NCBI GenBank assembly: GCA_001275005.1
Contig: JWZX01003301.1
Coordinates: forward strand, 1-45,170
Origin: Chrysochromulina tobinii
Lineage: Eukaryota
Direction of reading: 5' to 3'
Length of the DNA: 45,170 nucleotides
In this document: piece by piece, positions 1 to 45,170 of the stretch
Position numbering within the stretch: the first letter of the stretch is position 1
Layout: each line of letters begins with the position of its first letter
The notes under the pieces: model-generated
Told to the model about the DNA's origin: nothing
What the model saw: the letters and a program-made list of their open reading frames with translations, nothing else
The model's database searches: none
Program-made: the position numbers and the translations under genes

Positions 1-1
1 G

Positions 2-625
2 GGGGGTGGTGGGGGTGGTGGGGGTGGTGGGGGTGGCGGGGGTGCGGGTGCGCCAGCGCCGGTGGTGGCGGCGCCGGTGGCGGCGCCGGCGCCGGCTCCG
101 TCGGTGGTGAGCGTACCAGATCTCCTCCAGATGGGCTTCTCTTTTGAGAGCGTGCACGCGGCGCTCACGGCGAGCGGCGGCAACATCACCGCGGCGCAGG
201 AGCTCCTTCTTGAGGCCGCCGTCGAGCCGTCGCCGCCGTTTCTGACGACGGCGCAGCAGCCGCTGCCGACGACGACGGCAGCGACACCCATAAGCGCGAT
301 GCCGTCGCCTATGCAATCTCCCACAGCGCCGCAGCCGGCCGCAGCCACACTCATGGGTGCGGCACCCTTTGGCCTCGGGCCGTTGCCACAGGGATGGCAT
401 GCGTGCACCGACCCGACGTACAACCGACCATACTGGTTCAACACACTGACGCGGCAGAGCACGTGGTCTGACCCTCGAGTCAGCGCGGCACAAATGCTGC
501 CACCAGCGGTGGCGCAGGTCCAAGCTCGACAGCAGGCGTCAGCGGCGGCGGCGGCGCGACTGCCGATGGATCCAAACCGCGGTGCCAGTGCCAGTGGGCC
601 GCCGCTCGTGCTCGATCCTGACTGA
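2..625 (+). CDS. UBA- and WW-domain protein, 3' part (5' truncated by the window edge)
   Basis: Frame open from position 2 (poly-Gly, then APV repeats). UBA-like LLQMGFSFESVHAALTASGGNITAAQELL and WW-like LPQGWHACTDPTYNRPYWFNTLTRQSTWSDP. Stop at 625. Confidence 0.75.
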   Translation, partial: GGGGGGGGGGGGGGAGAPAPVVAAPVAAPAPAPSVVSVPDLLQMGFSFESVHAALTASGGNITAAQELLLEAAVEPSPPFLTTAQQPLPTTTAATPISAMPSPMQSPTAPQPAAATLMGAAPFGLGPLPQGWHACTDPTYNRPYWFNTLTRQSTWSDPRVSAAQMLPPAVAQVQARQQASAAAAARLPMDPNRGASASGPPLVLDPD

Positions 626-981
626 ATAGCTTGAATTGCGCGGCCTGTCGTGTGAAGTCTTAGTTTGGTCATGCACAGTCGATCATTGGCGTGGTGTCTA
701 CTGTCTCCGCTCGAGCAGTTTACCATTGACTGTGAAGTATCGGAGGCCCAAGCTTAGGATGTCCTTGGCGCTCGTGTTTCCTGTTCGCAAGAAGATCCCC
801 CCGAGAGGGGGTGGCGCACTTGTCGGTGTCGCCGACAACACTTATCAAGTTTAGCAACTCATCAGAGAATGCGACGCGGGAACGCCGACGGACTCGAGCA
901 GCCGACGCGCAGGCAGGACACAGACACATGCGCCCAGGACGATGCGACGCCGTGCGAGCGGCGACGCGCCGTCTGTCGACG

Positions 982-2382
982 ATGCACAGCGCGCTTGTTG
1001 ACACTGTGCCTCTGCGGCCGACGCTGAACAACTCGAAGCTCAGTAGATGCAGCCTGCCGCTGTCCAAGCTGCCACCGCTCAGTGCGGAGGAGAATAGGGC
1101 ACTTCGAGAGCGCTACCTGTCTCCTGCGCTCAAGATGCACTACGCCGATTCGGTAGCAGGGCCCATCAAGGTTGCCTCTGCCCAGGGCCAGTACATCTTC
1201 GATTCTGACGGTAACCGCTACCTCGACTGCGTCAACAATGTTTGCCACGTGGGTCACTGCCATCCCCGCGTGGTGCAGGCGGCCGCGCAGCAGCTTGCCA
1301 TGATCAATACAAACTCGCGCTACATGCACGACAATGTCGTACGGCTGGCGCAGCGGCTGGCAGATTCCATGCCCGGCCCGCTCGAAGTGTGCATCTTCGT
1401 CAACAGCGGCTCGGAGGCCAACGACCTCGCGCTGCGCCTTGCTCGCAACTATGGCCAGCGCGACGTGTACTGCGTCGACCAGGCATACCATGGGCATACG
1501 GCGGCAACGCTCGCCATCTCGCCCTACTCCAAGTACGGCCCGGTCGATCTGCCCAGTGACACGGTCAAGCTCATGCTGCCAGATCACTATCGGCTGGGCG
1601 TCTCCGCCGAGCGGATGACTGAGCTGTGCGTCGCCGAGTTCGAGTGGCTCCTTTCGAGCCGCGAGACGCCGCCGGCCGCGTTCATCGTCGAGAGCCTCAT
1701 CTGCTGCGGCGGCCAGGTGGTTCTACCGCCGGGCTACCTGCGCCAGATGCATGCGCTCGTGCGCCAGCACGGTGGCCTCGCAATTGCGGACGAGGTGCAG
1801 GTGGGCTTCGGCCGCGTTGGCGACCACATGTGGGGCTTCGAGGCGCACGACGCGACGCCCGACATCGTGACGCTCGGCAAGCCGTTTGGGAACGGATTCC
1901 CGCTTTCCGCCGTCGTCACCACTCGCGCGGTCGCCGATGCCTCCCGGGACGTGGAGTACTTCAACACCTTTGGCGGTAATCCAGTCGCTTGCGCCGTCGG
2001 GCTCGAAGTGATGCAGGTGATCGCCGATGAGGGGCTGCGCGAGAACGCGCGCGACACGGGCCGGTACACGCGCACGCTCGTGGCCAACCTGGCGGCGAAG
2101 CACGCGAGCATTGGCGACGTGCGCGGGATGGGCCTCCTCTTCGGGTGTGAATTCGTCATCGATCGGAGCACACGCGAACCCAATGCGCGTCTGGCGGACC
2201 ACTGCATGCAGTGGATGCGTGCAGAGCGGCAGGTGCTCGTCTCGACGGATGGGCCGCACCGCAACGTCATCAAGATGAAGCCACCCCTCTGTTTCACACC
2301 CGAGAATGGTGAGACTCTCGCCGCGGCCATCGACGATGCACTCACCGCCTACGCGTCTGGAATAGACTATTCACGTCGATGA
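982..2382 (+). CDS. Class III PLP-dependent aminotransferase, ethanolamine-phosphate / 5-phosphohydroxylysine phospho-lyase (ETNPPL/PHYKPL)-like
   Basis: Motifs GNRYLDCVNNVCHVGHCHP, FVNSGSEANDLALRLAR, AYHG, IADEVQVGFGRVG, PDIVTLGKPFGNGFP (PLP lysine), EYFNTFGGNP, NVIKMKPP. Start uncertain (ATG 928 or 982). Confidence 0.9.
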   Translation: MHSALVDTVPLRPTLNNSKLSRCSLPLSKLPPLSAEENRALRERYLSPALKMHYADSVAGPIKVASAQGQYIFDSDGNRYLDCVNNVCHVGHCHPRVVQAAAQQLAMINTNSRYMHDNVVRLAQRLADSMPGPLEVCIFVNSGSEANDLALRLARNYGQRDVYCVDQAYHGHTAATLAISPYSKYGPVDLPSDTVKLMLPDHYRLGVSAERMTELCVAEFEWLLSSRETPPAAFIVESLICCGGQVVLPPGYLRQMHALVRQHGGLAIADEVQVGFGRVGDHMWGFEAHDATPDIVTLGKPFGNGFPLSAVVTTRAVADASRDVEYFNTFGGNPVACAVGLEVMQVIADEGLRENARDTGRYTRTLVANLAAKHASIGDVRGMGLLFGCEFVIDRSTREPNARLADHCMQWMRAERQVLVSTDGPHRNVIKMKPPLCFTPENGETLAAAIDDALTAYASGIDYSRR

Positions 2383-3053
2383 TGCCTGGTGCTCTCGCGC
2401 GCGTGACACAGCCGCCACTAAACACTCTACAGCAAGGACGCGCATTCAAACACGCTGTTGGCGAGTCTCATCGTGCATGTGTGCCCACAGAGAGTGGAGT
2501 AGTGAGACATTTTGGTCCGCCACCGGTACAGGTACTGTAACCATCCGCCCGCGGAGCTCGCCGTGCGACAGGCGATCAGGCCACGCGAGGATGGTCCACC
2601 GTTTTCCGCTTGCCGGAGAGCGAGAAAAGTGGCCGGCCAACTAAATGCCAACTTTATGCCAATAGGCCATTTATCGAATGCGTGTGCCATAGCCCCCGCG
2701 GCCGACCAATGGTCGGGTCGCCACTGCCAACCGCAAAAAAGCCATAGCCCGCGGCCATCTGATCTAACCGCTCGTTTCCAGCGCCCAGCGGCCGTCTACT
2801 CTCGACCTCGCTATAGTCCTCTGTACCCTGGTACAGTCAACAGTGAGCCCGGGGCCGGGCGTTCAGGGTTCAGCTAAGGATACCGCGCGTCACTGACCGC
2901 GCGTGCACACACACCCACACCCTTGCACACTGCACCGTACAGTGCAGGGTGGTACCGACACTACTTCTCGAGCTGCAGACACAGCCAAGTCGCTCTGAAA
3001 TATACACCTTTTTACAGGAGGTCGAGGTGTATTCGGTACGGCATGTCATAGTA

Positions 3054-3590
3054 CTATGTAGAGACTTCGGCTCCAGAGAGAGTATTATTAGCTCCGCGCG
3101 GCTCCGGAATGCGGCTCCGGAATATGGAGCTGAGCGCGGATAGGAGTTCATCAAGGCACGACAAGGGAGAACTTGTCGGCTCAGATGATAAGCTGTGCCA
3201 CATAGCGGTGCGCATTGCATCGCTGCTCAGCATGCGACCGGCCTTGTTTGAGTCCGCCATGCTGGAGGTGGGTGACCTGCAATGGTTCGGCGCATGCGGT
3301 CAGAGCCGCATGAACAAGGCGATGAGCTTTGGAGCTTATGCGCGGGGAATAACTCACCTGTGGCACAGGTGCTCACGACTATCGTGGCACTGGTTTGAGT
3401 TCATGAGCAGCACGTGCCGTGCAAGGATCTGACTTTGCTCGGGCTTCATGATGAGCGTAAGCATCAACATTAGATCACTCGACTTCATGGTGATCACTGT
3501 TCCATATGAAAGGCCAATCGAGTGCATGCGGCCCGCATAGTCTTGTGGCATCTTGAGCGAGTCGCAGAGCTCTTCCAATTCGCGGTGCAT
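3054..3590 (-). CDS. Hypothetical two-exon protein (~150 aa), exons 3590-3358 and 3276-3054
   Basis: An 81-nt intron 3357-3277 (CAG|GTGAGT...TTGCAG|G) joins the ORF MHRELEELCDSLK...HLCHR in frame to SPTSSMADSNK.... No recognisable domain. Confidence 0.45.
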
Positions 3591-3796
3591 CGAACGTGGA
3601 CGTCCGCACGGTGACGCGCAGATCGCGATTTTTAGTAACCTTCCGAAATTGAAATGAACGTTTTAACAATTTGCCAAATCGGGTTCGCCATGTATGGATC
3701 CGCGAGATCCGCGAGACCCGACTTTGATGGAATCGCGTGTGGAGCATCGGAATTATGCCAGATGGTCAGGTGCTGGTCAGGGTGGGCCAAGGGGTG

Positions 3797-3922
3797 TTCA
3801 AGTTCAAGTTACTACATAAACAAGAAAACAACAGACAACCTAACGGAAGCCTGTCGAATGTGCTCTCGAGGCTAGCAGTGGTGGTGAGAGTCGACGGAGA
3901 TGAACTTGAACTTGAACTTGAA
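3797..3922. mobile_element. Putative 126-bp MITE-like non-autonomous element
   Basis: Perfect 14-bp terminal inverted repeats TTCAAGTTCAAGTT (3797-3810) and AACTTGAACTTGAA (3909-3922), flanked by the direct repeat GGGGTG (3791-3796, 3923-3928). AT-rich interior. Confidence 0.5.
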
Positions 3923-4187
3923 GGGGTGGGCCCGAGTTCCTCAATACTCTACTAGCCCTTGTTCTAGGCTACATGTATTATGTAGTGTGTAGGGCTAGAG
4001 GGCTAGGAAGTACAGGCGGGTCCGACGCGTCGTCGCCCTCCGACCCTCTGGTCGCGCCGTGGGGGACAGCGCGAGGCCTCTGGTGAGAAGAGCACGTAAG
4101 TGCTGTCGATGTGTGCGACGTGTGAACGCCCACGGGGGCGCGCGCGCGCCGCGAAAAGCGCGAAAAAGTGAAGACCTCTCTTTCGTG

Positions 4188-4901
4188 ATGCTTGGACGTG
4201 CTCGACACCTTTGCGAAGTTCCGGCAGCGACGACCATAGCCCGAGCAACTCGGCAATGGATCCAGCAATTTGTCATTCGCGAGCGTCTCTGCCCATTTGC
4301 TGCCGCAAGCGACATTCAAGTCATCGTTGATACATTCTCCCAAGACGCCAACTGGCAAATAAACGCCGCCATCGATGCTGATCGCAGGATCATGCTAGAA
4401 GGCTTGGATCGTGCCCAGTCCGAAGTCGAGCGTTTACTTACTGACCGGGTGTTCTCTTCACCCACTGCCAATCTGTTCCTTGTGTGGCCTTATGGGTTGG
4501 CCGACATGAACACCTTTCTGCCATTTGCCTCTGCTGTGATTGCGCATGCGGACCTAGCCAGCGGCACTGGCGGACCCGAAGATGCTACGAAGCCCGCGAC
4601 CGCGTTTCCGTTTCATCCCTTCATGGGCCGGGAGAGTGCTGCCGGTGGACCCACGCTCCGGCATGCGCTGCGGCAGAAAGGTGTCGACGCCATCAACGAC
4701 TTCCGTTTCGTCTCTCCATATCCTATGCTGCACGTCATACCGCGCGCCGAGTTGCACAAATCGAGGGAGCAGCTCGGGAGCCGTGCCAAGAGTGGTGGCT
4801 TGCACTTGCTCGACCGAAATCTGAAGCGCATGCGAGACGCGTCGGATGAAGATCGGCAGCGGTGGGAGGCTCTTTTAGACCGCTGCCGCGCTGTCCACTA
4901 G
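4188..4901 (+). CDS. DUF1415-like protein
   Basis: TRQWIQQFVIRERLCPFA, FHP and SPYPMLHVI resemble conserved DUF1415 motifs. Start taken at ATG 4188. Confidence 0.65.
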   Translation: MLGRARHLCEVPAATTIARATRQWIQQFVIRERLCPFAAASDIQVIVDTFSQDANWQINAAIDADRRIMLEGLDRAQSEVERLLTDRVFSSPTANLFLVWPYGLADMNTFLPFASAVIAHADLASGTGGPEDATKPATAFPFHPFMGRESAAGGPTLRHALRQKGVDAINDFRFVSPYPMLHVIPRAELHKSREQLGSRAKSGGLHLLDRNLKRMRDASDEDRQRWEALLDRCRAVH

Positions 4902-5232
4902 ACTAAGACTTTCCGCGCACATCAAGCTGTATCACGTTTGACTGTAGAACCCACTAAGTTGCGTAGTCGCAGACCAGCAGAGTCGGGTGTAGGTTCATCA
5001 AGTTCACTATTGACTCTTGCATAAATAGTTATAGTTTACATTGTGCTGCCGGCGTGTGGGTGTGCGACTGGGGTCTTTGGCGTCGCCTCCGGTCCGGTCC
5101 GAGAGGCGACAAGTGAGTCGCGTCGCTAACAGTAACTCTGTCGTCGCGAACGCTCTCCACTAGGACTTCTGCATCCCGCATGAGAGGCACATAATAGTCA
5201 CCCCGCGTCGGCGATGATGTTGCAGTGGCGGT

Positions 5233-6186
5233 TTAGCTGTCACTCAAATCGACGGTTCCGCACACCCTCACAATCTTCGGAGGCGAATCTTTCGGAGGCG
5301 GCTTTGGTGGTGACTGATAGACGTTGATGAGGATCATGTCCTGATCGGTGCCCGGGCTCACGCGCGCTGCCTCGAGCGAGTCCGCGTGCACAAAAGTGCG
5401 CTCGTCGTTGCGTGCGGGGTCGTTGACGACAAAGCCGCCTCGCTCGTCATCAAGACCGGTCACCAGAACGTAGTGGCCCATGAAGCCCTCGCTTTCGCCG
5501 CCGCTGCCACTGCTGCCATCATCTGCGAAGCCGCTGACCACCCGGCGGTGTATTTTGGTGACGTCGACGAGCATTATGACAATGGTCTCTTCCGCGCGCA
5601 TCAGGTTCCACAGCTCCGTCGCGCTCAAGGTACGCTCCAGCACGACCACGCCCTCCACCGCCGCCGCTGAGAAGAGCCGGCTAACTCGTCGCGAGTCTGC
5701 GGCGAGCGAGTCGTTGTAAAAGGCACTGCCCTCGTACGTGCTTGCGTCCATGGAGGCCTTCGCGGTGAGGAATTCGCACTCGACGCCGTACTCAGTGAGA
5801 AGGTACGCGAGGTCGATGCTCCACACCGAAGTCGACGCGAGCCTCTGAATCAGGTCCTCATTGCTCGGCGTGTGCCCGAGCGCCCCAAGCGCCATCTGCG
5901 TGCACGCGAGCCCACAGTCCCACGTGGTCTCCTGCTTCTTCTTCGCCACGTGCAGCCCGCTCGGCGCGCCGTACCCAACTGTGTAGCCTTCCTTCTCCAC
6001 CTCATCATCCGTCCACACGTCGTGGCCTTGCTTGCGAAGCTTGGCGACGCGCAACTTGATTTTGCGCAGCTCCGACTTCGATATGACTCTCAGATCGCCC
6101 GCAGCCGGGGCCGTCTGCTCCGCGGAGTCGGCAGCCGCTGAGGCACTCGGAGGAGACGTCAGAACGTTTACAGTCGGAGCGGCCAT
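5233..6186 (-). CDS. GUCD1: GUCD1-like protein (peptidase C39-like fold)
   Basis: QETTWDCGLACTQMAL, SVWSIDLAYLL, FMGHYVLVTG, VNDP, LEAARVSPGTDQD. Confidence 0.8.
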   Translation of the reverse strand: MAAPTVNVLTSPPSASAAADSAEQTAPAAGDLRVISKSELRKIKLRVAKLRKQGHDVWTDDEVEKEGYTVGYGAPSGLHVAKKKQETTWDCGLACTQMALGALGHTPSNEDLIQRLASTSVWSIDLAYLLTEYGVECEFLTAKASMDASTYEGSAFYNDSLAADSRRVSRLFSAAAVEGVVVLERTLSATELWNLMRAEETIVIMLVDVTKIHRRVVSGFADDGSSGSGGESEGFMGHYVLVTGLDDERGGFVVNDPARNDERTFVHADSLEAARVSPGTDQDMILINVYQSPPKPPPKDSPPKIVRVCGTVDLSDS

Positions 6187-6895
6187 GTGAGTGGGGTCCG
6201 CTCCCAGTAGTTCAGCATGGTTCAGTACGTGTATCTCACACGTACCGGTACACTTCACACGTCACACTTAGTACTACACCATTGCATGTTCCCAGCACGG
6301 AGCTCGGAGGAGACTCAGGACACACGCTCTCCTTGAGGCACGTGTAGGCAGATCCCCATCGGCCCGCAACTCTCGACACGCACATACAGTATCTAGCGCG
6401 CGTGACACGCACGGCACACGCCGCACGCCCGGCCCGCCGCCTCGCTGCGTCCATCCCCGTTCGCGCACATCGCTCCCTCAGACGAGTGCCCTGCACACAC
6501 CCCTCGGATCCTCACCACATGCCGGCCTCACACGCACATGGACTCCAACACATGGACACTCCTGAGCGGCGCGCCCAGGACGGCGCCCGTCAGGATCTGA
6601 CGGCGCCCGCCCCGCGCATCCGCGGGGCCGTCGCGCCTCCTCCTCGACAAGTCCTCGCCCCACGCACCACGCCGTGGGAAAATCACCGCTATCGGCTCGC
6701 CAGAGGGCCGGGGGCTGCGCGCCGGTGCCCCTCTCTAGCGGCGCGGCCTCATAGCGCCAAACTCAACGCCCTCGGGGAAGCCCACCACGACGCGCGGGAC
6801 GCCACCGGGCAGCGTCGTGGTGGGCAGCCCGGGGCAGCGTCGCGCGGCAGGCCGCCCACCACGCGCCTCGCGCCGCGGCCTCGGCACGCGTGCGC

Positions 6896-7624
6896 TTACG
6901 AGCGCTTTGCCTTGCCCAGGCGCGGCTCGAGAGGCTCGTACGAGCCCGGGCCAGGCGTGTCCTGCGGAAGAAACGGCAGGGAGCGCTGAGGCGAGGTCGT
7001 CGAAAAGGCCGGCTTGATCTTGCTCGAGCGGAGGACGGCCTGCTGCGAGTCGAGGAGCAGCGTGCCCGACGTCTCCTCGTACGAGCCCGGCCCCACGCCA
7101 GGCTCAGTCATGCTCTGCTCCACACGGAAGCGGCCGCCCGCGCTCCGCAGCGACGCGCCCGAGTCGCGCTTGTTCGCGTACACGCTGGCCATGTTAGGCG
7201 AGTACGTGCCCGCGCCAGGCACGGGCGTGTCGTCCTTTGGCCGCTGCAGCGATCCCGAGCGGAACACGGAGATGTTGGGGTCAACCGCAGCGTACTGCTT
7301 CTTGGCCGACTCAGCTGCCTGGTAAGCGCCCGGACCCGGCGAGTCCTCGCCGTACAGCTGCATCGCCAGGTCGCGCGTCGACGTGGCCTGGAAGGGCTTC
7401 TGCGTCTTGTTGTGCGTGAACGACGACGTCGCCACGATGTCAGAGTTCATGTAAGGATCGTACGCGCCCGGGTCGCCCTGCTGCTCGAGCTCGAGGCCCT
7501 TCTTCATGCCATCCTTGAAGGCGGCGGTGGGTTTCCTATTGACCGGCTTCTTGCTGCGGCCGATCTCGTATTCGCCGAAGGCGACGGGCGCCCGAGGCTT
7601 GCTCCCTGTCATGACCACCGGCAT
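6896..7624 (-). CDS. SHIPPO/PGP-repeat (ODF3/STPG-like) ciliary protein
   Basis: Five PG(P/A)G(A/S/T)Y-type repeats: DPGAY, SPGPGAY, VPGAGTY, VGPGSY, TPGPGSY. Confidence 0.75.
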   Translation of the reverse strand: MPVVMTGSKPRAPVAFGEYEIGRSKKPVNRKPTAAFKDGMKKGLELEQQGDPGAYDPYMNSDIVATSSFTHNKTQKPFQATSTRDLAMQLYGEDSPGPGAYQAAESAKKQYAAVDPNISVFRSGSLQRPKDDTPVPGAGTYSPNMASVYANKRDSGASLRSAGGRFRVEQSMTEPGVGPGSYEETSGTLLLDSQQAVLRSSKIKPAFSTTSPQRSLPFLPQDTPGPGSYEPLEPRLGKAKRS

Positions 7625-7954
7625 GGTTGACGCGGGTGAAGAGCCTGTCCGCGGCGAAAAGCGCCTTTTGGCTTTGCTCGTTGTCAAGTTGGGAAACGTG
7701 TTGGTTTGGCGAAACCACTTTTCCAAAAAAAAACGGCGAAGTTTGAATCCAAAGCTCTTCGCGCACGAACACATGACGAACGCTCGAACGTAACGCGACG
7801 AGTGTGATATGTGATGAATGCACTGCGCTGGAGGCCGACGCGCTCGACATGGCGCTCCGTCGCCGATCGACGGCGACGCCCGACAAGCCACGTGCCTGGC
7901 CGGCGCCATGCATAGATGTGTCTAGGGCGCCGCCGACGCATATCTCGAGCTTGC

Positions 7955-9411
7955 TCAGGGCATGTTGTTGAGCTTCTTGAAGTGCGCCATAGCCTCTGGC
8001 TCGGAGTTGAGCTTCTTCCAAGCCGCGACCTGCTTGAAAATGTGCGCGAGCACGTGACGCGCCGTGCGGTTCTCCGGCCGGAGCACCTGGCTCACGCCGA
8101 GCAGGTCGCCCGCCTCCTTGATGAAGTACTCGAGGTCGTCATCATTGCACTTGTTGGTGAGGTGCGCGAGACGCACCTTTTCGGACGCGAACTGATCGTC
8201 GAGGTCGAACAAGTCGAGGGCAGGAGGCGGGGGCTCGCGCAACGAGGGCGGGAAGACGGCGGGTTGAAGCGGCGGTAGAGGGTGCTCAAACTGCGGCGGG
8301 ATGAGCGAGAGGGGCTCGTGCTTGACGTCGAGGGTCTCGTAGAGCTTCACAGCCTCCGGGATGAGAGAGGTGTCGAATTTGAACAGCGAGTCGTCGAAGA
8401 GCGTCGTGAAGTCCTTCGTGACCTCCTCTGTCTCCTCGAGACAGCAGCGCACCTGTGGGGAGGGGCAGAACGCCGTGGTGAGCACTTGCATGCCGTGAAC
8501 TCGACCTCCTCGAGACAGCAGCGTACCCGTTCCGCGAGGGCCTCTGAGTCAGGCAGCTGGTGGTACTCGGCCACGTCGGGGTCATCGGCGTCGATCGAGT
8601 CCATCGTGACGCCGCCGTCGTGTGTGAGCCAGCGCAAGAGCACATTCACCAGCTTCCCGTTCTCCTCCTTATCCACCCAGTCGTCCTGCAGCACGTATGA
8701 CGAGCCGAGCACACAAAGGCGGCCGCCACCCAGAGCGCCCGAGACGGCGCCCGAGCGCGCCCTCTCGCCACTCCAGAGCGCGCAGACAGGCCGGTTGAGC
8801 GGGAAGGCGAGCGGCCCCGAGGAGAGCACGGGGAAGGCGGGCTTCTGCACCGCCAGCGAGCAGCCGTACGGGTACACGAACGACAAGTTGGCCTGAGGCG
8901 ACGACTCAGAGATTGCTGGCGGCACCAGCGCACCTGTCGCGGCGGACGCCGCGCGCGGCCGCCTGCCAGAAGCGACGTTGATCTCACGGTTGAGGACGCC
9001 GTTGGCAATGTGCACCTCCTTCGGGTGCAGGTACTTGTAGTACACCGTGCGCACCACCGCGTCCTGGTTGAAGGCTATGCCGTATTCCTCGCAAAAGTAG
9101 TTGACATTGGTCGCAAACTTGCTCTCACCCTCCTCGCCGAGCGTGATGAAGATGGAGCCGCCCTCCTTCATGTACTCGTTCATCGCCTCAAACTCCGCCG
9201 CCGAGAACTTCTCGCGCGGCCCCACAATAGCAAAGACCGACGCCTCGCGCAGCACTGCAAGAGTAATCGCATCCTTGTTGACGGCGATTGTGAACTGGCT
9301 ACCCAGCTTCCGTCGGAGCCCCTTGAGCCCCTGGTTGGGGGTGAACAGCTCGCGCTTTGACACGTCGAACAGGATCGTCTTCTCCTGACGGCCCACAATG
9401 GGGGCAGCCAT
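7955..9411 (-). CDS. IFT52: Intraflagellar transport protein 52; exons 9411-8527 and 8452-7955
   Basis: ILFDVSKRELF, GPREKFSAAEF, DAVVRTVYYKYLHPKE, FVYPYGCSL, PLSLIPPQFEHPLPPLQPAVFPP, LDLFDLDDQFASEKVRLAHLTNKC. A 74-nt GT-AG intron at 8526-8453 joins the two frames. Confidence 0.95.
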
Positions 9412-9599
9412 CGCGCGTGCGTGCCGCGCGGCGCGCAAGCCGTTGGTCCTCTGTGCACCGCGACTGGCAGCTCGCGCGCCGAATTGAGCGGAATTTCCTT
9501 CGGCTGGGCTGGGGGTCTCGCACGATCGTGATCTTCCTGCCAAGACATGGTGTCCGGTTTTCACAGCTTCACCTATTTTACGTTGCCGCCCCCGCACTA

Positions 9600-12446
9600 A
9601 TGGAAGGTCACGACCGGCGAGGCGAACCCCGGAGTCTGTCCGCCGCCTCGTTCACCAGTCTCGGCAGGCAGTTCGCTGCCCACTCCGCGGCTTGTGGTGC
9701 GCTCACATGGGCCTGGATCGACGCGGCGCGCATCGATGGCGGGCCCTTTGGTTCGCCACCAACTGGCTACCTGCGCGCGAGCCCGCTCCTGCTACAGACA
9801 CCTGAGCGCGGCCACGACGCCTTCATGGCGGCAGCGCTGGACGATGCTGATGCCGATCCGAGCTTGGCGGCGCCGATTCTCAGCCAGGCGCCGCGGCTCC
9901 TCCTCCATATCGTGCACAGCACTACCTACAATGTGCCCGTGCTGCTCCTGCAAGGCTACCACGCGGAGGGCTCGCTATGGTCGCCTGACGAGCTGCGCGC
10001 GCACCTCACCGCCATCCCTGGGGTGTCGCCGCCGCTGACCCCTTCGATGATCACACAGATGGAGCACCCCGCGCTCCGAACGCCCTTCTGCTGCGTCGAC
10101 CCTTGCCGAACGGCTACGCTGATGGGGCATGTGCTGCCGCCCGAGGGCACCGCCGAGGGCGACGGTACGCCCACCCTCGACTACCTGAGCGCGTGGTGGT
10201 CGGTCCTCGCGCCGCTCGTCGGCGCTCGCAGCCGGGCGGCGTGGTACAGCAACGAGCCGCTGGCACCACGGCCAGTGCGCCTACTGTCCGCCAGTGTGAA
10301 TGTTGTTGATGGCCTTGATGCTGCTGCTGCTCCCGCTGCTGGTACTGGTGCGCCCGTTGCTGCTAGTGATGGTGGACCTCCGCTGCCGCCACCGCCAGCC
10401 GCACTCGCACCAGCACCCACTACAGCGCCCTCGACGGACGACGAGCCCACTACAGCGCCTCCTCCCGCCCCTCTGCGCGAGGGCCAGCTGGTGCGGCTGG
10501 TCGGTCTCCGCTCGGCACAACGCTCGGCCGCGCACAACGGTCAACACGCGGTCGGGTGTGAGCCCGATTTGGAGGTGAATCCGCAGGATCTCGTGCCAAT
10601 CTCGCATAATCTCGCGTCAATCTCGCATAATCTCGAACCAATCTCGCATAATCTCGAACCAATCTCGCATGATCTCGATCAGCTCGATCCGAGTGAAGGG
10701 GTATCGCTCTTAGAGCTGCCCTCAGAGCTGCTGCATCGGACTCTCATCGAGGCTGCTGGTATGGGAGGCACGCCCGCGGCCTTCCGACCACTGTCGCGTC
10801 TCGCGCAGACTTGCCGCGCGGCGCGTGCGGCGGTCACTGAGCTGTGGCCATCGCTCACGCTCTCGCTGCTGCCGCGCGGCACTCTCGCGCTCCCCCGACG
10901 GTTGGGCGCGCTGGCAGGCGCGGCGCCAGCAGAGGAGGCTGAGGTGAGCGCCGACGCGAGGGCGGAATGGCGTCACGCGAGTGCAGCCACCATCTTGCAA
11001 CCGGATCGATCCTCAGCGGCGCTAGCGTGCCGCGCGGCGGCGGCGATCGTGCCACTGATGCGTGGTGGGGGCGCTTGCGCGCCGTGCTGGCAGCTCGCGA
11101 ACTGGACGCTCCCAGTGGCCCTGTACGGCCACACTTCCGTCGTCTGGCGTGGCCAGCTCATTGTCTTTGGTGGGCGTACCGCGGGCGGTGTGCACACGAA
11201 TGCCGTCCACGTCGCCGAGCTCACCAAGTCGCCGCCGGTGTGGTCGCAGCCAACGACGGCAGGCGTGCTACCGCGCCCGCGCCGGTTGCACACGGCCACC
11301 CTCGATCCGCATTCGGGCCAGCTGCATGTACTCGGTGGATCGCTGTCCTCACGCACGACCCCAGAGGCCGCCTGCGGGGACGCGCACGCACTCTGCCTCG
11401 CGGGCTGGTCGTGGAACGCACAGCCGGCGCCGCCGCCGCGCGCGCCATCAGAGGAGGCGTACGGACGGCTCATAGGGCGTGAACTCCCCGGCGTGCCCCC
11501 GCCGCGAGACTGGGCTTTTTTCGCGCACTCGTGTACCTACCTGGACCCTGAGCTGCTGATGGCGGCAACGGGCAGCACGGCCAGCACGGCCAGTCCGGAG
11601 GCCACTGCAACCTCCAGCGCCCCCGGGTTACCCTGCACGCGCATGCTGTGCCCAAAAGGATGCCTGCTTGTGTTTGGTGGCCTGCGCATGAGCATGGGCG
11701 TACCGGCGAGGATGTCGGCCGCGGACGAGGCACAGGTGGTCCAAACGGGCGGCCTCGTGCTCCCTATTGAGAGTCACGAGCTCCAGCGCTATTGCCTGAG
11801 CACAAGGGAGTGGGCCGGCGTGCAGACTGCTGGCAAGAAGCCCACCGCCGCCTTCCGCCACTCCGCCACGCTCGTGCCTCAGCGCTCGCAGCTCGTCCTC
11901 TGGGGCGGCTTCGCATGGCACTCGCTCGAAAGAGAGCCGTGGACCGACGATCTGCCGTGCAACACGCTGAGCGTACTCGGACTTGGGCCACACAGCGCCT
12001 TCATGACGTGGAGCCAGCCCGAGGTCGAGCAGCGAGCGTGTTGGGCTCTTCCGCGTGGTAGCCACTCGGCCACACTGCTCGGCGACCAAATTTTTGTCTT
12101 TGGAGGCGTGTCGGTTCCAGAAGACCGCCTTGTCGACGGGGCGGTCTTTGAGTGTGACCTGGACGACGCCTTTGTCATCGACACCACTACGTGGGAATTG
12201 CACACAACTGCAACTCTCGGGTGCAATGCGCCGGCGGTGCGCTCGGCGCACAGCGCACACGTCGTGCCTAGCCGGTACGTGGATGGCAACGTGATGGGCG
12301 ATGGTGACGGCGCAGCTCCGGCCCTCGCCCTACTTGTCATCGGCGGGCGAGAGTTCATTGCGGCGGCGGATCCCGAAGATGATGAGCACCACCCACGGGA
12401 CAGCGTACACGCGTTGATGCTGTGGCCTCAGCAGCCGACGCCTTGA
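9600..12446 (+). CDS. ATG10-like E2 domain fused to an F-box-like segment and Kelch repeats; probable in-frame intron 10575-10682
   Basis: N-terminal HIVHSTTYNVPVLLL...ITQMEHPALRTPFCCVDPCRTATLM...YLSAWWS (ATG10/Autophagy_act_C-like). LLELPSELL is F-box-like. Kelch-like blades include GHTSVVWRGQLIVFGG, PRPRRLHTAT, PRGSHSATLLGDQIFVFGG and RSAHSAH. One uninterrupted ORF. Confidence 0.75.
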   Translation: MEGHDRRGEPRSLSAASFTSLGRQFAAHSAACGALTWAWIDAARIDGGPFGSPPTGYLRASPLLLQTPERGHDAFMAAALDDADADPSLAAPILSQAPRLLLHIVHSTTYNVPVLLLQGYHAEGSLWSPDELRAHLTAIPGVSPPLTPSMITQMEHPALRTPFCCVDPCRTATLMGHVLPPEGTAEGDGTPTLDYLSAWWSVLAPLVGARSRAAWYSNEPLAPRPVRLLSASVNVVDGLDAAAAPAAGTGAPVAASDGGPPLPPPPAALAPAPTTAPSTDDEPTTAPPPAPLREGQLVRLVGLRSAQRSAAHNGQHAVGCEPDLEVNPQDLVPISHNLASISHNLEPISHNLEPISHDLDQLDPSEGVSLLELPSELLHRTLIEAAGMGGTPAAFRPLSRLAQTCRAARAAVTELWPSLTLSLLPRGTLALPRRLGALAGAAPAEEAEVSADARAEWRHASAATILQPDRSSAALACRAAAAIVPLMRGGGACAPCWQLANWTLPVALYGHTSVVWRGQLIVFGGRTAGGVHTNAVHVAELTKSPPVWSQPTTAGVLPRPRRLHTATLDPHSGQLHVLGGSLSSRTTPEAACGDAHALCLAGWSWNAQPAPPPRAPSEEAYGRLIGRELPGVPPPRDWAFFAHSCTYLDPELLMAATGSTASTASPEATATSSAPGLPCTRMLCPKGCLLVFGGLRMSMGVPARMSAADEAQVVQTGGLVLPIESHELQRYCLSTREWAGVQTAGKKPTAAFRHSATLVPQRSQLVLWGGFAWHSLEREPWTDDLPCNTLSVLGLGPHSAFMTWSQPEVEQRACWALPRGSHSATLLGDQIFVFGGVSVPEDRLVDGAVFECDLDDAFVIDTTTWELHTTATLGCNAPAVRSAHSAHVVPSRYVDGNVMGDGDGAAPALALLVIGGREFIAAADPEDDEHHPRDSVHALMLWPQQPTP
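10575..10682 (+). repeat. Probable 108-nt intron made of a ~21-nt tandem repeat (CAATCTCGCATAATCTCGAAC-like, ~4 copies)
   Basis: GAG|GTGAAT...GATCAG boundaries. Read-through gives the repetitive peptide ISHNLEP, and composition differs from the flanking exons. Confidence 0.7.
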
Positions 12447-12911
12447 ACATCGTACTTTTGAGCACTAAGATTAACCGCATAGGGTGGGACTGGAGACCTG
12501 CGGTACACCAGGGCGGAGACCTGGGGATGTACCGCTCTGGGTAGACCGCAAATCAAGTAATCAACGTCAAATAGAACACAGATCACAGTCGGTGTCATCA
12601 TTTCAAGATTTCATGCCCCGACCACCGTACGTAGCCTGCGTTCAATAATATAACCAAGAACTAACCTTAAACACCTTCTATTGAGTTTGCCCCGCAGGCC
12701 CTGCAATTTAACGTGAACGTGAACGTCTGAGTTCCATTTTTGGACCGTGTGCCTCACAACACGCGACGCGGGCGCGCGACGCTACGCGCCTGCGTTGCGG
12801 CCGTGTGGAGTGCCGAGCAAGCCCATGCAGTGCGCGTGCCAATCCGCGTGGCTCGCTGCGGCTCACCCGTCCGCCGCGGCTACGAAACAGTTAGGTGATT
12901 ACCACATTGCC

Positions 12912-13940
12912 ATGGCTCCTAAGAATGACCATCTCAAGCAGGACGTGGCCAAACTGTCAGAATCAGGTGCCAGTTCGCACCGCAGCGACGCCCAGAGCCA
13001 TCGTCGCGACATTCCGAGCAAGGAGTTTATGCCATCACAGTTTAGGTCACCGCAGTCTATGCCACGCATGAGAAGCCCCATCACCGGCAGTAAAGCTGCT
13101 GCAAATCAGGGTGCCGCGGTCAGCAGGGCACGCTGCCCGTTGCCTGATCAAGACTTCACACAAGTGGAGTGGCGACGCTACCTGCGCCGCGTGTACGGCA
13201 CAGGTTACCTGAATCTATCTAAGGCCGACCTCAACGTTGTCAATCTCACTACGTTGGCTAACACCTCGGCTCTCATGCACCGATACGTTGATAAGCTTCA
13301 ACGAGTCTTTCCACGCAACTTTGGCTGGAGTGGCTGCTGGAACTGTGGTCAAGGGCCGTTTGTGACCACCATGAATGTGCACACCCCTTTGGAACTTGCT
13401 TGGCGGCTGCGAGTTCACCGCAAGGTGGTGGCGAGTGGAAATGGTGGGAACACGGCGCTAAGCAACCATTCGTGGGTGGAGGTGACGCACTGTGGTGGCT
13501 CCCATTTTGAGCAGAACGCGTCGTACTTTTACCATGCCCGTGGAAGCGGAATGTGGATCCATGTTGGATACACAATTGCCTTTGGCTACCATGATGAGGC
13601 CGTGCTGCATTTTCTCGGAAAGAATTGTTCGCGGGGTGTGAGAGAGAACAATGGCAGGCTTCAGTGCGATCGCGAGCTCAACCGGATGGCGGTCGTAGCA
13701 CGCCAGAAGGGGTACGAGAGCGTGCAGTTCCTGCGACACTGCGATGCTAAGTGCGACGAGTGCTTGCACGAAATTGCTGTGCTCTATGGTGGTAGTGGGC
13801 GCTCGGCGTGCCCGAATATCGAGATGCGGCGAGGCTCCAGAGCACAATTGCCGTGCACATGCGTGCCGCGTGGCACGAGTGTCGGCACAATCGTGAAGCC
13901 AAACCGTGGGCCGTGCGCCACGTGCGCTGAGTGGCTCTGA
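12912..13940 (+). CDS. Hypothetical Cys-rich protein
   Basis: ORF of ~340 aa with globular-looking motifs (WVEVTHCGG, YFYHARGSGMWIHVG, GYESVQF, HEI) and many Cys. GC is lower than in neighbouring genes. Start uncertain. Confidence 0.55.
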   Translation: MAPKNDHLKQDVAKLSESGASSHRSDAQSHRRDIPSKEFMPSQFRSPQSMPRMRSPITGSKAAANQGAAVSRARCPLPDQDFTQVEWRRYLRRVYGTGYLNLSKADLNVVNLTTLANTSALMHRYVDKLQRVFPRNFGWSGCWNCGQGPFVTTMNVHTPLELAWRLRVHRKVVASGNGGNTALSNHSWVEVTHCGGSHFEQNASYFYHARGSGMWIHVGYTIAFGYHDEAVLHFLGKNCSRGVRENNGRLQCDRELNRMAVVARQKGYESVQFLRHCDAKCDECLHEIAVLYGGSGRSACPNIEMRRGSRAQLPCTCVPRGTSVGTIVKPNRGPCATCAEWL

Positions 13941-14319
13941 CAGAGCTGCGGAGAGTGGTGGATAAATCGCTTTGGCCTTTAGCTTTACTACCACAGCTGG
14001 CTACATGTACACGCTAAATGTGAAACCGCCGCCCTGTAAGTTTGTGGCGTCGTCGTTTGTTCGCGTTTCTGTATAGAAGCGTAGTACTAGGTACTCGGTA
14101 CCCGATAATACGCGAGAGGAGAAACGCGAGGAGTGGCGACTGGGGCCGCGGATTATATTCCGGATGATTCAGCTCGGACGTCACACATAGGTCCACATCA
14201 TTCTGCACTTCGCTTACTATCACAACCTCACCTGATTTTGAAGATGAACTTCTGAGCGGTCGACTCTACGGTACAGCGTCTCACGCACGCACTTCGATTC
14301 ACAAGCCTCACGCACTTCA

Positions 14320-15351
14320 TCACAGCCTTCGAAACCATTGCATCAAGAACGGCCGGCTTCGGATGTCCAGGAACTCCTGGCCACATCTCGTTGCCTGGGC
14401 TGCCTGCGGCGTCGCCGCTGGATGCGTGGCACTCGGGTGGTGGCGGCAGCCGAAGGTGGTGCTCTCGCGAAGGTGTGCCCCGAAGGCGCCCTCGTCGCTC
14501 GAGAACTGCGCCTCGAGCGCAAACGCGCCGTCGCGGAGGAGCTCATGGGCAAGATCGCATCGGACGGGCGCGCTCACGTGCAGGAAGATGCCGCCAGTAG
14601 CCAGCAGCGCGCGCACACGCGCGCCCAGCAATCGCACATTCTCCGTGCGGTAGGCAAGGTCGGAGCCCAATACGATGTCCACAGGCTCTCCGACGATGTA
14701 GGGTTGATAGGGTTGCACTTGCGTCTTGGGCGTCGTCTTGGGCGTCGCGGGCCCCGCCGCCGCCGCCGCCGCCGCCGCCGCCCAGGACGACGCCCATGGG
14801 AGCCGGACTACCTCAACCGAACAGCCGGCTGCCGCGCACGCATCGGCGTTGGCGAGGACGTTGGCGCGCAGATTGGCCAGCGTCAGAGCGTTCAGATCGG
14901 TGAGGACCACGCGCCGAGAGCGCGCGTAGACGGCCGCGGCAAGCCCCGGAAGGCCACAGCCCGCGCCGAGCTCCACGACGCAAGCACCCTCAAGCACGGC
15001 GCGCACGCGCTCGTCGACTGCGATCCAGCGAGCGAGCACGAGAGCAGCGCCCCAGAGCTGGCAGCCAGTCTGGTCGAGCTCGATCGCATCGCGGGAGAGG
15101 GTGTTGAGCGGATCATGTGGACCCTCGCGGAGAACCAGCGCGGGCGCACCGCCATCGCCGTCGAGCAGCTGCAGCACATGCAAGTTCTCGTCCTCGTGCT
15201 TGTGCAAGCTTTCCTGCAAGCTGTCCTGCATCTCCGTGTTCGCGCGCAGATGCGTCGCGCCGCGCGCGGTGGGGTGCCACATGGGTAGCGAAAGGTGGGG
15301 AGAGGACGGCGGTGGCAGAAAGCACGGGAGGCAACGAGCGGCGGCGGCCAC
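14320..15351 (-). CDS. Seven-beta-strand protein lysine methyltransferase (METTL21/EEF1AKMT 'family 16'-like); 5' end unresolved
   Basis: DQTGCQLWGAALVLARWI, VVELGAGCGLPGL, VVLTD, LPW, DIVLGSDLAY. Confidence 0.8.
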   Translation of the reverse strand: MAAAARCLPCFLPPPSSPHLSLPMWHPTARGATHLRANTEMQDSLQESLHKHEDENLHVLQLLDGDGGAPALVLREGPHDPLNTLSRDAIELDQTGCQLWGAALVLARWIAVDERVRAVLEGACVVELGAGCGLPGLAAAVYARSRRVVLTDLNALTLANLRANVLANADACAAAGCSVEVVRLPWASSWAAAAAAAAAGPATPKTTPKTQVQPYQPYIVGEPVDIVLGSDLAYRTENVRLLGARVRALLATGGIFLHVSAPVRCDLAHELLRDGAFALEAQFSSDEGAFGAHLRESTTFGCRHHPSATHPAATPQAAQATRCGQEFLDIRSRPFLMQWFRRL

Positions 15352-15659
15352 CGGGCGCGATGGCCCACGACGGCAGGTCCATCACCAGCGCCTCCGTCGG
15401 GGGGGTGGGTGTGGAGCTGTCCCGTGGAGGGCTCATCATTGGCGCGACCGTGCCCTGGACCTGTGCCCTCGCTGCCATCTTGAACGCATTGCCGCCCGAG
15501 GGCGCCAAGAAAGGTGCATCTGCCTTTGAATCTGCCTTGGAGGCCACCGCCGCCCGCGCTGCCGGCTGCGCGCGCGGCGCGCGCGCCGCCGCCGCCGCCC
15601 GTTCGGAATCAGGGGAGCGATGTGAACGCGTCGCCCTCTCCGCCACCGCGCGCGCAGCG

Positions 15660-16597
15660 CTCTCACTCCTCACCACCTCGACGCTCGACGCCGCCTTGCA
15701 CACGTCAAGGAGCACCGAATTCAAGTGGGCAGGAAAGAGCTCATCCGCCGCTGTGAGCGTCGGCAGCATGCCGATGGTGCCGACAAAGAACTTCTCGAGG
15801 TGCGGCGCATGCATCGCTGCGCGCCCGCGCTTCACGCCCGCGGTCCTCTCACCCACATAGCAGAAGAAGATGTGCCGCGGACGCTCGTCCACGCGCAAGG
15901 GCAGCACGCCATAGTTGATGGCGTCCTCGAGGAGCGCGGCGCGCAGGCCGTCAAAGCCGTCGGAGCCGCGCGCGATCGGCACGATCTGGGTCTTCGAGCC
16001 CTCCGCGTACGTGCACACGCACCAGCCGCTCGCCAGCGCGCGCGTCTCCGCCCATGCCGCTGCAAGCTCCGGGTCACTCAGATCGAGGTCGGAGCGCGGC
16101 CGAACGTCGGCGAGCCGGCCGTTGGGCGCGGGCACGTGCGCCGCAAGCTGCCGCTCCACCGCCGTCGTGTCGACCGTCGACTCGCCGACCGCGAGCAGCT
16201 CGGCGGGCGGGGCCGATTTGATGAACTTGATGCTGCGAGAGTTGACGCAGTGGCGCTGGTCGCTCTCGGTGTGATGCTCGCCCGAGAAAAGATGGCCCAG
16301 GTGGCCGTCGCACTGCGCGCACACAATCTCCACGCGCTGATCGCCGTGTGAAAAGTCCGGCTGCACGCGCAGGGAGCCGACGTAGCAGCGATCAAAGGAT
16401 GGCCATCCGCAGCCGCTCTTGTACTTGGCTGCGGCCGAGAACAGCGGGTTCTTGCAGCCGCGGCAGACAAAGTAGCCCTCAGTGGGGTAAAGGTCGTTGT
16501 ACTCGCCCGATCGCGCGGGCTCGGTCGCCTTCTCGCGAAGCACCCGGTACTCATCGGGCGTGAGGGTGCGGCGCCAGTCGAAGGCCGCGGTCATCAT
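15660..16597 (-). CDS. msrB: Methionine-R-sulfoxide reductase (MsrB) fused to an ADF-H/coactosin-like domain; 3' end unresolved (frame stays open to 15113)
   Basis: LTPDEYRVLREKATE, CRGC and CAQC zinc ligands, GCGWPSF, HLGHLF, RHCVNS. Then DLSDPELAAAW...WCVCTY...GSDGFDGL...INYGVL...IFFCYVGERTAGVKRGRAAMH (ADF-H-like). Confidence 0.8.
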
Positions 16598-17011
16598 CTG
16601 GACCGATCTGTCCTTTGGCAAGACTGAGGGCAGCCACGAGCTGGCCGGCGGCCGGCCCTTTGCCTTCCATCAGGATAGTACCGGTAAAACGGTTTGAGGG
16701 CCTTCAAAAGTTTCGATGATTGTGTTGCCCATCAGGATGGATAGCGTTCACGTTAAATTGCCATCTCGGCAAGACGATTCGATGGATTGATGTTCAATGT
16801 ACTGTCTGAAAGGCGGGACCGGCAACCAATTTTTCAGATCTGAGTGACCCGGAACTCTCGACATACAGACTGGCCGCTATACAAAACAGCCCCCGGAAGC
16901 GGCGGAGCCGGAAACTGCGAGTCGCGCCCCGCGGTGTGGTTGATTGCGTGGCGGCGCGGGGAGGGACCGCGAAATAACCTGACAGACTGACTGGGTGTCA
17001 GTGTCACGAGC

Positions 17012-18067
17012 TCACGACCCTACCCCCTCGAGCTCGGTGCATGTCGTCAGAAGCTGGTGGGCCAGAGCGAGCGGCTGAGGCATAAGAAGCTCCCCGTCGA
17101 TGGCGGGAGGACGTGCCGCGGCGGCCCGGAGCGCCTCGCGCACCTCAGCGAGCTCAACCCAGCGCGCACTCTCAAGCTCGCTCGTGTCGATGATGAGCGC
17201 CTCCGTGTGGGCGATCGCGACGGCGCCGAGCATGAGCTGTGGGGACGGCCCATTGGGCCACGGCTGGCTCGAGTGATAGATGACATCGCCCACGATCACG
17301 CCGGACTCTTCGCGCACCTCGCGACGCACCCCTTCCTCTAGGGTCTCTCCCGGGTCGAGGAAACCGGCGAGGCAGCTGAACCGTCCCTTGGGCCACAAAG
17401 CTTGACGGCCAACGAGGCAGCGCGTCCCGTCGGCCGAGAGCACCGCGGAGATCACGACAGGGTCCGTCCGCGGGAAGTGCTGGGTGCCGCACGAAGGGCA
17501 CAGCCGCTTCCAGCCTCCCTTTTTCGGTTCCGACCTCGACCCGCACGCCCCGCAGAACGTGTGCGAGCGGTGCCAATGCAGCACGTTCCGCGCCTGCCCG
17601 ACCATAGCGGCCTCGGCAGAGCTCGCTCGCCCCACAATGTCGCGCAGGCCAACGAATCGGCTTACGCCATGCACGGCGCGGGCAACTCCGTCAGGGTCTT
17701 GGATTGATGCCGCAAAGCACATGGTGTCGCTCGCCGTTTTCGCATACCTCTCGTTGAGGAAGGAGGGTGGCATGGCGTGCGGCTTGCGCCGACCAAGAAG
17801 AATCATTTCGTCCACGCCAATCTCACGCGCCTGCGCTGCCGATGCGTATGCGAGACCCCCGGCGGAATTCACCGCCACTGCGTTCTTCTTCAGGTCGAGC
17901 AGTATCACTGCCGACGACTCGCGCTCTGCAGCGGCCAGCCACAGAGCGTCTTCCAGCTTTGAATCTAGAGGTCGCACCAGATGGGAACCCGCATAGCAAG
18001 GCTCTGGACGACGCTTGGTGCACGCAGCGATGACGGACGAGCGCAGTCGCTCGGCAGCCGACTTCAT
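17012..18067 (-). CDS. NADH pyrophosphatase, NudC/NUDT12/NUDT13 family Nudix hydrolase
   Basis: WHRSHTFCGACG...CPSCGTQHFPRTDPVVI zinc ribbon, Nudix box AGFLDPGETLEEGVRREVREESG, SQPWP signature. Confidence 0.92.
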   Translation of the reverse strand: MKSAAERLRSSVIAACTKRRPEPCYAGSHLVRPLDSKLEDALWLAAAERESSAVILLDLKKNAVAVNSAGGLAYASAAQAREIGVDEMILLGRRKPHAMPPSFLNERYAKTASDTMCFAASIQDPDGVARAVHGVSRFVGLRDIVGRASSAEAAMVGQARNVLHWHRSHTFCGACGSRSEPKKGGWKRLCPSCGTQHFPRTDPVVISAVLSADGTRCLVGRQALWPKGRFSCLAGFLDPGETLEEGVRREVREESGVIVGDVIYHSSQPWPNGPSPQLMLGAVAIAHTEALIIDTSELESARWVELAEVREALRAAAARPPAIDGELLMPQPLALAHQLLTTCTELEGVGS

Positions 18068-18313
18068 GTGCTCAGAGAGAGAGAGCGCGCCTTTGCTAGG
18101 GGTCCACGAGGGGCACACAAAAGCCTCCTAGGGGCGTTTTGATTGTCGCGTGAACACGAGTCAAGACAACACCGCCACCCGAGGATGACTGGGGCCCGTC
18201 GTGCGTGTATGTTCTTGGGGGCAGGACGTGGTGCAGGGCAGGGCTTCAAGACTTCATGCAAGAGAAGTTCACGTCCGTGGTCCGGGCGCTCGTCTGAAAG
18301 CCCGGCGTCATCC

Positions 18314-18808
18314 ATGGACAGCTCTCTTCGAACGCGCGGATCCTGGCGTCCGGATCGACCTGCGATGGCACCGCATGGAATTGCCTGGCAGAACAAGTCG
18401 GGGGCGGCCAGCATGCACTCTCCTATGGCGCTTGCAAGCCCCCGGCCCAGTTCTTCCATGGGAGGCTCGTTTTCGGTGACCGCCGCTCGCTTTGGCTATC
18501 CGGCTCAGAACGGATATGTGGAGCCTAGGTCTCCTGATTCAATTCGCACGCTCGGCCATCAGCGCTTCGGGTGGAAGGCCTCTCGGCTCTCAGAAATGGA
18601 GCCAGTGGCGTTCAGTTCCGGACCAAGACCCCACAGGCCAGTGTTCCGAGGCACGCTCACGGGCGACTACCGCCTCGGTGACACCCCGTACAGCGCCCGA
18701 GAGCCAAGGTACAGCGAGCAAGTGCCAATGTCCTTTTCGAAGGTGCGCAGCGTAATGTACGACATCAAGCCAGGTAAAACCTCGCGAACGGTCGACTACT
18801 TTCAATGA
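18314..18808 (+). CDS. Hypothetical protein
   Basis: ORF divergent from the Nudix gene that fills the gap before UTP18. No recognisable domain. Confidence 0.35.
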   Translation: MDSSLRTRGSWRPDRPAMAPHGIAWQNKSGAASMHSPMALASPRPSSSMGGSFSVTAARFGYPAQNGYVEPRSPDSIRTLGHQRFGWKASRLSEMEPVAFSSGPRPHRPVFRGTLTGDYRLGDTPYSAREPRYSEQVPMSFSKVRSVMYDIKPGKTSRTVDYFQ

Positions 18809-18920
18809 CGGGGTGGCAGGGATGCCAGCGCTCATGCTCATGCCGGTACAAAAAGGTACCGGACGAGTCTCAGCGCCGACGGCGCCCGCCCGCGCTGTCG
18901 GAGACGGGTGAGGCAGCGTG

Positions 18921-18960
18921 ATAGAGAGAGAGAGAGATGGATTAGCAATGGAGAGAGAGA
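18921..18960. repeat. (GA)n microsatellite tracts
   Basis: AGAGAGAGAGAGAGA and GAGAGAGAGA in intergenic or UTR DNA. Confidence 0.8.
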
Positions 18961-19136
18961 TCTCATGCATGAGTAGAGAGGTTCGTGTTGTTTGTCTCCA
19001 CGTAAGAAAAGAAAATGTATGTCGTGTAGTTGTATAGGGTTCAGTTTGCATAGGTGTCCGAAGACGAGCCCGGTACGACGCCTCAAGTTGGTCACCCGGA
19101 CTTGCGTTCCGCGACGACGTGGTCTTTGTCGCCGCA

Positions 19137-20837
19137 ATGGATGACATTTTCGAGATCGACGCCTCTGGCGACAGCGACCTCCGCCTCAAGCTGGCACGAG
19201 TGCCCAAGCCGCACAAGCTCACGCCCAAGATGACCACGAAGCAAAAGCGGCGGCGGCTGCTCGAGCATGAGAAGGAGCTCTCTGAGCTTGTCTTCCAATC
19301 CTCGGCGGACGTGCCAGACGCCGACGATGAGGAGCAGCCGGAAGCGTTGGACTCCGACGACGACGACGCTCGTAAGGATGGTCAGGACAACGAGGATGGG
19401 GAGGACGGAAAGGAGGCGTCGAGCGATGATGAGGAGGACGAGGTTGAGGAGGACGAAGCAGAGGCACCAGTACCAGTGCTCCCGCAGGCTTCGTCGCTAC
19501 AGGCCGCGTGGGTCGACGAAGACGACGAGGATCAGATCATCGATGTGTCGGGCAACGACAAGGGCAAGAGCCGGCTGCGAAAGTTGCGCACGTCGCGCGC
19601 GCAGACGGCGCTGGGCGGCGCGGAGTACGCCGCAAAGCTACGCCAACAGTTTTCGAGTGTGAATCCCGACGTGTCGTGGGCCGCACTGCCTGACAAGCCG
19701 GCACGGCGCGCGAAGCACACGCGCTTTGACGGCGAGGCGGCCGTTGACGCCGAAGGCGCGCGCGAGGAGGCGGCGGGCGTGGAGGAGGAGGAGGAGCCCA
19801 TCGACTTTCTGCGCAGCGCGGAGCCTGTGTTTGGGGTGAGCGCCACGCTGCCGAGGGATGTGCTCTCAGTGCGTCGGCTGACGGACCTGAACGCGCAGGA
19901 ACGGAACGTGTCGCTGACGCAGGCCGTCGAGTGGCATCCGAATGGGAAGCTCGCCCTGACGGCCGGCCCCGACAAAACCCTCCGCCTCTTTCGCACCGAT
20001 GGCGCCGACAACCCGAAGCTGCAGTCCATCCACCTGCCCAAGCTGCCGATCCAGTCGGCCACCTTTAGCCACGATGGCGCGCAAGTCTTCATGGTCGGGC
20101 GCGCCAAGCACTGGGCAGTCTTCGACCTTCACTCCGGCGCGGTCCATGCCATCCCGGGCCTCGCCGGCCGAACGGACAAAGCATTCCACACCGTACTTGC
20201 GTGCCCGGCGGGCGGCACGCTGGCCCTGCTTGCAGAGAGCGGCGCGGTGCTCCTCGTGTCGGCGGCGTCCAAGCAGCTGATCGCGACGCTGCAGCCCGCA
20301 GGCGGCGGCTCCAAGTTTGCGACGCAGTGCAGCTGCTTCTCCGCCGACGGAGAGTACTTGTACACGAGCGGCGAGGGCAGCACAGTGCGTGTTTGGGATT
20401 TGCGCCGTCGCTGCTGCGTGCACACGTGGTCCGACCGGGGAGGGCTGCGCGTCACATCACTCGCGGCGTCACCAGACGGCGCACAGCTCGCGGCAGGCTC
20501 CGACTCGGGGGCTGTCAACCTGTACCGCACCGCCGACGCTCAGCTGCAGGCAAAGCCACGCTCACTCAAAGAGTTCCTCAACCTAACTTCGGCAGTGACC
20601 ACGCTCGCGTACCACCCGAGCTCCGAGCTGCTCGGGTTCGCCTCCAAGTACACGAGGCGCGCGATGCGCGTGGCGCATGTGGCCGCTGGGCAGGTCTTTG
20701 CCAACTGGCCCACCGGGCGCTCGCCCCTTAACTACGTCCAGGCTACTGCGTTCGCGCCCCATTCGGGCTACATGGCCATCGGCAACGACCAGGGCAAGGT
20801 GCTCCTGTACCAGCTCAACCACTTCGCGGGGATGTGA
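19137..20837 (+). CDS. UTP18: U3 snoRNA-associated protein 18 (WD40)
   Basis: AAWVDEDDE, RLRKLR, EYAAKLRQQF, NPKLQSIHL, NLTSAVTTLAYHPSSELL, VFANWPTGRSPL, GYMAIGNDQGKVLLYQLNHF. Confidence 0.92.
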   Translation: MDDIFEIDASGDSDLRLKLARVPKPHKLTPKMTTKQKRRRLLEHEKELSELVFQSSADVPDADDEEQPEALDSDDDDARKDGQDNEDGEDGKEASSDDEEDEVEEDEAEAPVPVLPQASSLQAAWVDEDDEDQIIDVSGNDKGKSRLRKLRTSRAQTALGGAEYAAKLRQQFSSVNPDVSWAALPDKPARRAKHTRFDGEAAVDAEGAREEAAGVEEEEEPIDFLRSAEPVFGVSATLPRDVLSVRRLTDLNAQERNVSLTQAVEWHPNGKLALTAGPDKTLRLFRTDGADNPKLQSIHLPKLPIQSATFSHDGAQVFMVGRAKHWAVFDLHSGAVHAIPGLAGRTDKAFHTVLACPAGGTLALLAESGAVLLVSAASKQLIATLQPAGGGSKFATQCSCFSADGEYLYTSGEGSTVRVWDLRRRCCVHTWSDRGGLRVTSLAASPDGAQLAAGSDSGAVNLYRTADAQLQAKPRSLKEFLNLTSAVTTLAYHPSSELLGFASKYTRRAMRVAHVAAGQVFANWPTGRSPLNYVQATAFAPHSGYMAIGNDQGKVLLYQLNHFAGM

Positions 20838-21087
20838 GCGCGGTCTCGGAGGACACTGCGACCCGACAGGAGTGCTGCAGGATCGGATGGTGTGTGGAGT
20901 CTCGACACTCGAGACTCGCCGAAGCGAGTTTTGATTTTGGACCGAAACTGTGACGTTCCACATGTGAATGTACCTGAACTCCGCTAGCTGAATTCCGAAT
21001 CCAATGCGGCGTTTTCAACGGTGGCCGGCACCTCTGAGGCGGAGAGATCAATCAATACGGTACATGTATCCTACTATTTGTGTGATT

Positions 21088-21402
21088 TCATTTGCCAAAA
21101 AGCCGATGCGATATGAGCACAAGCGGGTTGGATTCCGGTTCCGGTTTTGTGGCCTCGTTTTCCTTGGCCCTGATCTGCGCCAGAAGCGCCGATGCACCAG
21201 CCTGGATCTCGGCGGCAGCCAGGTCCTTCGCCTCCTCCTGCTCCTGGGCCGCTTTCAGCTCTCTCTCGTTTCGAAGTCTCTCCGCCCGCTTTTTCGCCAG
21301 GTAGGCGGCCGCACCCCCCTGGATATCGGCCGCCGCTGTATCCTTCTGGACCTCCTCCTGGGAAGGCCCTTTGACCTTGGGTTTGGCACAGGCACACCCC
21401 AT
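21088..21402 (-). CDS. Small putatively N-myristoylated/palmitoylated protein with two IQ-like motifs
   Basis: N-terminus MGCACAK. IQ-like AAADIQGGAAAYLAKK and AAAEIQAGASALLAQIR. Confidence 0.6.
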   Translation of the reverse strand: MGCACAKPKVKGPSQEEVQKDTAAADIQGGAAAYLAKKRAERLRNERELKAAQEQEEAKDLAAAEIQAGASALLAQIRAKENEATKPEPESNPLVLISHRLFGK

Positions 21403-21666
21403 CTTGGCGGATCGAGCGGAACCTGGCGCGGGCGGTCGCCTCAGTTGTCGCCTCACCTTCCACGAGCGCTTTGCGGTCTCTGAGCTGCTGCGGACTCTGT
21501 TCTTGCGGCCCCGGACGAAATGATTTCAAACTTGCAAAAAGTTGTTCCAACGTGGAGTTTCGCAGCCTCGTGCGTCACGTCACGTTTCATGAACACGAAT
21601 TCTCGTCCTTGACTTGATTTGACTTGCATTGACTTGGAAAAGTGCGCGGGTCACACATTCACGACT

Positions 21667-23247
21667 ATGCGATATGGCACACTGACGAGCCTGTTTTCGG
21701 CGGCCACCGTCGCACTGATCGGCCTTATCAACGTGCTTCAGCCCAGCCCTGGAGTGATGGCTGCAGCCGCCACTGGTGTGAGCGATTCCATTTCAACACC
21801 GCTCCACGCCATCCGCATCTGGCACCTGACGGACGTGCACTTCAATCTGTGGCACGACCGCCGTGGCAACGTGCGAGACATGTGCCGTACGGCCGCGGCC
21901 GATGCGTCCTTGCACCCGGGCAAGTTTGGTCACTTCAACTGTGATCCGGACTTTGCGGCCGTCGAACTGGCCGTCGCGCGCATGACGGAGGCTGAGCCGG
22001 CACCCGACATGATCCTCTTCGGTGGCGACGTCTTCGGCCACGTGCCCGCATCGCACGAGAACTCCGCGTCGGTGCGCGAGTCGCATGAGGCGCTCGCACG
22101 CGCGCTCCAAAAGTACTTCCCACGTACGCCGGTGCTGCCGTGCCTGGGCAACCACGACACGATCCCGTACTTCGCGGCGGGCGTGGCCGCGGCGGACGCG
22201 CTGGGCGTTATGGCACGGCTGTACGGCAGCGAACTCGCGCCGTCGCAGCGCAGGAGCCTCGCCTCACGCGGCTACTATGTGCACAAGCACCTCTACAGAG
22301 GCGGCGGCAGCGGCGGAAGCGGCGCCGCCGACGACGACGATGGTCCTGCGGCGCATCGACGGCTGAGGCTGTGGGTGGTCGTTCTCGAGACAAACGCCCT
22401 CTCGATCGCAAGCATGGCGGCGGCCGCACAGGAGCAGCTCACGTGGTTTGTGGGCGTGCTGCGTGACGCGGCGGCCAAGGGCTCGTCCGTGCTAGTCCTC
22501 GGTCACATCGCACCGGGCGCTTCTCACATCGATTGGGATTCGATGGCCGCGTCGGGCTGGGAAGGTGGCGGATGGACGGCGAGCTCACAGTCGACCTTTT
22601 ATCGCATCTTGCGCGAGGAGCCAGCCGCCGCACGCATCAGCGCGATGCTCTTTGGCCATTTGCACACGGGCTCGATCCGGCTGCTACGCCCGAGCGACGG
22701 CGCTGCTCAACACGACGCTGCTCAACACGGCGCTGCTCAACACGACGCTGGGCCGGCGGTTGGCGATGCCGGCTCCGCACGGCTTCCCGTCATGTATCTG
22801 TCGCCGTCCCTCACGCCGCGCAATCCAACACCGCACCTGGGCGGGATGCGGCTGTACGTGCTCGCGCCCGCGCCTACACGCCGGGCGCCGCTCGCCCTGC
22901 GCGACATCTACGAGCATGCATTCGACCTGGACGCGAGCAACGCTCGAAAGGCGCCTTTCTGGCGCGTCGTCTCGGTGCGCTTGGCGTATAACTTGAGCAG
23001 TCTCTCGTATGGCGCGTGGGAGCGCTGGGCGCACGCGCTGCGCGAGGATGCGCGCTTCGCGCAGCTGATGAGCGCGCAGCGCTGCGCCGACGAGGTTGAG
23101 CCCGAATATGGCAAGTGCAAGGCGAGCGTCGTGTGCGCCCATCTCGAGCTCGAGCCGGCGCCGTACGCGAAGTGCATCCAAGCAGTGCGCGCCGAGGCTG
23201 TGCCCGGCCCCGGGTGGACACAGGCGGTGAAGCGACCTGTTGGATGA
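21667..23247 (+). CDS. Acid sphingomyelinase-like (SMPDL3-type) metallophosphoesterase, with N-terminal signal or anchor
   Basis: WHLTDVH, FGHFNCD, GGDVFGH, LGNHD, LGHIAPG, LFGHLH, SPSLTP. Hydrophobic N-terminus. Confidence 0.85.
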   Translation: MRYGTLTSLFSAATVALIGLINVLQPSPGVMAAAATGVSDSISTPLHAIRIWHLTDVHFNLWHDRRGNVRDMCRTAAADASLHPGKFGHFNCDPDFAAVELAVARMTEAEPAPDMILFGGDVFGHVPASHENSASVRESHEALARALQKYFPRTPVLPCLGNHDTIPYFAAGVAAADALGVMARLYGSELAPSQRRSLASRGYYVHKHLYRGGGSGGSGAADDDDGPAAHRRLRLWVVVLETNALSIASMAAAAQEQLTWFVGVLRDAAAKGSSVLVLGHIAPGASHIDWDSMAASGWEGGGWTASSQSTFYRILREEPAAARISAMLFGHLHTGSIRLLRPSDGAAQHDAAQHGAAQHDAGPAVGDAGSARLPVMYLSPSLTPRNPTPHLGGMRLYVLAPAPTRRAPLALRDIYEHAFDLDASNARKAPFWRVVSVRLAYNLSSLSYGAWERWAHALREDARFAQLMSAQRCADEVEPEYGKCKASVVCAHLELEPAPYAKCIQAVRAEAVPGPGWTQAVKRPVG

Positions 23248-23370
23248 GGAAGAGGTTTTTGTTCGATCATTCACGGCCAATGTGGTTATTCACACTTCGC
23301 ATTTCGCGCTCGCCGATCGGAATCGCGGGGTCCACACCTGGAGCATGACCTGGAGGTCGTCCGCGCGCGC

Positions 23371-24042
23371 ATGGCCGATCCGGCACAGCCGCCACGCCGT
23401 CTCGCCATTTGCTCTGCCGTTGCCGAGGGCAGCACTTCGGTTCGGCTGCTTGCGTCTAGCGGTTTCATAATCCGAGCCGGTCCTCCGGGCAGCGTGGCCG
23501 ACATCGTCCTCCCAGCCACCCGCGGCGGGTCACTTGCCTTCGTTCTTCACTCAGGTGCACTGAATACCGCGGGTCTCACTCGCTTGGCGGAGCGCGCGGC
23601 GCAGGCGAGTCGCGCGGCGCGGCGGTGCTCGATCCTCTGGCTGGCCACGGATGACCTCTTCGATGATGACACGATGGAGGCACTCCAGCTGGCAAGTCCG
23701 CCAGGCGTAAACGTCATCATCTGTTCATGCCACGAGGATGCAGTCGAGCACATGCTCGCGTGTTCCCAGCGCATGACCGAGCCATATTGTGGACTCGACG
23801 ACGAGGCCGAGCAGTGCGCCGCCGACCGCGTGAGCTCCATGCTCGCAGCTCTGTGGGGTGCTGACCGGCACGCCGTCAACTTCATGCTTGCTGCACGACC
23901 GCTCAGTTCACTTGCGCGCGTGACGAGTGAGGACCAGTGGCAGCAGCTACTCCTCGAGACGGACGGCCTCCTCGATGCCGAGCTCCTCTACACGGCTGTC
24001 GACTGGCTGCAGCGCGACCAGGCGCTCCTCTGCGACCTCTGA
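23371..24042 (+). CDS. Hypothetical protein resembling inactive XPF/ERCC1-fold proteins (SPO16/SCRE, PTD, FAAP24)
   Basis: Size (223 aa) and the pattern ADIVLP..GGSLAFVL...LAERAAQ..RRCSILWL...NVIICSCHEDAVEHM recall this family. Similarity judged by eye only. Confidence 0.4.
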   Translation: MADPAQPPRRLAICSAVAEGSTSVRLLASSGFIIRAGPPGSVADIVLPATRGGSLAFVLHSGALNTAGLTRLAERAAQASRAARRCSILWLATDDLFDDDTMEALQLASPPGVNVIICSCHEDAVEHMLACSQRMTEPYCGLDDEAEQCAADRVSSMLAALWGADRHAVNFMLAARPLSSLARVTSEDQWQQLLLETDGLLDAELLYTAVDWLQRDQALLCDL

Positions 24043-24355
24043 TACACAGGGTGCCCGCAGGCGCTGGTCCGGCGCGGGACGCACGCACGCTCCGCTCAAG
24101 GCTCGGGATGACTGTGGCTCTGTGCAGGAGCATGTCGTGTCACGTGTGAGAAATTGACGAGGGATGCCGATCCGAGCAGTACCTTAAATTACGCACAAAG
24201 AACGTGCACACCGAAGACCGTGTACGTATCTCGACCACGCCGCACGCGTACAGTTAACGGTAAAGCGTACCGTACTACGCGGTTCACCGTCCGCGCGACA
24301 GGCCCCAGTGCAGCAGGACCCGATCTGCTGGTGAAGCGCTCGCTCACGCTCTTCT

Positions 24356-24522
24356 GTCGCTGCGCTCATCGCTGCGCTCATCGCTGCGCTGTACTGCGCT
24401 GTACCTCTGCACTCCGTCGCGCTCCGTCTGCCCTGTCGCTCCTGCGGCTCAACCGCCTGCAGATCAACGCCTGCGGATCAACGCCTGCGGATCAACCGCC
24501 TGCGGATCAACACCTGCGGCTC
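24356..24522. repeat. Two minisatellite arrays just downstream of the strawberry notch stop: 12-nt TCGCTGCGCTCA-like (~3 copies) and ~14-nt GATCAACGCCTGCG (~5 copies)
   Basis: Tandem units directly visible at about 24356-24400 and 24441-24522. Confidence 0.8.
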
Positions 24523-27449
24523 TCACATGCTGCGAGGAAGCAGATTCCGCGCCTTGAGCGCGAGCACCTTTCCCACGTGGATGCCAGTCATCACTGCGAC
24601 GCTGTAGCGCTTCGTCTTGGCGTCGTAGTCGCAGATGTAGCCGCCGCAGAGATTGTACTCTGGCTTGGTCACGAGGTCCTGAATCGTCACCAGCGCGCCC
24701 TTGTTCTGGTGCGGCGGCGCGCCACTCCGGTACACGACCTTGGGCGCCGGCGCGGCACCTCCCAGGTTGGGCTTGACATCGGGCTTGATGTCGGGCTTCA
24801 CGTCGGGCTGGGTGCTCGACGCGGCGGCCGCGCCTGCCGGGTCGGCGCTGCCTCTCGCAAGGGCGGCCTTGAGCTTCGTGATGATGGTCTCCTGCTCGAT
24901 CTGGATGCCGACGATGCGCACCTCCTTGCCGTCCTGGTCATTGCAGCGCACGCGCACGATGCGCATACGCGAAATCTTGCGAACCTGCGCGCGATCGGAG
25001 GCCTGGTGGTACACGTAGCCGACCGCCTGCTGCATCTGCTCCCAAAAGGGAAGCACCGCACCGCTCAGCACGAACTTGGACTGGATGCGCAGGCCCACCT
25101 TGCAGTCGCCTTTTTCGCGCTTCTCCTTGCAGTTGGGCCCATGGGCACACACGGTGCGCGCGTCGTCGTACAGGCGCGTCCACGTCTTCCGGAGGAGCTC
25201 ATGGTCCTCCACCTTCTTGTAGAGGTACGCGATGTCCTTGAGCGAGGTGTCCTTACCCAGCCCAGTCGAAGGGCGCACCACCTTGAAGATGGGCACCGGG
25301 TTGAGTGCAAAGGCCTTGACGGGCCGCTGCAACAGGATCATGTGGCCGTGCAGTCCCTCCTTTTCGCGGCCGAGGATCGACTTCTCCGACCGGTAGAACC
25401 CCTCCGCCTTGCCGAGCGCGCCATCGGGGTTCGCCGCCTTCTTAGCGTCGACCATTTCCAAGGCGCGCTCATAGGAGATGCCGCGGTCGACGTCAATCCT
25501 ATGCAGCCAGAGCTCGACGCCCGACGACGGGTCGTTCGCGAGCGCGTGCGGGTAGCCCGCGGCCACGCTGAGCGACTCGCCGTGGAGATCGACGACGCCC
25601 TCGTCAAACTTGTCCTCCTCCTTTGCCTTCTTGATCTGCTCGTCCAGCTCAGCCGCAAAGTGCGAGAAGAGCAGGTTCTGCGTGCGGATGGGCAGCCCGA
25701 GCAGCCGGTTGAGGAAGGTCTTGACCGTGACCTTGTCCATGTCCCGCCCATCGGTCACACCGCACTCGATGAGCGCATCCTGCCCGATCTCAAGGTACTC
25801 GCGCCACTTGCGCTGCAGGTCGGCGTTGAGGGCAAGCCCGAGCGTCTCGCGCACGTGCTTCGGCGGCGGCGTCTGCGAGTAGAAATCTGGGCTCTCTGTC
25901 AGCTCGAGCACCGTGCGCATCGCCTTGCGCCCGTAGGACGTATCCACGTCGAAGTTGCTCAAGTCGCTCGCGTCCGCAGCCCGGCGGTCTCCCTTGGTGA
26001 GCGCTCCCATGTTCTGCAGCCGCTTGCACAGCATCGAGGCAAAGCGGCGCTCGCCGCCGGCGGCGGTCATGACGAGGCAGTACTCGGGCCCATGCAGCTG
26101 GTTGGAGCGGTGAGTGCGCCCACACTGCTGGATGCATTGGTCCGCACTCCACGGCAGCTCGAGTGTGATGTGCACGCGCACGCGCGTGTTGGGCACGCGA
26201 CGGTCGGCTTGGAGCGAGATGCCCGACGAGGCCGCCTCCGAGATGATCGCAACGAGCTTCTCGCCGTTCATGAAGGCCTTGCGCTCGGCTAGGTTGACCT
26301 TCTCCATTGTCACCTGATGATGGAGGCAATCAGTCGCACTCAGTGACCATCAGCACCCATCCTTTCGCTCGGCGAGGTTGACCCTCTCCATCGTCACCTT
26401 GTGTCCATCCGGGTCGACGAGCCCGTCGTTACGCTTGGCGTACACGGTCGCGCCGCTCGCGTCGCGCACGAGCCGCCCCTTGCGCCCGGTCATCTCGGCC
26501 ACCTGATGAGGGAGGCAATCCGGCGCACTCAGTGGCCATCAGCATGAATCAGTGGCCATCAGTGGCTGGATCGAGTCGTCCTCTCCGTCACATGCTCGGG
26601 CCCTCCAAGGGCGTGCAGCAACGAATCGAGCGGGTTGTCAGGGCACGTGAGCTTGTCGAGCCGCTTGTAGAGCTCGCGCTTGAGCTTGATGAGCTGACGA
26701 ATCTCGTGCGGGTTCTCGTGCTGGAACGCACTCGGCGGAGCGGCGTCGTCCTCGTCGTCGTCGAGCGCTTCCATGCTGTCATCCAAGCTGTCGTCCTCAT
26801 CGTCGTCAGAGGCCGCCGCCTTGCGCCGCTTGGGCGCCACCTTCTTACCTGCCGCCGCCACCGCCGCCGCCGGTGCCTTCTTGAGTGCGGCCGGCGGCGG
26901 CGCCTTGACGGCACGCTTGCTCTTGGCGGCGGCGCGATTGCCCTTGGGCCGCGAGTAGTCCGAGTCATCCTCATCAACGTAAGCGTCCTCGCTCTCCGAG
27001 TCCGAGTCCGAGGCCGAGGCCGACACGTCCGAGTCGTTGACGACGACGCGCCGACGCGGCGGCGGCCGCCGGCTCGGCGCTGCCTTGGCCTTGGCCTTGC
27101 CCTTGGCGCTGCTGTGCTGCAGGGGCTCGTTCTCGCCCTCGTCCTCGTCCTCGTCGTCCATCAAATCTGAGCCGTCCTCGTCCTGCACGACGCGCCGCCG
27201 TCTCCCTTTGGCTGCCGCGCCCGCCGCACCCGGCGCCGTGTAGCTCGCATGGAGCTTCCAACGGTCGCCCTTGCTAAGGTCGAGCCACTCCGAGGCGCCG
27301 TCGCCAAACTCGAGCTGGTGCAACGAGTTCTTCTTGACGGCGATCACCTTGCCAGTGCGCCACGCGCCCTTGGCGTTTTCGCGGACGTCGAGCGTCTTAT
27401 GGAGAAGGCCGGACGGCGCCTGGAACGCGTCGTCGTCGTCGTCCGCCAT

Positions 27450-27483
<34 letters not shown>

Positions 27484-30068
27484 TCGCTGCCGTCGATCTC
27501 AACGAACTTGGAGCGCGCCATCGTCGCCGCGTTACGGCTCAGTCGGCGGCGGCCGTTGGGCGCCTCGTCCGCATCCCGCGAGCTGCCGGCGCGCGCGCGC
27601 ACGCCAGCGCCGCCGCTGCTCCCGCCGGCGCGCCCTCTCTTCTTGGAGTCGGGTTGGTCGACGACGACGAGCACCCCAGCCTTGATGGCGAGCTCGTGCA
27701 CCGAAGGGCCGTTGGATTCGCGGTGCTTCTGCTCGATGCCCTTGAGCATCGCGTTCAGGTGCGCCTCCGACATGGCGTTCTGCGACTTGACGCCTGCCAG
27801 GTCGAGCACCCTGCGCTTCATCTGCATCGTGAGGTTCATCACCTCGGCTGGCAGCTTCACCTTGGTCGCCTTCGGCCCCTCGCCCTCGAACTCGTACTCC
27901 TCGTCCTCCTCGTCCTCGTCCTCCTCCGCTTCGTCCTCGTCAGAGCCTGCGATGAAGCCGTCCAGGTCGTCGCCCTCGTCCGAGTCCTCCGAGCGATCCT
28001 CGTCGTCGAGCCGCCCGCCGCCGCCGCCGCGCCGCTTCTTGCCCTTGCGCCGGCCGCGCGCCTGCTCCATTAAGGCAGCATCCTCGTCCTCGGCGTCGCT
28101 CAGCTCCTCGTGCTCGTAACGCCCAAGGTAGTCGCCTGTGGGGAACTTGCTGATGAGCGTGCGCAGCACCTCGCCCAGCCCACTATAGTCCTCGAGGTCC
28201 TCGCCGTTCTTCACCGCGTCCGACAGCCGCGCCTCGCCCGTCGACTGCAGGCCAATGACGACGCACTTGCCCTCCGCAAGCGCGGCCTTTGCGACTTGGC
28301 TCACGCGCGGCACCTTGATCGCCATGCAGAGCGCGCGAAAGAAGCGCTGGTGCGTGCCCCAGAACTGCGACATGACGCGCTTCGCAGGGTGTTTTTCGCG
28401 CTCTTTGACGCGCAGCATCTCGAGTGCCGTCGTGAAGCAGCCTTGCATGTCAGACCAAAATCTGGCGGCCTCGTCGTACATCTTTTGCTGCGGCTCGGTC
28501 AGGTCGATGATGAGCTGACTGTACGACGCGCTCGCGAAGCTCAGCTGGCGGCTGATGTACATGCCGCGCCGCTTCATGTCGAGCGCCACGAGCTCCATCG
28601 CTCCCGTGCCGCCGGCAGAGATCGCCTTCTCGAACTTGGTGAAATCGGGGAAGCTGGTTTGCGGCCCCCACAGTCCCAGTCGGCTCGTGTACGCGAGGTT
28701 GGCGATCGACGCGGCGCCCGTCGCCGAGCAGTACACGACGCGCGCGCTCGGGCAGAGCTGCTGCAACTCCTCGACGGCCTTGGCCATCTTCGTGCTCTTG
28801 CCCTTCGTGCCCTTGCCCCTGCCTGCCACCGGCCGGCCCGCAGCGAGGTCCGCGGCCGCCTTCTCGGCCTTCTCGTCCGCCTCGGGGTGAAGGTTCTTGG
28901 CCTTGTGCGCCTCGTCGAAGAGGATGCAGCCCTGGGCGCCGTTGCCGCCCAGCCACTCGACGATCATCTGCGTGCGCTTCTTATTGCCCGACGCGCCGAG
29001 CAGCGCCGAGTATGTGGCGAAGAGCACACCCTCGGTGAACTTGAGACCGTCGACCTTTTGTGCCTCGAGCCTGGAGGCGTAGGAGGTCTTGGTGATGTTG
29101 ATGATGCGTACGTCGGTCGCGCCAATGTCGCGCAGGTCGCGCTCCGCATCGACGCACAGGTCGGCCGAGACCGAGACCCACAGGTGACGCTTGATGCCGC
29201 GCGCCCAGTTATCGAGCACGATGCCCGCGAGCTGGCGCCCCTTGCCAAGGCCCACTCCGTCGCCCAAGAAGAAGCCGGCGCGGTTGCCGTTGGGCAGGCG
29301 CAGCTCGTGCCGCATCGCCGCGTACGCGACCGTCTCGAGCTGCGCCTTCGAGAGAGAGCCGCCGTATGGGTTGGCTGCGCTCGAGGGCTCGTGGATGCGC
29401 TTCAGTGGCGCCGAGAAGGTGTGCTTGATCTTGGGCAGCTCGGCAAAGGAGAGGGAGGTGGTCTCGACGATCGGGTCGGGGTGCGGCTGCCCGCCCACCA
29501 GGTGGCGCGGCTGGTACTCCGAGAAGAGCTCCTCGTTCTCTTCGTCCTTTTGGTCCGTCTCCTGCTGGTCCTGCTGCTGGTCATCTGCCGACGCGGACGC
29601 GGCCGACCCATCGGCGGCGGCGACGGCGGCGGCGAAACGCGCTGCCACATCGGCGGCTGGAACGGTGGACACCTTGGAGGCCTGCGCCTTCTGCTTGAGC
29701 TTGAGCCGCTCCGTCGCCCACGGCGGCGTGCCGTCGCAGACGCAGTGCGCACTCCAGTCTTTGCACTTGGTCCACACGTCGTCGCAGAGCCAGCAATAGC
29801 ACTTATCGCACGCGACCTTGCACTTGTCCGGCGTGGGCTGGGCGGGAAATTTGTGGACCAGGCAGTCGAAGCGCGCGTGGGGCATATCGCGCATTGCCTG
29901 CGAGCCGGCGGACGCGTGTGACGGCGAGTCGGCGCGGTGAGCGGGGCGCAGGTTGTGTCAGGGCGGTGACTCCACGGGTCAATTAGGAAGCGAGGGATTG
30001 GCGCGTACGTCAACTCCCGTGGCACCCACGAGCTCGACGTCTTCATCAGCTGTGGTCGAGGATTCCAT
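24523..30068 (-). CDS. SBNO: Strawberry notch (SBNO/EMB1135-FORGETTER1-like) helicase-like protein; exons 30068-30009, 29897-26592, 26502-26398, 26313-24523
   Basis: HPDPIVETTSL, LSKAQLETVAYA, GFFLGDGVGLGKGRQLAG, FDEAHKAKN, VVYCSATGA, GAMELVALDMK, QFWGTHQRFF, CVVIGLQSTGE, LGGPEH|VAEMTGRKGR, IISEAASSGISLQAD, ELPWSAD, GRTHRSNQ, FLNRLLGL. Three GT-AG introns (30008-29898, 26591-26503, 26397-26314) restore one frame. Confidence 0.93.
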
Positions 30069-30566
30069 CGTCGCGTCGGCGTCCCTCGGCTTCCCTCGAA
30101 CGCACGGGCGCGGGCGCTTTCCGGCGCGAACCCCGCCTTCCGGATTAGAAACATATCGTCTTCCCACAGCCCCGTGCAGCCCGTGGTCGCAGAAGTGCTT
30201 GACAATCCATGGAATTGTCGAGCCACACCTCTGGATTGGGACGCCGCCGACGCGACCGAGGGCGGCACCGTTTCCATCCTGTTATCCTGGGTGCGGACAA
30301 AACCTGCGGCGGGGCTAGCGGGGGCGCTTATTAGGCCAAAACCGCCTCGGGTGTCCTAAAAATGTCTCGTGCTAGTCTTTCGGAAATGAATTTCACAATG
30401 ACGCCGATCCGTAGGAGCGAGCTGCGTAGAAAAGCCAAGGAATAAAAGAGGAGGGCTCACTCGAGTCCCAAGAACCTAAAAAGGAAGGAGAGGCTGCACG
30501 CGAGAGAGAATCGCGAAGCGCCCAGCGATATCTTTGCACTTCATCGTCACGGCGGCATCTCCTTCC

Positions 30567-32568
30567 ATGAAAAACACGGTCTTCCATACGTTGGCTCTGC
30601 TCGTCACCTCCTTCGACCTGGTCGCAACTGTCAAGGTTGTCGTCGTCGGTGCAGGCACATCGGGTCTCGCGGCGGCGCGTACTCTGACCGACACGTGGGA
30701 TACTGATGAAAATGGAGGACCCCTGGAGCTGACGGTGCTCGAAGCTGGGACTCGCATAGGTGGCCGTACGTGGACGCTGAATGCTTCCGAGGCGGGAGCG
30801 GCCTGGAACACCGCCGGCGCTCTGGGAGCGCCGACGGACATGGGTGCGAGCTGGATCCATGGGAGCACTTCGACACATCCGATCACCAAGATTGCAACGG
30901 CCCTGGGCCTGGCTACTGGTTCAGGACTCGTGAGGACTAGAGATAATTTGGCCGAGCTTCGCCTCTGCACCGCCGGCAAGACCTCGGCCTGCTCGGAGCC
31001 CAACAACGATGAGTTCACCGCGTACGAGAACCTGCTCTCACAAGCACAGGAGAGTGCGGAGGATTCGGATACGGACATTTCGCTTTGGCAGGCGCTCTCA
31101 GGCCTTTCGAGCTCGGGGCAGAATCGAGAATCGAAGCTGTTCCAGTACCACCTCGCCACCGGCGCTGAGTTCAACACCGCCGGGCCGGTCACTCAGCTGT
31201 CAGCCTGGAACTATGATGATGATTCCCAATATTCTGGCACTGAGCTCGTGTGGGCACAAGGGTACAAGGTGATGTACGAGGCGCTGCAGAGCGGCGCGGT
31301 CCGGGTTAATGACGGTTCGAGCACCCTGCAGGTTGCCGCCGTGGCGTCTGCCAGCCGACAGCCCATCTTGGTCACGTACAACAAGCGCGTCACGTCCGTC
31401 ACGTACAGCAGCACGGGAGTTGTGCTGACGACTGCGGACGGCAGCACGTACAACGCTGATTACGTGATCATCACGATCCCCCTCGGGGTGCTCAAGAGCA
31501 CCGACGCGAGCTCCAGAGTCACATTCAGCCCGGCACTCCCGCCAGCCACGGCAAATGGCATCTCTCAGCTTGGTTTCGGCAACGTCGTCAAGATCGCCCT
31601 CTTGTTTCCCACCGTTTGGTGGCCGACAGGTACGCACTATTATGGCCTTGCCCAGGCGGGGACCGACCGCGGCCTCTTCACCTACTTCCTCAACGTGCAT
31701 GCGCTGTCAACCAAGCCTGTGCTCATGACGTTTGCACTGGGTGCGTCTGCCGACACGGCGGAAGGGATGAGCAACGCCGCCGTCTGGACGCAGGTGCGTT
31801 CTCCCTCGCTTCTCCAGCACACCTCTTGCGCATCTCGTGCCTGGGCGTGGTTCCGGACGAACCTGCTCGTGATCTCCCATGCATCTCCCCCTGCATCTCC
31901 CTCGCAGATCCGGGCGAATCTGGTCAAGATCTTCCCGAGGTCTGTCACGGTCCCGACGACTGCGCCTCAGATGATTCGCTCGACTTGGCGCGCCAATCCT
32001 CTTGCGAAGGGCGCGTACACATATGTTGCAGTCGGTGCGTCGACCGACCCATCGCTGCTGCCGTTGGCAGTGCCATTCTCCGACCTTCCCCTGAGCTGCC
32101 CCGAGTCTTTTTATCATGGCAGGTACGTCGAAGAACACCATCACGGCCGCCTTTGGTGGCAATGTCGGAGGGAGGCTCTTCTTTGCAGGCGAGCATACGT
32201 CCGCGGCGTACAGAGGGACTGTCCACGGCGCCTTCCAGACTGGCCAGGTGCGCACACCCCGCACCTCCCCTCATCTCCCACGCATCTCCCACACGTACCT
32301 CCCATTCACCTCTCCCTCGCCCCCGTTCGTACCTGCTCAGGTCGCGGCGCGTGCCGTCAAGGCCTGCTCAGCTGAAGCGGGCACTGACGACGACGGCGAC
32401 GATGATGACGACGACGATGATGACGACGACGACGACGACGATGACGACGACGACGGCGACGACGATGACGATGCCCCGAGCTCCAAGCGGAGCTTCCTGT
32501 TCTCCAAGCGGAGCTCCCTGATTTCCAAGCAAGAAGCGGGCAATGTGCTCGCGCCAGCGACGCAATGA
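30567..32568 (+). CDS. Flavin-containing amine/polyamine oxidase with signal peptide and poly-Asp tail; introns 31794-31907, 32035-32122, 32248-32340
   Basis: VVVVGAGTSGLAAA, LEAGTRIGGR, DMGASWIHG, ADYVIITIPLGVLK, WRANPLAKGAYTY, LFFAGEHTSAAYRGTVHGAFQTG. The 88-nt intron resolves the frame switch. Confidence 0.9.
32386..32473 (+). repeat. (GAC/GAT)n trinucleotide tract encoding poly-Asp
   Basis: About 29 codons, almost all Asp, near the oxidase C-terminus. Confidence 0.9.
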
Positions 32569-33313
32569 GCGCCGCGGTCTCTGCTCCGCTCTTTTGCGGG
32601 TCGGTCGGGCTGGGCCCCGCTGCGCAACGCGCGGACCGCGTGGGGATACTAGCGGGCTTCACGGGCGCTTGGCACGGCGCCGGCGCCCTTGGAGACCCCC
32701 CCAGGCGCACAAGGGTATTCAAGGGCGCGGGCTCGCAGATGTTGTGAGGAAAAGGCGTGCGCGCGCGCGCGCGGCACAATGCAATTGTCTTTGGCCCGGC
32801 CGCCTTGGCACCGTTCATGTGTGGTTTCAAACGAATGTCGCTCCCTGTGTGGGGGGCGCCGCGCGTGAGTGCTGAGTTGCCGGTTGGTGTCGGGGCATGT
32901 GCCTTGTGCGTGTGACTGCGCTCTGCGCCGGGTGCGGTGGCGGCGTTCGTTTTTTCAGCCGATGTAGAACACCTCTCCCTCATCGAGGATAAACCTTCAT
33001 CCTTCAACGTACAGGCTCGTCACGCGTGCCACGGTAATAAGCCGGCAACGCGCGGCGCGAATGCGTGATGCGCGACCGCGAGACCACGATCCATGATGTC
33101 GTGTGTGGTCTGCCACGTCTCCCCCGACCCCCCGCCCGCGACTAGGTCGAGGGAACCGGGGGCGCGGTTGCCGCGGTGCGGTGCGTCTCGGCATCAAATG
33201 GCTATTTGTCACTGTGAAGTGTGAACCTTTTTTTACACCACACCATCTTCGACATGTTCAATTACTACTGACAGATTACACCATCTTCGCAATGTTCAAT
33301 TTTACTATCGTTT

Positions 33314-35700
33314 TTATGGCATCGTCTGGAACGTACGCAGCATCCCCTGGTCCACGAAGCTCGCAAACGGAGCCGTCGAGAGCGTTGCCATATCCGCGGC
33401 GCTCAGCTTGCAGGAGCGCACGCGGTGGCTGATGTCGAGCCGCGGCGTCATCTCCACGGCGAAGGCGACGAGGAACTCGCACGAGAGCCGTTGGACGGTA
33501 TCCGTCGTCCACGCCGCCTTAGCCGTCGCGGCGAGATACTGCTCGAATGCGAGCGTCGTCGCGAGCGCAGGCGCCGTCGTGAGTCCGATCTGCTGCAGAC
33601 TCTCGAGGAGTACGCTGTCCTCAAGGAGGGTCCACTCGCCGAGCAACGCGGGCAGCGCCGCGCGGTCGACGTACGCGAGGGTATCGAGCGCGCCGCCCAG
33701 CACACTCGGCTTGCCGATGAAGGCGACGCCGTACCCCGAGGGGTCTGCATCTGCGACCGGCACGCCGGGCGCGCTCGGGTTGAGAACGATGGCGTAGAGG
33801 TCGCGGCGCACTGCAGGAGAGAAGAGGGGCGTCTGCGCTGATCGCGCGGTCACAGCGGCCGCGTACGCGGGGTCATGGACGCTCCGGATCGTGACGCCCA
33901 GGACGACGCCCAGGCCGGGGCTGCTGTTTGCCGGCGCGATGCGCGCCGTCGCTGTCCTCGACGCCGGCGTCGGCTGCTCTACGGCCATGCTCGTCACGAC
34001 CGGCGCGGCGGGTGGCCTGTGCCACGGCCAAATGGGTGCGGGCGTCACGCCTGGTAGCTCACCCGCTGCCGCGCCGAGCCCGAGACGCGCCGTCGCGAGC
34101 GCGAGTACGGGCGCGAGGTGCGCCTTTAGATCAGCCGCGCTCGCCGCCGCCTCCTGCGCCGCCTCCGCCGACGCCGCACGGGCCAACACCCATGTGCCAA
34201 AGTCGGCGGCTGGGCCATCGGCCGCGCCGCCGAGACCGAGCACACGGATACCCTCGAGGAGTCTAAGGGTGAGCGGCACGATCGGCAGCTGCATAGCCGG
34301 CGAGTGGGCTGCGGGGGGTGGCGCGGGCGGCGCCGAGAGCGCACTCACACTCACACCAATCTTGGTGGCGGCGCAGCGCTCGCACAGATCATAACGACAC
34401 GACGCGCAGTGGAAGAAGAAGGGGGCGCTCCTCTCGAGGGAGGTGCGTTGGCACTGATCGCAAGAGGTCGACTGGTAGCCCGCTGGGGTGCTTCCGACCA
34501 TCTTGGCCATCGGGTGCGCGCGCAGGCAGGGCACAGCGGGTAGTGCTGCCGCCTGTGCGGAGCTGCCTAAAGTGGGGGCTGCCCCGCCGATGGCGGCGGC
34601 GCCGCCCGTGCCGAGGGCAGGCTGCGAGGCAGAGATGCTGTTGATGACCTCGAGCGGATTGGGAGTACTCCAAATCGGGGTCGCCAGCCGTCGGTCCTCG
34701 TGAGTCCGTCCAAAGGGGCTGCCGCGGCCAAAGGGACTGCCAAAGTTGACGGGAGGGCGAGCGGCGAGCGTTGCGATGGATTGAGCGTCGAGGGTCGAGC
34801 GCACACGTGCCACCAGAATGGTCAGTGCTTCCTCGAGAGAAGCGCGTGTCAGACGCACAAGTACCTTGGTCGCCTTGGCCAAAGGAGCGGCGCCGAAGGT
34901 AATGGGGCGCCAGGGTTGCGCCGGCGCCGGAGCGGCTTCATCGAGTGCGGCCACGCTCGCCGCATACACACCGCCAAGGCTCTCTCGCAGCCAACGGCTC
35001 ATGGTAGGAGGGCTCGTGAGGAGCTCAGCGGCATCGGCGTCGTCTTCATCCACCGGCGAGCCGAAGCGGCCAGTCGGCCGGTAACGGAAGCCATAGGGCG
35101 TCGGCACTGGTGCTGCCCACGGTGGGGGCGCTCCGACCGCCGGGGCAGCAGCGGGCGCACTGAAGAGGCGGCGGCCTGGTGCGGCCTGGTGCGGAGCGCT
35201 CGAGGCAGCGCTCGAGGCCGAAGCCAGGTGTGAAGCCAGGTGTGAAGCAAGGGGCGCAGCGCTGAAGGGCGTGCATGAGGGCGAGGGCGGCGCGTATCCA
35301 AGTATGGCAGGCGAGGCCGACGGAGCACCAAAGGGCGCAAAAGGCGCGCGCGGCCCTTGACCAGCAGCACCAAAGGGCACAGCACCGATGGGCGCAGCAC
35401 CAAAGGGCACAGGCGAGGGCGCAGGCGAGGCCGGGGGAGGTCGTCTCAAGGAGGCCTCGTGAGACTTGTAGAGCCGCTCGCCGACAGCAGGTGAGGTCTG
35501 GGGCGGCGCACCGAAGGCAGGCGACGCCGATGGCGAGGGCGGTGCAGCTCCGAAGGCCGCCGTTGAGCCAAGTGGCGCAGGACCGAAGGCGCAAGATGGG
35601 GCGAAACCCCCACGGGACGCACCGAGCGGATCACCACCGCCGAAGCCGCCACCACCCTTCAGACCGAATCGGCCTCTGCAGCTGCCACCTCCGTTGCTCG

Positions 35701-35735
<35 letters not shown>

Positions 35736-38566
35736 AGGGCCGCGCGCGCCTTGTGCGCTTCGTCAAACGTGAGACGGTACGCTGAGAAGGCCGCGCGGAG
35801 AGCCGAGGGCTTGGGGCGGCAGTCCTCGGGCACGGGCGCGTGATCCGACTCGAGCTTCGCGACCGCACACCCCTTCGTGACAGAGGGCGCCACCAGCTGA
35901 CCGAGGAGCGAGGTGCGCAACGTGACAAGCGTGCGCTTTGCCGCGCACACCTCCGGCATCGCCACAGTTCCCGCCAGATGGTAGGCGGGCTCAAGGAGGG
36001 GAAGGTGGCGCAACGCCTGCTGCGTCGGTTTCAAGGCGAGCTTGGCGCGCAGCGAGGCCACCGCGCGGTCCCCATCGCTCAGGACAGGGATGCCTCCAGG
36101 AGTGCCTCGAGCCTCGCCTCGAGAGTGCCCATCACGACGCGAAAGAGAAGGTGGGGCTGTCTCAACAAGTTCCCACTCGTCTGCCGGTTCCGGCGGACCC
36201 GACGATGTAGCTGCGCGCCTGCGCGCGGCGGCAGAGGCGAGGTCTTCCGGCCCCGTGGGGGCGACTGCGGCGGCGGCGGTGCCAGCGGCCGTGGCGTTGC
36301 GTGCCTTCTCTCCAAGAGGAAAGCTGTACGTCGTGCGCCCGTCCCCGAGGGTGAGGCTCACAGACGGCCTCGCGCCGCCCTTGGCCAGGCCTTTGATGAG
36401 CTTGTCTAGGCCGCTGACGTCGTTTGGGTTACGGGGAGTGGGTGGAGTGGCGACGGCGCCCAGCGCGCCGCTTGGGTGCAAGAGGATCATCTTGAGGCGC
36501 GTGCCCGGGAGCGCACGCACGGCAAAAGTAGAATCGCTCTCCATTACCCCGTGACTAGAGAGCCCTCCGAGGGCCGCAGGCTCGTGCGCCCACTCGGGCG
36601 GCGGGGCGGCGGCGTCACTCCCATTGCGCAGCGCGAGCAGCTGTGCTCCATGCACGCGCAGCGTGAGGCGTGAGGCGGCGCGCAGCACCGAGCGTGCGAG
36701 CAACCCAAGCACTTTGGTCTGGATCGCGCCCCCCTCGAGAGACTCGACCATGAGCGCCTCGCCGCCCGTCATGCGAGCCAGCCACGAGACGCAGCTCGGG
36801 TCGAGCCACGGCCCGTACCCCAGGCAGTCGACCTGGAAGAAGCCGACGCCCGGCTGCTTGCGGATAGCATCGATCTCGCCGAAGAAGCGCTCGCGTGACG
36901 TGGCGCCGCCGTCGGTGACGAGAATGACAGAGTGGAGCGACGCCGGATTCACCGCGACGCACGCCCGCAGCTCAGCCGACCACGAGTCGTAATTGGTACA
37001 GCCCCCTGGCCGGAGCGCGCGCAGCTGCGCCTGCAGCTGTTCAACGACGTTGCCGGGCTCGGTCCGATCCGCGGGCAGCATCACGTCGGCGAGGCCCGTT
37101 GTGCGATCGTCAAAGCTCCATAACCGCACGCGCACGGGCTGCATGTTGATCAGCTGTTGATCGCGCAGTGCGTTCAAGTGCACGGGCAGTGCGTTCAGTA
37201 TGGCCCTGAGCAGATGCTTTGAGGTGTCGAGCCGCGCCACGTGGCCGCCCAGGGAATCCGAGTGCACGCTCATCGCGGTAGAGCCCGAGGTATCGATGAT
37301 GACATAGAGCTCATGCGGCGCGGATGTGGGTGCTAGCCCTGGCAGCGGCGCGAGGGGCAAGGTCAGGTCCACGAGCGTCGACGCAAGCTTAGAGCCATCT
37401 TCAGGCGCGAAACACACTCCGTCGATTGTGTCGACGGCATGGACAGCCGAGCTTAGCGCGGCTTCCGCCGCCATGGCTGGGTCTTTCTGCGCCGGCGCGC
37501 CGATGGTGAGTTTGCGAAGCTCAGCGATCTGATCGATCTGCGGCTCGGACAGGCGTACGCGTACGAGCGTCCCTCGCGCGAGGCCGGTGGGCGACCTCCA
37601 CGAGAGTCGGCGCCACGAGTCGAGCGAGCCAGCGCTGAGCAGCGTTGGCCCAAGCTGCAAAAGCTCGCTCACGGCGGGTGAGACGTCGCGCAGCCCGCGC
37701 AGGTAGCGGAGCGTCGCGCGATCGGCCTCACGCCCGAGCTTGATGACATCCTCACGTAGCACCTCATCCTCGGGCACAACGACGGCGAGTCCGGGGCCCA
37801 CATGGACCTGGAGCTCGAAGGGCACACCGACCGCGTCGAGGGGGGTGAAGCCCGGCACGATAGACACGTCCGCGATGCGCTCGGATGGCGCCTCGCCGTT
37901 GGCACCCACGCGGTCGCGCCGCCTGAGTCCGGAACCCTGTAGGAAGCGGCAGCCAAAGATGACTGTCGCACCGTCAGGGATCTTGTCGAGCTTGATCTGA
38001 AAGGCATCCTCGGCCGTGTCCGAGAGGGTGGCGCTGTGTGTCGTCGAGGAGGCCGCGGCTTCGTAGCTTGCATCTGCCTGCTCCTTCTCCATCACCTCGG
38101 GATTGTACTGGATCTTGTCGCACACGTGCTCCTCCTCGAGCAGAAGCAGGTCAGGCAGTCGCGGCACGTCGAGGATGGCGGCCGCGGTGCCGCCCAACCG
38201 GTTGGTGACGGTGACCCTTAGGTCCCAGATGACGCCCGACTCGCGCGTGACGACGGCCGTGAGCGTGACGCGCTCAGGGAGCACGCACACATTCTGACGA
38301 GTTGTTGCGCCGAGTGTGACGCGCACAGCGGCGATGAAGCCATTCGATTCGTCGATGGGAATGTAATTATTTGCCTCGACATTGTCGCCAGGGCCCGCGT
38401 TGAGTCCGGGGGCCTTGGGGTCGGTCAGCGTGCGAGGCTCCAAGCCGGTGGCCTCGCACACGGAGACTTGAACACCGCAACAGCTGGCTGGCGCGGCAAA
38501 GGCCTGCGCGGAAGCGAAGGGGTTGGTAGCAGTTGCGGTAGAGCGTGGAACCGAGAGCTCGAGCAT
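33314..38566 (-). CDS. 1750-aa protein with a VIT-like region, vWA domain, PFGA-repeat low-complexity linker and ZZ-type zinc finger (VWA5-like)
   Basis: MIDAS LYVIIDTSGST, PGGCTNY, VILVTDGG, LARMTGG. N-terminal EVMEKEQADASYEAA (VIT-like). CDQC...FFFHCASCRYDLCERC (ZZ-like). Poly-Q tract. Confidence 0.75.
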
Positions 38567-38975
38567 GGTTCTGCGTTTGTGTGTCTCGTGACGCCGCGCG
38601 TGTAGACAGCAATAGCTCGCTTTCAGAGGTGTTTCAGAGGTGTTTCAAATGCACTCCAGTCCTACTCGTAAATTTCGCTAGAGAGGTCAGTCTCTCCCAG
38701 CACGCATGGTGATCTCTGGTGCTCGCTGCACTACACTGCCGGGCGGGATAGTGATAGGCAATCAGGTGGGGGTGGTCACAATGTTCAATGTTGTATAACT
38801 GAAACTGAACTGTACCTTCATAGAAGATAGAACTGAACTGAACAATGTTGTAGAGGCCTTTCTGATGAAGTTCGCATCTCGTCAGATCGCCTCATTGTCG
38901 GTACATGTACATGTTTCGATGTTGTGTGGTCATTGTGGATGAGGGGCCCATTCCGCAAATTACTGTCGGTGTTGA

Positions 38976-40199
38976 ATGCGGGTTTCTTCTGCGATCGTGG
39001 CGATCTTTGCCGTCACAATCGACCAGCGCCTCCTCATTGGAGCGCAACTTGCCACACCGAGGTCGAAGACTCCCATGCGTGCGGCCGCGGCTGAGACACT
39101 CTCGTGGGTCCGCTCTCAAGTTGGTCACGCCGCTCCCTCCGTCGTGCTGCGCAATGCCGCCGCACCGGGCACCGTCATGCCCGTTGCCGGCCTCGGCACC
39201 GACTTCGACTTTTGCGAGAACGCCACCGCCTCGGGCAACCAATCGTTCGACGCGGCCCTGCTGTGGCTGCAGCTGGGCGGGCGTCGATTCGACGGCGCGC
39301 TGTCGTACGGGTGCGACCGGGGCGTGGGCGAGGCGATGCGCGCGAGCGGTGTGAATCGCAGCGACGTCTTCTTGGTCTCCAAGATCGGGCCGGGCGGGCT
39401 GCCCCTGCCACTCGGCTACAACGAGACGCTCCAGCAGGCGGCTCAGATCCTGGCCGAGCTGAACGACACGTACATCGACCTGCTCCTCGTGCACGAGCCG
39501 TTCAGCTACTGGCCGGACCCGAGCGCCGCGGCTCGCGCACCGAGCACCGACCCGGCGTGCAACCTCACGAATCCGAAGTACTCCACCAGCGGTTGCCGCC
39601 TCTCGACGTGGCAGGCCATGGTCGAGCTATGGCGCGCGGGCAAAGCGCGCAGCATCGGCGTCTCCAACTACAACTCCTCGCACGTCGACGAGATTGCAGC
39701 CGCCGGCCTGCCCCTGCCCGCCGTGAACCAGATCCAGTTCTCGCCGCACCACGGGCCGACGCACGCGCCGTGCACGTGCGGACACTCCACGTCGCGCCCG
39801 ACGCCCGACGCGTGCGGCAACTCCACGGCGGAGGTCAACGAGAGCTGTTCAGCGCTGCTGTCATACCTGGCAGCGCACGGCATTGTGGCGAACGGCTACT
39901 CGCCGTTCGAGGGCAAGGCAGACGGTGGCTCGCTACTGACCGAGCCGGCGCTGCTGGCGATCGCGGCCGCACATCCAGGCGTGAGCCCGAGCCAGGTGGT
40001 CCTGAACTGGCAGTGGCAGCGGCACGGCGTGGTGGTGAACCCAACGGCGACGACGGAAGAGTACCAGCGCCTGAACCTCGACTTCGTCGACGGCTTCGCG
40101 CTGTCCGACGCGGAGGCGGCGCAGCTCGATGCGTGGCCGCAGAACCCGCCGCCGTCCGCAACAACCACAGCGAGGAAACCTCCGCCGCGAAGAACATAG
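38976..40199 (+). CDS. Aldo-keto reductase with N-terminal signal-like peptide
   Basis: MPVAGLGT, FDGALSYG, DVFLVSKI, YIDLLLVHEP (D/Y/K/H tetrad), GKARSIGVSNY, PAVNQIQFSP, YSPF. Confidence 0.9.
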   Translation: MRVSSAIVAIFAVTIDQRLLIGAQLATPRSKTPMRAAAAETLSWVRSQVGHAAPSVVLRNAAAPGTVMPVAGLGTDFDFCENATASGNQSFDAALLWLQLGGRRFDGALSYGCDRGVGEAMRASGVNRSDVFLVSKIGPGGLPLPLGYNETLQQAAQILAELNDTYIDLLLVHEPFSYWPDPSAAARAPSTDPACNLTNPKYSTSGCRLSTWQAMVELWRAGKARSIGVSNYNSSHVDEIAAAGLPLPAVNQIQFSPHHGPTHAPCTCGHSTSRPTPDACGNSTAEVNESCSALLSYLAAHGIVANGYSPFEGKADGGSLLTEPALLAIAAAHPGVSPSQVVLNWQWQRHGVVVNPTATTEEYQRLNLDFVDGFALSDAEAAQLDAWPQNPPPSATTTARKPPPRRT

Positions 40200-40483
40200 T
40201 CGGCAGAACGGACTCGCGGAAGCCTCTGCTTGTCCTTCGTCGTCGCCGGCTCGGTTCATGACGCATTCGCCCCAGCCCCACACCACCACTTCCTGGCGAT
40301 TGGCAAACAGGCGGACCACAAACCCGCAAATGCCTACTACTCGCTGCCTGTACGTGGTCCGTTTTGCCAGCTGTGCCTGCTGCTGCCTTCGACAAGCGCA
40401 CAGGCGACCAGCCCCCCCCCCTAGATCGCCTCATTGACATTGTACGGTATCGAAGCTGGTGTCGGATGAAGGTTTTCAAACTT

Positions 40484-42085
40484 TCAATCATAGTAAGGAT
40501 ACAGGTCGCGAAATTTGATCGTCAGCGTGCGGAGCGGTACTATGGCGCCTCCCTTTGGAAGGAGCTCGAACTCGAAGGCGTACGAGGGGCGAATGCTGTC
40601 GGCTGACGAGCGGCTGCGCACGCGCAGCCGATCTCCCGCGACCACGGTCGCCGGCTGTGGCAGCAGGAGGAGAGGATTCATCCAGTTGGAAGCGTGAGTC
40701 TTCTCTCGCATAGTCTCGCTCGTGCACAGGGAGGTGAAGTCGTTGAGCCTTGCAGCGCCCGCAGCGCCCGCAGCTGCGCACCCGCCGGCGCCAAAGGGAA
40801 ACCGATGGGCGAAACCGTCGGACGAGCCCTCAGCGGGCTCCTCCTCGACGTCGGCGGGAGCTCCGATGCCGAGATCGACCCAGATGAAGACGCCAAGGCA
40901 GTTGAGCACGCCATCGCGTGTGAACAGGAAGACATGCTCGCGTGTTTGGACCTCGAGCGATGCACCGGCCTCAAGCTTGCTCTGTGCGCTCATGCCGAAG
41001 TATTGCATGTCGAGGGGGGCGCTACCGCCCGTGAGGGAAATGTCGGCGAGAGGCGCACAGGGCACTAGGATGGCCTTGGGCGAGCGGAGGGAGTCGATGA
41101 ACACGTCCTCGCAACGGTCGAGGTGCTCGGGCCCTAACTCGCACGGAGTGAAGAAGGTGCCCGAGCGCGAAGGGATGCAACGGCCGCCCACCAGAGAGAC
41201 GCGTGGCGCCAAGGCACGCTCGACACGACGCTCGACACGACGCTCGACACGACGCGGCTTCCTCCACGCGCTCTGCTCCGCGATGTGGTACATGCGGCAC
41301 AGGTCGCGCGTCGTCCTAAGCGTCGTCCGTGAGGGTGGCGGCGACGCGCGCGGCGGCACGAGGTAGTGCTCGACGCCATGGGCGAGCATCTGGACAGCCC
41401 CTTCGCTTGTCGCAAAGACTCCGAAGACTTCATGAAGAAGCACATCGAAGCGCTGTCGCGGAGGTGGGAGCAGCGCGTGGTCTGTGGAGCGGCCTACGAT
41501 AATGTTGACGCGATCCCCGTGCTCTTGTCGCACCAGGGATGCGGCCGCCGCTGCGCTCTCGGCGTTCACCTCAAAGGCGGTCACATGAAGCTTGCGGGGC
41601 CCATGAGTGAGCGCAAGCCTTGTCAGGGTGGCGGCCGCGCCGCAGCCAATCTCTAACCAGCGCGTCTGATTCACAGGCACAGCGGCGAAGGCTCGGGCGT
41701 ACGCAGCGTTGCGATGGACATCTGTATCCATCTCGTGGAACATGTCCTCGTCGTACTCCTCACACAGGCCCCATACGTCAGTCTGCGCCGGCTGCTTCTC
41801 TGGAGCGACGGTGCTGCAGAGTTTCAGCGACCGTCGGCGGCGCAGAAGGCTGCGCACGAAGCGGTCCGGCCCGACGAGACGCTGCTGCAAATCGTAGTAT
41901 GCAGCATCTGGCAAGGTCCCGTCTCCATGCTTCAGACGTTGAGCTTCTGACTTGTTATCATCCTCTTCGTCCTCTTCACTGGGTCGCTCTTCGTCAAGCT
42001 CCTCTGCATGGAACTCGATCCCGTGCTCACGTAACAAACGCTCGGCGTTGCGCGCACGAGCGCGCCAGTGCTCCACCTCGTCCAT
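40484..42085 (-). CDS. Protein arginine methyltransferase-like SAM-dependent methyltransferase
   Basis: FHEMDTDVHRNAAYARAF, WLEIGCG, VTAFEVN, GRSTD, FDVLLHEVFGVFATSEG (double-E loop), SNW in the THW-loop position. Start uncertain (42085 or 42259). Confidence 0.75.
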   Translation of the reverse strand: MDEVEHWRARARNAERLLREHGIEFHAEELDEERPSEEDEEDDNKSEAQRLKHGDGTLPDAAYYDLQQRLVGPDRFVRSLLRRRRSLKLCSTVAPEKQPAQTDVWGLCEEYDEDMFHEMDTDVHRNAAYARAFAAVPVNQTRWLEIGCGAAATLTRLALTHGPRKLHVTAFEVNAESAAAAASLVRQEHGDRVNIIVGRSTDHALLPPPRQRFDVLLHEVFGVFATSEGAVQMLAHGVEHYLVPPRASPPPSRTTLRTTRDLCRMYHIAEQSAWRKPRRVERRVERRVERALAPRVSLVGGRCIPSRSGTFFTPCELGPEHLDRCEDVFIDSLRSPKAILVPCAPLADISLTGGSAPLDMQYFGMSAQSKLEAGASLEVQTREHVFLFTRDGVLNCLGVFIWVDLGIGAPADVEEEPAEGSSDGFAHRFPFGAGGCAAAGAAGAARLNDFTSLCTSETMREKTHASNWMNPLLLLPQPATVVAGDRLRVRSRSSADSIRPSYAFEFELLPKGGAIVPLRTLTIKFRDLYPYYD

Positions 42086-42421
42086 CGCCTCGTCGCCGAC
42101 GCGGCCGACGCGAGGTGGACGAACTGGTGCCGCACACACAGGGGCGCGTGGTTTCCTCGGGGCTGTTTCGGACGATGTGAACGTCGAACTTGACGAATAA
42201 GGATCAGACGTAGAGACGGGGCGTGTGAGTCTTTTCTGAAACGCCGAGCACGTTCGCATCAAGTCAAGTCAAGTCAAGTCTGCTGCTCATCACATCTCCG
42301 CGTCCCGCCTCTCGCTCGCTCCGCTCGCACACACAGGCGCGTCCCCCCTCCTCGGCGGAGCTCGTGGCGCAGCCGCCGGTGCGTCCGTCGGCACCGGCGG
42401 CGCATCGCACCCTCGCGGCAC

Positions 42422-43011
42422 ATGCTCCAAAGCAGGAACCTCGTCGAGCGCGCTACGCAGGTCCCGGAGGCTCGGGTACGAGCTGCCACCATGCTGCAGC
42501 GCATGGTCCGTGGACGTGCAGCTCGGCGCATCCATCTGCTGCTCAGGTTGGCAGCCCGCGTGCAGGACACCTACAGGAGGGAGCAGCCCGCATACGAGAA
42601 CGAGACGTCCATCAACGCGGGCGGTGTCGCGCGGCGCCTCGAGGGCACGCTCTTGAAGCTCTCCGGCATCGTCTACCAGCAGCGGAACGTCTATGTTTCC
42701 CAGTTGCACTTTCGGGTACGTTGCTCTCCCGTTCTGCTGGCACTGCGCACGCGCATGCGCCCATTCACCGCGTGCCTGTGCTCGTCCGCAAGCAGTACAG
42801 CTCCCGGCAGAGCGATGTCTACAAGGCGGTCGATCTGGCCGACCGGTGCGAGCTCCTGATCCTCTCGAACGATCGCTTCGAGTTTGCGCTGTCGCTGCGC
42901 GGCGGTGCCAAGGAGATCAAGTTCCGTGCACAGTCGCGCGAGTCATTTGATCGATGGACGAGCGGCTTGGCTCGATACCTGAGCATGGCCCAGGCATACT
43001 ACACGTTGTGA
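42422..43011 (+). CDS. IQ-motif plus PH-like domain protein; intron 42716-42795
   Basis: AATMLQRMVRGRAAR (IQ). LEGTLLKLSG..YQQRNVYV...EIKFRAQSRESFDRWTSGL (PH-like), joined in frame by an 80-nt CGG|GTACGT...AAGCAG intron. Confidence 0.7.
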
Positions 43012-43737
43012 CGTGCATTTTTCGGCAAGCGTGAAGTGAGCCTTGAGCCATGTGGATGGTGGGATTCGGAGATGTGATTGACTGCGACGACACGTGTGGA
43101 TGTGCCGCGACCGTGGGATGCCCGTGCCACTGCCGTGCCGGCGTATAATCTAAAATGCTTGGAAAATAGATGGGTGAAGCACTGGCGACTGGGGCGGGCC
43201 GGATTGAGCTTTGAGGCGGCTGTGCCCTGTGCCACGCGCCACCGCGCACCGGCGCGGCGTGCGCTGCACACGACAGACGATGCGACAGACCCACCTGAGC
43301 TCTCGACCTACTCGAGACTGGTTGGCGCATCACGGCATCGCGCGATGGCGGGGCCGGGATCACGATCGTTATCCACCGGGGACGGACCACGCGACGTGTC
43401 GTTCGGTTTCTTATCCGGACCGGGGGAGCGCGTCCCGTCCGATCGTGTTGCCCTCTCGGGCGACGAATCTCGCGTCTCCTCTGGAACCGCGAATGGCGAG
43501 CCGGAGCGCTGGAACCAGGAACGCCGCGCGCTCTCTCTCCGCGGCCGGGTGTCTCTGCGCTCGACGCACAAGCGCGGCCATCGGACTACCCAGGTGAATC
43601 ATACACAAACTCGCAAGACATGAGATTGAGAAGAGCACGACGCCACGACCCGCACCGATCTGCGAGACGGCAATGCAGCGCAGTCTAGAGTCTTGCGCGC
43701 AAAAAGAGTCGTCCTGACGTACATTTTTGCCACGGGC

Positions 43738-44917
43738 TCAAGCATTGGTGCGATTGCGCACAACGTGCTCGAGAGGCTCCTGCCTGGCCAGATGGTCCAG
43801 ATTCGCTGAGACCTGCCTTAGGGCCTCCTGTTGTGACTCGGGGGTGAAGCCGCTGTCGTGCGCGCTCATGATCACATTGGGCAGCAAGTCGAACCGGTAT
43901 TGACTTGGCCAGGCGCTAGGCTGAGCAGGGAGAGACTCGAACGTGCTCCGGTCATCTTTGCCCGATCTTTCAAGGCCGCTAAGCAGGCATTTGAGCAGGA
44001 GGTTGGCGTGGGTAGGAAGACTTGGACTTCAAATAGCATGCAGGTGCTCTCACCCCATATCCCTCCGGAGGGCCAATGTCTGAACCGGTGGCAGTATTCC
44101 ACCAGACATCGAGGAGGGCGCCTCCAATTGCCCCCGACGCGAGGCTGTCGTACAGCGGCTTCTCCTGCACCACTGGGCCGCGCGCTATGTTCACCAGGAC
44201 CGCGCGCTTGGACATCTGCGCGAGCAGCGTCGCGTCGACGAGGCCCTGGGTGGTCGGGAGCAGCGGAGTGCACACGATGACAAAGTCGGACTCGGAAAAG
44301 AGTTTGGGGTTCATCGAGTCGTCGCCTATCCACGCGAGCGGGGCTGGTGGCTGCTGCGGTGGGTTCAGCGTGGTTGCGCCGATGCGCATGCCGAAGGCAG
44401 CAGCACGCACGGCGATGGCTTCCCCGATGTTTCCATATCCCAAGATGCCCAACTTCATATCGCTCAGCTGCCCGTGCATCATTTTCGCGGCTGAGCAGTT
44501 GGCGCCAGGGGGGCCTTCCTTCCATGTGCAGCTACGCAAGGCGGCGTCCATCTGAGGCAGCTTTACGACCCACTGCAGCATGCCAGCGAGCACGTACTCC
44601 GCAATGGCGATGGAGGACTGATGGCAATTCGCGACGGTGAATTGAGCTGGAATGCTTTGCAACTCAGCTTCTGGATAGCCCGTGTAATCGTACTGGTAAA
44701 GCTGCCCACTCGTTGCTCCAGACAGTTGTGCCACCGGCGTCTGCACAAATGCCACTGCCTCTGCCACGTCGCTCGCACTCGCATTGGCGACCGGAAGCAG
44801 GCGCCACGTGGTCTGTAACAGGGCCTGAATATCTGCAACAGTGCGCCCAGGTTGCAGCTCGCCGATGATAGCGAGAGGAGTAGCCGATGATAGCGAGAGG
44901 AGAAGCAACATGTGCAT
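43738..44917 (-). CDS. D-isomer-specific 2-hydroxyacid dehydrogenase with signal-like peptide; exons 44917-44054 and 43920-43738
   Basis: IAEYVLAGML, LGILGYGNIG, DFVIVCTPLLPTTQGLVD, LVNIARGPVV, GALLDVW. A 133-nt GGG|GTGAGA...CTCAG intron supplies the final exon LPNVIMSAHDSG (catalytic His), which is missing from the ORF track. Confidence 0.88.
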
Positions 44918-44936
44918 GAGTAGTTCTGGAGCTGAG

Positions 44937-44990
44937 CTGACCTTTCTCAAAGTTTAGGTCGATTCAACTGACCCTTTCTCAAAGTTTAGG
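44937..44990. repeat. 22-23 nt direct repeat CTGAC(C)CTTTCTCAAAGTTTAGG x2 upstream of the dehydrogenase start
   Basis: Copies at 44937-44958 and 44968-44990, with a degenerate third copy near 45045-45065. Confidence 0.7.
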
Positions 44991-45170
44991 CGACCGCTGC
45001 GTGGCAGTGTCTCGTGTGGTAGAGGTCGAGTCGGCGCTCGTTATGAGCTGACCTTTTCGCAAAGGCGCACCATCTGTAAGGATGTGTGTGTGTGTGAATT
45101 AGAAACAGGACCACACAGTACAGCGGCGCTCATGCAGGCGCGTCCCCGGGGGGCGCGCTTACATGACTAC

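What the first reader, a model, noticed from the sequence alone, without database searches (positions are those of the whole stretch)
8432..8526. IFT52 intron starts with a 21-nt near-perfect copy of the following exon
Seen: the intron 5' end GTACGCTGCTGTCTCGAGGAG (8526-8506) matches the exon start GTGCGCTGCTGTCTCGAGGAG (8452-8432) at 20/21, so VRCCLEE appears twice in the ORF track. The single change (GTG to GTA) is at donor position +3. An alternative 74-nt GT-AG excision (8505-8432) gives the same protein. The 53-nt insert is unrelated to the SBNO module, so the duplication signature is independent of insert sequence. Inference: a very young intron in a conserved gene.
Basis: partly seen in the sequence, partly recalled or inferred. 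Interest (0 to 1): 0.75.

Follow-up and report, generated by a model that had tools for sequence, protein, structure and literature searches.

The report
Mobile half-intron copy inside IFT52
The only intron of this alga's IFT52 gene is a 41-base sequence that recurs at more than 130 other sites in related DNA, joined to a decayed copy of the gene's own next 48 bases, so it was likely created fairly recently by a mobile element that makes new introns by duplicating the spot it enters.

Summary
Observation confirmed: 8526-8506 matches 8452-8432 at 20/21, and 0 of 100 shuffles gave an exact repeat of 18 or more.

- **Repeat is longer than reported.** All 33 intron bases before 8493 align to the first 48 bases of exon 2 (31/33, two deletions). 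Sister strains keep three of the missing codons.
- **Same footprint elsewhere.** At 86 of 135 sites the element is flanked by a copy of the local downstream sequence (10-50 bases). 65 of those copies start with GT, and 50 elements end CCCCACAG. The duplicate gives the donor. The element gives the acceptor and a likely branch motif and pyrimidine tract.
- **Splicing.** RNA contigs in 4 of 4 runs hold a spliced form that fits only the GTG pair (8526/8453), plus an unspliced form. Spliced share is roughly 0.38-0.46.
- **Age.** Relatives at 69-81% identity have no intron here.

Verdict: a young, poorly spliced introner-like intron. It is a new variant by its tiny size and long, variable duplications. 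How it moves is not shown. This scan saw the same footprint elsewhere in this genome (e1-2577349).

The parts
8527..9411 (-). IFT52 exon 1 (M1-R295), GIFT domain
   Evidence: IFT52_GIFT 3.4e-105. An RNA contig covers 8525-9432/9446.
8453..8526 (-). The only intron of the coding region: 74 nt, GT..AG, phase 0. If retained it shifts the frame.
   Evidence: Spliced 57-nt and unspliced 131-nt RNA contigs are present in 4 of 4 runs.
8494..8526 (-). 5' copy of the target-site duplication, decayed. Its first GT is the donor.
   Evidence: 31/33 identical to exon 2 bases 1-48, with 9- and 6-nt gaps. Sister alleles P0001, P0009 and P0002 read VRC[FC]LEETEE here, so they keep three of the missing codons.
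8453..8493 (-). 41-nt copy of the repeated element: GCATGCAAGTGCTCACCACGG core, pyrimidine tract, ACAG acceptor
   Evidence: The family consensus continues CGCC plus a C/T-rich run, and ends CCCCACAG in 50 of 86 copies.
8473..8493 (-). 21-nt core used as the search pattern
8478..8482 (-). CTCAC, a candidate branch site (A at 8479, 26 nt before the acceptor G). Predicted only.
   Evidence: Read from the sequence. Not tested: no lariat data.
8457..8470 (-). Pyrimidine tract TTCTGCCCCTCCCC
   Evidence: Family positions after the core are C/T-rich.
8405..8452 (-). 3' copy of the duplication: the first 48 nt of exon 2 (V296...), the retained coding copy
   Evidence: The mRNA uses this copy (GTG), by contig logic.
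7955..8452 (-). IFT52 exon 2 with the stop codon (7955-7957)
   Evidence: IFT52_central 1.4e-36, Itf52_C 2e-26.
26314..26397 (-). Second example in the window: an 84-nt intron of the SBNO gene. It is a 37-nt copy (26397-26361) of the next exon's start (26313-26277, 33/37) plus a 47-nt module (26360-26314) ending CATCAG.
   Evidence: the frame is continuous after removal; Helicase_C_4 5.2e-78, AAA_34 1.7e-106. The module end GATTGCCTCCNTCATCAG gave 39 hits in the fetched loci.

Best explanation
The IFT52 intron is a copy of a short repeated element that likely inserted in front of codon V296 and duplicated about 48 bases of the target. The 5' duplicate now gives the GT donor, and the 41-base element gives the acceptor and, predicted, the branch site and pyrimidine tract.

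Shown here:
- The element is a high-copy family.
- Most copies sit between two copies of their own local flank, and the 5' copy mostly starts with GT.
- The IFT52 intron is spliced at 8526/8453, but only in roughly 40-45% of the RNA sampled.
- Relatives lack an intron at this site.

Inferred:
- The insertion itself made the duplication. No empty-site DNA of the same species was seen.
- CTCAC is the branch site.
- How the element moves. The duplications vary from 10 to 60 bases, the 5' ends are ragged, a longer form carries its own GT[AG]CGT donor, and some loci hold head-to-tail [flank+element] repeats. From these I favour target-primed reverse transcription of a small intron-like RNA by an enzyme supplied in trans, with a variable second nick setting the duplication length.

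I hold the insertion origin at about 0.8, and the TPRT-like route at about 0.4 within that.
For: - The same pattern gave 1 hit in 596 Gb of prokaryote genomes, in a Xanthomonas coding region without the downstream consensus, and 1 hit in viral contigs with the same architecture.
- **Flank duplication.** 86 of 135 sites score above the 99th percentile of chimeric-flank controls, with length 10-50 (median 25). 65 of the 86 5' copies start with GT, and AG precedes them in 39 of 86. The distance from core to AG is mostly 37-49 nt, and intron length is 47-135 (median 78.5). Without any splice-site requirement, 79 of 135 sites pass, with length 17-60.
- **Identity of duplicates.** 37 of 86 pairs are perfect, and median identity is 0.97.
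- **Target and element ends.** The target logo is (C)AG|GT[GA]CG, and the element ends CCCCACAG in 50 of 86.
- **Strand.** After removing the putative intron, 22 sites look coding on the sense strand only and 2 on the antisense only, out of 65 (12 both, 29 neither).
- **Long form.** 15 of 135 copies were flagged as long-form candidates with CTGAT-type arms. L112 and L116 carry their own GT donor and take the AG from an 18-20-nt duplicate.
- **IFT52 itself.** 33 nt of duplicate plus the 41-nt element account for all 74 nt.
- **RNA.** In 4 of 4 runs there is a 57-nt contig laid on 8506-8554 with 1 other letter and 8 loose letters equal to 8424-8431, a 131-nt contig on 8424-8554 with no difference, and exon contigs ending at 8453 and 8525. 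With 31-letter words, these lengths and ends fit GTG mRNA plus unspliced RNA, and not the alternative pair.
- **Orthologous empty sites.** Seen at protein level in P0003, P0007, P0012, P0014 and P0018.
- **TPRT comparison.** Variable duplication length, 5' truncation and partial tandems are described for TPRT elements such as Penelope-like elements (PMC8557442, passages read).
Against: - No DNA of an empty site from the same species or a sister strain was obtained. The IFT52 locus was not among the 134 loci.
- 49 of 135 sites show no clear ungapped duplicate. Some are diverged or gapped, and some are other arrangements.
- About 10 of the 79 duplicated sites hold only the core without a pyrimidine tract or AG, so the 3' end is ragged as well as the 5' end. 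Simple TPRT does not predict that.
- No reverse transcriptase, endonuclease or transposase partner was sought or found.
- The GT start and the strand bias could come from selection on survivors rather than from the insertion step.
- Copy counts come from several metagenomes of related strains, so some of the 135 sites may be orthologues that differ by more than 10%.
- The spliced share rests on contig word depth in total-RNA libraries, which include nascent RNA.
- The place of the one differing letter in the 57-nt contig was not printed.
Confidence: 0.8

Rival explanations
1. Same insertion origin, different engine. The element is not a transposon with its own enzyme. It is a patch copied during repair of a broken or stalled DNA strand: the strand end copies 20-90 bases from another copy of the element, or from its abundant RNA, then returns to its own template some 10-60 bases back, which makes the duplication.
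For: Both ends of the inserted piece are ragged, and the duplication length is broad. Some loci have head-to-tail [flank+core] arrays, such as L039, L076 and L073. There is no motif at the far end of the duplication. Duplicate length and insert length are inversely related (Spearman -0.44, p 2e-5) and total length is narrow (interquartile 71-85 nt), though decayed duplicate ends counted as insert inflate this.
Against: More than 130 sites share an identical 21-nt core, which calls for a strongly preferred donor. Ordinary repair patches are local and unique, though this is recalled rather than tested. The near end of the duplication shows a strong target logo, and 3' ends are regular, with CCCCACAG in 50 of 86.
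Confidence: 0.25
2. RNA-level origin. A spliced-out intron or lariat tail re-enters an mRNA through the spliceosome. A reverse transcriptase then copies the product with a template jump that repeats part of the exon, and the cDNA replaces the gene by recombination.
For: The element equals the 3' part of an intron and ends exactly at CAG. Copies lie almost only on the sense strand of genes (22 versus 2). IFT52 has no other intron in 1.4 kb of coding sequence, as cDNA replacement would leave it.
Against: Reverse splicing by itself makes no duplication and would carry a constant 5' end, whereas here the 5' part is the local flank. The common 5' end at GCATGC does not coincide with the candidate branch site. 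Core-only copies without an AG exist. The strand bias is also what selection would give.
Confidence: 0.1
3. A plain tandem duplication of an exon segment containing a proto-splice site (the Rogers model), followed by decay of the first copy, with no foreign DNA involved.
For: The first 33 nt of the intron are a decayed copy of the exon. Sister alleles have a longer copy.
Against: The last 41 nt do not align to the exon and match a 21-nt core found at 134 other loci.
Confidence: 0.02
4. An old, conserved intron whose start resembles the next exon by chance or through splice-site consensus, or an assembly artefact.
For: Relatives at 80% identity do have an intron nearby, 18 nt downstream. GTGCG is also the common start of family duplicates, so it is close to the local donor consensus.
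Against: An 18-nt exact run appeared in 0 of 100 shuffles. Five relatives are uninterrupted at this site. Both repeat copies lie in one 131-nt RNA contig in 4 of 4 runs.
Confidence: 0.01

Closest known systems
Introner-like elements of Symbiodinium and Polarella glacialis, classes 4/5 (bioRxiv 10.1101/2020.10.14.339549; passages read)
   Same: The element carries the 3' splice site. [quoted passage not shown] Introns arise in one orientation only. Many copies sit in genes.
   Different: There the duplication is a fixed 4 nt (GHNN), and the Symbiodinium elements have inverted repeats. Here it is 10-60 nt and variable, I saw no inverted ends, and the element is only about 41 nt. Sequence relatedness was not tested.
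Introners of Chrysochromulina sp. (ocean MAG) in Gozashti et al. 2022, PNAS (PMC9860276; passages and one supplement search)
   Same: A haptophyte host, duplications without inverted repeats, and hundreds of copies (802 initially recovered). The long-form copies here (L112, L116) likewise carry the donor and take the acceptor from the duplicate.
   Different: That family has a 4-bp duplication and carries the 5' site. The IFT52 copy is the reverse case, with a duplicate about ten times longer. Whether the sequences are related was not tested.
Emiliania huxleyi and Pavlovales introner families in Gozashti et al. 2025, PNAS (PMC12130899, supplementary file 8; rows read)
   Same: Some rows are labelled 'co-opt 5' carry 3'', and one E. 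huxleyi family is noted with '10bp terminal direct repeats'. Mechanism is listed as unknown for most.
   Different: Those families have 4-69 copies and automated duplications of 2-5 nt. The same table lists Chrysochromulina tobinii with 0 families. Nothing like a 41-nt element with 10-60-nt duplicates appears in the rows I read.
Penelope-like elements and other target-primed retroposons (PMC8557442; passages read)
   Same: Duplication length varies because the second nick varies. 5' truncation is frequent, and partial head-to-tail tandems occur.
   Different: No coding partner was identified here, the window copy has no ribozyme or other Rfam match, some copies also lack the 3' end, and the size is far smaller than any such element.
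New Daphnia introns flanked by short direct repeats, ascribed to break repair (Li et al. 2009, Science; recalled, not read here)
   Same: A new intron bracketed by a direct repeat of host sequence.
   Different: As I recall, those inserts are unique and the repeats short. Here the insert is a high-copy family.

Membership tests
Introner / introner-like element (intron-generating mobile element) | The same sequence makes up introns at many unrelated sites | tested here: met
The control gave 1 chance hit in 596 Gb of prokaryote genomes.
Introner / introner-like element (intron-generating mobile element) | Copies are bounded by splice sites and removed from RNA | tested here: met
   For IFT52, a spliced contig is present in 4 of 4 RNA runs. 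For the family this is by sequence only: GT-AG is possible at 57 of 79 duplicated sites and GC-AG at 5, and 22 sites look coding on the sense strand only versus 2 antisense only, of 65. No RNA was laid on the other copies.
Introner / introner-like element (intron-generating mobile element) | Intron present or absent between related lineages (recent gain) | tested here: met
   P0003, P0007, P0012, P0014 and P0018 are uninterrupted at R295|V296. P0001, P0002 and P0009 share the intron. This is protein-level evidence only.
Introner / introner-like element (intron-generating mobile element) | Insertion footprint (target-site duplication and/or inverted ends) | tested here: met
   A duplication is present at 86 of 135 sites, but it is 10-60 nt and variable, against the 3-9 bp described (PMC9860276). 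No inverted ends were seen by reading, and the fold of the intron is no better than shuffles (z -0.01).
Target-primed (non-LTR / Penelope-like) non-autonomous retroposon | Variable-length duplication with a sequence preference at the first nick only | tested here: met
   Length is 10-50 nt. The logo (C)AG|GT[GA]CG sits at the near end and there is none at the far end. The near-end logo could equally reflect selection for a working donor.
Target-primed (non-LTR / Penelope-like) non-autonomous retroposon | Constant 3' end with 5' truncation | tested here: inconclusive
   The 5' ends are ragged and 15 of 135 copies are long-form candidates. The 3' end is CCCCACAG in 50 of 86, but about 10 of 79 duplicated sites lack the 3' part altogether.
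Target-primed (non-LTR / Penelope-like) non-autonomous retroposon | A partner element encoding reverse transcriptase that shares the 3' end | not tested
   No whole genome is held for this window, and the fetched loci were not screened for such genes.
Cut-and-paste DNA transposon / MITE | Fixed-length duplication and terminal inverted repeats | tested here: not met
   Duplication length ranges from 10 to 60 nt. The ends GCATGC... and ...CACAG are not complementary (read).
Intron made by tandem exon duplication (Rogers model) | The whole intron derives from the adjacent exon | tested here: not met
   Only 33 of 74 nt align to the exon. The other 41 are the repeated element.
IFT52 (intraflagellar transport protein 52) | GIFT, central and C-terminal domains in order | tested here: met
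   Pfam matches 3.4e-105, 1.4e-36 and 2e-26. Homologues are named IFT52, with 64% identity to Prymnesium parvum and 76% to Haptolina brevifila over exon 1.

The most novel reading that the evidence does not exclude
A new class of intron-making mobile sequence: a roughly 41-base 'back half of an intron' (branch site, pyrimidine tract, acceptor) that spreads through a haptophyte genome by a route no known transposon uses. Each copy brings with it a 10-60-base duplicate of the host gene, and the start of that duplicate becomes the donor. It would be the smallest introner known. It may also have been missed by published introner surveys, because half of each intron is unique host sequence.
Probability: 0.35. 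Interest if true: 0.85.

Novelty: new variant of a known kind. Interest (0 to 1): 0.66.

Why it matters
How new spliceosomal introns arise is an old question, and introners are the best-supported answer. The described families mostly have fixed duplications of 2-9 bases and known transposon traits.

This family differs in three ways:
- A working intron is assembled from only 41 foreign bases plus a long copy of the host's own coding sequence.
- The duplication length varies widely, which points to a different insertion chemistry.
- The IFT52 case catches the cost. The intron shifts the frame of a conserved cilium gene and is removed from only about 40-45% of the sampled RNA.

Three diverged alleles of the same intron, and a separate intron 18 bases away in sister lineages, give a natural series for studying how a new intron decays and improves. 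If a culture is available, the mechanism can be tested directly.

Tried and rejected
1. I first thought the repeat was 25 nt (ACGG|GTA.. versus ACAG|GTG.., 23/25) and that a G-to-A change had created the acceptor. Rejected: CACAG is the family's own end, with CCCCACAG in 50 of 86 copies.
2. Pure tandem duplication is rejected.
3. No whole genome is held, so the insert could not be searched in the window's own genome. Within the window the 53-nt insert has no second copy, and the best other match was 14 nt at E 1.5.
I therefore had no DNA for the sister alleles or for the relatives' introns, and all allele comparisons rest on read-through translations.
5. The open-frame test after intron removal did not discriminate strands in this GC-rich DNA (24 versus 18 of 38). 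I replaced it with a GC3-based test.
6. Gapped local alignment of flanks had a noisy control (99th percentile 24.3) because flanks share other repeats. I used the ungapped counts instead.
7. Joints in DNA run X9 from 8493/8495 to 15575/16745, and 'go-back' joints to 8446-8471, have sides of 23-24 letters and land in low-complexity or other repeats. I read them only as a hint that the element is repeated, which one search then showed.
8. Rfam gave no match at E of 1 or less on 8380-8600. The RNA fold of the intron has z -0.01.
9. The alternative splice pair 8505/8432 left no contig in 4 of 4 RNA runs. Contigs drop rare variants, so minor use is not excluded.
10. Table 3 did not print where the single differing letter of the 57-nt contig lies.
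11. A look-up of earlier findings by sequence found nothing. Whether the earlier-noted 66-nt intron (e1-2577349) belongs to the same sequence family is unknown.
12. The literature gave no description of this element in two introner searches, in the passages and supplement rows read, or in the Penelope-like element search and passages. Supplement files 13 and 14 of PMC12130899 were not searched. The stored 2022 supplement was cut, and I saw only 2 of its 214 Chrysochromulina rows.
Full report
**What is there**

On the minus strand the window encodes a 460-residue IFT52. Exon 1 is 9411-8527, exon 2 is 8452-7958, and the stop is 7957-7955. Pfam matches the GIFT, central and C-terminal domains. 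The closest named homologues are haptophyte IFT52 proteins: Haptolina brevifila at 76% and Prymnesium parvum at 64% over exon 1.

The coding region has one intron, 8526-8453. It is 74 nt, GT..AG and phase 0, and it shifts the frame if retained.

8526-8506 and 8452-8432 agree at 20 of 21. An exact 18-nt direct repeat at spacing 25-600 arose in 0 of 100 dinucleotide shuffles of the window.

The likeness goes on beyond 21 nt. All 33 intron bases before 8493 align to the first 48 bases of exon 2 (8452-8405) at 31/33, with a 9-nt and a 6-nt gap. The 12-nt tail alone scored as well in 31 of 5000 shuffles.

Read-through ORFs from near-identical strains support the 9-nt gap. P0001 and P0009 read VRCFLEETEEV and P0002 reads VRCCLEETEE before the foreign part, so they keep the TEE codons that the window's allele lacks.

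**The rest of the intron is a repeated element**

The remaining 41 nt (8493-8453) have no second copy in the window. This amounts to 163 matches, 151 of them with enough flank to analyse, and 135 distinct sites after merging flanks that differ by 10% or less.

The same pattern found one match in 596 Gb of prokaryote genomes. That match is a Xanthomonas coding region lacking the downstream consensus, so it is chance. One match in the viral contig collection has the same architecture.

After the core the family continues CGCC and a C/T-rich run, and it ends CCCCACAG in 50 of 86 copies.

**The footprint recurs at the other copies**

At 86 of 135 sites, the sequence just after the element's AG is also found just upstream of the element. 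The score exceeds the 99th percentile of controls in which the left flank of one site was joined to the right side of another.
- The copy is 10-50 nt long, median 25.
- It starts with GT in 65 of 86.
- It is preceded by AG in 39 of 86.
- It ends 0-3 nt before the core in 33 of 86.
- The implied introns are 47-135 nt, median 78.5.

Without asking for an AG, 79 of 135 sites pass a stricter threshold, with copies of 17-60 nt. Of the 86 pairs, 37 are perfect and the median identity is 0.97. The IFT52 pair, at 94-95% with two deletions, is therefore not among the youngest.

The target logo at the near end is (C)AG|GT[GA]CG, and there is none at the far end. After removing the putative intron, 22 of 65 GT-type sites look coding (open frame with high GC3) on the sense strand only, 2 on the antisense only, 12 on both and 29 on neither.

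**Variants of the element**

Fifteen of 135 copies were flagged as long-form candidates, with a longer 5' arm built of CTGATTGCC/CTGATGGCC-type units.
- In L112 and L116 the arm starts with its own GT[AG]CGT donor, and an 18-20-nt duplicate of the upstream exon end supplies the AG.
- About 10 of the 79 duplicated sites hold only the core, with no pyrimidine tract or AG.
- Some loci carry head-to-tail [flank+core] repeats.

Both ends of the inserted piece are therefore ragged.

The SBNO gene in this window (Pfam) has an 84-nt intron, 26397-26314, of the same build. It is a 37-nt copy (33/37) of the next exon's start plus a 47-nt module ending CATCAG, and the frame is continuous after removal. 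The end of that module, GATTGCCTCCNTCATCAG, occurs 39 times in the 239 kb of fetched loci, again followed by GT and preceded by local duplicates.

So at least two module families share one footprint, and they share arm motifs.

**Is it spliced, and at which pair?**

All RNA runs were Logan contigs built from 31-letter words. In 4 of 4 runs exactly four contigs lie on 8380-8600:
- an exon-2 contig ending at 8453;
- an exon-1 contig starting at 8525;
- a 131-nt contig identical to 8424-8554, which is the unspliced form;
- a 57-nt contig laid on 8506-8554 with one differing letter and 8 loose letters, TCCTCTGT, which equal 8424-8431. This is the spliced form.

If the mRNA is ...CGG|GTG... and unspliced RNA is also present, the word graph predicts these exact lengths (57 and 131) and these ends (8453, 8525). 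With the alternative pair (GTA mRNA), the loose end would be 12 letters and the exon contigs would end at 8449 and 8506.

The pair 8526/8453 is therefore the one used. This is an inference from contig geometry, because the place of the differing letter was not printed.

Word depths give a spliced share of 0.39, 0.46, 0.38 and 0.45. Intergenic stretches in the same runs have depth 0.4-3 against about 27 on the exons, so the unspliced contig is mostly RNA and not carried-over DNA. These are total-RNA libraries and contig depths, so the share is rough.

**Age**

- Three diverged alleles (P0001, P0009, P0002) share the intron.
- Relatives at 80-81% identity (P0003 and P0007, with their spliced forms P0004-P0006) are uninterrupted at R295|V296 but have a different, longer intron 18 nt downstream, after VRCCL[EQ].
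- Relatives at 69-71% identity on contigs of 8.7-39 kb (P0012, P0014, P0018) have no intron in this region.
- P0012 has an in-frame intron elsewhere that also starts by repeating the next exon's first two codons.

The gain is therefore specific to the window's species complex. The neighbourhood seems prone to gains.

**How it works**

Shown: a repeated 41-nt element plus a local duplicate make a spliced intron. Inferred: the insertion created the duplicate, the duplicate's GT is the donor because the target happened to start with GT, and CTCAC (A at 8479, 26 nt from the acceptor) is the branch site.

The engine is not shown. Fixed-stagger transposases do not fit duplications of 10-60 nt. Variable duplications, ragged 5' ends and partial tandems are what target-primed reverse transcription gives, as described for Penelope-like elements (PMC8557442, passages). 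This is my first choice at about 0.4. The copies lacking the 3' part speak against it, and no partner enzyme was sought.

A repair-type templated patch (0.25) and a spliceosome-plus-template-jump route (0.1) remain open.

Intron length is narrow (interquartile 71-85 nt), and duplicate and insert lengths are inversely related (rho -0.44). Decayed duplicate ends counted as insert contribute to that relation. It may mean that only insertions reaching a workable intron size survive.

**Comparison with what is known**

Introners that carry the 3' site and take the donor from a duplication are known in Symbiodinium and Polarella, with 4-nt duplications (bioRxiv 10.1101/2020.10.14.339549, passages). 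Introners with 4-bp duplications are reported in an ocean Chrysochromulina MAG, and 3-9 bp is given as the usual range (PMC9860276, passages).

The 2025 survey lists small families in Emiliania and a Pavlovales strain with automated duplications of 2-5 nt, and 0 families in Chrysochromulina tobinii (PMC12130899, supplement rows).

I found no description of a roughly 41-nt element with long variable duplicates in my searches or in the parts read. Two supplement files were not searched, and one stored supplement was cut.

This scan noted the same kind of footprint before in another piece of this genome (e1-2577349). I could not check whether it is the same sequence family.

**Verdict**

The insert, however, is a member of a large mobile family, the duplication is about 48 nt rather than 21, and the mRNA uses the GTG copy. 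I file it as a new variant of the introner kind. The case for a new insertion mechanism remains open.

Noticed in passing
window 26277-26397 (minus strand): An SBNO (Strawberry notch) gene intron of 84 nt, built like the IFT52 one. It is a 37-nt copy (33/37) of the next exon's start plus a 47-nt module ending CATCAG. The module's end occurs 39 times in the fetched loci.
   Followed up: partly
window 26503-26591 (minus strand): A second copy of the SBNO-type module (26544-26500, 41/45 identical to 26355-26311) ends a probable upstream SBNO intron at 26503. Its start (possibly GT at 26591-26590) and a weak flank likeness were not verified.
   Followed up: no
proteins P0003, P0007 (relatives; no DNA held): IFT52 of relatives at 80-81% identity has a different intron 18 nt downstream of the window's site, after VRCCL[EQ]. 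It is 201 nt and in frame in P0007, and longer and frame-shifting in P0003. Both read-throughs begin VR, like the preceding exon stretch VRCCL.
   Followed up: partly
protein P0012 (relative; no DNA held): An in-frame retained intron elsewhere in IFT52 reads DK|VRNTPTT...SRSPQ|VRLAHL. It starts with the same two residues as the next exon, which suggests the same footprint in another lineage.
   Followed up: no
L039, L076, L073, L030, L006 (fetched loci): Head-to-tail arrays of [local flank + element core] with periods of about 47-82 nt and no pyrimidine tract or AG. The unit in L039 is 48 nt and in L076 54 nt, so they could be in-frame insertions in coding sequence.
   Followed up: no
window 16745-16776: A short stretch with very high summed DNA contig depth (593 against about 45 elsewhere) and many loose ends in run X9. 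It is probably another genome-wide repeat.
   Followed up: no
window 10561-10686 (plus strand): Five tandem 21-nt units (CGCATAATCTCG..CAATCT) inside a 1033-codon open frame, read as PISHNLE repeats. This could be an intron or a coding minisatellite.
   Followed up: no
window 24441-24522: A tandem 14/15-nt repeat (minus strand GTTGATCCGCAGG units) close to the 3' end of the SBNO gene. The units resemble splice-site strings (CAG|GT).
   Followed up: no
window 9432: In run X12 the exon-1 RNA contig leaves the genome 21 nt upstream of the IFT52 start codon with 25 unmatched letters, while contigs of X13 and X16 run on to 9446. This may be a 5'-UTR splice or an alternative 5' end.
   Followed up: no
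L135 (viral contig collection): One contig classed as viral ends with a copy of the element in the usual form (core, pyrimidine tract, CACAG|GTGAG), preceded by CTGACGAACC repeats. It may be misclassified host DNA, or a virus carrying host-like introns.
   Followed up: partly
window 33240-33301: A 24-nt direct repeat (22/24) at spacing 38 in an A/T-richer stretch that looks intergenic.
   Followed up: no

Follow-up and report, generated by a model that had tools for sequence, protein, structure and literature searches.

Gene structure and transcription at the locus

The window (the whole stretch of DNA analysed, 45,170 nucleotides of Chrysochromulina tobinii contig JWZX01003301.1) carries on its reverse strand a single-exon coding sequence of 758 amino acids (14320..16597), which encodes an MsrB domain, an ADF-H domain, an Ala/Pro-rich linker and a Methyltransf_16 domain when base 15353 is skipped. 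As assembled, the open reading frame extends over 16669..15113 (reverse strand), with its first Met at 16597, and the frame is lost at codon 416, where 15353 is a surplus base in a run of three. This base was absent in all eight sequencing runs (six RNA and two DNA; the DNA runs may represent the source strain, and two of the RNA runs come from one sample) and in the independent metagenome contig L001. Without it, 758 codons are open to the stop at 14320, absorbing a downstream Methyltransf_16 ORF. Base 15353 is a one-base assembly error that hides a third domain; the C. tobinii assembly is described as built with 454 data (PMC4580454). RNA editing or ribosomal frameshifting at this position was ruled out because the base is also missing from both DNA runs. 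The initial annotation had recognized the MsrB and ADF-H parts of the architecture, but its boundary near 15660 fell short of the true end at 14320, and the lysine-methyltransferase-family domain further along the chain was overlooked.

The three-domain protein is also present in public assemblies, in clusters P0128 (41 members, including fragments) and P0129 (21 members). Whole three-domain members have 755-787 residues (757-758 in P0128 and P0130, 784 in P0129), and P0130 is encoded exactly by contig L001. The NCBI gene model P0002, in which an intron of about 15852-15018 splices the MsrB domain and half of the ADF-H domain to the methyltransferase, was dismissed: RNA contigs of five runs cross its donor site or sit within the intron, no joint was seen, and the intron would delete the conserved long helix of the ADF-H domain. 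The public gene model is thereby corrected, and a three-domain protein is uncovered behind a one-base error.

RNA contigs, which do not themselves show the strand, cover this reverse-strand gene in pieces from 14153 to 16673. Their upstream ends lie at 16649-16673 in five runs and their downstream ends at 14153-14165 in three, and the flanks of this region are almost bare of RNA contigs. The junction between MsrB and ADF-H is bridged by a gapless polyA RNA contig (15919-16665), and that between ADF-H and the linker by a contig at 15305-15811. Splice joints were not seen in the six RNA runs. In three culture RNA runs, the contigs end at 15616-15633 and restart at 15485-15496, just before Met374; this could reflect a separate methyltransferase transcript with a second start. 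The gap (about 15490-15620) contains a patch of 96% GC, and comparable gaps occur within the methyltransferase coding region. No single RNA contig spans the whole gene, and contigs cannot prove one transcript.

Several neighbouring features were also noted. Upstream of the gene, 32 bases at 16745-16776 showed a summed depth of about 2900-3400, versus about 40, and matched many DNA contigs with similar flanks; this is a high-copy short genome repeat, present in L001 too. The upstream neighbour (17012-18127, reverse strand) is a NUDIX gene of the NADH-pyrophosphatase type, and a convergent 405-residue ORF downstream (12723-13940, forward strand) had no Pfam match and is still open in L001. A 1033-residue frame at 9345-12446 (forward strand), whose start overlaps an IFT52 ORF on the opposite strand, combines a weak N-acyltransferase match with Autophagy_act_C (Atg3/Atg10-type) and Kelch repeats, and is possibly an odd fusion. 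A frame of 1776 residues at 33314-38644 (reverse strand) gave weak VIT and C1/ZZ matches.

The MsrB and ADF-H domains

The MsrB (SelR) domain spans residues 12-126 (16220..16564, reverse strand). It matched the Pfam SelR profile with an E value of 1.8e-39 and 135 bits (cut-off 24.9), and also passed TIGR00357 (114 bits, cut-off 113.05). The canonical MsrB features listed in 10.1101/2021.02.26.433065 (RxCxN, CGWP, two CxxC and HLGH) were all found. The RxCxN motif corresponds to R115-H-C117-V-N119, with the catalytic Cys117, and its R, C and N are invariant in 20/20 aligned sequences. The resolving Cys63 (CGWP) and the first pair of Zn-site cysteines, C45 and C48, are invariant in the 18 rows that cover them, the second pair, C93 and C96, in 20/20, and the HLGH histidines are present and invariant in the MsrB alignment. 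The initial annotation, which had read an intact MsrB from the RHCVNS, GCGWPSF and two CxxC motifs and had proposed a SelR search, was correct in this respect. The domain is the same canonical 2-Cys Zn-binding domain, with every listed motif, as that of animal MsrB1-3/SelR (PF01641, TIGR00357), enzymes that reverse the MICAL oxidation of actin, and its chemistry is likely the same. In contrast to the animal enzymes, the algal protein has its own ADF-H domain, carries Cys instead of Sec, and has no known MICAL partner in its lineage. A linker of ~40 residues (16100..16219, reverse strand), with two predicted short helices and a low-confidence stretch, connects it to the next domain.

Profile, fold and alignment evidence places an ADF-H domain of the coactosin/drebrin type at residues about 167-308 (15674..16099, reverse strand). 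The Pfam Cofilin_ADF profile, a search that had also been suggested initially, gave a divided answer: the window protein matched at residues 190-273 with E 2.8e-4 and 21 bits, just below the cut-off of 22.4, but 13 of the 16 two-domain homologues scanned exceeded it. The only PDB sequence matches of the domain were drebrin, Entamoeba coactosin and HIP-55, and the use of a family profile lifted them to E values of 5e-9, 5e-5 and 1e-8, respectively; identity to any characterised ADF-H is low, about 20%. A model predicted from 20 homologues had a pLDDT of about 85-95 across most of the domain, although the relative orientation of MsrB and ADF-H in it carries no confidence (pTM 0.49). This model superimposed on the drebrin ADF-H with a Z score of 16.7 (rmsd 2.4 over 128 residues), on coactosin with 15.5 (Entamoeba coactosin being the second-best match) and on Abp1 with 15.4. 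The top 16 rows of the VIA structure search were all ADF-H proteins (Z 16.7-10.8), Foldseek agreed (drebrin, E 2.7e-8), and 29 of the 30 matches in the Atlas search were Cofilin_ADF clusters. Together with the RNA contig across the junction, the fold match to drebrin upholds the in-frame continuation into a coactosin/ADF-H-like domain that had been claimed. All seven SNPs within the domain are synonymous (P 7e-5).

The predicted F-actin site was examined by alignment. Arg239 and Arg241 (15875..15883, reverse strand), which align to R73/K75 of human coactosin-like protein, are both Arg in 20/20 fusions, and the R241 column is K or R in 112 of 115 other relatives. On the long helix, K or R occupies the position of R257 in 19/20 fusions and in 113/115 other relatives; position 255 is hydrophobic in 20/20 fusions. 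Positions 255 and 257 may correspond to R267/R269 of twinfilin, the basic pair on which severing ADF/cofilin proteins rely to bind G-actin tightly. The R73E/K75E double mutant of human COTL1 is reported not to bind F-actin, the site being placed by the mutagenesis primer (PMC11260685). As far as the alignment indicates, the coactosin-type F-actin-site residues are retained in this domain.

The algal domain shares with coactosin, coactosin-like protein and the drebrin/Abp1/HIP-55 ADF-H (PF00241) the fold (Z 15-17), a pair of the R73/K75 type and a basic long helix. It differs from them in lying C-terminal to an enzyme, rather than standing alone or N-terminal to a coiled coil or SH3. It is not coactosin proper, described as having a single ADF-H only (PMC5297645), since the algal chain is multi-domain; nor does it belong to the drebrin/Abp1 class, whose ADF-H is N-terminal and often followed by a C-terminal SH3, whereas the algal one is internal or C-terminal and no SH3 match was obtained. 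It represents a divergent subfamily, whose nearest relatives are stand-alone and tandem ADF-H proteins.

Conservation, origin and the methyltransferase domain

A search with the two-domain MsrB-ADF-H sequence revealed, among the best 120 of 1282 matches, 19 further clusters (P0003-P0021) with 75-99% query cover and 49-71% identity. Eighteen of these extend through the full ADF-H domain and end no more than a few residues later; P0019 diverges earlier. Among the listed members of the 20 clusters looked up, a complete 324-residue transcript ORF of Phaeocystis cordata carries the pair; with C. tobinii, this makes two or more genera of haptophytes. The remaining members are presumably haptophyte too, and we refer to a haptophyte family in that sense. 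When the ADF-H domain alone was searched against 1.84 billion representatives, 187 matches were obtained, and the seven with E < 1e-30 were fusion members or an apparent fragment. An MsrB domain was not found in any of the 143 further ADF-H representatives. These relatives are stand-alone or tandem, and among 45 scanned there was one with a villin headpiece (P0237) and one with a formin FH2 (P0298).

In a quick MsrB tree (two of 121 rows dropped), the fusions form one clade (SH-aLRT 84). They also form one clade (100/99) in an ADF-H tree built from the 20 fusions together with 45 relatives, the best among the 115 (of 143) that passed a length filter; two short MsrB-less ORFs are nested within it and look like fragments. 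These trees are consistent with a single origin, in which a whole stand-alone ADF-H gene may have been joined behind MsrB. An N-terminus of the form MG-x-x-x-S occurs in 7 of 18 fused homologues (six with Cys3), versus an MG start in 1 of 98 unfused MsrBs; such N-termini resemble myristoylation/palmitoylation signals. The C. tobinii protein lacks this N-terminus.

A search for longer forms yielded, between 785 and 2240 residues, six unrelated MsrB fusions; the range of 544-784 residues was searched separately. The literature searched (titles and abstract openings) contained no MsrB-ADF-H fusion, which agrees with the initial remark that the architecture was not recognizable among characterised proteins. 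The phrase 'methionine sulfoxide' is absent from the main text of the C. tobinii genome paper (PMC4580454). The GST-MsrA of Emiliania huxleyi likewise joins an Msr to a second domain in a haptophyte, and the accessible text of that paper does not mention cofilin (PMC7539508). In that protein and in bacterial MsrA/B fusions the partners are redox enzymes, whereas in C. tobinii the partner is a cytoskeletal targeting domain. All three domains belong to known families.

Other members of the same ADF-H subfamily were recorded in passing. Three to six tandem ADF-H domains (twinfilin has two) were found in P0210, P0212, P0213, P0216, P0218, P0220, P0223, P0235, P0236, P0328 and others, and the subfamily is also joined to a villin headpiece, formin FH2 or WW domain (L005:385-1647, P0237, P0298, P0222); L005 is in two parts split by a stop, probably an intron. 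The long-helix motif recurs in short, apparently stand-alone ADF-H proteins encoded on the low-GC contigs L003 and L004. Actin sequence was looked for in viral contigs, with 0 matches.

Behind the ADF-H domain, the Ala/Pro-rich linker and pre-methyltransferase segment (15121..15667, reverse strand) is in frame and shows SNPs and whole-codon indels between strains. Seven of its 11 SNPs are synonymous (P 0.013 against site counts), and seven whole-codon indels occur among 18 aligned proteins, a count biased by the choice of these sequences as long ORFs. The linker behaves as coding sequence. It is followed by a domain of the seven-beta-strand protein methyltransferase type (14320..15120, reverse strand; best match about 14788-15075), which matched Pfam Methyltransf_16 with 56.8 bits (cut-off 21) over profile positions 15-109 of 174, that is, the first half; the second half matches weakly and contains an Ala/Pro insert. 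The best PDB match was EEF2KMT (E 1.9e-9), METTL21 was also matched, the Atlas search placed the domain nearest to lysine-methyltransferase clusters (0.95), and SAM-binding and DxxY-type motifs are visible. Profile and motifs are thus common to the Methyltransf_16 family (EEF2KMT, METTL21A-D, calmodulin-lysine N-methyltransferase), from which the algal domain differs by being fused behind MsrB-ADF-H. A full-length predicted model (mean pLDDT 26) was set aside. Only two closely related clusters, about 95% identical, have the methyltransferase, and they branch from well within the two-domain family; this position suggests that the domain was likely added late, as a lineage-specific extension. 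DNA was available for one two-domain locus, L002, and showed no methyltransferase match within about 1.6 kb downstream.

Proposed function and alternative readings

In animals, MICAL oxidises actin methionines to the R-sulfoxide and MsrB1/SelR reverses this, and ADF-H domains bind actin. We infer that actin is a substrate here. With somewhat better than an even chance, in our judgement, the ADF-H domain tethers MsrB to actin filaments; the reductase would then act there on Met-R-sulfoxide of actin or of nearby cytoskeletal proteins. The protein likely repairs oxidised actin in place, because the pairing of MsrB and ADF-H is kept in about twenty related proteins. By analogy with the family, Cys117 would attack the sulfoxide, Cys63 would resolve the intermediate step and thioredoxin would recycle the enzyme. 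The ADF-H domain would bind the sides of filaments weakly and without severing, raising the local concentration of reductase where oxidised subunits leave the filament, and in the sub-clade with lipid-anchor-like N-termini the protein may be located at the cell cortex.

The oxidation of actin Met44/Met47 is reported to be reversed by MsrB enzymes, which are described as acting on G-actin, and how the animal reductase is aimed at actin is stated to be poorly known (PMC9982024). Domains of the coactosin/Abp1 type are reported to bind F-actin only, and weakly (PMC2447895), with Entamoeba coactosin as a reported exception that binds both F- and G-actin (PMC5297645). On this comparison, the main tension in the tethering proposal is that MsrB would act on G-actin, whereas its presumed anchor would bind F-actin only.

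A different reading, which we consider unlikely, accepts that the ADF-H domain binds actin but has the reductase mainly protecting Met262 of its own helix or other actin-binding proteins, as a self-repairing or redox-gated coactosin. Oxidation of cofilin Met115 is reported to abolish actin binding and to be reversed by Msr enzymes (PMC8534876), and Met262, located on the predicted long helix, is Met in 16/20 fusions; it is not fusion-specific, however, because 4/20 fusions have Leu or Val at this position, and among unfused relatives, too, Met is the residue found there most often (33/115). Ranked just after it in probability is the view that an enzyme drives a Met switch on actin and that the algal protein acts as its dedicated eraser; the counterpart would be an oxidase other than MICAL, or a burst of oxidant confined to sites of phagocytosis or scale secretion. 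A reductase with a regulatory rather than a housekeeping role would need a targeting domain; animal MsrB/SelR is described as broadly localised and without one (PMC9982024); haptophyte scale secretion is reported to need actin (PMC5684398), and membrane anchors are predicted in one fusion sub-clade. On the other side, no oxidase candidate was found among the 23 window ORFs scanned, and in a survey without haptophytes, MICAL is reported only from animals and from none of the three non-animal genomes that are named (PMC3305314). The initial proposal of a single-chain, actin-targeted repair or redox-switch enzyme therefore stands in part: the single chain with MsrB and ADF-H is expressed, kept in haptophytes and retains the basic F-actin-binding residues, but the redox-switch version is without a known oxidase.

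Doubtful too, and placed below the switch, is a non-actin partner for the ADF-H domain. The drebrin structure that matched best was solved in complex with ZMYND8, not actin, according to its PDB entry title, coactosin-like protein is reported to bind 5-lipoxygenase as well (PMC5297645), and the identity to any characterised ADF-H is low, about 20%; against this, the basic pair of the F-actin site does not vary, and other actin-binding domains occur as fusion partners among the relatives. We regard it as quite improbable, the least likely of these four readings, that a fusion between neighbouring genes was simply tolerated and each domain works on its own, since MsrB-ADF-H persists at identities as low as about 50% and with a near-constant linker length, gene neighbourhoods differ (L002 adjoins an XRN gene), and among the 143 further ADF-H representatives there is no unrelated MsrB fusion, the two MsrB-less ORFs of the clade being fragment-like. 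For the methyltransferase, present in two close clusters only and behind a 145-residue low-complexity linker, such a tolerated fusion is plausible, and the odds are about even that it is a passenger.

A broader scenario, unlikely in our estimate, is that haptophytes evolved their own actin Met redox switch independently of animals, with a filament-anchored and sometimes membrane-anchored reductase set against an oxidase yet to be found, and that the C. tobinii chain also writes a methyl mark through its methyltransferase. If the latter were true, one actin-docked protein would erase one modification and write another. Returning to the tethering proposal, the conservation of an MsrB fused to an actin-type binding domain in algae, far removed from animals, suggests that Met oxidation of actin matters beyond animals, and the soluble 310-residue MsrB-ADF-H part might find use as a reductase tool with built-in targeting to actin.

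What the first reader, a model, noticed from the sequence alone, without database searches (positions are those of the whole stretch)
26277..26591. Candidate intron-creation system: exon duplication supplies the GT donor, a shared repeat module supplies the AG acceptor
Seen: strawberry notch intron 26397-26314 begins with a 37-nt copy of the next exon's start (GTGACGATGGAGAGGGTCAACCTCGCCGAGCGAAAGG vs GTGACAATGGAGAAGGTCAACCTAGCCGAGCGCAAGG, 33/37). Intron 26591-26503 begins with a more decayed copy of its next exon (GTGACGGAGAGGACG vs GTGGCCGAGATGACC, 11/15). Both end in the same 42-nt module, TGCTGATGG(C/T)CACTGAGTGCG(C/A)C(G/T)GATTGCCTCC(C/A)TCATCAG (38/42 identical; + strand 26314-26355 and 26503-26544). 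The module is itself a degenerate ~10-nt tandem repeat rich in branch-point-like CTGA. The same exon-copy design recurs in IFT52 and the amine oxidase. Known: Introner elements in algae such as Micromonas and Aureococcus gain introns by co-opting splice sites from short target-site duplications. Inference: here the duplications are long and variable (15-37 nt), start at an exonic GT, and the insert has no terminal inverted repeats. This suggests staggered-break repair or target-primed insertion of a repeat cassette that yields an immediately spliceable intron.
Basis: partly seen in the sequence, partly recalled or inferred. Interest (0 to 1): 0.9.

Follow-up and report, generated by a model that had tools for sequence, protein, structure and literature searches.

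The report
Introns born by copying neighbours' ends
In a freshwater haptophyte alga, many short introns consist of a copy of the gene's own next exon joined to a tail shared with other introns, sometimes only with the neighbouring one, which likely means that new introns are still being made here by a DNA-copying slip rather than by a classic transposon.

Summary
Confirmed and general. Both strawberry notch introns are spliced in RNA at the stated ends. Proteins match Chrysochromulina tobinii. In related contigs, 94 of 245 introns with this 3' module and 33 of 65 with a second module carry a copy of the next exon's start, against about 0.4% in controls. The module is not one fixed cassette. 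It is a variable tail, and in five cases a private variant is shared only by two neighbouring introns. Junctions show microhomology. Mirror-image and stacked introns exist. Close strains lack the intron at 2 (perhaps 3) of 13 sites, and relatives lack both strawberry notch introns. Best reading: a microhomology-guided double template switch duplicates about 11-55 nt of exon and copies an existing intron's end (inferred). Rivals are remodelling of old introns and an RNA-templated cassette. The 15-nt copy in intron 26591-26503 is ambiguous. Published introner surveys require similarity at both intron ends, and one lists this species with none. This scan noted the footprint before on another piece of this genome (e1-2577349).

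The parts
26314..26397 (-). Strawberry notch intron, 84 nt, phase 0, GT-AG
   Evidence: skipped in 3 of 3 RNA runs, not in the DNA run; frame and homologue alignment
26361..26397 (-). 37-nt copy of the next exon's start; supplies the GT donor
   Evidence: 33/37 identity; top hit of the window-wide scan
26277..26313 (-). exon start that was duplicated
   Evidence: family D12
26314..26355 (-). 3' module A (CTGA-rich repeats, pyrimidine run, CAG)
   Evidence: 38/42 to 26503-26544; last ~20 nt dispersed in 144+ stretches; upstream part private to this pair among 725 kb
26398..26502 (-). 105-nt exon between the two introns
   Evidence: RNA contigs; 47-aa ORFs in strains
26503..26591 (-). Strawberry notch intron, 89 nt, phase 0, GT-AG
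   Evidence: skipped in 2 of 3 RNA runs
26577..26591 (-). ambiguous 5' end: decayed copy of its own exon (11/15) or of the neighbouring intron's start
26503..26544 (-). 3' module A, second copy
   Evidence: DNA depth about 7100 against 43, so many other loci carry it
24523..29894 (-). Strawberry notch gene (AAA_34, Helicase_C_4, SBNO domains); start inferred
8453..8526 (-). IFT52 intron, 74 nt: 21-nt exon copy plus module B
   Evidence: skipped in RNA run X13
32035..32122 (+). amine oxidase intron, 88 nt, with a decayed ~34-nt exon copy and neither module
   Evidence: not RNA-tested

Best explanation
These are real spliced introns of a widespread class, each made of a copy of the adjoining exon plus one end shared with other introns, and they likely arise when repair DNA synthesis jumps twice at short matching sequences. 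Inferred steps: synthesis runs some tens of bases past an exonic (A)G|GT, switches at a few matching bases into the 3' part of an existing intron (its own, a neighbour's or a distant one), copies to that intron's CAG|GT, and switches back to the exonic G|GT. The result has a donor from the duplicated exon and a branch point and acceptor from the template, and splicing restores the protein exactly. The mirror event copies a donor end and duplicates the upstream exon's end. Selection would keep only products long enough to splice (most are 65-90 nt). Each new intron would be a template for the next, so the modules spread without a dedicated element. Shown: anatomy, splicing, enrichment, neighbour-private tails, empty alleles. 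Inferred: direction of change, the enzymes, and a DNA rather than RNA template.
For: Enrichment: 94/245 module A sites and 33/65 module B sites against 0.39% and 0.36% of permuted pairs; 34/114 among sites met only as bystanders. In 78/94 the leftmost copy was classed as not following a module end; removal from copy start to AG keeps the frame in 54/66. Copy ends are module-like beyond a blunt-join null (0/500, 3-mers). Position -1 is G in 47/55 and -2 is A in 28/55. Five private tail variants occur only in two neighbouring same-strand introns among 725 kb (L030, L036, L126, L001, this pair). Close same-strand pairs: 9/135 above the background 99th percentile against 60/7323. Several stacked units carry a tail unlike the unit before. 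Mirror design in 8/31 donor-motif hits against 0%. Empty alleles at ProRS (3 empty, 8 filled) and a tRNA methyltransferase (6 empty, one on a 17,260-nt contig; 8 filled), each with linked amino-acid differences. ProRS relatives on 5-217 kb contigs read through both sites. All 105 listed intron-bearing ORFs at 12 sites (queries included) open with the copy. Six homologue clusters, five with contigs of 7-100 kb, read through both strawberry notch sites.
Against: No event was observed, and no enzyme was looked for (no genome held). Mean neighbour similarity is not raised (p=0.31); only the tail of the distribution is. The junction in intron 26397 has 5 nt of filler, not a clean microhomology. Empty alleles could be precise losses through the direct repeat; the ProRS polarity rests on three poorly conserved columns. 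One 84%-identical relative (P0438) seems to have an intron at the same ProRS site. At the third site (L030, 5 filled, 6 empty) empties are not tied to a haplotype and may be part-spliced RNA or collapsed assembly. Ten of 13 sites, both strawberry notch introns included, showed no empty allele among at most 15 listed members each. Many events hit existing introns (16/94 first copies classed as following a module end, 28/94 with several copies), and module-preceded copies look younger (29/42 perfect against 20/61), as remodelling predicts. G and A before the donor are also expected from splice-site selection (established knowledge).
Confidence: 0.5

Rival explanations
1. Remodelling, not birth. 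The introns are older. Their 5' (or 3') part was overwritten by repair that copied a spliced mRNA or cDNA across the junction and stopped early, or a module-plus-exon unit was duplicated in place and the old first unit was deleted. Empty alleles are completed losses.
For: Explains exact starts at the junction and the mirror class in one step (inference). Stacked units are common and look young. A ProRS intron has an extra unit in some strains only. Direct repeats of 20-40 nt would ease precise loss (established knowledge).
Against: No allele with the intron present and a non-copy start among 105 ORFs at 12 sites, though all are close strains. It does not explain private tails shared by neighbours that both carry perfect copies (L030, L036). 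The positions are empty in outgroups, so some gain process is needed anyway.
Confidence: 0.25
2. A short non-autonomous mobile cassette, or intron RNA inserted by target-primed reverse transcription, makes variable target duplications.
For: Fixed 3' end at AG, ragged 5' end, variable duplication and microhomology resemble non-LTR insertions (recalled). About 79% of sites (193/244) are followed by sense-strand coding-like sequence, against 166/187 for true coding pieces, which fits a transcript-linked route. A donor-carrying family with a conserved 5' part exists.
Against: Tails are diverse and sometimes private to neighbours. The mirror class has the fixed end on the other side. One intron has both exon ends duplicated around a core (L016). 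The five viral-contig matches showed no module context where displayed.
Confidence: 0.15
3. For this pair only: intron 26591-26503 is a whole-intron copy of intron 26397-26314 (local intron transposition), and its likeness to its own exon is chance.
For: Its 5' end fits the neighbour's 5' end at least as well as its own exon (scores 19 and 16), and the tails match 38/42.
Against: Both scores are marginal. Both 5' ends also resemble the reverse complement of the module, which could cause convergence. In other neighbour pairs only the tail is shared.
Confidence: 0.08
4. Chance, a one-off local duplication, or an assembly artefact.
For: The 15-nt match is weak. Short-read assembly may distort arrays.
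Against: About 100-fold enrichment; RNA joints; a DNA contig spans the stretch in one piece (may be the window's source); the same introns in many strain alleles; 0 module hits in shuffled DNA against 403.
Confidence: 0.02

Closest known systems
Introner-like elements of Symbiodinium and Polarella glacialis, classes 4/5 and 6/8/10 (bioRxiv 10.1101/2020.10.14.339549; abstract and first part of Results read)
   Same: [quoted passage not shown]
   Different: Fixed 4- or 8-nt duplications and family-wide sequence similarity; inverted repeats in Symbiodinium. Here duplications run from about 11 to 55 nt, only one end is shared, and tails can be private to neighbours.
Introners of marine Chrysochromulina MAGs and of Emiliania huxleyi (PMC9860276, passages and supplement rows; PMC12130899, passages and supplement rows)
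   Same: Same algal group. The figured Chrysochromulina family lacks inverted repeats, carries the donor and co-opts the acceptor, like the mirror class. E. huxleyi fam24 (5 copies) is 'co-opt 5' carry 3'' with a note of 10-bp terminal direct repeats.
   Different: 4-bp duplication in the figured family. The method needs similarity at both intron ends and drops low-complexity families. C. tobinii is listed with 0 families. I did not see their consensus sequences, so shared modules are not excluded.
[quoted passage not shown]
   Same: Direct repeats at new introns; a duplicated exonic GT or AG becomes a splice site; the protein is unchanged.
   Different: There the intron is the duplicate alone or has unrelated filler, and cases are few. 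Here the filler is the end of another intron and the design is found in a third to a half of module-bearing introns sampled.
Intron transposition and reverse-transcription template switching (named in PMC3443670, passages)
   Same: New introns templated by old ones.
   Different: Whole introns move without a long target duplication; here half an intron is copied.

Membership tests
U2-type spliceosomal intron | GT-AG ends removed from RNA, frame restored | tested here: met
   IFT52
Introner (Gozashti et al. definition) | similarity among non-paralogous introns reaching both intron ends | tested here: not met
   5' parts are locus-specific exon copies; the mirror class shares only the 5' side
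Introner (Gozashti et al. definition) | many dispersed related copies creating introns in unrelated genes | tested here: met
Introner (Gozashti et al. definition) | recent gain shown by empty orthologous sites | tested here: inconclusive
   empty alleles at 2-3 of 13 sites and empty outgroups, but polarity is weak
TIR DNA-transposon introner (MITE-like) | fixed-length target site duplication | tested here: not met
   copy lengths 11-55 nt in module A; shorter ones fall below the threshold
TIR DNA-transposon introner (MITE-like) | terminal inverted repeats on the insert | tested here: not met
   inserts have ragged 5' ends; no general 5'-3' complementarity (15 toward, 9 away, 19 neither), though the two window introns pair end to end in a fold
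Non-LTR (target-primed) insertion | variable duplication with one fixed and one truncated end | tested here: met
   but the fixed end differs between the two classes
Non-LTR (target-primed) insertion | a master element and a reverse transcriptase partner | not testable with these tools
   no genome held
Tandem genomic duplication (AGGT model) | the whole intron is a duplicate of exon sequence supplying both splice sites | tested here: not met
   only part is exon-derived; the other site comes from a module
Break-repair intron gain with direct repeats | direct repeats at the borders above background | tested here: met
   (background is permuted pairs, not conserved introns)
Break-repair intron gain with direct repeats | dependence on an end-joining or repair-synthesis pathway | not testable with these tools
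   needs experiments

The most novel reading that the evidence does not exclude
This alga runs a self-feeding, transposon-free intron factory. Existing introns template half-copies of themselves into nearby exonic AG|GT sites, the exon duplication supplies the missing splice site, either end can be copied, and births are still segregating among lake strains. Introner searches miss such a process by design, so it may explain intron bursts in lineages scored as introner-free.
Probability: 0.4. Interest if true: 0.92.

Novelty: new variant of a known kind. Interest (0 to 1): 0.8.

Why it matters
How new spliceosomal introns arise is a long-open question, and PMC12130899 calls introners the only mechanism able to explain bursts of gain. 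Here a species listed with no introners holds a large class of young-looking introns with a readable donor, target and junction. It has a cultured strain, strain-level presence/absence and expressed examples, so birth, loss and mechanism can be tested directly. It also exposes a blind spot of searches that need similarity at both intron ends.

Tried and rejected
An 11-mer of the module is not enriched inside the window (19 against 28 expected). Paralogue pairs among loci were repeat-protein or partial matches and gave no intron comparison. Strain pairs (L055/L117, L094/L113, L002/L004, L013/L053) showed no presence/absence, only repeat-length change; they were selected for presence. Run X20 was too thin to bridge any intron. 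End-to-end pairing of intron termini is not general. The direct overlap measure at array junctions was mostly confounded by multi-unit arrays. The shared-exon-prefix test on 8 neighbour pairs gave p=0.009, but pairs were picked after viewing and values read by hand, so it is not counted as support. Two amine oxidase null tests were mis-anchored by one base and are not used. Eight of 20 ORFs were not in the protein collection. Viral-contig matches and L007 look like chance and were dropped, as were 12 duplicate or overlapping loci, before the counts; overlapping loci L022, L025, L040 were de-duplicated by site. A few counted hits are internal array repeats or misclassed (e.g. L118, L034). Paper searches found no description of this design; the C. 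tobin genome paper mentions introns once (passages). Unseen: files 13-14 of PMC12130899, the cut part of the PMC9860276 supplement, the bioRxiv supplements, and subscription papers.

Full report
Observation. Intron 26397-26314 opens with a 33/37 copy of the next exon, and both introns end in a 42-nt stretch that is 38/42 identical. RNA contigs skip exactly 84 nt in 3 of 3 RNA runs and 89 nt in 2 of 3, with CT..AC ends on the plus strand; the DNA run shows neither joint. One RNA run also holds an unspliced piece of the 89-nt intron. The spliced protein has no insertion at either junction against homologues. The second copy claim is weak: 11/15 is reached by 6 of 700 nulls, and the same 5' end fits the neighbouring intron's start equally well. 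The IFT52 intron has a 20/21 copy and is skipped in RNA. One amine oxidase intron has a decayed copy (0 of 500 nulls); two others have none.

Organism. Protein clusters of the window's IFT52 and strawberry notch ORFs hold named Chrysochromulina tobinii proteins. Clusters of ORFs from fetched loci hold C. tobinii and C. parva. More distant strawberry notch clusters hold Emiliania and Phaeocystis.

How general. After dropping duplicates and chance hits, 245 terminal module A sites (up to 4 mismatches to a 20-mer) had enough context. In 94 the next exon's start is copied within 300 nt upstream, against 0.39% of permuted pairs; copies are 11-55 nt long. Among sites met only as bystanders the figure is 34 of 114. 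The IFT52-type module B gives 33 of 65 against 0.36%. Exons after module A start with GT in 178 and GC in 35 of 245. Cutting from the copy's start to the AG keeps the coding frame in 54 of 66 confident cases, where chance gives a third; single-unit introns have a median of 79 nt, and copy length falls as tail length rises (rho -0.75). Of 244 sites, 193 are followed by sense-strand coding-like sequence (166 of 187 for true coding pieces). These samples are centred on modules and are not a genome-wide rate.

Anatomy. In 78 of 94 cases the leftmost copy does not follow a module end; in 16 it does, and 28 have two or more copies. The last bases of the copy look like module sequence more than blunt joins would give (0 of 500 simulations for 3-mers; 0 of 500 for exon-preceded cases alone). 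The tails are not one cassette. Five private variants occur only in two neighbouring same-strand introns 190-750 nt apart, among 725 kb searched; the window's pair is one. In L030 both neighbours carry mismatch-free exon copies and identical 45-nt tails, with 4 shared bases at the left join. The average neighbour is not more similar than background (p=0.31), but 9 of 135 close pairs exceed the 99th percentile against 60 of 7323. Some stacked units carry a tail unlike the unit before them (L083, L088, L104), so templates can be other introns. A mirror design exists: a shared donor end followed by a copy of the upstream exon's end that supplies AG (8 of 31 motif hits, one of them an internal repeat, against 0%). 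One intron has both exon ends copied around a core (L016).

Gain or remodelling. Six homologue clusters read through both strawberry notch positions as single ORFs, five of them with members on contigs of 7-100 kb. In close strains both introns look fixed (15 of 15 and 3 of 3 informative ORFs). I looked up 20 intron-flanking ORFs and 12 were in the collection; with the site that makes 13 sites. At ProRS, 3 ORFs read through the first intron site yet read the second intron unspliced, against 8 filled. At a tRNA methyltransferase, 6 read through, one on a 17,260-nt contig, against 8 filled. Both empty groups carry their own amino-acid variants. A third site (5 filled, 6 empty) shows no such linkage and is unconfirmed. 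ProRS relatives at 76-85% on long contigs are empty at both sites, but one relative seems to hold an intron at the first. The empties keep likely ancestral residues, a weak sign of gain. The second ProRS intron has an extra mirror unit in some strains only. All 105 listed intron-bearing ORFs at 12 sites open with the copy; none shows a copy-free state. Against this, at most 15 members per cluster were listed, all are close strains, and module-preceded copies are more often perfect (29 of 42) than exon-preceded ones (20 of 61), as remodelling would predict.

Mechanism. I commit, at 0.5, to a double template switch during repair synthesis, guided by a few matching bases: one join in the template intron's interior, one at the shared (A)G|GT. 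It explains variable duplications, ragged tails, neighbour donors, mirror forms and stacking with one process and no element. It is inferred; no event, enzyme or template type was shown. Overwriting of old introns from a spliced template (0.25) explains the exact starts neatly but not the private neighbour tails, and its predicted copy-free alleles were not seen. A mobile or retro-inserted cassette (0.15) fits one class but not the mirror.

Known systems. It works like the 'carry 3', co-opt 5'' introners of dinoflagellates (first part of Results read) and like break-repair or tandem-duplication gains (passages). It fails membership of the introner definition, which needs similarity at both ends and drops low-complexity families, and it has no fixed duplication length or terminal inverted repeats. 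The 2025 survey lists C. tobinii with 0 families; marine Chrysochromulina MAGs and E. huxleyi do have families, whose sequences I did not see. Ten library searches found no account of this design; unseen supplements and subscription papers could hold one.

Verdict. Real, widespread in this species complex, apparently undescribed in the papers searched, and directly testable. New variant of a known kind; interest 0.8.

Noticed in passing
window 26314-26397 and 26503-26591: Both introns fold with 5' and 3' ends paired, and the intron copies pair better with the 3' end than the exon originals do; not a general trend in the class.
   Followed up: yes
window 26210-26288 (run X9): A second strawberry-notch-like contig breaks at 26288 into module B sequence, suggesting a paralogue with its own intron 25 nt from this one.
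   Followed up: no
L006, ProRS first intron (76 nt): Two 38-nt units, each with only about 15 nt of module; a single unit would shift the frame and may be too short to splice, so both may have arisen together or by later trimming.
   Followed up: partly
L030 minus 18471-18548: A 78-nt copy-bearing intron that is in frame and stop-free, so tolerated even unspliced; present in 5 and absent in 6 strain ORFs.
   Followed up: partly
P0438 and P0440: ProRS relatives that seem to have introns at or near the same two sites: parallel gain or older introns.
   Followed up: no
L010, L034, L042, L062: A donor-carrying family with a conserved 5' part joining module A repeats to the module B core; a candidate progenitor or true introner.
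   Followed up: partly
L069, L092, L096: The exon starts with GC but the intron copy starts with GT, suggesting donors improve after birth.
   Followed up: no
window about 31794-31907, 32248-32340 and 10588-10681: Another repeat type (ATCTC-rich units) fills two amine oxidase introns and a 21-nt array; no exon copy in the two introns.
   Followed up: partly
window 16271-16937: DNA depth about 640 against 45 in run X9: an unexplained dispersed repeat.
   Followed up: no
window 12834-13025: A diverged second copy exists in DNA, and the RNA contigs here carry its variants.
   Followed up: no
window 24441-24519: 14-nt tandem array right after the strawberry notch stop codon.
   Followed up: no
window 33317-38644: A 1776-codon open frame with only a weak VIT-domain hit.
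   Followed up: no
L002 / L004: Orthologous module A intron differs by 80 nt of 10-mer repeats between strains.
   Followed up: yes

What the first reader, a model, noticed from the sequence alone, without database searches (positions are those of the whole stretch)
31784..31935. Intron that contains an internal copy of its own spliced exon-exon junction
Seen: inside the 114-nt intron 31794-31907, segment 31841-31878 (CTGGGCGTGG TTCCGGACGAACCTGCTCGTGATCTCCC) matches the joined exons (CTGGACGCAG|ATCCGGGCGAATCTGGTCAAGATCTTCC) at 28/38. It reads WAWFRTNLLVIS against WTQIRANLVKIF. Pyrimidine-rich CATCTC(C)-type fillers flank it and carry the GT and the AG. Inference: a fossil of the intron-less target site, left by two nested duplication-plus-insertion events or by mRNA-templated repair.
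Basis: partly seen in the sequence, partly recalled or inferred. Interest (0 to 1): 0.7.

Follow-up and report, generated by a model that had tools for sequence, protein, structure and literature searches.

The report
Intron holding its own insertion site
A 114-base intron in a haptophyte alga's amine oxidase gene is really cut out of the RNA and carries in its middle a worn 38-base copy of the spot it interrupts, likely left by two successive duplicate-and-fill insertions of a kind that likely also built other introns in this genome.

Summary
Confirmed. Intron 31794-31907 of a Chrysochromulina-like flavin amine oxidase gene is skipped in 3 of 3 RNA runs. Its segment 31841-31878 matches the spliced junction at 28/38; 0 of 5000 shuffles and 0 of 89,668 window 38-mers match as well. 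Relatives match at 26-30/38, and 5 of 6 have TAG (a stop, and a possible old acceptor) at the inner joint, so the open frame is an accident of this allele. Three of 12 other spliced introns start with a 21-37-nt copy of their downstream exon followed by acceptor-bearing filler; two end, weakly, in a copy of the upstream exon end. The best reading (0.55) is two stacked events: donor filler plus a 10-nt duplication, then a 28-nt duplication plus acceptor filler. Rivals: capture of the junction from mRNA or an intron-less paralog (0.2); only the downstream half is a copy (0.15). No half-built relative was found; no other intron has a junction copy (1 of 13). The scan had already noted the long-duplication footprint in this genome (e1-2577349). 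A neutral fossil and a new variant of known intron-gain routes.

The parts
30567..32568 (+). Host gene: flavin amine oxidase (PF01593), 4 exons (30567-31793, 31908-32034, 32123-32247, 32341-32568)
   Evidence: Pfam E 5.6e-40; nearest named homologs from Chrysochromulina, 85-86%; spliced contig L001 translates without a break
31784..31793 (+). A: last 10 nt of exon 1
   Evidence: sequence
31794..31907 (+). Intron 1, 114 nt, GT-AG, between codons
   Evidence: skipped in 3 of 3 RNA runs and in L001, L002
31794..31840 (+). X: 47-nt pyrimidine-rich filler that carries the GT donor; no detectable likeness to either exon
   Evidence: 416 and 984 of 1000 shuffles score as high
31841..31850 (+). A': worn copy of the end of exon 1 (7/10 here, 9/10 in L006); ends TGG here, TAG in 5 of 6 distinct relatives of this intron type; inferred former acceptor
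31851..31878 (+). B': worn copy of the start of exon 2 (21/28 here, 19-22/28 in relatives); its last 9 nt also resemble the filler unit
31879..31907 (+). Y: 29-nt ATCTCCC-type repeat filler that carries the working CAG acceptor
31908..31935 (+). B: first 28 nt of exon 2
   Evidence: sequence
32035..32122 (+). Intron 2 of the same gene: its first 33 nt are a worn copy of the start of exon 3 (the simple one-step form)
   Evidence: skipped in 1 of 3 RNA runs among the rows shown and in L001; score 14, 0 of 150 controls; score 18 in L005
32248..32340 (+). Intron 3 of the same gene: GTGCG donor plus ATCTCCC-type filler; last 8 nt weakly resemble the upstream exon end
   Evidence: skipped in 3 of 3 RNA runs; 6/8 here (33 of 150 controls), 7/8 in L006 (1 of 100)

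Best explanation
It is an ordinary spliced intron whose middle is likely a functionless fossil of the original intron-less site, likely left by two stacked insertions that each duplicated the DNA they entered. Step 1 (inferred): a pyrimidine-rich filler beginning with GT went in with a duplication of the last ~10 exon bases, whose AG served as acceptor, giving a 57-nt intron (X+A'). Step 2 (inferred): 28 nt further on, a second filler ending in CAG went in with a duplication of those 28 bases (B'+Y, 57 nt, frame-preserving in this lineage), the spliceosome moved to the new pyrimidine-backed acceptor, and the old acceptor and the stranded exon start decayed. The order could be the reverse. The likely agent is repair of staggered breaks, or a short mobile sequence that makes long target duplications; which one is not resolved. 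Shown: excision, the match and its significance, its presence in paralogs, and the one-step form in other introns.
For: Excision. Match beyond shuffles and genome positions. Relatives of the same intron type match their own junction at 26, 28, 29, 29 and 30 of 38 (the 26 is caused by a 1-nt insertion, gapped score 21 against 18 for the window), so the window is not a lucky extreme; its private changes lead away from the match. Inner TAG in 5 of 6 distinct sequences, and 20 of 25 read-through proteins end at that codon. The step-2 form stands alone in 3 of 12 other spliced introns: 20/21, 33/37 and a gapped 33-nt copy of the downstream exon start, each 0 of 150 controls; in 3 of 3 candidates picked by one filler motif; and stacked twice at L006:2242-2394. 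The step-1 form is weakly seen in 2 of 12 (L006:12144-12266, 9/12, 0 of 100 controls; intron 3, 7/8 in L006, 1 of 100). Five proteins lack intron 1 exactly while reading through introns 2 and 3, and paralog L016-L018 lacks all three, so intron-less states exist in the family. Side-by-side and repeated staggered insertions are described in Daphnia neointrons (PMC4202315, passages).
Against: No intermediate (X+A' alone or B'+Y alone) among 45 intron-bearing proteins, many of which stop at the inner TAG and cannot show the second half, or the 30 loci. The upstream half is short and its last bases are also the common acceptor ending; 7/10 is reached at 0.67% of positions. The step-1 parallels are weak and were picked from 12 introns without correction. 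A 57-nt first intron would be shorter than all 13 spliced introns measured (74-404 nt), whereas X+Y together (76 nt) is of ordinary size and make. In the second intron type (L011, L014) the copy is not or barely significant (92 and 615 of 2000 shuffles). The tree is a quick one and the paralogs look mosaic, so gain versus loss cannot be polarised.
Confidence: 0.55

Rival explanations
1. Templated capture: a break inside an existing ~76-nt intron (X+Y) was patched with about 38 nt copied from a contiguous junction, either the gene's own mRNA/cDNA or an intron-less paralog, and rejoined through the ATCT-CC likeness between the exon and the filler unit.
For: X+Y looks like one normal GTGCG...ATCTCCC...CAG intron such as intron 3. 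The copy ends where the exon resembles the filler unit. It is contiguous and ungapped across the joint. It matches the intron-less paralog L016 as well in the downstream half (22/28) and shares 3 sites with it against all intron-bearing exons. Paralogs appear to exchange sequence (mosaic tree). Transcript-templated break repair is reported in human cells (PMC12065846, listing and abstract start only).
Against: Six other sites side with the host exon against L016; of the 3 shared sites one is synonymous and one lies in the filler-like tail. No relative with X+Y alone. No other junction copy in 12 other spliced introns, whereas one-sided duplications are common.
Confidence: 0.2
2. Only the downstream half is a real copy: an older 57-nt intron of unknown origin gained a new acceptor by duplication of the first 19-28 exon bases plus filler, and the likeness of its old 3' end to exon 1 is acceptor consensus plus luck, so there is no true 'junction' copy.
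For: The step-2 form is the well-supported one. Duplication of an intron 3' end plus exon start is known (potato RdRp, PMC4974935, passages). A' is only 7-9 of 10 and includes the AG.
Against: A' begins with the same CTGG as the exon end in every relative of this type, in exact register with B'; 9/10 occurs at 0.01% of positions; it is purine-rich, unlike the acceptors of the other introns.
Confidence: 0.15
3. Tandem triplication of a 57-nt (19-codon) exon unit, with both outer copies later overwritten by filler.
For: The inner joint is exactly 57 nt from both real splice sites.
Against: X shows no trace of the downstream exon, Y none of the upstream exon or of the exon beyond B, and X and Y are not alike (20 tests in 4 sequences; the best is 94 of 1000 shuffles); the exon start is AT, so the Rogers AG|GT condition is not met.
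Confidence: 0.05
4. Pure chance, picked out by a scan of very many windows.
For: About 1e-4 per intron by the local-score null, hence about one per genome (my arithmetic); part of the match is filler-like; weak in the second intron type.
Against: Relatives score as high or higher (gapped 21-23 against 18, 0 of 2000 shuffles), although they share descent and are not independent; local duplications in introns are common here, which raises the prior.
Confidence: 0.05

Closest known systems
Daphnia neointrons formed by staggered double-strand breaks, including side-by-side and staggered-then-staggered classes (PMC4202315, passages read)
   Same: Exon bases repeated at the far end of an insertion; compound introns built by more than one event; fillers without a clear source.
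   Different: Exon-intron repeats there are 4-12 bp, here 10 and 28 (13-37 in other introns); fillers here are GC-rich pyrimidine repeats; the stacked result here places both duplicated ends side by side inside the intron.
Introners that recruit one splice site from the target-site duplication (Symbiodinium, Polarella, Aureococcus; a marine Chrysochromulina family with 4-bp TSD that carries the 5' site) (PMC9860276; 10.1101/2020.10.14.339549; passages read)
   Same: Both orientations proposed here (filler brings the donor, or filler brings the acceptor) are described there; shared filler motifs recur at unrelated loci here.
   Different: TSDs in the passages read are 3-9 bp and fixed per family; here long and variable. 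X and Y have no near-identical copies at other genes in the DNA examined and are degenerate repeats.
[quoted passage not shown]
   Same: Intron sequence derived from the adjacent exon without change to the protein.
   Different: A single tandem duplication puts the downstream copy before the upstream copy; here the order is upstream then downstream, non-exon filler lies on both sides, and the site is AG|AT, not AG|GT.

Membership tests
U2-type spliceosomal intron | GT...AG ends and precise removal from RNA | tested here: met
U2-type spliceosomal intron | Branch point / lariat | not testable with these tools
   Only contigs were available; CTTAC- and CTCAC-like words upstream of the inner and outer AG in relatives fit a recalled consensus but are common by chance and are changed in the window
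Introner (intron-generating transposon) | Several near-identical introns at unrelated genes, alike up to the boundaries | tested here: not met
   In 338,858 bases the intron matches well only at paralogs of the same gene; the sample is under 1% of a genome, so a rare family is not excluded
Introner (intron-generating transposon) | Short fixed-length TSD (3-9 bp) supplying a splice site | tested here: inconclusive
   A 5-nt repeat fits both ends but equals the common acceptor ending; the informative duplications are 10 and 28 nt
Introner (intron-generating transposon) | Terminal inverted repeats | tested here: not met
   No inverted pair at the intron ends among the 25 longest of 46 pairs shown; TIRs are not required of all Introners
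Rogers tandem-duplication intron | Duplicated exon unit containing AG|GT; intron starts like the downstream exon and ends like the upstream exon | tested here: not met
   Intron start versus exon 2: score 1, 78 of 150 controls; site is AG|AT
Compound staggered-break neointron (Daphnia classes) | Direct repeats shared by intron and adjacent exons, beyond chance | tested here: met
Compound staggered-break neointron (Daphnia classes) | Recent gain shown by presence/absence with clear polarity | tested here: inconclusive
   Intron-less forms exist but the quick tree is mosaic
mRNA- or paralog-templated repair patch | A relative that holds the same intron without the patch | tested here: inconclusive
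   None among the 30 loci and the proteins seen; sampling is small

The most novel reading that the evidence does not exclude
The 38 nt were copied from spliced mRNA (or from the intron-less paralog) into a break inside the already existing intron, which would make this a preserved natural footprint of transcript-templated repair that wrote an exon-exon junction back into its own intron.
Probability: 0.18. Interest if true: 0.7.

Novelty: new variant of a known kind. Interest (0 to 1): 0.4.

Why it matters
Most new introns have no traceable source. Here the exon-derived parts can be read off, and the same gene shows the one-step form (intron 2) beside the likely two-step form (intron 1). The wider point is the background: in this haptophyte a quarter of the other spliced introns checked (3 of 12) begin with a 21-37-nt copy of the next exon followed by an acceptor-bearing filler, longer than the 3-9 bp Introner or 4-12 bp Daphnia duplications in the passages read. 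That makes Chrysochromulina a lineage where intron birth and acceptor replacement can be counted genome-wide. Practical side: such in-frame, exon-like introns are read through as protein by gene callers (P0001, P0007). The single intron itself is likely neutral.

Tried and rejected
Coding retention or alternative exon: rejected; the whole 114 nt is skipped in RNA and 20 of 25 read-through proteins stop at the inner codon. Use of the inner AG (a 57-nt skip) was not among the 15 joints shown, but 44 rows were hidden, so nothing follows. 57-nt triplication: no trace in X or Y. Blind screen of all GY..YAG pairs in 152,512 bases for exon-start copies: 43 hits against 18-117 for six wrong-motif controls; swamped by tandem repeats, uninformative. 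Blind screen of 923 donor-acceptor candidates for junction copies: the top 25 rows were this intron's homologs, one-sided duplications or tandem repeats, no second junction copy. Filler motifs in viral contigs: 2, 0 and 0 hits; one looked like a haptophyte intron but was cut by the contig end. Prokaryote genomes: 80 loci fetched of at least 120, taken as chance 16-mers; 2 of 80 fit the loose tail pattern and were not followed. No whole genome was held and the records behind the loci could not be searched, so the genome-wide count was not possible. The careful tree did not finish; only the quick tree was read. A shared exon-length argument linking the two intron-less groups was dropped because their indels lie at different places (rows). 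Second RNA lay gave only 2 further canonical introns. Runs X18-X21 with shares of 0.05 or less are not used as evidence.

Full report
Setting. The window is eukaryotic. The region lies in a flavin amine oxidase gene (PF01593, E 5.6e-40) that starts at 30567; the nearest named homologs are Chrysochromulina proteins at 85-86% identity, so the organism is a Chrysochromulina-like haptophyte (inference). No whole genome was held.

The intron is 114 nt, GT-AG, between codons, and 31841-31878 matches the last 10 nt of exon 1 followed by the first 28 nt of exon 2 at 28 of 38, without gaps and without extension beyond these limits. I call the parts A [X A' B' Y] B, with X 47, A' 10, B' 28 and Y 29 nt; the inner joint is at the exact midpoint. 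RNA contigs skip these 114 nt in 3 of 3 RNA runs, and two contigs equal the window's exons at identity 1.000 with all three introns absent (L001, L002; taken to be transcripts). The segment is therefore intron, not coding sequence.

Chance. 0 of 5000 dinucleotide shuffles reach the ungapped score of 18; 1 non-homologous site does in 338,858 bases. 0 of 89,668 window 38-mers reach 28 matches; after dropping the 9 nt that resemble the ATCTCCC filler the match is 21/29, reached by 14 of 89,686 positions. With gaps, 1 of 2000 shuffles ties the window. This is about 1e-4 per intron; with about one intron per gene in 16,777 genes (C. tobin, PMC4580454, passages), about one such match per genome could be luck (my arithmetic). 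The window alone would not settle the matter.

Relatives. One metagenome scan gave 30 loci. At this site they fall into four states. (i) The window's intron type, 113-115 nt: 6 distinct sequences tested, matches to their own junction 28 (window), 26, 28, 29, 29 and 30 of 38; gapped scores 21-23 for the three tested beside the window's 18, 0 of 2000 shuffles. Five of six have TAG where the window has TGG, and 20 of 25 read-through proteins of this type end at that codon; the open frame is thus a derived accident. (ii) A second type of 86-87 nt (longer in P0007, P0016, seen as protein only) that shares both ends and two anchors of the copy but has a deletion and changes in the middle; its match is marginal or nil (92 and 615 of 2000 shuffles). 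(iii) Five proteins that lack intron 1 exactly but read through introns 2 and 3, hence likely from DNA. (iv) A paralog at 70% identity with none of the three introns (L016-L018). A quick tree of 52 N-terminal parts (careful search unfinished; rows under 250 aa, without the anchor motif, or with duplicate ends left out) scatters states (i)-(iii), which suggests exchange between paralogs and leaves gain versus loss open. No half-built intron was seen.

Other introns give the key. Thirteen intron positions are supported by RNA or spliced contigs: 8 in the window and 5 more in L006. Only this one has a junction copy. But 3 of the other 12 begin with a copy of the start of their downstream exon: 8453-8526 (20/21), 26314-26397 (33/37) and intron 2 of this same gene (33 nt, one gap), each 0 of 150 controls; 26503-26591 does so weakly (11/14, 1 of 150). 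After the copy comes a filler that ends in the acceptor and recurs at unrelated loci. Picking candidates by one such filler motif alone gave exon-start copies in 3 of 3; for a second motif 1 of 2, the other being cut by a contig end (its fuller copy in L018 shows 13 identical bases); for the ATCTCCC motif only this intron's own type (3 of 6). At L006:2242-2394 the unit of exon start plus filler stands twice, almost unchanged, before the true exon start: a fresh compound candidate, not RNA-checked. The mirror form, donor filler followed by a short copy of the upstream exon end, is seen weakly in 2 of 12 (9/12, 0 of 100 controls; 7/8, 1 of 100 in L006 but 6/8, 33 of 150 in the window). A blind screen could not confirm an excess because tandem repeats dominate it.

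Mechanism. B'+Y is the common one-step form, except that exon 2 begins with AT and cannot supply a donor; X+A' supplies it and looks like the mirror form. Stacking the two gives exactly A X A' B' Y B, with the old site A'B' stranded in the middle and an AG at the inner joint. A single staggered cut or single tandem duplication cannot give this order (reasoning). I put this at 0.55. Capture of a junction from mRNA or the intron-less paralog into an existing 76-nt intron explains the ordinary size of X+Y and three sites shared with L016, but six sites side with the host and no X+Y relative is known (0.2). That only B' is a copy is possible (0.15). Triplication (no trace in X or Y) and chance take 0.05 each. 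What makes the long duplications, break repair or a mobile sequence, is not resolved; the branch-point reading of some changes in B' rests on a recalled consensus and is untested.

What is known. Compound neointrons from side-by-side or repeated staggered breaks, with exon-intron repeats of 4-12 bp, are described in Daphnia (PMC4202315, passages). Introners recruit either splice site from 3-9-bp target duplications, including a Chrysochromulina family with 4 bp (PMC9860276, passages; 10.1101/2020.10.14.339549, passages; PMC12130899, passages). Tandem duplication as a route, with a variant that copies an intron end plus exon start, is in PMC4974935 and PMC3443670 (passages). Nine searches (listings and abstract starts) showed no paper on an intron holding its own junction or on 13-37-nt duplications in haptophyte introns; the library lacks most subscription papers and no supplements were read, where such families could be listed. 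An earlier report of this scan on the same genome describes a 15-bp-repeat-flanked intron family (e1-2577349); I met it after finding the pattern and it is not independent proof.

Verdict. Real, spliced, more than chance, probably neutral. It works like a compound duplication-plus-insertion neointron; it fails the tests for an Introner copy and for a Rogers intron. New variant of a known kind; interest 0.4, most of it owed to the genome-wide process that it points to.

Noticed in passing
window 8453-8526 (-), 26314-26397 (-), 26503-26591 (-), 32035-32122 (+): RNA-supported introns that start with a 14-37-nt worn copy of the downstream exon start, followed by acceptor-bearing filler; two filler families recur in other loci (L006:2242-2394 +, L011:8308-8386 -, L018:12780-12875 -).
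   Followed up: yes
L006:2242-2394 (+): Exon start (21 and 34 nt) plus the same acceptor filler repeated twice before the true exon start: a fresh compound intron candidate, not checked against RNA.
   Followed up: partly
L007 versus L006:10511-10623: A contig identical to L006 with 7 introns removed keeps intron 1 (which holds an in-frame TAG), hinting at slow splicing of this intron in that paralog.
   Followed up: partly
P0006, P0008, P0122, P0124, P0125: Family members with intron 1 exactly absent but introns 2 and 3 present, and a different, longer exon-2 segment; DNA not obtained.
   Followed up: partly
L016-L018 (amine oxidase paralog): Fully intron-less paralog at 70% identity on genomic contigs; retrocopy or ancestral state not decided.
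   Followed up: partly
window 10588-10678 (+): ATCTCG-type 10-11-nt repeat array inside a long open frame (Atg/Kelch gene), likely an in-frame intron with a non-GT or distant donor; no RNA joint seen.
   Followed up: no
window 24441-24519: 14/15-nt tandem array at the end of the strawberry-notch-like gene, with a 15-nt length variant in one RNA run.
   Followed up: no
window 32386-32530: The window's paralog ends in an Asp-repeat tail, while other paralogs continue into long C-terminal parts (some with a Hint domain, PF01079); L009 joins the 5' part of one paralog to this tail (chimera or recombinant).
   Followed up: no
L006:11948-12052 (+): GC-AG intron supported by a spliced contig.
   Followed up: no
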